Of a DNA stretch of 64,000 bases, positions 1 to 64,000 are shown piece after piece. Numbering within the stretch: position 1 is the first letter of the stretch; the number at the start of each line of letters is the position of its first letter. Under the pieces are notes generated by a model, which was given only the letters and a program-made list of their open reading frames with translations, had not been told where the DNA came from and did not search any database. Origin of the DNA: Paramoeba atlantica. Taxonomy: Eukaryota; Protista; Discosea. A program made the position numbers and the translations under genes. Where the stretch lies: positions 62,001 through 126,000 of the forward strand of contig CDRNVI010000144.1 of assembly GCA_977017575.1 (NCBI GenBank), read 5' to 3'.

Positions 1-18
1 AATGAAAAAAAGGAAAGG

Positions 19-55
<37 letters not shown>

Positions 56-104
56 GAAAAGAAAAAAAAAAAAAAAAGAAGAAAGAAAAAGAAAAAGAAA
101 AATA

Positions 105-539
105 GAAAAAAATACATTTGAACAAGATTTGTGAGTTGAGTGGTCCTGTGAATGGATTCTTACTGAAATACCTACAAAGAAAAAAGAAAGAAAAAAGAAA
201 GAAAAAAGAAAGAAAGAAGAGGGAAAGAAAAGAAATAAGAGAAGAGAAAAAGAAAAGGAAAGGAAAAGAAAGAAAAGGAAAAGAAAAAAGAAAAAATAAA
301 AAATAAAAAATAAAAAATAAAAAATAAAAATAAAATAAAAAAAAAACATGATTTGGACCTCTAGAAAGAGAAGAGAGAGAAGAGAGAGAAGAGAGAGAAG
401 GAGAGAAAAGAGAGAGAGGGAGAGAAAAGAGGAGATAGAGAGGAAAGGGGAGAGAGAAAGAGAGAGAAGAAAGAAAAAGTTCAAAGAAAAAGAAAAAGAA
501 AAAAGAAAAAAGAGAGAGAAAAATTAAAAGAAAAAGAAA

Positions 540-571
<32 letters not shown>

Positions 572-2400
572 AAAAGAAAAAAAAAGAAGAAAAAAAAAAA
601 AAAGAAACAAATAAAACAAGAGAAGAAAGAACTTCAATTTTGGTTGGGATTGTCCCACTAGATACACTGAGATAGTTGTCTGCCAAAAGCCTTTTTTAAC
701 AAATAATAGAAAGAGAGAAGAGAAAGAGAGAAGAGAGAAGAGAGAGAGAAAAAAAAATCAGAAGAGAAAGAGAAAGAGGAGAGGAGAGGAGAGGAGAGAG
801 AGGAGAGAGAGGAGAGAAGGAGAGAAGGAGAGAAGAAGAAAGAGAGAAGAAGAAGAAGAGAAGCAAAAAAACAGAGGTTGTATGTTGCTCACCCTCCTCT
901 CTCATTCTCTCTCCCCCCCCCCCCCAAGAACCCCCTCCCCCCTTGAACACACACACTCTCTCCAGAACCTTTTTGCTTCCTCCCTCTCCTCCCTTTCCTT
1001 CTTCCTCTCCCTCTTTCCCTCTTTCATGAGCCAACACAAAAAAAAACCATCCAGACCTGAAATAGAGGTCCATCATTCCTGTTTCAGTTTTTTTGTTTGT
1101 TTTTTTTTCGTGGGGTTTGTGGTTTTTTCTCTTTCTCTCTTCTCTTTTTCTCAAGTTATTCTTCTCTTTTCTTTCTTTTTCTTTTTTTTTCTTTTACTGT
1201 TTTTTTTCTTTTTCTTTTTCTTTTTTTCTTCTTTTTCTTTTTTTTTTTTCTTTTCTTTTTTTCTTTCTTCCTGGTTTTTCTTCACTTTATCTTTTTTTCT
1301 TTCTCTCACTCTTTCTCTTTTTTTTTCTCTCTCACTCTCTCTCTTTTTTATCTTCTTCTTTTCCTTCAAATTCCTCTTCTTTTCTCTCTCTTTTTTGTTT
1401 TTCAAAGAGAAAAGGGAAAAAAAAAGGAAAAGGATTCAAAAAAGAAAAAAAAAGGAGGAAAAAAAAAGAAAAAAGGAAAAAAATAAGGGAAAAATAAGAA
1501 TAAAAGGGAAAGAAAAAAAAAGAATAAAAGAAAAAAGGAAAAAATAAGAGATGAAAAAGGAAAAAAGAAACCCAAGAAAAAAGAAACTAAAAAAAAAGGG
1601 GGGGAAGAAGAAAGAAGGAAAAAGACCTCTTGGTTTGAACTGGCAGCACAGATCACTACAACCAAGATCACAACACACACAGGATCCCTTGAAAAGAAAG
1701 TGCCACAACCTGAGATAGGGAACAACAATATGAATTGTTTTAGAAAAAGGAGAATGAAAGAGGAAAAAAAAAGGAGGGGACAACTTTTGAGAAGAGAAAA
1801 GAGTGGGGAAAGGGGGAAAAAAAGGGAGAAACAACAAAGAGAGAAACGAAAAAAAAAAAAACCAAAGCACAGCTTATTGAGTTTACAAAGAGCATCTTCC
1901 ACGGTTTTCGATGTCCTGAAAAATTAAGGGATCTAAATCAGTGGTTCAACCGCTTTTTTTGTTTTTTTTTTTTTTTGGTGAGCAACAGAGAGGAAAGGAA
2001 TGAGAAGAGCAGCAGCACAGGTGACAGAAGAGGAAAGAGAAGAAAGAGAGAGAGGAGGAAAGGGAGGGAAGAGCAAGCAGTGCAGGTGACAGAAGAGAGA
2101 GAAGAGAGAGAAAGAAGAAAGAGAAGAAAGAGAAGAAAGAGAAGAGAGAGGAAAGGGAGGGAAGAGAAGAAAGAGAAGAAAGAGAAGAAAGAGAAGAAAG
2201 AGAAGAAAGAGAAGAAAGAGAAGAAAGAGAAGAAAGAGAGAGAGAGAGGAAAGGGAGGAAAGGGAGGAAAGGGAGGAAAGAGAAAGAGAAGAAAGAGAAG
2301 AAAGAGAGGAAGAGAGAGGAAGAAAGGAGAGAGGAAACTTTCTTTGGAGAAAGGAACTTTGTGTTTGAAAGGATCTCTTTTTCCTTTGGTTTCTTTTTTT
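105..2400 (+). repeat. Dispersed composite repeat, copy A (conserved islands in purine/pyrimidine tracts)
   Basis: Islands such as ATACATTTGAACAAGATT..GAAATACCTACAAAGA (~112-180), GAGATAGTTGTCTGCCAAAAGCC (~668), CAGAGGTTGTATGTTGCTCACCCTCC (~872) and AAATTAAGGGATCTAAATCAG (~1922) recur in the same order at 60770-63090. Boundaries approximate. Confidence 0.75.
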
Positions 2401-2833
2401 TTTTACCCTTTTTCCTTCTTTTTTTCTTTTCTGTTTCTCTCCTTTTTTTCTTTCTTTTCTGCTCTTTGATTTCTTTTTATTGCTGTTTTCCCCAAAAGTT
2501 GAATTTAGTTGGTAAACAACAATAAATTTCTTTTGAAAAGAAAATTTCTGTTTTTTAATCCTTTGTGTGGCAAGTGATTGGGTTGAGAAAAAATATGAAC
2601 AAGGCTGATGATTTTAGACAGCAGTGAGATTGAATAATACACAATGTGTTGATGTGGATCTACTAAACTTGAGTCTCAAGAAAAGTAATACTATACCCCC
2701 AGACCAACACCATTTGAATCCCTGAATCCCTTGATCCACCAAGATTACTTTCTTGACTCAAAGTTTGGTGGAAAAGGGAGGTTGGTTGAGTTGAAGTTGT
2801 GGCAGTGGCTGCTCAACATAGAAGTCTTCCTCA

Positions 2834-4676
2834 TCATTGGTTCACTGGCAACAGGATAACTGGGATGAGGCAGGCAATGCTGCTTGGGGTGGGGGGGGTT
2901 TCTTGGAAGAAGGTCTTCATACAATTACTGGGTGGTCCAGATGCAACTGGGTAGTTGAGATAAAGAAGATCCTGAATATATGCTTTAAGGAAATGTGATT
3001 CTCTTGGAGGTGATGGACCAGTGCACAACTGGAAGAGAAAACCTTCTTTCAAAAAGCAAGAAGAAGAGCGCTTTGCCTGAAAAGTTTTGTTCAATTTTTG
3101 GTCTGTGAATATCATCATTTTATAATTTTTGTGATTTTTGGCCCTTTCAAGTTCCTTCAGGGCTCTTTGTTCTCTTTGTCTCTTCGATTTCTTCCAGCAG
3201 GATTTAGTCTGGGGGAACAACCTTCTCTGCTTCCACATTTGGGTCCATGTTTGGCTCCACTCCAGAGGGTTTGGGGGGGGGTTCTTTGTGGTTGTTCCAT
3301 CCTCCTGATGAACCCCTCTTCTTTTTCTCTGACCACAACCATGACCACAACCACAAGGCAGCGCAAACAGCAAAAAAAAAACCTGAAAAATGCTCTTTCT
3401 GTGATTGGTGCTGTGGATCATATTTGTATTTTTGTTCTCTCTCAGTGTTCAACCAGCGAAGGAAGGTCTGCCAACAACTTTTTTTGCTTTTTTTTTGTAT
3501 TCTCTGGAATTTCACTTGCAATCACATCATCAATTTCTTGTGAACTCATCTCCATTTTCTTTGCAATAGAGAAAGTGGCCAAATATGGATCTGGATCGTA
3601 AGAACAAGATTGTTTCTCATTTGACATGCATTTTCAGGCTTACAATTTTTGTTTGGGGTATTCTTCTTGCCTTTGTTTCCAGTTCACCACTCAACTGATA
3701 ATATGATGTCTCCCCTTGCAGCCATTTTCTCATAGCCATCATTGTCTCTGGGGGTACTCCTTTTGGATTGGTTTGGAATGTTGTTCCATTGCTCTCCTCC
3801 AGCTCCAGGGGTCCTCACCCAAATGGCATTTGAATGTTGTTGCGAACCCTTATGAACTTTGCAGTGTTCTACCAAAAACACTGACAACTTCCATGGTCTG
3901 TCAATCCACAAAGCAAACATCTTGTTCTTCCCTGGAGTTCTGAAAGAAGCTGCGGATTCAGACCACAATCCTTCCATCAAGTGCCAAAGTCGAAGGAGAT
4001 GATTCCCACCACAAATAAAAACAAAAAGGTTCTTCTCCCCTCTTTCTCTTTCGATCAGTTTGATTCTTAATCCTTTTTGGTACTCCTCAGTATCCTGAAC
4101 TCTGATCTTTGCTAACTGAGGTTCTGTGGTGTTGAGCACTGCAGGATAAAGTTAACCTCAACAAAAAGAAATCTCTTCACTGTATCATCCCAAACCTGAA
4201 TGTTTTTCCCAAAATCTTTGAACTTTGCTTTGAACACAGACCCTTGACCAAATTTCTTGATGAAAGCATCGATGATGTCTCCATCTCGCACATCTCTTTG
4301 AGCAATCTTGTTCTTCTTGAGTTACAGGTCAAAGAAACAAGTCATGTACTTTATGAAAACTCACTCATTTTCGAAACCTCTCACCATCTTCCAACTAATT
4401 GAATTTGGGCAAGTGGATAAACAACTTCAGATCCTTCCCAAGCAGGGTCTCACATTTGGCCAAACTTTTGAGTTGAGTTTCTATTTCATGTTATAACAAA
4501 ATTTCATTACTTCTCAAGGGTTCAAAAAGTCTGCTACATTTACCAACTCTCTCAAATTTTCTCTTTGTGCCTGTGGGTATGCTCCAAACTCTTGAGGTAC
4601 CAAGGGTCGATCTGACAACATAGAACTGAGCTGATGAGACATTTGTCTCAATCATTCTGTTCAAATCCTCCTTCAT
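2834..4676 (-). pseudogene. Fragmented coding-like relic of unknown product
   Basis: Complex-sequence stretch with several adjacent minus-strand ORFs (4491-4676, 3684-4139, 3442-3627, 2834-3421) broken by stops and frameshifts. No family confidently recognised. Confidence 0.3.
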
Positions 4677-5480
4677 TGAATCTCCTCTCTCTTCTTGGAG
4701 TTGAATAAACTATTTTGAAGCTCTTCAGAGGAGGGCACCTCATCTTTCCCATTTCCACATACAGGAGAAAGACCAAGATTTGGAGAGGTTCAGCTCTCAT
4801 TGCAAGCCAATTTTGGGGATGTGAAGAGCTTGATGAGGTCGAAGATATAGTGGTTTGGGAAGTTGAAGGAGGAGAGGGCATCACCAAATATAAATGTATG
4901 AGAGAAAAGAAAGCACAAAAGCCGAAAGAGATTGCAGGGTAAAAGTTAAATGGGAAAAGAGAAAGTGAAAAGGTGAAAAAGGTGAAAGGGTTGAAGTGTG
5001 ATGCTTTCCAAGAAAGAGCCATCAAAACTTCCACTCTCAATCATTTTTTTTTTTGTTGGTGGTATCAACAGTGCAAAAGGTAAAATCAATTTCTAAAACC
5101 AATTTTACACATCCCATTTTTTCTTCATTTTTTCTTTTTTCTCACTTGGTTTTTTTAGGTGACAGTTTTTCAATATTTGAGTGAGAATTTGAATCCATAT
5201 TGTTATAGTAATATTGAAATTGATTCTGCAATTCATGGTGGAAAATACGATTCAAGTATTAAAGGTCATTTTCATCAGCTTGTGAGGGTGCATTTTTCTT
5301 TTTTTTTGTTATTTTTTGTTTTTGTTTTTGTTTTTGTTTTTGTTTTGGGATTTCGAAATTTGGGAATACAAAAACTTTTTCATCTTACCTGTGTTTCATT
5401 ATTTCTTGGTTCTTCTTTCCCTCTTTTTTCTTCAATTTTCGGGTCATTGATTGTGAAACTCATTTTCAAATAACCCTGAA

Positions 5481-5517
5481 AACAAGAGAGTGACACCAGT
5501 CCAAGGTTCAAATCCTT
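5481..5517 (+). pseudogene. Internally deleted shadow copy of tRNA-Met
   Basis: AACAAGA (acceptor 5' strand) followed 11 nt later by GTCCAAGGTTCAAATCCTT, matching the variable loop and T-arm of the tRNA at 5627 with one CG>CA change. Confidence 0.55.
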
Positions 5518-5626
5518 TTTTATAGTTTTTCTTTTTTGTTGGCTTCCCTCTTTCAGCGATTGGATGACAATCAAAATTGGTCTTCACATTGATTTGGTTG
5601 GCTCACACCATGACCTTCATGTGAAA

Positions 5627-5698
5627 AACAAGATAGTGTAGCGGTAGCACATTGGGCTCATAACCCAAAGGTCCAAGGTTCGAATCCTTGTCTTGTTA
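5627..5698 (+). tRNA. tRNA-Met(CAT)
   Basis: Cloverleaf: AACAAGA/TCTTGTT acceptor, GTGT/GCAC D-stem, TTGGG-CTCATAA-CCCAA anticodon arm, CAAGG-TTCGAAT-CCTTG T-arm, followed by a T-run. Confidence 0.9.
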
Positions 5699-6613
5699 AT
5701 GTTTTTTTTTTATTTTTTTTTTCTTGGGTTCATCTTTTTTTTTATTGTTGTTGATTCTTTTTTTCTTGTGATCAAATTTTTGGAAAATCTTTTGAATTGG
5801 TGTTGATAAACACAACATAAAATGGAAGATAAAGCAGAAACATTGATGTGTTTCATTTCTATTACTTTTTCTTTATTTAGTTTCTACATTTTCTTTATTT
5901 TCATTTCTTTCTCAATTTTCTTCTAATTTTCTTCTTAAATTTCTTGATTATTTTTTCAAATTAAATTTCTAAATTTTGAGAGTAACTTCCACAACTTGAG
6001 GCATCTTATGAAACAATTCACTTTACTGTTGATCAGGCTTGTTTTTTTTGTTGATTTTTTTTCCTTTTTATTCTTTTAAGTTCTTCTTTCTCATAATAAA
6101 AACAAGAGAATGAAAGAATCAGAACAGATGAAAGTTCACCCCCCTCCATCAATTTCTCATTTTGGAACAAAAAGAGGTTCTTCTTCCCCCCCCCTCCTCC
6201 CTTTTTTTCTCTCTTTCTTTCAACTTAAAAACTCTCAACCCACAAACAAAATAAAAAACAAAATAAAAAAAAATAAAACATTGCAACACAAACAAAGAAC
6301 CTAACAAAAACAAACCTCTTGGATGTATTTAGAACAAAAGAATAGGATCTTTGGAGAGGGTCTTTTCAAGTGAAGAGAAAGAGCGGCTTGTCAAGAGCAC
6401 AACATCTTTGTGAAGAAGGGGATGTCATTTCTTGTTTGTTTCTGTTTGTTCATTTGTTCAAACTCACATTCGGAGAGAGAAAGAGAGTTCTTTACAAACT
6501 GTAAAGGATTTCCTTATTTACATTTACAATTACAATTGAAATTGTTTCCCCCCCCCCCAAGCCCCCTCTCCCCAACAAAAATACCAGTTCTTTTTTGTCT
6601 TTTTTTCACAAAT

Positions 6614-6658
6614 TTCCTTGTGGTGTAGTCACCTTGGGTTCAATTCCTGGCAAGGGAG
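6614..6658 (+). pseudogene. Internally deleted, CpG-decayed copy of tRNA-Glu
   Basis: TTCCTTGTGGTGTAGTC joined to ACCTTGGGTTCAATTCCTGGCAAGGGAG. Matches both ends and flanks of the tRNA at 8695, but most of the D-arm and the anticodon arm are missing. Confidence 0.8.
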
Positions 6659-8694
6659 CTTTTTTTTTCTTAAATTTTATGGAACTACACCCTGCATGCA
6701 GCAGGGGGTGGAGCAGAATTAGTCTTTTTTTTTGAGGCCATTGTTTGTTCCTTTGTTTTTCTCCATGTATCTGTTTGTGTGGGATCACCAAACTCTTCAA
6801 AACTTTTTCAAGAAAAAATTTGAAACTTTTTTCAAAAACAATTTCAAAAGTAAGTTGCACTGTCATCATTTTTTTTGCTCTTTTTGGGGATGTTCTCCAA
6901 TGTTGAATGTTCCAGCCACTGCAAGTGGAGGACCTAAAGGTTAAAGGTGAGGAGGTTGATGGTGAGGGTGAGGGTGGTCCTCTTTCATTTCCAATGTACC
7001 ACCACGAGAAAGAATTTTGGTTCTCAAAGATTTGTTGTTTGGTTTCTTTCATTCACATCATCACAGCCTTTTTTACCCCTGTTTCTTTGGACGATTTTGC
7101 AAGAGCTGGATAAACAGCAAAAACTCCATCTTTTGATTCCTTTCCAACAGTTGTTCAGGAATGGCAATTTCCAGCTTCAACCCCCTCATAATTTTCCGCC
7201 TGATTCTTCTCTCTTCCAAGGTTTGTTTTTCAGCAAAAAAGTATTCCATTTCATTTTGTATATCTCTGACATGAAAGAATCAAGGGAGAGTGTTCCAAAG
7301 TTAGGTATCACCTCTTGGAGACCACTTTGGATCATGTCTTGCTACAAGAACCTCACTGGATCTCTCATAGAAGAGACACCCAACTGGGATGTTGTTTCTT
7401 TCAGTCTCTACTTGGGCGATTGAGGTTCTAAATGCCTGGCACAAATGTGTGTCAAGTTCTGTGCACTTCTTTCATGCTCTCTCTTGCAGTTTCCTTCTCT
7501 TTTCCTGTCAGATCGACTGGATCTCAGGAGAGACGGACAAAACAAAAGCAAAGCCAAACCAAAGATCAAATCGAAAATGTAGATTTATTCAAGGAAACAA
7601 ACAAGGTGAACATTTGCTCAAGAGAGAGAAATGTGAGGGCAGTGAAAAGACAGTTGAGATGTGATCGTGACAAGAATAAAAAGGAACACAAAAACAGCGT
7701 TTTTGTGGAAGGAAACAAGGACAAAATCAAATCAGGAAGGGATAAAATAAACATCAGGAAAAATAGGAAAAGGGAAAATAATACAAGGGGAAAAATACAA
7801 CAGAGAAAGGGAAAAGAGAGAGAGAAAGAGCAGTGATCAATCGGAGGAGCGGAGCGACAGGATGGCATCAAATTGAATATAGAAGACAACCGAACAGGGT
7901 TCGTAACATTTCCAATCTATCTTTTTCATCCACTTCCATTCTTTCCTTCTTATTCACACCATTCTTCTCTCTTTTTTCCTTCCCATTGTAAATTTTATTC
8001 CAGGGTTCAAAAGTTCAAGAGGTGCAACTGAAAGTTATCAATTGAAGTTGGGAAATCGTAGAATGGTTTGGAGAAGTGGAGGAGGAGAAGGAGTCCTGTT
8101 GTCAATGATGTGAGTCACAATCCACTTCAGTGAATTGATGTCAATCCAAATAAAGATGATGTACATATTTGTAATATTACACATTTAACAGAGTCTCTCC
8201 TCTTCCCAAAAAATGCTTCAAAAAATGCTTGTGTGAAGTGAAAACTTTCTTGGCAAGGAGGTGAGACAGATGTTAATCTTCCAGGCTTGGAATTTGTCTG
8301 GGTTAAATTTCAGAAACAGCATGCTCCTATGATGTATCAAGTGCAACCACTGGGCAACTATAAAGTTGGTGTGGCTTGAAGATGGATATTTTTCAGAGAA
8401 GAGGAAGTAATGTGAGATGTGGAGATGATGAGCAGATCATCATTGGACAAAACAGGGAAAGTGACTGAAGTGGAATTTTCACAGGTTCCAGTCTTTGGAT
8501 TGACTCCATTCCCCAAAATTCTTGCTTTCTTCTTGTTCACTCTGGCATGCCACCAACATCATGAAAAAAGTAATCTCTCAATTTTTTCTCAAAAGCTCAA
8601 AAATCAAAGGATATTCTGTTGTTCTCTGCAGAGAGAGAAGGACAAAAACAACCAACCACAACACAACAGTTCTTTTTTGTTTTTTTCAACTAAT

Positions 8695-8766
8695 TCCCTT
8701 GTGGTGTAGTCGGTAACACGGTCGGCTTTCACCCGGCCACCCCGGGTTTGATTCCCGGCAAGGGAG
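8695..8766 (+). tRNA. tRNA-Glu(TTC), T-loop C>T variant
   Basis: TCCCTTG/CAAGGGA acceptor, GTCGG-CTTTCAC-CCGGC anticodon arm, CCGGG-TTTGATT-CCCGG T-arm. The loop reads TTTGATT instead of TTCGATT, so it may be non-functional. Confidence 0.85.
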
Positions 8767-9012
8767 ATTTTTTTTTCAATTCCTTTTTTTTTTCTGGTCT
8801 GTTCTGTTGTTTCTTGTGTGCAGCTGTTTTCTTTGTTCCTTTTCTTTTTTTTTTTTTTGATATTCTTTCCCAAAGAATCAAGAACAATTTTTGATTCAAA
8901 GGAAGGTGAACCCCCAAAGAGTTGATTTGAAAAAAAAGATTTCTTTGAGTTTGAATATCAAAAACACAAAACTGATTCAATTTCAAAAAAAAGAAAAAAA
9001 AAGAAAAAAAAA

Positions 9013-9037
9013 TGCCGAAAACGTGGATCGAACATGT

Positions 9038-9070
<33 letters not shown>
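9013..9070 (-). pseudogene. 5'-truncated tRNA-Phe(GAA)
   Basis: Minus strand reads TTGGGAGAGCGTCAGACTGAAGATCTGAAGGTCACATGTTCGATCCACGTTTTCGGCA. The first ~15 nt (acceptor 5' strand and D-stem) are replaced by unrelated sequence. Confidence 0.8.
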
Positions 9071-10125
9071 TGGGTTTCGCGGTTTTAGCACTAGAGATGG
9101 ACAATAGTTGGGCTTTTCCAACAAAAAAATCTTCAAAAAATAAAAAAACAAAGAAAAGTTTATTTTTGAAACTTAAAAGTGAAGCCCCACTCCAGAGGAC
9201 CTCTCCATCACAGGAGCAGCAAAGCCAAGAAAATTGGTTGAATCAATCTTCTGGACAAATTGAGGGTCAGTGTAAAGCTGAACAGAAGAAGGCAATTGAT
9301 ACATCCAATGTTTCTCCTCTGATTCAAGAAGATTTTCCAGATTTTCATATTGTAAACCATCAATATCCTTAATCTCATCAGAGTAAAGAACTGGCAGAGA
9401 AAACAAAATTGTGAATGCATGTTGTTGAACTTCAAATCAAAGATCAGAAATTCCAGTGATTCGACAAAAAAGAACATAAATTAATTTGTTCTTCTTCAGA
9501 ATTCAATTGGATTCAGTTGGTCAGGGGAAGAACCCACCTTCAATGCTTCTGTTCCAGTCACTAAAGCACTTTTGGAAGAAGTTTTGGAGAATGATTGTCA
9601 CTGTTGAGGAACCTTTTCAGGGAAGGAGCTATTATCATGCTCACTCTCCACATCACACTCACTCTCCTCATCACTTTCTGAGTCATTGTTCACTTTTGGT
9701 TTTTTTTTGTTACTTTCTCATGAAGTTGGGAAAGTGTCTTGATTGTTTTTGTTGCTGATTCTGACAATTTTCTTTTTCCTATTTAAAATTAAATTAAAGA
9801 AGTGTTGAAAAAAGAAAAAAAAATCAAAGAAACCTGCTGCTTTTGCTTCAGGTACATACAAAGATAAATCAATATCTTCCTTGTCCTTCATCTTGTTTTG
9901 CATAACACAATGTTTGGCCTGGAGCAACCCAGCAGTTGTGTTGGGGAACTTTGCTTTCAGTTGTTCATGGGTGAAAGGTTTTTTGTTTTTTTACTCCTTG
10001 TGAATGAGCTTTTTCCAATCATCATTTTCACTTTTTGTCCATACTCTCCTTGGAGAACTCATTTCAAAACAAAAAAGAAATTGAAAAAAGAACCTGAAGT
10101 GGGATGTTTTTGTGAGAGGTGGTCT

Positions 10126-10185
10126 TCCACAGAATCAGCCTCCACAGAATCAACCTCCACAGAATCAACCTCCACAAAATCAACC
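10126..10185 (+). repeat. 15-bp tandem repeat x4 (TCCACAGAATCAACC)
   Basis: Four adjacent units with 1-nt variants, read directly. Confidence 0.9.
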
Positions 10186-10863
10186 AACAGCCAATTCAAA
10201 GAACCAAAAAACCAAAAAAAAGTAAAAATGTTATTTCTCTGGTGAAGGGAACAAAATTCAAGAAATTCAAAGAAAAAAGTTTGAAAATTTTAGGTATGGA
10301 CCAAAACAAAAACTCATTGAGGAATGTAACATCAGCAAAAAAGAGAGAGAAAAAAATGTCACAAACTCTTTTTTGATTCAGAAGAATTTGAAAAAATATA
10401 CTACTTTTTAAAAACTCCTCTTAATTATTAAAAATTATGAGAAAATAAACTTTTATGAAAAAGAACAAAATTCAGGTATGGACCTTTTTGAACTTTTCTT
10501 GAAGTTCAAAAATTTGAAAAAAAAAAGTTCAGTTGTTACATTTTTTCTTCTTTTTTTTTCCAATTTTGGAAAGTAGAATCAAAATTAAAATTCTAAAATT
10601 GGAAATAAAAAAAAGTTTGAACTTTTTTGAATCAAAAAGATAATTCCTTTTTTAGTTTTTTTCCAACTTTCAACTTAAAGACTTGTTGTGGTCATCCAAA
10701 GGACAGCTTTCAAACACTTTCATTTGATAGACATCTCAGAAAACTGAAAAAAACAAGATTCTTGAAAAATAAAAAAAGCATAGGATTCTTAAAACAAAAT
10801 AGAATTCATTCAAAAAAAATGCAAGCAAAATGCAGGCAAAAAGCATCACAAAAACACCAACTT

Positions 10864-11490
10864 TCAACCAGGGAGAGAAAAATCGAGGTTGGAGAATTGG
10901 TCAAAGACCTCAGGGGAAGAGAGAGGGGTGGGTCTTTCAAAGAACTTAGGAAAATCATCCTTTAAAAGAGCTTCAACCAAGACAGACTTATTATCACCCT
11001 GATGAAATTTGATGTTTTTTCCTGTCAACAAACCAAATAAAATATCTTTGGTGCAGCCCTGGTAGGTCACTTCTTTGTGTTGTACTCATTTTTGCAACAC
11101 CTCAAAGGGGGACTCCACAGGAGGGGCATGAATAACATTTAATTCATGTACTTTCAGCAGAGCAAAAGTGGATTGCAATTTCAAAATGAGGCTTTGGCTT
11201 TTCTTGTCAAGTACAAAGGGCAATTCAAATTGGTCATCCCCTTTTGAGAGAACTTGCCAATAGCAATATTTTGTCAGATCTTCTGAAAGGAAGGGAAGTT
11301 CTTCTTCAACAATCTGAGAGTCAACTTCTCTGCACAGCCAAGACATCCCCATCAATTTTCACATTCCATTAACAAAGTAGCTCTCTCCAGGTTGGGCATG
11401 TGTAAAAACATGATTCCACTGAGCATCAGCTTTCGAAATTGCAATGGCTGACTCCACAGGCATGGAGGAACATTGGTAGAGGGAATACCT
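10864..11490 (-). pseudogene. Unknown-protein pseudogene fragment cut by an L1-like poly(A)
   Basis: One frame runs from ~11490 to 10864 through ORFs 11086-11355 and 10864-11070, with two in-frame TGA codons (compatible with CGA>TGA). The 5' side ends at the poly(T) at 11494. Confidence 0.45.
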
Positions 11491-11493
<3 letters not shown>

Positions 11494-11524
<31 letters not shown>

Positions 11525-13070
11525 GTGACTGTTATCCACTTTTGTGAGAAAAACCTTACTGGAATTTTTCAATTATCTATTATTCAAATCTAATAGGCTT
11601 AGTACCAACCCACTAAGCAGTCTCAATTGGCCAGGTGGGCACTCTTTGCCACCAATTTTCCCTCTGAGAGTAGAAAACCAGCTTTAAAATTGCAGGAGGG
11701 TAGTGTGGGAGTTTCACCCACTAAAAAACTCACTATCTCCAAGTAGATAACCCTTTTTAGACTCCATTACCCCATCTAAAAAGGTGTGCTTGGGCAGTAC
11801 CCGCCCTGCCATACCATTTCTAGCTTTGGCCCACCTGAAATAAATATACTCCCATAAGAAATCCTCTCATTGGCACAAAGATGATTTAAATCTTAGTTAA
11901 AACACCTTCTTCATCTTACATTTTACTCTTTTCATCATTGTGAAGAATAATAAAAGAGGGTAAATCTTTTGTCACATTTGCTTATTCTTAATGATCATAA
12001 AGAGGAAAAACCTCCACCCAAAATTTAGAAGGAGGTTTTTTCAACTCACCAAATCTTTACATAGCACACATCTTTATCAGAGTTTATTGCTCATTATTCC
12101 TTTTTTTGGTTGAATGTTCTTTTTGAAAAGAAGAATTTATCTTTTTAGTGAAAACCTTTAATAATATTTTGAAAAGGAGTATAAAGGGATGCAGAAAAAG
12201 ATGTCTTTCATTTAATAAAAAAAATCAATCCTTTATTTATTGAAAGAAAATAAAGACCAGTCTAATAAGATAATATGAATTCTTTAAAGATCTAAAATAT
12301 TTGTTTTATTCATTGATTTCCATTCTTTTCTGATGAAATAAAACAATTTTGAAATATCCAACAAATCAACTTTGGAATTACACTGAGAAGAATAACTAAT
12401 AAACTTCTTACAAAATAAAGGGTAAAGATTTCTCTTTATGGTTGTCTCTTAAATTATCAGGAGTTATTTTAGAGACACTCTTGAGCATCCTTCTTATTTC
12501 AAGAGCAGAATTGATTAACCTGGAGTTAATCATCAACATAAGATGGTTGAATTAACATTTAGTGCACTAGAAAAAACTCTAGATTCATTTCTAGGCCCAC
12601 GAAGAGGGAGATAATTCAAGGAGCTTTCAAGGAAAAAACCTTTCCCAAAAAAGGAAATTCAGACACAGAGAAGATCCACAGTATCAGGTTTCCCCATCCA
12701 GATTCCACCCTAGAGTCAGAATGACCCAATTCTCTCCTTTTAGTGTGCTCAACTCGAATCCAGCGTTGAGCTTCTTGTTTAACTTTAGAGAGAAGCCCTT
12801 GAATATCATTTCGATATTCATTCCATCTTGAGCACTCAAATATCATATGATATGGAGTTTCAACCTTTCCAGTACTATTGTTGCACATTGGACAAGTTGT
12901 TGTTTTAAACCTCTCTTCAATAAGCCTACAATCAGCCAATCTTTTAGCTGTCCAGTAGCAACCTATTCTCAGTCTAACTAAGCAAACAGCATCCAGTGAG
13001 ATTTCAGGTTGAGAAATGCAGATTTTGTACCATTCACGACTGGACAGCATATTCCATTTATTGTAGTGAA
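11494..13070 (-). mobile_element. 5'-truncated L1/Tx1-like non-LTR retrotransposon (ORF2 C-terminus, 3' region, poly(A))
   Basis: ORF 12616-13050 has the CCHC-type motif CPMC...ETPYHMIFEC typical of the L1 ORF2 C-terminus. A 30-nt poly(A) on the minus strand lies at 11494-11523, after ...CAGTCACC. Confidence 0.75.
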
Positions 13071-13152
13071 TTTTTTTTTTTTTTTTTTTTTTTTTGGTGA
13101 CTGCTGGGACTTTATCAGTTCACAAAGAAGGAAAAAACCTTACCAGAATCTT
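13071..13152 (-). mobile_element. Short 3' stub of a related L1-like element with poly(A)
   Basis: 25-nt poly(T) followed by GGTGACTG and AAAACCTTAC, both shared with the 3' end at 11524-11560. Confidence 0.65.
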
Positions 13153-13243
13153 ACTATTTTTTTTTCCAAAAAAAAAGACTATTTTTTTCTTCTCCCTCCC
13201 AATTAGGAAAAAAGAAAAAAACATCTTCAAAAAGAATTCAAAG
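13153..13243 (-). repeat. Isolated copy of the last ~91 nt of the rDNA 5' ETS
   Basis: Near-identical to 24756-24849, the sequence immediately upstream of the 18S 5' end. Confidence 0.9.
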
Positions 13244-13386
13244 TGTTAAAGGAAAATAAAAGATAAAAAGACAACAGAAAAGGAGAGAATGAAATGGAGA
13301 AAGAGAGGTGATCAAAAGGACATCAAAGTGAATTCCAGAATTAGAGGAGAAAGAGAGAGAAATTATGAGTACCACTTGAAAAAAAT

Positions 13387-13445
13387 TGTACTACCTAGGA
13401 ATTGAACCCAGTGTGTCTGCTTGGAAGGTGGACAGGTTGCCATGA
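13387..13445 (-). pseudogene. Decayed, 5'-truncated tRNA-Gly(TCC)
   Basis: Minus strand TCCAC-CTTCCAA-GCAGA ACA CTGGG-TTCAATT-CCTAG GTAGTACA. Stem mismatches are repaired by reverting mostly TG/CA to CG. The acceptor 5' strand is absent. Confidence 0.7.
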
Positions 13446-13712
13446 GACGAGACGAAGAGGGGCAGAGAAGGAACAAGTGGAAAAAAAAAACCAAAAAAGG
13501 AAAAAGGGAGAGAATACAAATATAGAAAAACAACAAATAAAGATAGTCGGATATAATCAACCCTCAAGTAAAATTTATTGAAAAAATGAGAGGGGAAGAA
13601 GAGAGGGATGAGGGAGGGATGAGCGGAGTAAATATATCTGTTACCTCAAGTTAAAAATAAGTTAAAAAAGAAAAAATAATAAAAAATAGTTATTATTTTT
13701 TAAAATAAAAAA

Positions 13713-14276
13713 CCAAATCGCTCGAACTAAAAGAGCTTAATCTCAGAGGATCGTAACAACAAGGTTACTCAACCTCTTACAATTCCTCGTTCGTATTTAA
13801 GTCGTCTACAAAGGATTTGTATTTTCCTGAATTATTTTGGAATTCTTTTCCAGGGTTCGTAGGATAAAAAAGCGATGACTCGAGCTTCTAAACCTGGCAA
13901 CCCCACACCACTATTCTAAAATTGAATAGAGTTTTTAAGGTATTGGATACTAAAAGGTAAAACACCAACATTTAATTAACCCCGAAAGATTAATAAATAG
14001 AAAGTATTCTATGCTATGCATCTTCTAGTATCTATTGTTACTCATGTAAAATAACAGGAAAACGAAATAAATTTCAAAGTTGTAAAGGAGTGTCATCGTT
14101 TAATTAGCAAGGATTCTGGCTTAGAGGCGTTCAGCCGTAATCCGACAGATGGTAGCTTCGCAGCACTGTTTGATCAAACAACTGCATTTACCAATTATCT
14201 GAACGAACGGTTCCTCTCGTACTGAGTTCGATTACTATCACGAAAACAAAAAGAATGTAGTCAATTCATCAGTAGA

Positions 14277-14324
<48 letters not shown>

Positions 14325-14366
14325 ATTAGTGGGTGAACAATCCAACACTTGGCGAATTCTGCTTCG

Positions 14367-14404
<38 letters not shown>

Positions 14405-14417
14405 AACGTCGCTTCGA
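13713..14417 (-). rRNA. 28S rRNA, 3' segment (downstream of the insertion)
   Basis: Conserved LSU motifs in reverse complement, e.g. CTCACGACGGTCTAAACCCAGCTCACGTTCCC and GCCGACATCGAAGGATCAAAAAGCAACGTCGC. The 3' end is near GCTTAATCTCAGAGGATCGTAACAACAAGG. Confidence 0.95.
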
Positions 14418-14420
14418 TGC

Positions 14421-14849
14421 TTTTTTTTCTTCTTTTTTTTGAAACAAACTTTATTTAATTAGTAGTTTTTAATCTAAACCATTTGAATTATATTAAATTA
14501 TATTTGTTTTTAACCTTTTAATAAGAAATAAAGTTTTAAACTTCAATTTAGTTTAGTTATTCTTTATATTGAACTTTAGAACTTCTACAAGTTTAGGATA
14601 AAGGATGTATATCAAAAAAAAAAATAATTCAAAGTTCTTTTCAAGGAAATTTATTCTCAACTTTTTAGCAAATAGAGTTGAAATGTAATTTGTTTTGATT
14701 TTCACACTTTTTTAAAAGTTCTTCATTTCAATCAAATTACTTTATAATACTAAAAAATTTTTTTATAATATTAAAAAAACTAAAATTTGAACTTATACCC
14801 TTAAGGTTAAACATAATTAAATTTACAACTAAACTATAAGCATTAATTT
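14421..14849 (-). mobile_element. Hypermutated full-length copy of the tRNA-derived SINE
   Basis: The reverse complement of 14441-14849 aligns end to end with 35888-36294. An A-rich tail occupies 14421-14440. Differences are almost all C>T/G>A. Confidence 0.9.
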
Positions 14850-15009
14850 ATAAAAAAATAAAAGATTAAATTTTATAAATTATATTTTTTATTGATTTAA
14901 CAAAAATAGTTAAATTATTAGCAAAGTATAATTAAAAAAATACAAATATTGAAAAATAATAAATAAAAATAATAAAATATACTCAATCCTCAAGTAAAAT
15001 TTATTAATG

Positions 15010-15930
15010 AGTAACATTTCTTAAAAAATGAATACTTTTTAAAAGATTAATACTTCTCAAAAGATTAACACTTCTCAAAAGATTAATACTTTTCAAAGTT
15101 AATACTTCTCAAAAGGTTAACACTTCTTAAAAGGTTAATACTTCTCAAAAAGTTAACATTTCTCAAAAGGTTAACACTTTTCAAAAGGTTAACACTTCTC
15201 AAAAGGTTAACACTTTTCAAAAGGTTAACACTTTTCAAAAGGTTAACACTTTTGAAAAGGTTAACACTTCTCAAAAGGTTAACACTTCTCAAAAGGTTAA
15301 CACTTCTCAAAAGGTTAACACTTTTCAAAAGGTTAACACTTTTCAAAAAGTTAATACTTTTCAAAAGGTTAACACTTTTCAAAAGGTTAACACTTTTCAA
15401 AAGGTTAACACTTTTCAAAAGGTTAACATTTTTCAAAAAGTTAACACTTCTTAAAAGGTTAACACTTCTCAAAAGGTTAACACTTCTTAAAAGGTTAACA
15501 CTTTTCAAAAGATTAACACTTTTCAAAAAGTTAACACTTCTCAAAAAGTTAACACTTTTCAAAAGGTTAACACTTCTTAAAAGGTTAACACTTTTCAAAA
15601 GGTTAACACTTCTTAAAAAGTTAACACTTCTCAAAAGATTAACACTTTTCAAAAGATTAACACTTTTCAAAAAGTTAACACTTTTCAAAAGGTTAACACT
15701 TTTCAAAAGGTTAACACTTTTCAAAAGGTTAACACTTTTCAAAAGGTTAACACTTTTCAAAAAGTTAACACTTCTTAAAAGGTTAACACTTCTCAAAAAG
15801 TTAATACTTCTCAAAAGGTTAACACTTTTCAAAAGATTAACACTTCTTAAAAAGTTAATACTTTTTAAATGGTTAATATTTCTTAAAAAATTAATACTTT
15901 TTAAAAAATAAATATTTCTTAAAAAATTAA
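15010..15930. repeat. Tandem array of ~50 x 18-bp units, consensus AAAAGGTTAACACTTCTC
   Basis: The period of 18 is visible directly, with a central GTTAAC palindrome. Variants are C/T and G/A transitions, and the edges are more degenerate. Confidence 0.95.
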
Positions 15931-16141
15931 TACTTTTTAATCAATTAACATTTTTAATTTTTTTTTAAGATATTTTTTTTGAGAAAGAAAAAGAAATTTT
16001 TGTAAAAACCATATAAGGAAATGTATAAATAAAGAAATTTTATTTATACAAATAAAGAATTTTATTTCAAAAAATTGGGTCTATTTTCAAAATTTTTAAT
16101 TTTTGGTTTATTTTTTGGTTTCCACTTTTCTAAATTGAAAA

Positions 16142-18499
<2,358 letters not shown>

Positions 18500-18626
18500 A
18501 GTAGGAGTTTTAAGTGAATCTTTATTTTTGTTTTGTAATCCTTTGGTTGATTGAAATAAAGAATGTTTTTTTTTCATTTTGTTTAGTATATATTTTCTTT
18601 CTTTTTATTTTTATTTTTTTTTAAAT

Positions 18627-21965
<3,339 letters not shown>

Positions 21966-22279
21966 TCAATCAAAAAAGAAAGAATAAACTAAAAAAGGAG
22001 AATAAAAAATTGAATTTGAAAACACATTTTATTTCAATTTTGAAAAAAAGAAAAATAATAAATAAAGATATTTATTATTTTTTACTATTTTTTCAAAAAA
22101 AAAAATAGAATTGAATTTGAAATTCGATTAATTTTTTCTTTTTTTTAGTATCTTTTTACTTTTTCAAGATTTGGTATTATTTTTAAGAAAGTATTTCATT
22201 TTCAATAAAAAGAAAATAGTTTCTCAATAGAATCTCTTTAAAAAATATTAAAATAATTTTAAAAAAATAAAGAATAAAA

Positions 22280-22435
22280 TGACATTCAAATAAATATACT
22301 CTTAGGATAAAACCTAAAAGTGCAATATGCGTTCAAAGATTTGATGATTCACTGAGTTCTGCAATTCACATTACGTATCGCATTTTGCTGCGTTCTTCAT
22401 CGTTACGAGAACCAAGATATCCATTGTTAAAAGTT
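22280..22435 (-). rRNA. 5.8S rRNA
   Basis: Minus strand AACTTTTAACAATGGATATCTTGGTTCTCGTAACGATGAAGAACGCAGC...GTGAATTGCAGAA, between the AT-rich ITS1 and ITS2. Confidence 0.95.
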
Positions 22436-22646
22436 GTTTTTTATTTTTGTTGTTTTGTTTTATTTTCATTTTAATTTTTATCAAATGAATGAAATTTTGA
22501 ACATTTTTTGATACAAATAAAATATCAAAAAAAAGTTTAAATAACAATAAAAACATGTTAAAATACATTTTAAAAAGTTTAAACACATTTTCACTTTTTC
22601 AAAATAAGTTTTTGAAAAGAAAAGAAGATTAATAAAGAAATAATAT

Positions 22647-23413
22647 TAATGATCCATCCGCAGGTTCACCTACGGATACCTTGTTATGACTTTTGCTTCT
22701 TTTAGTTGGCAAGGTTTACTCAAATTCTCAAAAACAAACTTATTAACCGAAATCAATAAGTAACTGCTTCTAATCCTAAGATTTCACCGGACCAACCATC
22801 AGTAGCAGCGATGGGCGGTGTGTACAAAGGGCAGGGACGTAATCAGCACAAGCTGTTGACTTGTGCTTACTAGGAATTCCTCGTTCACGATAAATAATTG
22901 CAAGTATTGATCCCCAGCATGATACAATTTCAAAAGTTTACCCAAAAATGCTAACCTTGTAAAAGATCAGTGTGACTTTTCAGCCAAGGCCTTTTGTACT
23001 TGTTGATTGTATCAGTGTAGCACGTGTGCAGCCCAGAACATCTAAAGGGCATCACAGACCTGTTATTGCCTCAAACTTCCCTTGGTTAAACACCAAGTGT
23101 CCCTTTAAGAAGTTTAAAAGAATAAATCTTTTTTAATATCAATAAAAACGAGTTTTCTTAGCAAACAAATTAAGCGTTAACAAAATCCATTTAACTAAAA
23201 ACCCTCATAAATGTTATTATTAATACAACTAATTAGTAGGCTGAGGTCTCGTTCGTTATCGGAATTAACCAGACAAATCACTCCACCAACTAAGAATGGC
23301 CATGCACCACCACCCACAGAATCAAGAAAGAGCTCTCAATCTGTCAATCCTAACTGTGTCTGGACCTGGTAAGTTTTCCCGTGTTGAGTCAAATTAAGCC
23401 GCAGGCTCCACTT

Positions 23414-23455
<42 letters not shown>

Positions 23456-24755
23456 TGACCATACTCCCCCCAGAACCCAAAAACTTACTGATTTCTTGTA
23501 AAAAGGTACTGGAGGAGTCATCTTTATTCAAAATAAAACGTCTTCCAACCCCTGGTCGGCATCGTTTATGGTTAAGACTACGACGGTATCTGATTGTCTT
23601 CGATCCCCTAACTTTTGTTTTTGATTAATGAAAACATCTTTGACAAATGCTTTTGCAGAAGTTAGTCTTTCATAAATCCAAGAATTTCACCTCTGACAAT
23701 TAAATACTAATGCCCCCAACTATCCCTTTTAATCATTACATTAGTTCTAAAAAACCAATAAAATAGATCCAATGTCTTGTTCCATTATCCCATGCTAATA
23801 GTATTCATTGCAACATTTTTATTATTTTGCTTGCTTTGAACACTCTAATTTACTCAAAGTAAATGAATTAGAATTCTATTTATCAGTTTTATTAATAAGC
23901 AGAACACAAACTCCAAAGAGAATTTATATCCACAATCTTACTAATAAAGGTCCAATAAACACTGACTCTCCCGAAAGAAAATCAAATTATCACCCAATTA
24001 AGTGCAATAATGAATATCTAATAAAATATTTAGAGAATATAATTTAATAAAACACATATGAAAAACCATATGGATTAAACTATAAAACTCTTAAATCCAA
24101 CTACGAGCTTTTTAACTGCAACAACTTTAATATATGCTATTGGAGCTGGAATTACCGCGGCTGCTGGCACCAGACTTGTCCTCCAATTGTTACTTGTTAA
24201 GGGGTTTAGATTGTACTCATTCCAATTACCAAATCAAAATAATGAATTGGTATTGTTATTTTTTGTCACTACCTCCCCGTGTTGGGATTGGGTAATTTGC
24301 GCGCCTGCTGCCTTCCTTGGAAGTAGTAGCCGTTTCTCAGGCTCCTTCTCCGGAATCAAACCCTGATTCTCCGTTACCTGTTACCACCATGGTAGTCCTC
24401 TATACTACCATCGAAAGTTGATAGGGCAGAAATTTGAATGAACTATCATCAGCACAAAAGGCCATACGATTCGTAAAGTTATCATGATTCACCATAATGT
24501 TAACCAACCCCAAAGGATTGCATTGGTTTTTGTATCTAATAAATACATCCCTTCTCTCAAAGGAGTTAGGATTTTATGCATGTATTAGCTCTAGATTTAC
24601 CACGGTTATCCAAGTAGTAAAATAAAGGACCATCAAATAAATTATAACTGATTTAATGAGCCATTTGCAGTTTCACAGTACAAGTGTTTATACTTAGACA
24701 TGCATGGCTTAGTCTTTAAGACAAGCATATGACTACTGGCAGAATCAACCAGATA
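22647..24755 (-). rRNA. 18S rRNA (~2.1 kb), CpG-decayed copy
   Basis: Starts TATCTGGTTGATTCTGCC and ends GTAGGTGAACCTGCGGATGGATCATTA. Universal motifs carry CG>TG/CA changes (e.g. ACCTTGTTATGACTT, AAGAATGGCCATG, CCTTGTGACCATAC). Confidence 0.95.
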
Positions 24756-26479
24756 ACTATTTTTTTTTCCAAAAAAAAAAAGACTATTTTTTTCTTCTCC
24801 CCCCCAATTGGGAAAAAAGAAAAAAACATCTTCGAAAAGAATTCAAAGTATTTCATTAATTTTTTGTTATCAAAAAAATAAGTTTTTTGTTTTTTGTTAG
24901 AATTCAATTTTCCAACAAAGAAATCCTCTTTGCAATTTCTCATTGAACCTCTTCATGAAATAGTTTGAAACAAACAAATGTATTCTGTTTCCAAGTTTTC
25001 AAAAGAGAGAGAAATAAACTGAAAGAAAAAGATAATTCATTTTATTTTTTTTTTATTTCCAGAAAAGGAAAAGAAAAAAAAGAAAAGAAGAAAAATGATT
25101 TTCTTATTCAGAAATTGAAGTTGGTTGTTTTTTCTGTCTTTTTAATCAACAAAAAAATCACCTTTCACAAATTCAATTTTGTTTTGTTTCAAAATTTGAA
25201 ACAGACAAAATAAAAAATAACTCCCACATTTTTTTTGAATTTTATTGTCTGAAGTTACAAAAACTCCAAGCAAAAATGTCACAAAAATGTCCGAGATATT
25301 TTTCAATGAAAAGAGATCCAAACAAAACTGAGATTGACCTTTTAAACTCAATTCAAATCTGTTTTTACTCTCTTTTCTTAATATAGACATTACAAAAAGT
25401 CACGATTGAATAGGACTATGTTTTCCTTCCATTTATAATAAGAGAGAGCATTTATCATGTATGTAACCCCTTTGAGAAGAAAGAGCAGCTTTTTTGGCCC
25501 AGAAAAGCTAATTTTGGAGTTCCAAAAAAGTGGACCAATCAAATAATGCCACGTCATTTCTTTACTTACCCCTTTTTTCCCCCAAATTCTTATTTTATTC
25601 TTCTTTGTTCTTTTTTTTGAACAACCCTTTTTTTGTTCTTTCACCTCTCAACTCATGAGTTTGCTTTTCCCTTTTCCTTTCTCTTTGTATCAAAAAAGAA
25701 TTTCCACAAAAAGTTCAAAGGAAATCACAAACCCCCACACACACCACACTCCACACACCACACACACTATGAAAAACAAAAAAAAATTGAGAATGAAATC
25801 AAGAATTTAATTTGAAAAAGAGAACAAAACACTTTTTTATTTATTCAACATAACAAGTGAGCTTTGTGAAATTTGTTTTTGTGTTGTGTGGTGGGGCCAA
25901 GAGGGGGGGGGGGTAGTAGAGAAACACTCTTTTATCCACACCCAAACCCACAACAACATCAAATTGAGGGTCCATCATTTTAAGAAAAAGAAAGGAAGAA
26001 AAAAGAAGGAAGAAAAAAGATGAAAGAAAGAAAAAGGAAAAAAAAAAAAAAGAGGAAAAAAAAAAGTTTCATCTGGCAACACAAAAGAGAGAACAAAGCA
26101 AGCTGTGTGTATTGTGTGGTTATATGTAATCTGTATATTTCCACATAACTCATCACTCCTTTGAAAAATGTTCCAAAGAGGCTGCAACATTTGTTTCTGT
26201 GAACAAATATTAAAGCCTTTTTAGTTTTTTTTCAATATATCCATTGCAAATTTACCACCCCAACCCCCCCAAACCAAAATAAACCTTGCCCCTCTCCTAT
26301 TTTATTCCATCCCTACCTTGTCAACACAACCCCACCCCCTCCAATATTTAACCACCCCCACAATTATCCATATTATCCAACAGGGTTGATCCAAAGAAAA
26401 ACAGAAGAAAAAAAGAAGAAAAAAAGAAAAAAGAAAAGAAAAGCAAAAAAAGAAAAAAGAAAAGAAAAAAAAGAAAAAA

Positions 26480-27010
26480 AGAAAAGAAAAAAACTTTTGA
26501 AAGAGTAAATCGACAAGAAGGTAGTTTGACATAATTAGGTTTTAAAAAAAGAGAGAAAAGAAAAGAAAAAAGAAGAAAAAAGAAAAAAAAAGAAGAGAAA
26601 AAACCTTTGAAAGAGCAAATTGACAAGAAGTGGTTCAACTCAGACCAAGTTTAAAAAGAGAAAGAAAAAAGAGAGAAGAGAAAAAGAGAGAGAAAAAGAG
26701 AGAGAAAAAGAAAAACATTTCAAAGAGCAAAAGAAGGTAGCCCCCCCACATCAGGTTAAAAAAGAAAAAGGAAAAGGAAAGGAAAAAGAAAAAGGAAAAA
26801 GAAAAAGGAAAAGAAAAAGAAAAAGAAAGGAAAAAGAGAGAGAGAAAGAGAGAAAAACCTTTGAGCAACAAAGAAGCAGTTCAGTTCAGACCAAGTTCAA
26901 AAAAAATCAAAAAAAAAGAGAAGAGAAAAAGAGAGAGAAAAAAGAAGAGAGAAAAAACCTTTGAAAAGAAAAAAAAGAAAAAGAAGAGAAAAAACCTTTG
27001 GAAAGAAAAA
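26480..27010 (+). repeat. Degenerate ~120-bp repeat downstream of tRNA-Lys
   Basis: The island AAAACCTTTGAAAGAGCAAA..AGAAG..CAGACCAAGTT recurs at ~26490, 26600, 26715 and 26855, with partial copies at ~26955 and 26992, separated by A/G tracts. Confidence 0.6.
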
Positions 27011-27045
27011 AAGAAAAAAAAAAGAAAAAAAAAAGAAAAAAAAAC

Positions 27046-27118
27046 AGCCCCTGGCGGGGCTCGAACCCGCGGCCACTAGATTAAGAGTCTAGCGCTCTAC
27101 CGACTGAGCTACGGAGGC
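27046..27118 (-). tRNA. tRNA-Lys(CTT)
   Basis: GCCTCCG TA GCTC AGTCGGTA GAGC G CTAGA-CTCTTAA-TCTAG TGGCC GCGGG-TTCGAGC-CCCGC CAGGGGC. One acceptor mismatch (C:A) is consistent with CG>CA. Confidence 0.9.
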
Positions 27119-30100
27119 AATTTGATAAAAATCGAAAAAAAAAATGGGTTTAAAAAGGATTGGGGGAGATTCAAGACCACCACGAAAACCTCCCCACCCT
27201 TTCTTCAAGTCACCAACCAAATTGAAAAACAATTGTGGAAATTCTGTATTTTGGCAATATGTCCCCCACCCTCCCCAACAAAATTGGTGCTACTGTGGCT
27301 AATTTACCCATCACAAAGTATTTATGGAGGTGGTGTGCGAGTCAAAACCCAATCTTCATGTCCATTCTGGAAAATTCCCAAAGAGGCTGCAACATTTGTT
27401 TATGTGAACAAATATTATAACCTTTTTAGTCTTTTTAAATCTCAACAAAACAGTGTGTTCTTCCTTTCTAAAAACTTGAACAAACCTCCTCCCAATTAAA
27501 GACCCCCCCCCCCCTCCAAAAAAAAAAAAACAAGGTGCGCCACCACAGAAAAAAGGTACACAATTCCCACAAAAACACCTACATTCACCATTTTATCGAA
27601 AAGGAAAAACCCAAACCATCCCCACAAAACAAACCTCATTTATATTAACAAAAAACAGAAAGAGAAAAACCACAGTGTGTCTTGGAAACTTTTGGTTCTT
27701 AAAAAAAAACAAGAGAAACCAAAAAATCAAAGAAAAATCAAAAGAAAAATCAAAAGAAAAACCTGCACATCAATTAAAACCCTCTTCTAGAAAAACACCA
27801 ACCCCACAAACAACCACACCCCACAAAAAACCACACCCCATACACAAGACCAACACCAACATCAAAAAAAATATAGAACAGAGTAAAAAAAAAAAAGAAA
27901 AAGAACAAAAAGGGAGAAAGAAAAAAAAAGAAAAAAGAACAAAAGAACAAAAAAAAAGAACAAAAAGGACAAAACGAAAGAAAGACAAAAAAAAAAAAAA
28001 AAGAAAACCTTCTTGTTATTTTTGATTTTTTGGTTCAAACAAACAATAAACCTTGAAAAATGTGTGTACACAAGACAACACACAACCAACTTACACAAAA
28101 ACCAATGCACAACCAATACACAAAAACACTGATGTCCCAACTACCAACAAAGTGACCAAAAACAATTAACAATAATAATATTTAACTCCAACAAAACCAA
28201 ACAAACAAAACAAAACAGCACTAATTAAATACACACACCCCCTCCAAACAAAAAACAGAAGACAAATTAACCAACTAAAAAAATATTATTACAACAAAAC
28301 GGAAAGATAAATATTACAAAAGAACCAACCAACCATTATATGTGGCTGGCTCCCTCCAGAAATCCCCAACCCCCATCTTTGTCTTGATGATTCCACACAC
28401 TCTCTCTTTTTTTGTGTTTTTCTGTGAAAAATTGGTTAAAATTACGAACACAACATAACCACAACACAAAAAAACAAAATCAACAACAACAATAACAATT
28501 ACAATAACAAATATCAACAACAAATATCAATAACAAATAACAACAATAACAAATAACAACAAATAACAACAAATAACAACAAATAACAACAAATAACAAC
28601 AAATAACAAATAAGAACAACAACAAGAATAACAAGAATACCAATAACAAATAACAAATAACAACAAATAACAACACAATCAAAATATCATCACCACCACA
28701 ACAGCAATACCATTAATAAAAATAAAAACAAACACAAAATAAAAGAAGGAAAAAAGAGAAAAACCTGGTGGTGGCACAATAGTCGGGATTGTTGGGAACA
28801 GAGTAATATAAAAAAGGGCCTGGAGGGAGTCTTATAACAAAGAAACAAAGATGTCCCCATTCTATTATTAACAATTTAACAATTAACAATGATAATAAAA
28901 GCAATAACAATCAAATAACAACAACAATCATAACAATACAATAATAACAATAATTGATTATAAAAAAATAGTAACAACAACATAACAATTGCAAAAAAAA
29001 ATCATAATAACAAACCAACAATCATAATAACAACAATAACAACAAACAACAACAAACAACAAACAATAAACAACAAACAACAAGAAAAACAATCACAATC
29101 ATAAACAACAGCCAACAACAACTATAACTTAACTACAATCACAACAATCACAATCACAACAAACAAAACAAAAGTAACACTAAAATGACACAACAACAAC
29201 AAACAAAACGACAAACAAACCAACAAACCAACAAACCAACAATAAACCAACAACAAACCAACACAACAGAATAATCACATCATACTAAAAAAGATAAACA
29301 AATCCACACAATCAAAATAACTAACAAACCAAACACTGAAACACTGAAACAACAAAACACAAAATAAAGGGAAACCTGTGCCACTCATATTTTCAAAAAG
29401 GGTTGTGATTGGAAGGAAGTCTTTGTAACAAAGGAAACAAAAAAGATGTCCTCACACTAGTTAAGAGAAGGGGGAGGAGGAAGAATCAGATTTTAGTATC
29501 AGAGAATTTTAATTAATTAAATACTAATAACTAATACAAAAACAAAAACACTCTTTCCAATAATAACAGACAAACCAACCAAACCAAACCAAACCAATCA
29601 CCACAAAAAAGAAAAGAACAAAAACAAATACCAAAAATACCAAAAGCAAAAAATAAAACAAATAATAAAAAAACAAGTTCAACAAGAACAAATTAACAAG
29701 AACACAAAACCTTCTTTTAAAATGGACATCAATCATTTACAACGATTTCGTATTCCCCTCAAAATGGACGGGACACTTCTTTCAATTAATACACCAATCT
29801 CGGTGATCTAAATTCTTTTCATTCTTTTCGTCTGTTTTCTTCTTGATGAACTTTTGGAGTGGAATCTGGGGATTCGTGTCTTTTTTTCGATTTGGGAAAT
29901 TGGCTTTGAGAGACAACAAACTGTTTTTTGTACAAATTAATAAATTTTTCACACACCCTTCCTTCCTTCCTTCCTTCCCTTCCTCTTCTCAAAAAACAAA
30001 ACAAAACAAAAACACAAAAACAACATTAACACACACACACACCCCATTTTTAAAACACAAAGATACAAATACAAAAAAAGTAAAACAATAAAACACACCA

Positions 30101-31496
30101 AACACAGACAGAAAAAATAATCCATGCAAAAAAGTAACCTTCTCAGTGTGTTGCAAAAAATCTTATTGTGTGTTGTGTGTTGTGTGTGTAGTATAACGAT
30201 ACATACAGGGTCTGATACGTGGTATATCTTTTGTTGAGAAAGTCACATTTTTTTCGAGAAAGAAGACATTTGATTTCATTATGATAAGACATACCACTTA
30301 AAGAAGAGGAGAGAGATCCAATCCAATATCACTGTCACCAATCCAAGAAACAAATATTTCAAGAGACAAAGAAGGTCAAGGAACCCTCCAAAAGAAGAAA
30401 GCTAAGAAGAAAGAGCTTTTACTCCTCGAAAAAATGATAAGAAACAGAGGAATAGGGTGCAGCAGCGAGAGTGGGGAGAGAGAGGAGGGAGGAGAGAGGG
30501 TCGAATCACACACACCAACAACACCAAACATGGATTTTTTGGGAAAGGAGAGAGAGAGAGAGCAGAAACATATAATCAGTGGTAAAGTTCTTCGTGAATA
30601 ACCAACATTTTCAAAAGAGAAGTATCCACCAAACACTACACCATCATCACCAAAACACGCTCGAAGAAAGGCCTCTCCTCAGAACACACACACAAGCTCA
30701 TCGTCTCAAGAGGGCTAAAAAGAGAAGAAGAGAGATCATCCACCACAAACATCACTCTCTCGATTGGGTGTCTCTCTGGTGATCTTCTCTCTCCCCCTTT
30801 TCACCCACTGCCCCTCTACTTTCGATTGTTGTGTTCCCGAATATTTGCTCTTTTATGTGGGTGAAACAAAACACCACCCTTTTTCCCCCACTTTTATGTT
30901 TTGTTCCCCTGAAAACTGTGTGAAGGAAAGGGAAGAGAGAAAAGAAAGAGGGGAAAGAAAGAGGGAGAGAGAGAGAGAGAGAAAGGGGAAAAAACGGTCA
31001 GGAGTGTGAGAGAAGAGAAGTGTGTTTGAAAAAAAAGGAGAGGAAGAGAGAGAGACACAAACCACCTCTTTTCGCATTCTTTGCTTTTCATCTCCCTTCA
31101 TCAAAGAGAGAGAGAGAGGTTCATTTTCCCTTCTCCTCTCTCCTCTGTGTGTTAAAAGATGAGGTGAGAGAGAGAAGGGGGCGGAGGGGGTGTGAGGAGA
31201 AGAACAAACCCTCACACAATACAAAAAACACAAAACACACACCACCACAAAACTGCGCGATGGTGGTTGGTGAGATTGGCAAAACAAACAAAACAAATAA
31301 CACAAAACAAAACAAAAACAAACAAAACAAAAACAAACAAACAAAAACAAACAGAAAGAAGAGAGCGCTCTCTTCTCTTCTCTTCTCTTCTCTCTCACCA
31401 CAAAAAACAACAAAACGCAAAAAAAAAAGAACGAGATTTTTTTTTGGAGATCTAAATTAAAGGGGGATAGATTCTATTTTTTTCCTTTATTTGTAA

Positions 31497-32324
<828 letters not shown>

Positions 32325-32945
32325 AAAAAGCTTGTATAAAAAAATATAAATTGAAATTTTAACAAAAATCTTCTTTCTTTTTGAGACATTCACTCCACCA
32401 AAGAGTCATTTTTCTTTTCATAATTTTTTTTTTCTTTTTCTGGAATGGCAGTGGAAGAATGACACCCACACAACACACTACTTTTCTTTATTCAGTGGTG
32501 TGTGGTTGGGGGGTGAAAGATACTTTTTTTCTTCTTCTTCTTCCCCACAATCAGTGTATGTGTGTTGAACATTGGGATTTTAAGAAGGACCCACACACAT
32601 AATTAAGAAAAAGATCTTGGGAGGAAGGTGGTGTTTTATTGAGATGACAATATTAATATAAAACCACAGACCAATATGTTGGACCCAAAAAACCCTGAAA
32701 AACAGTGTCAGAAAAAGAAGAACAACAAGAAAGAAAAAAAGAAAGAAAAAAAGAAAGAAAAAAAGAAAAAAAAACCAATGATGAACAATTTTTTTCGAAT
32801 CCAAGAGCACCAAAGATATTTTGTTTCAAAAAAAAAAACGTGGGTATTTCTTTTAACACCAAAACAACACACATACAACACACACAACACACAACACCCC
32901 AATCCCCCCGACTGACTGGTGGATCTTCTTTTTTTTTGTTCATTC

Positions 32946-33000
32946 TTTTCATTCTCTCTGGGGTACTAATTCGAAAAATCAGACCCAGAGAGTATGAAAA
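32946..33000. repeat. ~55-bp hairpin element (copy 1)
   Basis: Arms TTTTCATTCTCTCTGGG / CCCAGAGAGTATGAAAA (17 bp, 1 mismatch). Confidence 0.75.
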
Positions 33001-33255
33001 CTATCAGGAAATAATCCTCTTTTGTGTTGTTTGGTCTCTCCTCTCTTTGCCCTCCTTATCCAACTTTGATTGTGTGGCAACTTCTCTCTTTTTCGTTTGT
33101 GATTTTTTGAATCTTTTGAACAAAAAAAAACTGAAAAAAAAAAAGAAAACAAAAAGGAAAAAAAAAAAGAAAAAAAAAAGAGAAAAAAGAGAAAAAAAGA
33201 GAAAAAAAGAAAGAAAAAAAGAGAAAAAAAGAAAGAGAAAAAAAAGAAAAGAAAA

Positions 33256-33374
33256 GGTCTTCAGCACTCGGGATTCGAATGTGGTCACCCACCATTCTAC
33301 TAACCGAGCCCACAGCTGCTTAACTTCCGAGTTCTGATGGGATCGGGTGCTTTCAACTGGGTATGACCGAAGAC
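33256..33374 (-). rRNA. 5S rRNA
   Basis: 119 nt with terminal stem GTCTTCGG/CTGAAGAC, conserved CCGATCCCATCAGAACTCGGAAGTTAAGC, and a T-rich terminator after it. Confidence 0.95.
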
Positions 33375-34313
33375 ATTTTCTCTTCTTTTTTTTCTCCTTT
33401 TATAATTCTCTGATTAGTTCAAAAGAGAGAAAAAGAAAAGAGAAAGAGAAGCTCCTCCCTCCCATGGAGGAGAGAAAAATCACCAAAAAAAAACAAGAAA
33501 GGGAGGGAGAAAAAAAAACCAAAAAAATTAACCTTGATACAAAGATCCACCTTTTTTTTGTTTTTTTTTGGAGGGGTGGGGTGGGGGTGGTGGGGGTGAA
33601 GATCAAACATGCCACACATACACCACACATTTTTTTCTCTCTCTCTCTCTCTCTCTCTCCTCTTCTCTTGTGGACGGACAGCGAGCAGTCAGGGTTTTCG
33701 AACTTTTTCCCTTCCTCCTCTTCTCTCCAAGTCCAGTCCTTTGAGAGAAGTCCAGTCCTTTGAGAGAAGAACAATTTATCAATCCTTTGCGCTCTGAAAA
33801 GTAAAAATAAGAATGGGTGATGAAAGAAAAAAGAGAAAAAAGAAGAGAAAAAAAAGAGAGAAAGAGAATAGAACCTAACACAGGATCAGGGTGTGTGATA
33901 ATAATAACAAAAAAAACACGATGTTCCCTTGGGGGGAGACAAACAAAGAGAAGAGGAGAGGAGAGGAGAGAAGAGGAGAGGAGAGAAGAGAGAAGAAGAG
34001 AGAAGAAAGAAGAAAGAAGAAAGAAGAGAGAACGGGAGAGAACGGCAGTTTCAGGGAAATAAAACAAGGGAGGTGTCCCCAAAAAGGAGGTGTCCCTTAA
34101 TATTTTCCTTTTACGTGCAAGAAGATGACGTGTCAATTCTTTTCTGATTCTCAGAATCCGAGATTTCAGCAACACACGGTCTTCTTTTTTTTGGTTTTCC
34201 CCGAATTTGCAAGATGATGATGATGGTGGTGTGTGTGTTCGAGAAGAGAGGTGGGAGCCACACAACAATTTTTCATTTTCATTTTTTCAAGAAACAAAAA
34301 CAAAAACAAAAAG

Positions 34314-36872
34314 ATGAGTAACTTGACTGATGGTCCAATTGTTGGGATCGATTTGGGAATGACATATTCCTCTGCGTTGGTTATTGGGTGAATGACCGTG
34401 TTGAAATTATTGCAAACGATCAAGGAAATCGTTTACTGACACTGAACGATTGATTGGAGATGCTGCCAAGAACCAAGTTGCTATGAATCCATACAACACC
34501 ATTTTCGACGCGAAACGATTGGTCGACGATTTGATGACCCAGCTGCCCAATCTGACATGAAGCATTGGCCATTCAAGGTGGTGAACCAATCCAGTAAACC
34601 CATGATCCAAGTTGAGTACAAAGCGGAACAAAAGACTTTTTCTCCTGAGGAGATTTCTTCGATGGTTTTGATCAAGATGAAAGAGATTTCAGAAGCTTTC
34701 ATTGGAAAGGAAGTCAAAGAAGCGGTGATTACAGTGCCTGCTTATTTTAACGATTCTCAACGGCAAGCTACAAAAGATGCAGGTGTTATTGCTGGCTTAA
34801 TTGTTCGACGTATTATCAACGAACCCACTGCTGCTGCGATTGCTTATGGTTTGGACAAGAAAGGAGCGGAGAGAAATGTATTGATTTTTGATTTGGGAGG
34901 TGGTACTTTTGATGTGTCTCTTTTGACGATTGAAGATGGGATTTTCGAAGTGAAAGCAACTGCTGGTGATACTCACTTGGGAGGAGAAGATTTTGACAAT
35001 CAAATGGTGAACCACTTTACCAATGAGTTCAAGAGGAAGCAGAAGAAGGATATGACTTCCAATGCTCGCTCCATGAGACAATTGAGAACTGCTTGTGAAT
35101 GTGCAAAGCGAACTTTGTCTTCTCAAGCTCAAGCTTCCATTGAAGTAGACTCTCTCTTTGAAGGAATTGACTTCTACACTTCCATCACTCGTGCTCGATT
35201 TGAAGAATTGAACCAAGACTTATTCCGTGGAACTTTAGATCCAGTTGAGAAGGTGTTGCGTGACTCAAAGATGGACAAAGGACAAATTCACGACGTTGTG
35301 TTAGTTGGAGGATCCACTCATATTCCTAAGATCCAATCTCTTTTGCAAGAGTTCTTCAATGGAAAGGAGTTGTGCAAAAGCATCAATCCTGACGAAGCTG
35401 TTGCTTATGGAGCTGCTGTTCAAGCTGCGATTTTAGCTGGTGTGACTGAAGGAGGACTTTCTGATTTACTTTTGTTGGATGTTGCTCCACTTTCTCTTGG
35501 TATTGAGACTGCTGGAGGTTTGATGACAAACTTGATTAATCGAAACACCACCATTCCAACGAAGGCTTCCAACAGTTTTACCACTTATTCTGACAACCAA
35601 CCTGCTGTGACCATCCAAGTTTATGAGGGTGAGAGAAAGTTCACCAAGGACAACAACTTGCTTGGAAAATTTGATTTGACTGGAATTCCCCCTGCTCCTC
35701 GTGGTGTTCCTCAAATTGAGGTTACCTTTGATATTGATGCGAATGGTATTTTGAATGTCTCTGCAAAGGACAAGTCTACTGGAAAACAGAACCAAATTAC
35801 CATCACAAATGATAAGGGTCGACTGTTTCAAGCTGATATTGATTGAATGGTGAAGGATGCTGAACAGTTTAAGGATGAAGATGAGGAGGGTTGGTGCCCG
35901 TAGTTTAGTCGTAAATTCGACTATGTCCAACCCCGGGGGGGCGAGTTCAAATCCCAGTTTTTCGATATTATAGAAAATTTTTCTGGTGCTGTAGAGTGAT
36001 TTGATTGGAGTGAGGAGCTCTTGAAGAAGTGTGAAAATCGGAACAGGTTACATCTCAGCCCTGTCTGCTAAAAAGTTGAGGATAAATTCCCTTGGAAGGA
36101 GCTTTGGATTATTCTCCCTTCTGATGTGCATCCTCCAGCCTGAACTTGCAGAAGTTCTAAAGTTCAGCATAAAGACCGACTGAACTAAGCTGAAGTTTAA
36201 AACTTCACCTCTTGTTAGAGGTTAAAAACAAACATAATTTAATGTAATTCAAATGGCTTAGATTAAGAACTACTAATTGAATAAAGTCTGCCTCAAAAAA
36301 AAAAAAAAAATAATTCAAATGGCTTAGATTAAGAACTACTAATTGAATAAAGTCTGCCTCAAAAAAAAAAAAAAAAAAAGGATGAAGATGAGGAAGCTTG
36401 GAAGAAGGTTGAAGCGAAGAATGGACTTGAGAACTATGCTTACTCTTTGTGATCAACTCTTCGTGATGAGAAAATTTCTGCTGTTATCTCTGAGGAAGAC
36501 AAGCAGACTGTGAACAAGCATGTCGATGAGGCTATTTCGTGGTTGGAGACAAACCAACTTGCTGAGGTTGATGAGTTTGAACACAGGAGGAAGGAATTGG
36601 AAGAGAAGGTGATGCCAATCTTCTCCAAGATCTACCAAGGAGCTGGTGGTGAGGGTGGTGTGCCTGGTGGTATGCCCAGTGGTGTGCCTGGTGGTATGCC
36701 AGGAGGAGGTATGCCTGGTGGATTCCCTGGTGGTGCTGGGGGATTCCCTGGTGGAGCTGGTGGATTCCCTGGTGGTGGTGGTTCTGGTTCTGGAGGTTTC
36801 TCTGGTTCTGGTGGAAATGCAGGAGGAGGATCTGGTTCTTCTGCTGAACCCAAGATTGAGGAAGTTGATTAA
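34314..36872 (+). pseudogene. HSP70: Cytosolic HSP70 pseudogene interrupted by a SINE
   Basis: Contains the HSP70 signatures [39 protein letters not shown] repeats and terminal EEVD. Lesions are 5' indels, TGA at 35844-35846 and ~36449, several Arg/Thr CpG-codon substitutions, and a 490-bp insertion at 35888-36377. Confidence 0.95.
35888..36377 (+). mobile_element. tRNA-derived SINE with a 17-bp target-site duplication and doubled poly(A) end
   Basis: AAGGATGAAGATGAGGA at 35871-35887 and 36378-36394. The head has A-box-like TAGTTTAGTCG and B-box-like GAGTTCAAATCC. The 3' end is AATAAAGTCTGCCTC(A)16, then a 50-bp repeat of the 3' end and a second poly(A). Confidence 0.9.
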
Positions 36873-37389
36873 AATTTTGTTGAACTTTCCTTTTGTACAA
36901 AATAAATAAATTATTGGTTGAAAAATATTTATTATTAAAATGATTTTTTTTTTCTCTCTCTTTTGGAACTCTCACAGTTCACTTGGAACTCTCACAGTTC
37001 ACTTGGAACAACACAACAATCTCAACAAAAGGAGAGGAGATCTCTCACACACAAACACTCCAATAATCCCCACCCCAACTACCTTTTTTTTTCTCTTGTC
37101 CACTTCATATCAACATCTTTTCTCTTTCTTTTTGTTGTTTTTTCTCTCCTTGAGAACCATCTCCTTAAAAATAGGGAAATCAGATCAATCTGGCGATCTC
37201 TTTTTGTCCTGCCCCTCTTTTTCAGTTAAAAACACACCTCCTCTTTTTGAATTTCCCCCCACCACACTCTCACTGCTGCATACGTGCTTGAAAAATCTCC
37301 AAAGAGGCTGCAATATTTGTTTTGTACACAAATATTGTAGTCTTTTTGGCTTCAATAAAAAGATTAAAGGTACATGTTACACACACTAC

Positions 37390-40030
37390 TCCTCAGGGAA
37401 AGGGGGAAAAAAAGTAAGAGAGGAGGAAAAAAAAGAAAAAACAAAAAAAAAAAAAAAAAGAAAAAAACAAAAAGAAAAAGAAAAAAAACAAAAAGAAAAA
37501 GAAGAAAAAAGGAAAAGGAAAAAAAAGGAAAAAGGAGAGGGAAAGAGAAAAGAAAGGGTCAAAAGAAAAAAAAAAGAAAAGGGAAAGAAAAGGGAAAAGG
37601 AAAAAAAAAAAGAGAAAAATAAACAAAAAAACTAATAAAAACAAAAGAAAAAAAAGAAAAAAAAGAAAAAGAAAAAGAAAACAAAAAAAGAAAAAAGAAA
37701 GAAAAAGAAAAAAAAGAGAAAAAAAGAAAAGATAAAAGAAACAAAGAGAAGAAAAAAAGAAAAAAAGAAAGAAAAAAGAAAAAGAAAAAAGGAAAAGGAA
37801 AAAAAAGAAAAGGAAGAGGAAAAGAGAAAGAGAAAAAAAAAAAAAAACCAACAATTTTCTTTTTATTTTCGCTTTGTCAAGAAAAGAAAGGAGAAAGAGG
37901 AGGAAAAGGAAAAAAAACAAAAAAAAACAAAAAAAAAACAAAAAACAAAAAAAAAAAAAGAAAACAAGGGAAAAAAATAAAATAAAAAAAACAAAAAAAC
38001 AAAAAAAAAACAAAGAAAAGAAAAGAAAAGAAAAGAACAATAAACAAAAACAAACAAAAACAAACAAAAACAAAAAAAAGGAAAAAAAAGGAAAAAAAAG
38101 GAAAAAAAAGGAAAAAAAGGAAAAGGAAAAAAGAAAAAAAGAAAGAAAAGAAAAAAGAAAAAACAAAGACAGAAAAAAAAGGAAAAAAAAAGAAAAAAAA
38201 GGAAAAGGAAAAAAGAAAAAGAAAAGAAAGAAAAGAAAAAAAGAAAAGCAAAGACAGAAAAGAAAGAAAAAAGAGAAAAAAAGAAAAAAAAAGAAAAAAA
38301 GAAAAACAAAGACAGAAAAGAAAAAGAAAAGAAAAAAGAAAAGAAAGAAAAAAAAAAAAAAGAAAAAAAAAAAAAAAGAAAAAAAAAAAAAAAGAAAAAA
38401 AAAAAAAAAGAAAAAAAAAAAAAAAGAAAAAAAAAAAAAAGAAAAAAAAGAAAAGAAAAAAACTGTGAAGAAAAAGGATCTTTTTTGATACGTGATTTCA
38501 CTCTTTTCTAATTCAACAACTTCACTGTTTTAAAAGGAAAGAAAGAGAAGGAAAGAAAAGAAAAGAGAAAGAGAAAGAGGGGAAAGAGGGGAGAAGATTA
38601 AAAAGAGGAAAGATAAAAGATAAAGAAGACAAAAAAACAAAAGATAAAAGAAAAAAAAAGGAAAAAGAGAAAAAAAAAGAGAAAAAAAAAGAGAAAAAAA
38701 GAAAAAAAAGAAAAAGAAAAAACAAAGAAAAACAAAGAAAAAAACCAATAAAGAAAAAAGGACCATTTTTGATACGTAAATTACACTCTCTTCGATTAAA
38801 CAACTTTCCTGTGTTAAGGAGAAAAGAAAGAGAAAGAGAAGGAAAAAGGGGAGAAAAAGAGAAGAGAAGGGAAGAGAGGGGAAAAGATTGAAAAGAGGAA
38901 AGATAAAGAGGAAAAGATAAAGAGGAAAAGATAAAGAGGAAAAAATAAAGAGGAAAAGATAAAGAAGAAAAAAAAAGAAAAAAGAAAAAAGAAAAAGAAA
39001 AAGGAAAAAAGAAAAAAGAAAAAAGAAAAAAGAAAAAAAAAAAAAAGAAAAAGAAAAAAGAAAAAAAAGAAAGAAAGAAAAAGAACCGCAAGAAAAAAGA
39101 GAAAACAATTTTACTTCACCCCTTTTCCTACTCCTTGCTCATCACCTCCTTGCTCATCACCTCCTTGCCCATCACTTCCTCTTTCTTCCCTCCTCTTTCC
39201 CTCCTCCCTTCTCTCCTTCCTCTTTCCTTTTAATTTTTTTTTTAATTTCTCTTTTTTCTTTTTTCTTTCTTTTTTCTTTTTTTTTTCTTTTTCCTCTTTT
39301 CTTCCCTCTCCTTTCGCTCTTTCCTCTCTTTCCTCTTTCCTCTCTTTCCTCTCTTTCCGGTCTCTTTCTCTCTTGGAAATATTTATTTTAGCACAAAAAA
39401 AAAGATTTAGGGTTCATAATTTTTCTGGCCCTCTGTTGGTTTTTTTTTTTGTTTTGCCTTTTCTTCTCTTCTCTTTTTCTCTCTTCTCTCTTCTCTTCTT
39501 TCTCTTCTCTCTTCTTTCTCTCTTCTCTTCTTTCTCTCTTCTCTTCTTTCTCTCTCTTCTCTCTTCTTTCTTCTCTTTTTCGTTTTTCTTTTTCTCTTTT
39601 TTTTTTCTCTTTTCTCTTTTTATTCCTTCTTTTTCTTTCTCTTTCTCAAACTTTTTCGCCCTTTATGAATGGGACTGGATGGGTTCTCTCTTTTACTTCT
39701 TTTATTTCTTTACTTTCTGTTTTTTTCTTCTCTTTTTCACTTTTATCTCTTCTCTTTTTTCACTTTTTCACTTTTTCTCTTTTTTGTTTCTCTTTTTCTT
39801 GTTCCCCTTTTTCTCGTTCCCCTTTCTTCCCTTTTTTGATAGGGTTCTCTCTTTTCTTTTTTCCCCCCTTTTTTCTTTTTCTCTTCTTTTCTTTTCTTTT
39901 TGTTGATTTTTTTCCTTTTGTTTTTGATTTCTTCTTCACAGTTTCTCGTTTTTCTCTTTTTTCTTCTTTCTATTTTCTCTTTCTCTTCTCTCTCTTTCCC
40001 CCCTTCCCTTTCTTTTCCTTTTTCTTTTTT
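37390..40030. repeat. Long polypurine tract (37390-39110) followed by a polypyrimidine tract (39120-40030)
   Basis: Mostly A/G then mostly T/C, with two related ~65-bp islands at ~38470-38535 and ~38757-38820. Confidence 0.85.
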
Positions 40031-40112
40031 GAAAAAATGAGATGGTCTTACAGATAAGTGAATCTTCAAAAAAAAAGAAAAGACAAAAGAGATGTTTTTA
40101 TTTGGGAAAGAT

Positions 40113-40162
40113 GATGTATTCTCTGGGTCCGGATTTTCACAAATTAGCACCCAGAGAGTATC
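40113..40162. repeat. ~55-bp hairpin element (copy 2, degenerate)
   Basis: TATTCTCTGGGT ... ACCCAGAGAGTAT with a loop related to the other copies. Confidence 0.65.
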
Positions 40163-40405
40163 AAGATCTCTACCCTAACTGTCTATCTGACACATTCTTT
40201 TTGACGAAAAAAGAAAGGAAAAAAATTACAATGAGATCACCAACAGAGAAAAGAAGAGGAGTGAATAAAGAAAAAAGAAAAAAGAAAAAAGAAAAAAGAA
40301 AAAAGAACACAAAAGAAGAGATTTTGTTATTTATTTTCATCTTCTCTCCTTTGGAGGAGAATTGAAAAACTTCTTTTTTGAACCATGTGGTGGGGAAGAA
40401 GAACA

Positions 40406-41310
40406 TCAAGTTCCTTTTCTCTTCTTCATAAACATTTTGTCTTTCTCTTCTTCTTCTTTTGGTTCAGTCGCCAACCTCTCTGTGATTTCTTCCAAATGTT
40501 TCTTGAGAATAATTTCTGTTTCCATCATCTTTTTTGACTTCTTTTCTTTCGCTTCAAGATTACAAAGTCTTCTTTCGATGTTTCGTCGTTGGTTTTGAAG
40601 CTTTCTTGATTGCCCAAATGATCTTGGTTTACCACAATCTTCCTCTTCCTCTTCTTCCTCTTCTTCCTCTTCTTCCTCTTCTTCCTTAGAGGATTGGATT
40701 TCTTCAATCTCCTCTTCCTCTTGTTTGTTTCCAACAATGTCCTTTTGACTTTTCAAATCAACAAGGTTCTCTCGAACTTGGGTTTTGTTTTCAGTCAACC
40801 GTTCCTTTCTTTGTTGGAGAGCCACAATCTTTTCTTCAAGAACATCAATCTGATCTGCCAGTTTCTTGTCACGTTTACTGAGAATTTCAATCTCCTTCTC
40901 TCTCTTCTGTTGTTCCTTGAGTCTTTTCTGAGGGTTCTCAGAAACTTCATTCCCCACTTTCTCAACCTTCTTCTCTCCATCACCACCCACTCAATTTTCG
41001 ACCTCTTGGATCTCCTTTTTGGTTTCTTCTTCGACTTGACTCTCCTGCTTTTGTTGTCTTGTTCTTTTTTGGGAGAACAAACAAAGCGTCTTCCAAGTCT
41101 TGATCACGTTTCAAAGACAACATCACACTCATCATCAAGATAGAACACTCGAACTGCAGTTGAAGTTCCGTACACATTCTGGATCTTCCTTCGGAGACTT
41201 CGAAAGTCTTGAGCTTGAACAGAACACACTCTTCCATTCTCAGTGTTTTGAACTTCCCACCACTCTTCTTCTCTTTCGACAATCGACATCAATTGAATTC
41301 TCATCACCAT
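40406..41310 (-). pseudogene. Frameshifted gene with a PB1-like domain and acidic coiled-coil region
   Basis: Joining ORFs 41104-41310 and 40980-41282 across a frameshift gives VRVFYLDDECDVV-LKRDQDLEDAL, resembling the PB1 OPCA motif. The downstream frames are coiled-coil and Glu-rich. Confidence 0.5.
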
Positions 41311-41953
41311 ATTTTGATTGATTGTTGTTGTTTTTTCTGTTTCAAGTTATCCAGAAAAAGAAATGTTTTGAATTAAAAACAAAACCTGAGGGTGTGGTTG
41401 ATTGTGTTTGTTGTCGTTCACGAGGGAATGAGAGGGGGGGGGGGTGTGGCGAGAAGGAACACCAATCAAAATTGAACAAAAAAAAACAAAAAAAAATCAC
41501 TGAAAGAACAACCAAAAACACACACACAGAAAAAAAAAAAAGAAAAAAAAGGCTGATAGGACCTGAAATAGAGGTCCATCATATTCGGACCCAAAATAGA
41601 GGTCCGTTTTTCTTTTTTTGTTTTTGTTTTTTTGTTCGTTTGTTTTTTTTTGGTTTTCCTCAGTCTTTCTTTTTCCTCTTTCTCTTTTCTTCTGTCTTTC
41701 TTTCTTATCTTTCTTTTTGTGGGTTGTTAATTTTTTTTCCTTCTCTTTCTTTGTTTTTTCTTTATTTTTTTCTTTCTTTTTTTTGAAATTCCACCACTTT
41801 TTCTCTCTTTCCATTGAGGTTTTTTCTCTTTTCTCTTTTCTCTTTTCTTTTTTCTCTTTTCTTCTTTCTTTTCTCTCATCTTTCTTTTCTCTTTCTCTTT
41901 TCTTTTTATTAATTTGGATTGATATTAAAAGAAGAAAAAAAAGAAGAGAAAGT

Positions 41954-42072
41954 GTCTTCGGTCATACCCAGTTGAAAGCACCCGATCCCATCAGAACTCG
42001 GAAGTTAAGCAGCTGTGGGCTCGGTTAGTAGAATGGTGGGTGACCACATTCGAATCCCGAGTGCTGAAGACC
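41954..42072 (+). rRNA. 5S rRNA
   Basis: Identical over 119 nt to the reverse complement of 33256-33374. Confidence 0.95.
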
Positions 42073-42131
42073 TTCTCTTTTTTTCTTTTTTTTCTCTCTT
42101 TTTTTTTCTCTCTTTTTTTTTTTTTTCTCTC

Positions 42132-45100
42132 TTTTTTTTTTTTTTCAATGAAAGAGATTTTTATTCGAAATAGATGGTTGTAAGAGAAGGGAATGGTTCT
42201 CACCCAGTGAGAGGAGGAACTGCAGAAAAAGGGGGTAGTACATGTGGAAAGAAGAGGGGGGAATGGAAATGTCATTTGGATTGAGAGATGATGAGAAGCA
42301 CAGAGAGTGATGGGTCAAAAGGGGGTTGCTGGGTTTTAGATTTTCCTGTATGCTCATCATGTGGTTTGCCATTGCTTTCATTAGTGCAGCTGAAATCTTC
42401 TTCTTTGCTGTTCTTAAGAAGAGGGGGAGGGGGTTGGCATCCAGGACTCGGTCGTTTTGGAGGGCAATTGAGGCGAGGGATCGTAGGAGTGCACTAATGT
42501 CAGGGGATATTCCACCACCTGAGGATGAAGATGCTGGAAGGAAGATGACTTCACCTTGGAGAAACGGAAAGAGTTATTTGTTTAAGGGTCCGTTTCTCCT
42601 CAGGGGTGTCTCTGCCCCTTCCTGCATTAAAGTCTGTTTCAGTCAGACATCTGTTCACATATTCTCTGCATTTCATGATCCTGGCATGGTGTGCAGCAGG
42701 TGAGAGGGTGTCGAGTATGGGGGGTCAGAGTGGGTTTTGGTGGGTGTTTGGATCACACAGCGAAAGTGGGGGGTTTTGTGGGTTGACACAACTCGAACAT
42801 CAATACACAGATCCTGGTCGCCTTGCCACTCGCGGATTGTAAGATCAGGTTGCTTGTGTGACTTCCTGATTGGCTGGTAGGCTCCATCTCAGATTGTTGT
42901 TTTTCCCACCCAGCTGGCAATGTTCTTGAATTCATCACGGAGAGCATGGTGTCTTCTTGTGTGGTTCCTCTTCCACGACTGGTGCAATCTGAGAGGTGGA
43001 GGGAGGATGCAGCACAGAGTTCTTTTTCACAGAATCCACACTTGACAGTCCCAAGTTTGCAGAGAGCCCCAAGGTGTGGGTCAACTATGTCAAGCCTACA
43101 TCGGTAGGCTGAGCGAAAATCTTCAGCATTTAAGGCTCAATATGGCTTTGGCCCAGAGGTGTCCTTGTCAGGGTAGGCTGTCATCCACAAGTGGGTGGTG
43201 GGGCCAACCTCATTCTCACGGATTGCACGGCAGAGGTTTTTGTCTTGTGTTGGGTCCATGATCTTCTTTTTGACATCCTGAAGTTCACAGGAGGTGAACT
43301 TCTTCTGTGGTTTGTAGTTTTCTCCAGTGCCCATTGAGTCAGATGGTGGCTCTGTCAATTGAGTTAGGAGCTCATGGACAGAGGTACCACTTGGCAGTTT
43401 CCACTTGCTCAAGATGAAGCTTTCAAAATGGTCATATATGCTTGGTGGAGAGCCTGGTGCTGGGGTGAGTCACTCTTCCAGAAGTCTTCAAAGAGGTTGG
43501 TAAGTTCAGGTTTGAACTCAGAGCAGGATCAGTAGACTGAGATCCAGGAGCCAAGGAAGGCTGCTTGGTGGGTGTTCTGAGAGTAGCTCAAGCCACCACC
43601 ACCTTTTGACTTTGGAAGGCCTGCAGCTTCTACTTGAGAGAGATGGAGTTCTTTGTTTGGATGCAGGTGGGGGACTTGGAGGGGGTTGAGGAGGTAATTG
43701 ATGTTTGTTGTAGTGGTTTGCTTGATGAAGTCTTGGAAAGGGGTTAAAGAGAGAGGTGTTGTGTGACAGATGTATGTTAGTTTGGGTGTGATGGTTTTGA
43801 CAAAAAGCTCGAGACTTTCATGGGGGTTGGAGAACATTATTAAACAGTGGTCTTGTGATGCTTGTTGGTATTCTCGAGCAAGGGTGTGAAGCCACTTGGA
43901 AATTTGAGTGTTCAGCCCGATGGGTGACCCTAGAACTGTGATTACTTCCGCCTTCCCAATGCCAAGATTTTTGAGGTCATTGCTCCTGGGCGCTTCGGGA
44001 GAGAAACAGACCATTTTGCCCCTTTCTGTGCCAAGTTTGAGGTTGGCATTTGGGAGGACACTCTGGATCTGAGTGGTGATTTCTGCAATGGCAACTGGGC
44101 TCCCACAAACAAATATATCATCGACAAAGAGGAGAAGAAGAAGTGCATTTGGTGGAGCATCAACCTTCTGAAAGATTGGATTGAGGATTCCATGAAATCC
44201 CAGACAAAAGAAAATTGTCCCAAGGGGATCTCCTTGCTGGACACCCTCCTCCATGGTGAGGGTGTGGTTCTGGTCATGAGAGAGTGAGGGGTGTTGCTGA
44301 AGAATAGAAGGTGTAGAGGTATGGAAGTAATACAGGGGCCAGCTGGACTGTGCTCTCAAAGATGGTTTTTCTTGAGATGGAATTGAAGGCATTAACAATG
44401 TCCAGTTTCGTGGCATAATGTTGTGGGTGGAGGTGGAGATAGGCTGTGATATTGCTTTGTGGACCATTTTTGCACCACTTGGCAAGCATACACTATACTG
44501 ATGGGACAATTTCTCAGGAATTCCCTCGTGTTGGACTTCAAGAACAAGTGCAATCGCTGCCCACCTCTTGAGAACTTCAGCAACACCAATTGGACGGATC
44601 CCTTTGTCCACCTTTTGCCAGAGGAATGAAGAGAGAGGTTGCCATGATGTTGTGTATGGTTTCATTGAGTTTTTGGTTGGTGATTAAGACAGTCAATTCT
44701 TTGAGGGTTGAGTGGAGTTCTTGGTCTGTGCATAGGAGTGTGACAAACTCATAAGACATTCCTGAGAGCCCTGGTGTGCGGCCTTTTGGAAGTCTCCGAA
44801 GGGCCAGATCAAGTGAGTCAAAGGACTGAAACTCATCTTGTTCAAGGATTGCTGGTTTCCAGTCAGGAATTTCGGCTCGATCTGGTGGAGTCCACACCTG
44901 CTCAGATCTTGGGTAGAGGTTCTTCGCAGTTTCATGATTTTCTGGGACTGAGAGATCCCTGAATCCACTCTTGGATTGAAGCTTCCTTGCAGCTTTGGAG
45001 AGATGTCCTTTTCTGACCTCTTCAATAATCTGGTCTGCCTTGGTTTTCTTGGTGGACTTCTGCTTCCTCTTTTGCTTGAGTTTGCTGAGCTTGCCCTCAA

Positions 45101-46760
45101 GTTTTTTGTGGAGTCTCTTCCACTCAAAATTTCGCACCATGGTGCATCGAGATTTCACTTCTTTCATTCCTCAAGTACCCCTTCTAAGGCAGCCAAAGAT
45201 CCATTTTGGGAGGAGGATCAGGAGTTGGGGTATCTTATGAAAGAGGTGTCATACAGCACAAAAAGTTTTGATGACTGTATCACGAAGGCAGAGTGTGGTA
45301 CTGAGTCCATGTAGCAGAGGGGGATGTGTTTTGAGAAGGAGTCTCCTTCAAGAGAGAGGATGAAGTTCATTGTAGTCTCTTCTTTGCTTCCATGAGGAAG
45401 GGTTGTAGAGTGCCCATGATTGAAGAAGAGTTGTTGGATGTGTTGTGGGTCTGGGTCGAGGATGGGTGTGATTCTCCAGGTGTTGTCAGGGCATCCTCTG
45501 TGTACTGCTAAACTTGTGATCCTATCTGCCAAAGAGTTGTTCTTGCGGTTTCTCCAGTTAATATGGTTTTCAGGGCTTGGGAGAATGGATGAGAGAGTGG
45601 ACAATTTCCTTATTCTCACAAACGACACAGAGTGATGAGCTTCCAACACACCATCCATTTTGGGTTGGTAGCAACAGATCCATCCCCACAGATGAAAAAG
45701 AAGTTGTCTTTGACATTTGTGAGCGAGATTTCGGGAGGCTGTGGTGCAGGTTTCCAGTGTTGCCAGAACTGTAGGAGAAAGGCTATTCTCCCCGTGCTAC
45801 TTGTGATTTGAGAGAAGGGGGACGATATCTCATCTTGCTTTGTTTGTTGAGCATTTTTGAAATCTGAGGAGAGAATGGGAGTAAGGTCTTAGTTTTTCTG
45901 TTGGCCACCAAAGAAGTGGTTGATTTCAAGTCCAAGGAGGTCACAAGCTCTGCATGTTTGGAGGGAGCTTGTTCTTGTGTGATCCAAGTTTCTGAAGCGG
46001 GGGACAGTTAAGACTATATCTTCAAAGGAGCCATTTTCGAAGAGTTCAAGGATAAGGGAGAGGGAGGGAGGGTGGGAGGGAAGTGGGGAGGGAGGGTGGG
46101 AGGGAATTGGAGAGGGAGGGTGGGAGGGGGGATTGGAGGGAGAGCAGGGAGGGGAGGTTAGGGATGGGAGAGGTTGGGGGGGGGGGGGAGGAAGAGGGTG
46201 ACAGAGAGTTTGTGACTTCCTGTGGTGGGAAAAGGAGCAGAATGTAAGGAGGCACTTCTCACATTGGGAGACTATTACTTTTTGGTGTTGGCCTCTGCAT
46301 CTTCAGTATGAGCAATTGCCAAGGAATTTTGGAGGATGTGAAGTTGTCTTCTGGGCCTGAGGATTGTCCATTCGATTTAGTTCTTTTTCTCTTTCTTTTC
46401 TGTTTCATTCATTCTTTTCTTTTTCTGATTTTTCTCTTTCTTCCTCTTTTTTTCCATTCTTTTTCCTTCCTGTTTTTTTTCCTCCTCTATTTTCTTTTTC
46501 TTTTTGTTCTCTTCCTTTCTTTTCTCTCTTTCTTTGTTGTTTCTGCTCCTGCTCTCTTGCTTTTTTGGGGTTCTCTTTGTCTTTTTCCTTCCTTTTCTCT
46601 TTCTCTGACCTCTTCTTTTTTTCCTTCTTTTTCTTTCTCTTGCTCTCCTTCTTGGCTGCGACTCTTTTTCGAGTGAAGTTTTGGGAACCGAAAGTTTTCT
46701 GTGCTATCTGGTTTGAGGGTGCCCAGGATCAAGAGGCATGGCTGTGGCAATCTCAAAAAT
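42132..46760 (-). mobile_element. CRE-like non-LTR retrotransposon (RT plus restriction-like endonuclease), decayed
   Basis: RT motifs GIRPIG, LDIVNAFNSISR, GVQQGDPLG and FVDD (43529-45167). The C-terminus has CGFC..H..C, RRHH, QPDL and IDVRV (~42750-43060). AATAAA and poly(A) on the minus strand lie at 42132-42170. The 5' boundary is uncertain (46300-47270). Confidence 0.8.
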
Positions 46761-48929
46761 CTTTTGTTATGTCAGGGGTGGGGAGCAGAGCTTTTGAAGG
46801 TGGGGTTTGAGAGGAAGAGGGGAGAGTGGGTATTGATTCAGATGAAGTGGGAAGTGATTGGTGGTGTGGTTGGTTTGTGGTTTGTTGTTTGTTGTTTTTC
46901 AAGGGGGAAAAAGTCTTTTTTTTTTCTCTTTTTTTCTTTTCTTTTTCTTTTGAAATCTCTTTTTTTTTTCCTTTCCTCCCCTCCCTCCTTTTTTTTTTTT
47001 TGTCTTTTTGTCTTTTTCACTTTGTTTTTGTTTTTCTTTTCTTTCTCTTTCATTCTTCTTCTCTCTTTTGGGATTTTTGAATTCTTTGTTTTTCTTTTGT
47101 CTCTCCTTTCTCCCTTTCTCACCACCACTCTTTCTCTCTTTCTAGAGTGCAAACATGCCCAAAGTTGTGCAGGTAGTGCCATGACAAAGACTTTTTTCTT
47201 TTTTTGTTCTTTTGTTTTGGAGTTGAATTGTTCTGGCCCTTGAAATTGCTCAAAAAAATTATTGTACAACTCTAATTAAGGCAGGTATTTCTTTCAATCC
47301 CCAAAATTTTTTTGGATTTTAAATTCAAAGACCCTCTTCTTGAAACTGATCTTTTTTTTTTTTGAAAAAAGACTCATGAAACCCATAAAGAAGCAATTCT
47401 TGAAAGTAGTGCAAGCTGAGTGTGAATATTGTCAAGGACCAGACCACAAAGCAATGACTTATGCTGGACCATTCATTGTTGTTCCTTTCTTGTCTGAGGA
47501 GAAATGGTGAAGACAATTAAAAAAGGTTTTAGATTGAAAAATTATTAGAAAAGGACTCACCTCCTGGAACCAATGATTGAAACACTGAAAATTGTGAATT
47601 GTTGTTGAACATTTTGTTTTGAATGAAAATGGTTGTTTTTCTTTATTGGCCCCCAAATTCTTTGATAAAGTTGGGCAATCTGCTTTTGTGGAAGTGGTGG
47701 GGAATTTTCTGGTGGTTTATGAAGTGGTTATGATTGAAACAAGGAAAGCCAACCTACTTGTGGTTATTTTATTTGCTGCCCACCACACATCAAAGCATTT
47801 AATAACTTTGATCTTTTTGTTGATAAAAGTTCATCATTTGATTGATCTTCCTGAGGAAATTTCATTTCATGACCTCCTTGCTTGCAAAGAAGATTGAGGA
47901 GGATGAGGAGAATGATGAAAAAGGAAAAGAAGAAGAGGAGGAGCAGGTAAGAACTCTTGAACTTGGTGCTGGTGGATTGCAATTCTCTTTCTTCCCTTGA
48001 TATGGCCCAGAGAAATATTTCTCCTGCAATTTGAGAATTTTTCTGAATTTTTTTGAAAAAAGACCCTACTCTTCCATCACCAACCACAATCCAATAGATT
48101 TGTTGTGAAGGCAGCATCCAATCAAAATTAGAAGTACTACTATGAGTCCAAGAATGAAAATCCTCAACTCTCTCTCATGATGGAAGTTCATTACAAAGAC
48201 AAAATCTTCTTTCTGTTGGGATCCAGGGCAAAGGTAGGCATGTTAATTTAGGTATTTGAGAAACAGTTGATCATGATGCCCTGTCAATTGCAAAGGATAT
48301 TTTTTCTCTTTTAAATGGTCTCCAAAATCTGACAAAGAAATTCCCTAAAATCCAGTCCTTTTCAGATTCTTTGAGCCTCTCTTCCTTTGAATCTGTGATG
48401 GGGGATCATACTCCTTCAAACCCAGCAGCAGTTGGAGAATTGAGTCAAATGGCTGGAAAAATCCTTCAGATTCTTGGTTGCCATGCCCATAAATGTGATT
48501 TTGTTGAAGAAGCTTTTTGAAAGGCCCTAATCAAAAACCTGTCTTCTTGAGTTGAATAGGTTGTTGATGATGATAGTCTTGATTGTGGTGGTGGATCTGA
48601 CTTATTGATGAAAGCTCCAACAAGAGTGAAAAATATTCACTCTTCTTCATACTTTCTGTATCAACTTGGAAAACTTACACTGACTTCATTAAACAAGTAT
48701 GGGCATTCTGAAAAATTTCAGGTCTGAACAGTACAACATAATTTTATCCACCACCACCTCACACCTCTCCACTCAAATCAGTTTTTAGTTTATTCATACA
48801 ATAGTTTGACTTGTTATCAAGACTTACACTATTAGGAAATGTTTGTGGGGAGTTGTTTACCTTCTTCCACTTGAACATTTGAAATAGAGAATGAACAAGA
48901 AATTATTAAAAGTGATTTTTTTAATATTA

Positions 48930-49505
48930 ATTTTTTTGTAATCTCAATTTCTTAATTAAGTTTCCATATTGAATAAAATGTTTTAATTTATTTTTTAATT
49001 CTCTGATATGTTTTAAATTTATTTTTCATTTTAAAAATATTTTTTAAGTTGATTCAATCAAATTTCTTAATTGTTTTGAATTGATGTATTTGATTTATTT
49101 TTTATTTTCTTTTTTTCACATTAATTTTTTGTAATTTCAATTTCTTAATTATGTCTCCATATTGAATGTAATTTCTTAATTTATTTTCTGATTCTCTGAT
49201 ATTTTTAGAACTTATATTTCAGATCTGTGATATTTTTTAAGTTGGTTCAATAAAATTTCTTAATTGTTTTTGGTTGATGTATTTGATTTATTTTTTATTT
49301 CATTTTTTTCATATTATTTTTTTGTAATTTCAATTTCTTAATTATATCTCCATATTGAATGCAATTCCTTAATTTATTTTCTGATTCTGTGATATTTTTA
49401 GAACTTATTTTTCAGATCTATGATATTTTTTAAGTTGGTTCAATCAAATTTCTTAATTGTTTTGAATTGATGTATTTGATTTATTTTTTATTTTCTTTTT
49501 TATCA
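48930..49505. repeat. 193-bp AT-rich tandem repeat x3
   Basis: GTAAT(C/T)TCAATTTCTTAATT at 48938, 49131 and 49324, with colinear units. Confidence 0.85.
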
Positions 49506-50599
49506 AAAATTTTTTTCTCTTTTTTGAATATTTAAAATCTTATTTTTTTAAAAAATATAAAAATTAAATTGAGAAAAATATTTTTTTTTTAGCTAAATAA
49601 AGAAAATTAGTTTTGTCTCTGAAATTGATTTTAGTTTTTTGTTTATTTTTGTTGGTTTTTGTTTAATTGCTTTATTTCACCTAAATTCAAAAACAAGAAT
49701 CTATTATCTTCTTTCATAAAAAAAAAAAAAATCTTTTGCCCTTCTTGTTGAAGTAATTTCATTGTAAAATTTAAAACTTCTAGTTCATGAATACATTTTT
49801 TTTTCTAAAACCTTTGAATAAGAAAAGTTAACTCTTTGTTAAACTTTAATAAAGTAATATTATTGTTTTTATAAAAAATTAATTCTTAATAGTCCAAATG
49901 AAAAAGAATGAATAATAACTTTTACAAATGTAAGTTGTTTTTTTCAAATTAACTAACAACAAAACAGAAAACTTTCCAAAACCTGGGGTAACTTGTTTTT
50001 TAGAGTGAAATCAAAGATGTGAAAACACTTTACAAAGATTGAACCTTTTCAAATTGATAAAATTGTTAAATATATGTAAAAATGTAATGGAAACCAAGTT
50101 TCATTGATCCAAACCACCCTCAAAGATTGGATTAATACCACTTTCTTAAAAGCAATTTTTTTCACTTGAATTTATTCCTTTGTTTAGAGTGAAAAACAAC
50201 TTTTTCTTATTGATTTAGAGCCACTTGAGGCAGAGAGGTACAGTTTGTTTGAAGAAAAACTGAAACAAAATGTAAAAGAATTGCAAGAAAAGATTGATGC
50301 TGCTCACTTTCAATTGATCATGAATATTAATGAAACTGATTTTAATTACAAAAAAGATACTAAAAAACTCAAGGTTGTTTTAATACATAATTGCTCCTAT
50401 ATATATTATTCCTCTTGAAATGAATTCTATATCACTTTAATGCTCATAGTTAGTATTATTGAATGGAATCTTTCAATTTTTACAATTATCAAAACAATAT
50501 CCTTTGTTTCAAACTTAGAGGTAATGTAGAATCTCTCAGTGAATGAGTGGTGTTATGTAATATCATTTTCATCACCAAATATCAATAATAAGTTATTTT

Positions 50600-53160
50600 C
50601 TTATTGAATTGATAAAATTTTTATTCTAAAAGTGATTATAAGATGTTGATTTTTAGAGTTCAAAGATAATACCAAAGCTTTTCTTATCTTAAATAGTTGT
50701 TTTGCTTATAATGTTACAAACCTTCAAGCCTTAACTTGTAATTTCACAAAGTAATTCATTTAAAGTATAATTTTTTCTAGTATAGGTTTTGAACATTACC
50801 TTGGTAAGAATTATACAATCTCCAACAATCATAATCTCTTTTATCATTGATTTAACACTTTGTATCCCTCTCAAACAGCCTGTAAATTCACCAATATTGT
50901 TAAAGCCAAAAGAAATGGTTTCAAACCCACCACATATCTCTCTTTCTTTCCTGAAAACTGCAAAACCTACACCCCCTAAATGAGGGTTTGTATGTCCTGA
51001 ACTATTATAAAACATTTAAAAGTCTTTGAATTTAAAACTTTTCTTTTCTTTAGATTCTTTCTTGATTTGAGTCCTTAGAGGCCAAGGGAGGATTTTATTC
51101 TTTCTCAGGATTTTTTTGAAAATTTTTTTAGTATATTAGGCTGATTTAGTTCCTTTTGCATACACTGTGAGCCACAAACTCAGCAGGGCAGCACTCACCA
51201 CAGAGGTTTCTTGCTTGGTAAGATACTTTGAGATAAGGCCACACACTCTTAGTTTCTTGCCAGTTGAGTACTTTCAGCAAAATACATTTCCTTCCCCTTG
51301 CTTGAAGAAGACCCTCAGCCACAGAGCATTTTTCCAGTAGATGAAATCATAACTCCTTTTCTCAGTGGCAGCTAAGCAACAACTTGAATCTTAGTTTGAG
51401 AAGTGAGACAACTTGTTTCTTGTAGATAGCTCTTTTATTAGGAATTTAAGTAAATTCCTCTTGAGCTGAGGTCTAATTGCATGAGTCAAGTTGTACACCA
51501 CACACTCAGCTCTTCCTTCCCCCACATACAAGTCTTTGATTTCAATTGGAATCATTTGAGACATATTGGTATATACAACACAAGTGGCCTGGCCAAACAC
51601 AACTTTGGAAGAAAGGCTTTGGGATGCAATGAAAGCATCCTTCTGCATAGCTTCAATGGAGAGAGGACTCTGATAGTCACTCCTTATTGGTGGACAAGAG
51701 GTGAAAAGAGCCCAATTAAAAACAATGGAGTGGTGTAGTTGAGGATTTGAGTCCAAAGGGGATAGCATAAAGTAAGAACAGAGGTTTTAGTGTTGGCATG
51801 GCACCCAGGGCTAAGCAGATGGATTTCCACATCAAAGAGGTGACAGATTTTAGGATCAACTTGAATCTCACTAAGTATTCCATACATGGAGTTAGATAGG
51901 TATTGACCATCTTCACTCTTGAGCAAAAATTCCCACCTCTCTTTTTAATTGCTGTTCCAACTTTCTTCATCTTTTGGACCACAGTGAACGACCTCCTGAC
52001 TCCACACCAGACACACAGTCACTCTGACACACAGAGAACAATGGACTCAAGAATGGTCTTCAAGCGCTTTTTTTATTCTGAAACTCCCAAGTGAGTTTCT
52101 TTCTCTTTCTCTTCTTCAGCTAATATCTGAACTCTACAAGTTCATAATTCTTCTCCTTCTTGAGCTTCATCTTTCACTGAATTCCCCTGGGGCTAAACTA
52201 GCACCCTGTGCACAACCACCTTTTCCCAATCTTTGAGAGGAAATAACCATTTACTCAATCTCACTCCCAGTTTCATCACCACAGTAATTGGGTCTTGCCA
52301 TCTCAGACCAGGGGCCTACTGGTTTGTAAGACTCAGTTGAGAGGTCAAAGCACTTATTAAAGTTCAGTTTAGCTCCAGTCACTTCTTCATATTTCTTAAA
52401 GGTTGGAGTGAGAGAATTAATGGTTTCAGCTCACTGAAGCACCATCCTCAAATCATCCATAAAGCCTGGCAGATCTTGGGGGTTGTGTTTCTTCTTCAAA
52501 CTCACAAGGAAGATGTTAAACACAATCACAAACAATAGAGGGGAGATTGAGCATCCTTGTCTAACTCCTGTCCATCTTTGAATTGATTCTTTGGTGCCTG
52601 CCCTCTTGGATCCACCAATATTTGGCAGCCAAGTTACATATTCACAAAGGACTTTCTCAACAACATAGATTGCTTGAGGGGAGTGTTCAAACCTTTGAAA
52701 ATATGAAGGAGTGCATCACAATTCACATAATCATATGCCTTGCAAAAGTTTGTTTGGAGGAGAGTCACATCTTTCCCCTCTGCCAAAGCTTTGTAAAAAG
52801 AGTCATATACTGATTCTACTGCTTCATCAATTGATCTCCTGAAAATCCATAACCTCACCTGCTTGTTGAATTAGTTCTACCCACATATCAAAGTACTTCT
52901 CTTGTGTTGCCTTATACAAAGAGAAGGGAATACCATCAGGTCCTGTGCTGGTGTTGTTGGTTCTCTGAAGTAGTTTATTGACTTTCTTCCTGTCCACATC
53001 ATGTTTCTCAACTGGGGGGAAATGAGGTTGGTGGTCAGCAATCAGTTCATCAAGAGAATCTTTGTTATATGGTCTTTCTGTGCTGAGAAGACCCTCCCAA
53101 AAATCCTTAATTGCTTTTTTAACCACATTATCATCATGAGAGATCACTCCATCCATGATT
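50600..53160 (-). mobile_element. 5'-truncated L1-like retrotransposon with RT and a downstream RNase H domain, decayed
   Basis: RT fragments STGPDGIP, TNFCKAYDYV and GVRQG (52300-53156), a Cys/His region at ~51700-51900, and RNase HI-like SGHTNPHLGG..NNIGEF..GDC (50731-51015). Confidence 0.75.
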
Positions 53161-53164
53161 ACAT

Positions 53165-53480
53165 GTTGCTTTTAATAAAAAAATAAAGACCATCTTTGCT
53201 CCAAGTTAACAGATCTGTCAGGTCTGTCTGAATGAGTGTATAGTGGTGTGGTTCTACAAATTGACTTCTAGTTGAATGTTTATTCAGAAAGAAACCATAT
53301 TTTTTTGGAAATGAACATCATATAATTGGTTGAGGGGAGACTAGAGTGATATTTTTTCTTGAAATTGTCAAGGGAAAGTTCCATCCTCTTAAAATTCCTG
53401 AAATGGGCTTGTTCAAGTTTCAACCTCTATCAGGTTTTGGAGTGAAAACTGTTGGTTTAATGCTTTACATGAGAGTGGGC
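53165..53480 (+). mobile_element. Degenerate internal fragment of the piggyBac-like transposase
   Basis: Aligns with the reverse complement of ~57200-57480 (DESM, HPFGNE and IFFLEIV regions), with many G>A/C>T changes including the catalytic GAT>AAT. Confidence 0.85.
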
Positions 53481-56117
53481 TTAAGCTGCACTTGCAATCA
53501 TAGTGTTTTTAGGATTGAAGTGACTTCAAATATTCCTTTTGAGCCTTCAAAAAAAATCTAATGTTATATCCATATGTTCACTCTTGTGGTCTCTTTTCTG
53601 ATTTGTTTGTTTTTTGGTTGAATGAAGATGGTGAAGGTTGAAGAAATGGAACAAAAAAGAAAAAGAAAAAGGAAAAAAAGTGTGTGTTTATTATTCTTTT
53701 GATGATTGGATTGTTTGATTTGAAAGAAAAGGTTATGCATAGAAGTTGAAGGTGATGATGTTGTGAAAGGGAAAAAAAGAACCTGTTTTGTCAATTGATC
53801 CAAACAGAAACTCTTTCACCAGAGACTCCCATTCCTGGATGTATTCTCAGTGATCTTGACTTGACACTGATTGTTTGAAGAAACTTTGATTCAAGTTCTT
53901 CTTCTTCTTCTTCTTCATTGTTTGGGTCAATGCAACCTGATGTAAGTTTATGAAGAAAACACTGATCACAGTAATCTTCAATGTCTTTGGCTGAACATTG
54001 GAAAACTTTTGAAAGTGAAAAGAATTGGCCAGGGACACAAGACTTGGTCCTCCCTCATCTCAACTTATGGCAACATATAGCTTTTGAAATGTTCTCAAGT
54101 AATTGCATGAATCTGGTCCAGTGGTTTGCTCAATCTGATCAAACCCCTCCACCACCCAAAAGGAAAAGAGAAGAGGAAATCAACCTCCAAGCAGCAAAGA
54201 AGCAAATGCTGACACAACTCAATGAAATGATTGAGAATTGTAAGGACCTTGATGAACTCAAAAGAAAATTGGACAAACAAAAATGATCCAACTGTTGCTA
54301 TTTATCATGAGCAAGATGACAGTTTCACTCTCATCATTGGAGCTCTGGAAAGAGATTTGTTTTGAAACTTTGCTCCCCTGCTCAAACCAGACAAGAGTCA
54401 TCAGAAAACATGAGTCAACTTGCTCCCTCAACAAACAGTCATCATTTTGGGTCTGAGGTGTTGCATGGGTCAACTTGTTCTCTAGTGTGCACTCCAAGAG
54501 CCCACATCACTCAAGGTTTCAGCATTGGCCAAAACACTGAGTATGCAATTGATAGGTCAACTTTATATAAGACATTTGTTAATGCATTGATGGGTCAACT
54601 TTCAATTTCAGTCTCAAACACCAGGCCACTCAAGTGGTGATGCTCTCACTGAACCTTATCTGGAATGGAGGAGGATGTTGAGTGCACACACCCATGCCAA
54701 AACCAAATGTAGGGCACAAAAGAGTCACCCAAAAGATTAATGCTTTATCTGAGCAAGACTTAGTTTGAATAACTGATGAACAAACTCCTAAAGAGAGGGG
54801 TAAGGACAAGCAGAGATATTGGAGAGGAGACAAAGCAATAAACCTGAATTGAACAAATGGCTGATTCATTTTGTAAACAAATGAGAAATCTTCTCTTGAA
54901 TGGAATATTATCAGAATCAAAAATAAAAGCAAAGAATAATCAATTTTGAATTTCCAATCTTGTGTCCACAAGTTCATCTTGCATGATCTGACATCTTTAA
55001 AGTAAATTAAAAACCAGAGGAGAAGAAGGCAAAGAAGAAGGAAGGGGTAAGACAAGAGTGGATGAGGGGCAAAATGGGGCACACAGGAGATGGACAAAAA
55101 GCGCACATATCATCAGAAGGAATGCAATATCTCAAAAGATATCCTTGATCAAAGAATCTAAGCACTTTCTGCACATAAAAAGCACTCTTGTACCTCATCA
55201 TTGTAGTCACCATGATCAAATTCATGCAACATGGTGTGGAAGACCAGCTTGTGGAATTAATGAGGGGAATAGGGGGAAATGGAGAAAGAGAATTTAGGAC
55301 TTGAGAAAGAAATAAAAGAGAGAGAGAGACACATGAGAATGGAAAGGATGAGAAAGTGAAATTTGATTTAGGAGAAATCTTCAATCCTATCAACAAGAAC
55401 AGAAGAAAATGATTCTCTAACACCAACTTTAGGAAATCCAAGGATCTTGAGAGGTGGATGTTATCAAATGAGGAGGTTCAAGGAGATTTCAAAGAAAGTG
55501 ATGAAGAAATATGAACCCAAAAGGAGCAAACTAGTAATGCCAATCAGCTCAGTTGGCCAAAAGGATGAATATTTCCCCCCTTAATAAGGGTCACTGAGAT
55601 CCCAGGGGATGCAAGGGGGGGTTTGAATATTGAGACCTTTTGTCAAGCCACCTTTTGGGCAGTTAAGAGGAAGCAGCCAAGAACCTATTTGAATGTTGAA
55701 TTGACCCAATTGGTTCAGATTGCAATCAGAAAGAAAAGAAGATGGAAGATTGAGATCAAAATAAATAAGGGGGGGGGTTTTGGAGTTGGCTTGAGAAACT
55801 CTACTCCAAAAGGGGAAAAGACCAAAACCAAGGATAATTAAGAGGGATAAACAATGGAAAAGAAGCCAGAGAAAGTACTCAAGAAGTATGCAAAGGAACA
55901 GAACAAAGAGGAGACTTCACCAACAGCAGCATCTCCAGCCTTTTTGTACCAAAGAGAAAGATTGATCTGAGATATGTGAACCACACAGCACAAAAACTGT
56001 GAGACTCTGGGAGAAATGTTTCACCATCTTCCAAAAGAAAAGGAAAAACCAGAAAAAAAGAAAAAACCAGAAAAACCAGAAAAAAAACAAATAAAATTGT
56101 TAAACTCTCCAGAAAAT

Positions 56118-58622
56118 CAGGTTCCTTCCAGGCCAAAAGACTAATTAGGCCCCTATTTTTGACTCTTTTTTTGAAGCCACTGGTGGGTGGAGGGGAGATT
56201 TTTTTTGATAAACTTTTTAATAAAGATCTTTTAAACAAGAATATCAAGAAATATTTGTCCAAATATTGTTTTTTGAAAAAAAAAATTGAGTCACCAAAAA
56301 AAAAAAAACATTATTTTTCAAAAGGACTAATTAGTCCTCAGTCATGTGCCTGCTCATATGGTCAGCAAAGCAACCTGAACAAAAAATGAGTGTTTGATCA
56401 CAGGAGCAATAGGTTCGAACTTTCTTTGTACAATTTGTCCCATTGCATCCTACTCTTCTGGTACTCTTGTCTGGCTCCAGTCCAATTACCATTTCACCAA
56501 ACTCCAGCAAAGTTGGGCTTGATCATCAGATGATGTTCTACATGAGTTGGGAGTGGTATTCGCAGGTTATAGCCTTCATCCAAGAGATGATTCTGAGAGA
56601 GTAGACCTTGGGCAACCTCAAAACGAAATTCTGCAAAGGAGAGCTCTTTGGCTCAGGGGAAAAAGTGCTGAAATATGAGGAAGGCATTGACTTCCACAAC
56701 TACAAGAATGAAAGCAAACTGCCTGTGGACCCATTTTTTGGTCTTCCAGGAACTCTCCAAGGAGAGAGAACCTTGCCTCAGTTGGTTGTGATCATCCACA
56801 CAATGCCTGGTTTGATAGTAAAAGTCAAGAGGCTGAGTATATCACAGGGAGAGTCTTTGGCCTTCAAGCTTGTGATTTCATGGGCAACCAGTGGGAAAAG
56901 AAGTTCCCCAGGTATTAATCATTATAGAAGAGTGATGAACATCTTGGAAAGCCTCCACATAGAATTTATAACCTCTCAGAGATCCTTTCTTCACTTTCAC
57001 ACATAACCAGGTTCCTTCTCCTTGAGGTGTGCAACAATCTCTTCCCCTGGAATTCCTTTGGGCCAATATCGTTTTTTCTTCACAACTGAAGTACAATACA
57101 ATCCCTTCTCAAAGAAGTTGAATACAACCTTCCAACACACAAAAACCACTATCCAAAGCAATTACTCGACCAGTTCCCCAAATTCCCTCAGTCATTCTAA
57201 GCATTAAACCAACAGTTTTCGCTCCAGAACCAGATGGAGGTTGAAACTTGGGCAGGCCCATTTCAGGAGGATGGGACTTTCCTTCCACAATTTCAAGAAA
57301 GAATATCACTCTAGTCTCCCCACAACCAATTGTATAATATTCATTTCCAAAAGGATGAGGTTCCCTCTGAACAAACATCCAACCAGGAGCCCATTTACAG
57401 AACCACACCACCATAGACTCATCCAGACAGACCTGCCAACTTGGAACAAAGATGGTCTTCATCTTTTCGTTAAAAGCAGCAATCAGGGGTCGAATTTCCC
57501 ACATACGGTCTGTGTAAGAGGGTTTTGCAGAGAGAGGAGCAAGTTTAAGAGAGGAGACAATCATATCAAACCGATTTCTACTGATATATTTCCCAAGATA
57601 AGGCAGTGTACCATGCAAGGAAGATCCAGCTGAATCCTTTGAAATTCGAAAAAAATCCCTTCTTTTATGTCCTGGGTAGAAAGACATAATCTGGCACAAG
57701 GCAATAAAATCAAGCATTTCAGCTTCAGTGAAGTTCAAAGAATGGTTAAACTCATTTTTGTTGCTTTCAGCACATCAGTTTTTAGAAAGGTTAGAGGCAG
57801 AACTTGGAGAAAAATATCGAGGGGAGTGGGGACATAAACAGCATCAAAGCGAATTCTTGTACAGGCCTTGAAGTCTTGTGCTCCTATCACAGCACGAGCA
57901 TCAGTTGTTGAGGAAGACCACTCAGAAACACAAAGGAAAGATCATTTTCAACGAGTTCTGCTGCATTGTCTTCCCCTTCCTCCTCAATATCAGAGCAAGA
58001 TTCAGTATCTTCATCATCAGTATCAGATGAGCCCAAAACAGGCACAGAGGTTGTTGATGCCTGGGATGAACCAGAACTTGATCCTCCTGAGCCAGAAGAG
58101 GATGATGAAGATGAAGATGGATGAGTTGAAGTCCCACAACCCTCTGAGACATCCGCTTCTCCAACAAACTTCAAATTTTCAGGGAGAGCCAGAAGGTAAT
58201 CATTCTGGAAGACAGGAGAACAAAGCAAAACTACCATCTGAGATTTCCTGTCATAGTTCTGAAGTTCCACCCTTTTTACCCTGAGTGAAGAGAGAGATGC
58301 TCCTTGATATTGGTCACCAAAATGTTTCCTTAGAAGATGAGAAGGGCAAAGGTTCACAGCTTTGCAGAACCAAATAGTATCCTCCTTCAATTCTTCAATT
58401 CTTGGAGAAGTTGATCCAGAACTCATTTTTCTCACCACTGTAACTTTTTTCATTCAGACTTTCTGAGAAAGGCATTGTGATGAAAATCAAGAAAAAACCT
58501 CAAAGAAACACAAAAGAAAGTCAAAAAAAAAAAAAAGTTCAAAAATGTGCTTTATTTTGGCCAACAAACAGGAGCCTAATTAGGCCCAAAAAGACTAATT
58601 AGGCCCCCCTGGAAGGAACCCG
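56118..58622 (-). mobile_element. Full-length piggyBac-like DNA transposon with 15-bp TIRs
   Basis: TIRs C(A/G)GGTTCCTTCCAGG at 56118-56132 and 58608-58622. Subterminal CTAATTAG palindromes occur at both ends. The element encloses the transposase relic. Confidence 0.85.
56330..58453 (-). pseudogene. piggyBac (DDE_Tnp_1_7 / PGBD4-like) transposase with stops and frameshifts
   Basis: SRNRF, CLDESM, HPFGNEY, LDSGF, VDDHN and a C-terminal Cys-rich CNGTNC..RTYCSC..FCSGCFADH. Confidence 0.85.
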
Positions 58623-58943
58623 ATATAATATTGTTAACCAAAATAAACCTGATCAAATTGTGCAATATCTTGATGCAATAAATGAGGAAATATATAATAT
58701 ATTTGTTCTCATTCTCACTTCTAATCTAAGAGAAGGAAAGAAAAGATTGAAGAAGAGATAAAAAAAAATGAAAAAATTCACTATGTGAGAATTGAACCTG
58801 TTAGATGAATAGATGGTTCTTGCCCTTCTCCTTATTCTCCTAAGGTTTGAAAAAGAAGTTTTTCAATCCCCCTCCTTTGAAACAAAAATAGAAGACATTA
58901 TTTGAAAAATAACTTTCTTCAAAAGAACAATGAACCCCCAGAA

Positions 58944-58995
58944 TTTTCATACTCTCTGGGTGCTAATTTGAAAATTTGTACCCAGAGAGAGTATA
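58944..58995. repeat. ~55-bp hairpin element (copy 3)
   Basis: ATACTCTCTGGGT ... ACCCAGAGAGAGTAT. Confidence 0.75.
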
Positions 58996-60769
58996 AGTCT
59001 TCTTGCTTGAGGTCATTTGAGTTTTGCTTGTATTGCCACTGAACAAGGAAAGAACCAAAATAGTCACTTCTTCAAAAAAGATCAAAAGAAATGAGTTCTC
59101 TGTTCAAAAAAAAAATGTGAAAAAGGAGGTGAAAAGAAAAGATAAAGAAGATAAAAACTAGTAAGAAAAAGAAAGAAAAAAGAACCTTGTGTCCTTACCT
59201 CTCACAGCTTAATAGATGGTCTCCCTGATCCAGTGTCCCCTCAAGGTAAAATGATTCCCATTTCTCTCAAAGTTCTTGTTTCTCAAAAGACAAAGGGAAT
59301 GCCAAATCAAAGAAAGGTCCCAACATTGAACTGGGGTGAGTCATAAAATAATTAAAGAAATAATTGATATTCTCAAGGATCCACCAGGTCTAATCCTCTT
59401 AAATAACATCAAAGAAATAATAGTGTTGTTTGAACAATATCAAAAGAACTATTTAACTTGTTCATATATAAAACTCCTTACAATCCATTCAATTTGTTTT
59501 GCCTTTCTCAATCTTGGGTGTTAATCACAAGCACAAAGTGGAAACATTATCATCACAACAAGACACTCCCTCAACAGGTATTCAACAAAACCAAATAACC
59601 CATAACCCAAATATCCAACCAAGAAACAACCACCTCTAAAAACCACCAACAAATAACAAACAACAAAACAATAAAACAACAATCCCCCCACAAACAAGGC
59701 ACAATACTCCAGGAACAACAAAACACAAAATAAAGAAGAGGGGAAAACCTGGTGTGATAATGAGGAGAAAACAATAGTGGTGACAACAACTTGCACAGCA
59801 GAAAGTGCTTTTGGTGAGAAGGTGGAAAATCAGAAAGGTGCCAAGTGTATTTTTTCTACCCCATCATGAATTCTCCATTATTGTTTGTGTTAAAAACCAC
59901 CCACTTCCACTCCCTTCATTCAAAAGGAAAGTCAATCAAAAAATTCAAAATAAAAAACAAAAGGAAAGGGGAAGGAGGAAAGGGAAAAAAAGAAAAAGAA
60001 GGAAAAGAGGGGGAAAAACAAAAGAGATAAGAAAGGGAGAAAAAGGGGAAAGATAAGAAAGAAACAGGAAGAAAAGAAGAAAAAACCTCTGATTGAAAGC
60101 AGATCAATCAAAGAAAAGAACCCTTTTCAATGTAATTCCACTCTTTTCTGATAAGAATGGAAAATGTGGAACACTTTTGTCTCTGTTCTAAAATAAAAGA
60201 TTAAACAAAAGAAAAGGAAGGAAGAAAAAAAAAGAAAGAAAAAAAAAAGAGAAAAAACAAAGAAAAAAGAGAAGAAAAAAAAGAAAGAAAAAAAACAAGA
60301 AAAAAGAAGAAAAAAAAAGAAAAAAAAGAACCTCATTTGGTGGGATCTCAAGTCTCCCTGACTCCCTAACTCCTCAGCTCCTCTCTCTCTCTCTCTCTTT
60401 CTCTCTCTTACCAAGAATTGAATCATCTTCTGGGACATTCCAATTCTTTGAGGGTTCCAAATCGCTGAAAAATGTCAAAGAAGAAAAAAGAGTTGTTTGA
60501 ACAAATCAAAAGGACTTTTTAATTTGTTCATAAAACTCCAAAACATCACCACAAAATCCCTTCAATTGTTCTGTCTTTCTTGTTTTTTGGTTATATTGTC
60601 ATCTAACAGAAAAAGAAAAAAGAAAAGAAAGAAAAATTAGTTTTCCAATTAAAAAAAAACAAAGAAAAACAAAGAAAAGAAAAAAAACACATCACAAAAC
60701 ACCCAACAAAATAAAGGTTTTTGATCTTAAGAAAAAGAGAACGAAAAAAGAAAGAAAAAGAAAAAGAAA

Positions 60770-61508
60770 AAAAGAAAAAAATACATTTGAACAAGATTCG
60801 TGAGTTGAGTGGTCATGTGAATGAATTCTTACTGAAATACCTACAAAGAGAAAAGAAAGAAAGAAGAAAGAAAGAAAAAAGAAAGAAAGAAGAGGGAAAG
60901 AAAGAAAAAAAGAAAGAAGAGGGAAAGAAAAGAAATAAAAAAAAAAAAATATTATGAAAGGGAGAGAGAAGAGAGAGAGAGAGAGAGAGGAGAGGAGAGG
61001 GAGAGAAGAAAAAGAGAAAGAGAGAGAAAAGTGAGAGAGAAAAGAGAGAGAGAAAGAAAGAAAAGAAAAATAATCATCAGAACAGTATAATTTATCCAAA
61101 AAATAATCAGAAGAAAAAAAAGAAAAAAAAGAAAAGAAAAAGAAAAGAAAAACATTTGAAGAAGATCAGAGGGTCATGCAAAATTAATTCAACAGGCATT
61201 GCCCACTGAGATAGTTGTCCGCCAAAAGCCTTTTTTAACAAATAATAGAGAGAAGAGAGAAGAGAGAAGAGAGAGAGAAAGAAAAAGTGGAAGAGAAAGA
61301 GAAAGAGAAGAGGAGAAGAGAGAGAGAGGAGAGAAGGAGAGAAGGAGAGAAGGAGAGAAGGAGAGAAGGAGAGAAGGAGAGAAGGAGAGAAGGAAAGAAG
61401 GAGAGAAGGAGAGAAGGAGAAAGAGAGAGAAGAATTAAATATGATAAAATTATTAAAAGAATAATAAAAGAAAGAAAAAAAAAAAATAATAAAATAATAA
61501 AATAATAA

Positions 61509-61539
<31 letters not shown>

Positions 61540-63090
61540 TGAAAATAAAAATAAAAATAAAATAAAAATAAAAATAAAACAAAATAAAAAATAAAAAATA
61601 AAAAAAAAAACATAATTTGGACATGAAGATTTTCAATTTCTAATGGAACAGCCCTCTCAAAGTATTGTCAGAAAGATCACTAGAAAGAGAAGAGAGAGAA
61701 GAGAGAGGGAGAGAAAAGGGGAGAGAGAAAGAGAGAGAAGAATGAAAAAGTTAAAAGAAAAAGAAAAGAAAAAAAAGAAAAAGAAAAAGAAAAAAGAAAA
61801 AAAAAAAAAGAAAAAGAAACAAATAAAACAAGAGAAGAAAGGAGATAGTTGTTTGCCAAAAGCCTTTTTTAACAAATAATAGAAAGAGAGAAGAGAAAGA
61901 GAGAAGAGAGAAGAGAAAGAGAAAGAAAAAGCAGAAGAGAAAGAGAAAGAGAAGAGGAGAGGAGAGAGAGAGGAGAGAAGGAGAGAATGAGAAAGAGAGA
62001 GAAGAAGAAGAAGAGAAGCAAAAAAACAGAGGTTGTGTGTTGCTCACCCTCCTCTCCCATTCTCTCTCCCCCCCCCCCAAGAACCCCCCCTCTTGCTCTT
62101 TCATTTTTTGTTTTCCATTGTGATTGTGGGTATTTGTAATTTTTTTTCATACTCTCTGGGTTCAAATTTTCAGATTCACATCCAGAGAGTATGAAAAATC
62201 CAAATGAAAAAAACACAAAAACATTGTCCTCCCAGATGAAATCTTCCAATCTCACAAACAAAAGAGAAAAAGAGAGGAACTAAAAAAAAGAATTACCCTC
62301 AAGAGAGAGAAAAGACAAAGGGGGAAAACAGCAGTGAGAAAAAAAAGAAAAAAAAAACAAGAAAAAAAAAGGGAAAGACAAAAGAAAGAAAAGAAAAAAG
62401 GAGAAAAAAAAACAGATGGAGAAAAAAGAAAAAAAGAAAACCCAAGAAAAGAAAAAAAAGGAAAACTCAAAAAAACAAAAAAAAAAAACCTCTTTTCTTG
62501 ATCAGCCAGAATGCCCCTCTCCCCTCTCCCTCCCATGAAACATCCCCCCCCACCCCCCACCCCTCCTCAAAAAATTATCATCATGATATTTGTGGTTGAT
62601 TCTATCACCATCCCTTTTAACCCCCCCCCTCTCCCCCTCTCCCTTTGCATTCCCCCCTTTTACTCCCTCTCCCCCCATCACCCACCCCACAGAAAAAGGC
62701 AGTTGTTCAAGTCAGTTTGGAAGCTCCCTCAATGGAGGTCACATTGAGTGGAAAAGAGAATGAAAGAAAGGAAAAAAAGAGAGGGAGGGGGAACTGAAGA
62801 GGTCGGAAGAAGAAAACTGAAGAGGGTGAAAAGGAGAGAAGAGGAAGGAAGAAAAAACGAAAAAAAAAAAACCAATTATCAAGCTGACAAAGAGCATCTT
62901 TTTGCCGAAAAATTAAGGGATCTAAATCAGCGGCTCAACCGCTTTTTTTTTTGTTTGGTGAAAAGGAGGAAGAGAGAAGAGAGAAGAGAGAAGAGAGAAG
63001 AGAGAGAGAGAGAGAAAGAGAGAGAGACTTTGTTTGGTAAAAGTTTGTGTTTGGGTTGTTGAATTCAAGGGATCTCTCCTCTTTTTCCTT
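60770..63090 (+). repeat. Dispersed composite repeat, copy B
   Basis: Same ordered islands as 105-2400, with the GAGATAGTTGT..GCCAAAAGCC island present twice (~61208, ~61843). Confidence 0.75.
62143..62198. repeat. ~55-bp hairpin element (copy 4)
   Basis: Perfect 17-bp arms TTTTTCATACTCTCTGG / CCAGAGAGTATGAAAAA. Confidence 0.8.
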
Positions 63091-64000
63091 TGGTTTTTTT
63101 TTGACTTTTCATGGTTTGTTTCTTTTGTTTCTTTTGTTTCTTTTGTTTTTCTTTCTTTCCTTTCCTTTTTTTTTGTCTTTTTGGATTTTTGTCTCAACCT
63201 TCCAAAGATTGTTCTGAGGTTTTCTTTCTTTTTTTGTCATTTCAAACTTTTCAAACTGCTGTTTTTAAATTTTTCCTCTTTTTGAATGTATTTTGGTGAC
63301 CCCCCAAAAAATCATATTTGAAGTGGAGGAGGGAGAATGAGTACATAGAAAGAGAAAAGAGAGAGAGAGGCGGGGGAAAAAAAAGAAGGATTGTTGCCTT
63401 TTCAAAAAGTAATTGCTAGATTCAATAAAAATCAATTTATTCAAATTTTAAAGAGCAAGTGAGTGGGTGATGTTCCTGCCCCCCCACTCCTCTTTTTTTG
63501 TTGTTTAAAATCAAATTGTTTTGTTGAGAGAAATAAGAATGAAAATTTTATTTGTGACCCCACAGAGTGGCAGAAAGAACACACTGCTTTTGAAGTGTTT
63601 CAGTGAATCAACTCACAAAACAAAGATTTATTTTTGAGAGAGAGTGAGTTGGTGTTTGCATTTTCGTTTTGGCTCTCACTCTCCCCTTCAAAATTGTGAG
63701 AATGGATGTTTACCCACTCAGCAAGCGCCTCCCATCAACCCTGACAACAGTGCAATAAAATGTGAGAGTTTAAAGTTTCCATTCTGGAATAAAAGACCTG
63801 GACTGGTGGGGTCATGAATGCCTTTTTTGTGCCATTTGAGAGGAATTTATTCTGGGGATGAAGGTCTGTTTGACTGAAAACCACAATCATGTCATTCACC
63901 AAATGAGGAAGACCACATTTTTCTCTGTTTTTTTGGTCTCTGTTCTCCTGCTGCTATTCCTGCCTTCACCATTGACTTGACAAGATGGTGGGTCACTTGT

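Follow-up and report, generated by a model that had tools for sequence, protein, structure and literature searches.

Can a repeat in the genome of a protist carry the mark of repeat-induced point mutation (RIP), the process by which fungi destroy duplicated DNA? The question was raised by a SINE copy at positions 14441-14849 of the window, the 64,000-nt stretch of Paramoeba atlantica DNA analyzed here. The original prediction held that this copy had undergone one-way, RIP-like hypermutation in a non-fungal genome, and that a repeat-directed cytosine methylation/deamination defence stood behind it. The affiliation of the contig was examined at the small subunit (SSU) rRNA gene. Its 5' end belongs to the ordinary eukaryote type, unlike the kinetoplastid type. 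The forward primer of the Neoparamoeba perurans 18S qPCR assay matched 24456-24479 with 2 mismatches and the 18S probe, adjoining the primer site, matched with 3 mismatches (both oligonucleotides within 24456-24500; chance expectation 0.00; sequences from PMC7464746). The published N. perurans reverse primer and another N. perurans primer had no match in the window within 3 mismatches. A protein atlas search with the Hsp70 of the window yielded no taxonomic information that could be used. The SSU matches assign the window to a Paramoeba/Neoparamoeba-like amoebozoan, neither a fungus nor a kinetoplastid, and this part of the prediction was thereby confirmed. The short AT-rich introns of the window agree with the intron-rich host genome of PMC5601477.

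The decayed SINE copy, termed copy A, lies inside a ribosomal RNA gene. A complete rDNA unit was found by Rfam on the minus strand, with the SSU at 22647-24755, the 5.8S and the LSU from 21965 onward. The final 570 positions of the LSU model were located at 13715-14427 (Rfam), and an insertion of 4.2 kb separates the two LSU parts. The features of this region and the second SINE copy of the window, copy B, are as follows.

14421..18626, minus strand: AT-rich composite insertion in the 28S rRNA gene, GC 0.12-0.28
14421..14440, minus strand: degenerate poly(A) tail of copy A, at the same time forming the 3' terminus of the 4.2-kb insertion, by direct reading
14441..14849, minus strand: SINE copy A, heavily decayed, GC 0.18, by alignment with copy B
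14939..15005, plus strand: 67-nt copy of rDNA spacer, with its parent at 13513-13579
15023..15958, plus strand: array of 18-nt repeats
35888..36379, plus strand: SINE copy B, consisting of the body 35888-36294, a 66-nt 3' tandem duplication and poly(A)

Read on the rRNA-sense strand, the 4.2-kb insertion terminates in copy A followed by the degenerate poly(A). It is bordered by an imperfect target duplication of 9-10 nt (14412-14420 and 18627-18636), and the 28S is intact on both sides, with perfect eukaryotic consensus found 15 nt or less from copy A. The part of the 28S that it interrupts is the conserved 3' domain, the rDNA unit being otherwise intact, and on the opposite strand the insertion bears an AT-rich gene with introns, the cassette gene. 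The C-terminal exon of this gene resembles a DNA-binding domain; when relatives of the exon were sought, the window's own product was the sole hit, leaving no parent to compare. Copy B went into an Hsp70 gene as a fresh insertion and is framed by a target duplication of 15 nt (35873-35887 and 36380-36394). Its 3' end at 36230-36361 is a 66-nt tandem duplication with poly(A) after each unit, as if primed in two rounds. The Hsp70 gene that copy B splits (34557-36480) is further marked by an in-frame TGA (35844-35846) and by Phe in place of Ser at 35827. Both sites have C in further contigs of this organism, with 30% and 85% of depth, so that both are C>T changes in the window copy.

The body of copy B (35888-36294) was aligned globally with the reverse complement of copy A (14441-14849). 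The alignment contained 316 matches, 87 transitions, 4 transversions, and 2 gap columns. All 87 transitions were G:C>A:T in copy A and none ran in reverse, a count that bears out the predicted figure of about 87; the chance of all of them pointing in one direction is approximately 2^-86. On the SINE sense strand there were 40 C>T and 47 G>A changes, and overall 87/163 C/G sites (53%) were altered. Changes on both strands and in the contexts CC, CA, CT and CG had been predicted, and every context was indeed affected: CpG at 14/16 to 16/18 sites depending on the count, CpC at 23/40, CpA at 21/45 and CpT at 28/59 compared to copy B, with 72/146 of all non-CpG C/G sites now T/A. The 5' neighbour had a weak effect (T > C > G > A). 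C>T and G>A changes followed each other in random order along the element (40 runs versus 40.7 +/- 4 expected), and the composite RIP index was 0.44.

A pairwise comparison leaves open which state came first, and the alternative of an ancestral AT-rich consensus was addressed with Logan contigs of four runs from the same organism, placed on copy B at a likeness of at least 80%. The summed SINE depth was several hundred times the flank depth, and in all four runs copy B carried the depth-weighted majority letter at nearly every site. Copy B thus departs little from the depth-weighted consensus of its family, which makes the GC-rich state the ancestral one and the AT-rich state derived. SINE variants with a share of at least 3% in run X1 comprised 24 C>T, 25 G>A, 7 T>C, 1 A>G, and 3 transversions, with the greatest shares at CpG sites. 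Most Logan pieces were 90-99% like copy B and the family is very abundant.

Individual SINE copies were collected from eight contigs (L001-L008) of the ENA assembly ERZ24900291, which were reached via homologues of the window's piggyBac transposase and of a reverse transcriptase (RT), with copy B, corrected at one site (36213), serving as reference. A search in a purine/pyrimidine alphabet retrieved 22 copies in 172 kb. Their identity in this alphabet was 95-100% except for one doubtful copy, and for most of them 99-100%; the copies therefore differ almost exclusively by transitions. The 21 well-aligned copies together showed 522 G:C>A:T changes, 17 A:T>G:C changes and 19 transversions. The strand balance in the SINEs was 252 C>T to 304 G>A. 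The fraction of changed non-CpG C/G sites, here called load, ranged from 0 to 0.21 in 18 copies and reached 0.42, 0.49, and 0.58 in three heavy copies, namely L001:6144-6437, copy A and L004:6541-6187, with no copy in between (n=21). Copy B and L004:12601-12196 had no non-CpG change at all. The heavy copies were altered at largely independent sites, and a common decayed master can thus be dismissed. The copy L001:6144-6437 differed by 49 transitions without any transversion or indel and adjoins a copy with 12% load. Composite RIP indices of heavy copies were positive (0.44, 0.51). Apart from the known pairs, a purine/pyrimidine self-comparison of the window brought no hidden copies to light, and a SINE pattern tolerant of decay, scanned against metagenome contigs, had no match. 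One 78-nt piece, corresponding to SINE positions 140-217, recurs within another repeat family, which hints at a module common to both or at a chimeric element.

L001:11449-11525; L006:3709-3785, 5201-5277, 6212-6288 and 15318-15394; L007:13232-13308: 78-nt pieces matching the SINE

The same bias had been claimed for other repeats of the window, among them a DNA transposon with two representatives.

56111..58625, minus strand: piggyBac element, less decayed than the other three copies, with Pfam DDE_Tnp_1_7 in 57109-57738
53164..53465, plus strand: decayed fragment of the piggyBac transposase region

Compared to 57199-57481, the fragment 53164-53465 showed 28 changes toward A:T against 5 in reverse and 7 transversions, in line with the bias expected for 53165-53480. 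The spectrum was further polarized by the majority of four copies, with 56111-58625 as the DNA-transposon reference. Against this majority the fragment had 24 G:C>A:T changes, 7 reverse changes, and 6 transversions, and the three decayed copies gave 125:0:5, 53:1:4, and 30:1:0 in the same order. The L001 copy carried 65 C>T and 60 G>A changes. The window copy retains 17 CpGs that are nearly all gone in the other copies. Within the 28S insertion, the spacer copy at 14939-15005 differed from its parent by 7 G:C>A:T changes, none in reverse, and 3 transversions, so that the expectation for 14931-15005 held. It held likewise for the 18-mer array, where almost all variants were G>A or C>T, concentrated at the array ends, the end units having lost nearly all G/C. 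The S/T/P codon repeat at about 17800-18200 follows the claim in part: its plus strand is made of C and T only, and the variation thus consists of transitions alone with no assignable polarity. That the neighbouring unique exons stay open was partly true, as they contain an in-frame TGA at 17079-17081. The GC-rich block (46%) at 42-46 kb was recognized as a non-LTR retrotransposon with a broken RT frame (43529-45167, minus strand) and a CpG observed/expected ratio of about 0.2, and not as an ordinary gene.

These results bear on the idea that an APOBEC- or ADAT-like enzyme acted as a deaminase on SINE RNA or cDNA during retrotransposition, the copy going in with its mutations already in place. 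The sharp boundary between copy A and the intact 28S would agree with this, as would the fact that copy A closes, on the 3' side, a retrotransposed insertion that terminates in poly(A). Against it stand C>T and G>A changes equally frequent and interleaved on one strand, the graded load among copies, and the same bias in the piggyBac DNA transposon, the 18-mer array and the spacer fragment. Since the spectrum of the piggyBac element resembles that of the SINE, editing of RNA or cDNA is excluded for it and refuted as a general explanation, and we consider it highly improbable overall. Vertebrate APOBEC3 hypermutation likewise deaminates cytosines of mobile elements and shares the weak 5' T/C preference; it differs in its one-strand, clustered G>A changes and its restriction to retroelements, while here both strands were affected, changes were unclustered and DNA transposons were included. 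A bias found in a DNA transposon, a satellite and a spacer, equal on both strands, indicates a process acting on genomic duplex DNA.

How this process works in time was approached through context and load. In light SINE copies 41% of CpG sites were changed, compared to 8.6% for CpA, 7.9% for CpC, and 8.0% for CpT; CpG was thus changed about 5 times more often than other contexts. In heavy copies the values were 79% for CpG, 49% for CpA, 51% for CpC, and 51% for CpT. Intact CpG dinucleotides amounted to 23% in light copies and 0/17 in heavy ones; the reading that heavy copies retain too many CpG for one process was rejected on this count. The 5' neighbour of changed sites in heavy copies mattered in the order T (64%), C (57%), G (47%), A (36%). 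The load was even along the length of all elements checked, and single-strand runs were absent in 7 elements, where run counts equalled the random expectation. Together with the largely independent sites of the heavy copies, this points to many independent events. The direction of change was extreme: in the SINEs the non-CpG C>T rate exceeded the T>C rate more than 37-fold, in heavy copies more than 150-fold, and 0 of about 640 A/T sites were changed in the latter. The 17 light copies together carried 5 transversions and the 3 heavy ones 14. Related to transitions, this is 14/216 in heavy versus 5/306 in light copies (P=0.008), and the rise of transversions with transition load suggests that the heavy copies are older.

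Fungal RIP, as known from Neurospora crassa and other fungi, goes with duplicated DNA, a premeiotic sexual stage and a RID or DIM-2 cytosine methyltransferase. It resembles the observed pattern in several respects. It produces G:C>A:T transitions only, in repeated DNA and on both strands, and it leaves AT-rich relics with positive composite RIP indices next to spared single-copy genes. Besides the amoebozoan host, the differences concern the mode of action. Neurospora RIP converts CpA to TpA, while here no preference for CpA or CpT was seen and CpG was preferred in light and heavy copies alike; strand-polarized runs are missing and load behaves like age. Fungal RIP mutates every long similar duplicate, while here a very abundant young family of 407 nt escapes. 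Bursts independent of age, another feature of RIP, were not found, the load gap between 0.21 and 0.42 leaving some doubt. A RIP mechanism in the strict sense thus finds no support.

This gap is also an argument for an active RIP-like or deaminase defence, in which an enzyme would convert many C or 5mC per copy in bursts within one or a few cell cycles. Three of 21 copies stand apart at 42-58% non-CpG load with the range of 21-42% empty, and one of these, L001:6144-6437, has transitions only and lies next to a copy of 12% load. All contexts were changed with a weak 5' T/C preference in heavy copies, and the positive composite indices of these copies (0.44, 0.51) fit as well. Conversely, the heavy copies are richer in transversions per transition (P=0.008), as if older, CpA-type preference and single-strand runs are lacking, near-identical 407-nt repeats (95-99% identity) persist unmutated in a very abundant family, and the loads of the light copies spread continuously over 0 to 21%. 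The gap itself may be due to chance because just 21 copies were sampled. We regard such bursts as doubtful. Equally doubtful appears a variant with an enzyme-driven, context-independent C-to-T mutator of transposons and satellites, an independent analogue of RIP atop CpG methylation that would have yielded the 42-58% copies. The CpG-first, strand-symmetric and cumulative pattern is more readily accounted for by age and saturation than by a burst that struck young copies.

A cumulative process could be aimed at repeats or simply affect the whole genome. The following features were used for this distinction.

31629..32312, plus strand: polyubiquitin gene, 3 units of a 228-nt tandem, the control located 4 kb from copy B
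47200..49300, strand not assigned: patch diverging by 5-12% from L008, with surroundings at 0.2-1%

In the absence of targeting, a genome-wide AT-biased and transition-rich spectrum would have shaped all neutral DNA, with genes and rDNA kept by selection or homogenization. Neutral-looking DNA is indeed very AT-rich, with a GC of 6-15% in the introns of the cassette gene, 13-19% in a region of 193-nt tandem repeats and 9% in one L004 flank. SINE decay load was correlated with flank GC (Spearman -0.60, P=0.003), heavier load going with AT-richer flanks. The contig stretch L008:4-12876 corresponds to window 47448-63100 as a sister copy, either a haplotype or a segmental duplicate, and is without the 2.5-kb window stretch 49305-51854. 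The two differ by 85 transitions and 7 transversions, also in stretches without recognized repeat, with AT states more frequent in the window copy (59:26, P=0.0004). Decay is far stronger in repeats (SINE, DNA transposon, satellite) than in the ubiquitin control described below or in the rDNA, which supports targeting; the L008 comparison, with transitions prevailing also in stretches without recognized repeat, speaks against it. The patch 47200-49300 held 124 transitions and 15 transversions, and AT states occur there in the window as well as in L008; its 10 times higher divergence than the surroundings, almost all by transitions, also counts in favour of bursts of the RIP type.

Other observations argue against a genome-wide spectrum. 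CpG observed/expected was 0-0.2 in transposons, 0.55-1.2 in rDNA including the spacers, and 0.5-0.8 in Hsp70 and ubiquitin; CpG is thus retained in rDNA spacers and genes and almost gone from transposons. Singleton changes in polyubiquitin, a single, highly expressed and concertedly evolving gene, comprised 15 G:C>A:T, 17 A:T>G:C, and 7 transversions, 36/39 of them at third codon positions. These equal fluxes with 18% transversions differ from the SINE spectrum with P=8e-17. In unit 2 of the gene (31857-32084) an in-frame stop takes the place of Gln62 of units 1 and 3, likely a C>T change or else the sign of a pseudogene. A pair of 5S flanks, which is unpolarized and for which only the transition to transversion ratio was used, gave 13:3 and differs from the SINEs (P=0.02). 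Rate ratios of more than 37 to 150 would predict a neutral GC of less than 3%, while all profiled 200-nt stretches of the window and all measured 500-nt flanks of the fetched loci had at least 9%, none falling below this lowest value. Finally, the divergence of window and L008 is uneven, running from 0 to 12% along one alignment. Decay without any targeting seems unlikely to us, though it is conceivable, and the evidence was weighed as favouring targeting of silenced DNA, short of proof.

The spectrum, its direction, its strand symmetry, its occurrence in RNA- and DNA-mediated elements, and the contrast with gene and rDNA are direct results. They are best explained, in our view with slightly better than even probability, by transposon-targeted cytosine methylation at CpG and non-CpG sites followed by cumulative deamination. 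Transposon copies and satellite-like DNA would carry a cytosine methylation mark that is very efficient at CpG and substantial, too, at non-CpG cytosines of either strand. Once marked, C would turn into T by deamination at a rate 20- to 30-fold above that of each other type of substitution. Load would grow with the age of a copy, first at CpG and then at about half of the remaining C/G, down to an end state of 15-22% GC, and copy A would be an old copy that has arrived there. Both 5-methylcytosine as the intermediate and passive deamination as the chemistry are deduced from the mutational pattern. Of the proposed methylation/deamination defence, a process aimed at repeats is accordingly retained as the best reading of the data, while episodic repeat-induced hypermutation of the RIP type was unsupported.

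Decay of methylated transposons is known elsewhere, as in the CpGs of mammalian Alu elements and the CG, CHG, and CHH sites of plants. There, too, CpG is lost first and fastest to TpG/CpA, only silenced repeats are concerned, and decay is strand-symmetric and cumulative with age. The present case departs from mammals and plants in a non-CpG C decay more than 37 times the reverse and in the missing 3'-neighbour preference. With G:C>A:T making up approximately 94% of all substitutions, it is to our knowledge much more extreme than in either group.

For amoebae, a methylome study (PMC12344493) describes repeat-targeted, repressive 5mC focused on transposons and silent DNA, restricted to CpG in Acanthamoeba castellanii and in all four dinucleotide contexts in Naegleria gruberi. 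A focus on transposons and silent DNA would be shared by the present case, which is seen as a mutational footprint, and Naegleria indicates that context-independent methylation exists outside plants and animals. Comparable decay of transposons was not found described in the sections consulted (PMC12344493). Our search of the literature likewise returned no report on Paramoeba/Neoparamoeba or kinetoplastids that describes RIP-like decay or DNA methylation. We are aware of several points that weigh against methylation with cumulative deamination. The amoebozoan precedent, Acanthamoeba, is CpG-only (PMC12344493), unlike the all-context footprint seen here. By the standard of passive 5mC deamination, a non-CpG C>T bias of more than 37 times the reverse, rising above 150 times in heavy copies, is extreme. 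The load gap between 0.21 and 0.42 could reflect a second, episodic process instead of purely gradual decay. With respect to targeting, the L008 comparison showed its 85:7 also where repeats were unrecognized, and the gene control is a single gene, polyubiquitin.

For the annotation of this genome the results call for caution, since old repeats escape ordinary similarity searches, while the purine/pyrimidine alphabet retrieves decayed copies at 95-100% identity, bar one doubtful case. If dense CpG and non-CpG methylation of transposons is true, silencing in dactylopodids would be unlike the measured CpG-only system of Acanthamoeba. It would also be strong enough to erase transposons by mutation, an outcome so far linked with fungi. 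The footprint offers a testable methylome prediction for an amoeba group of relevance to aquaculture.
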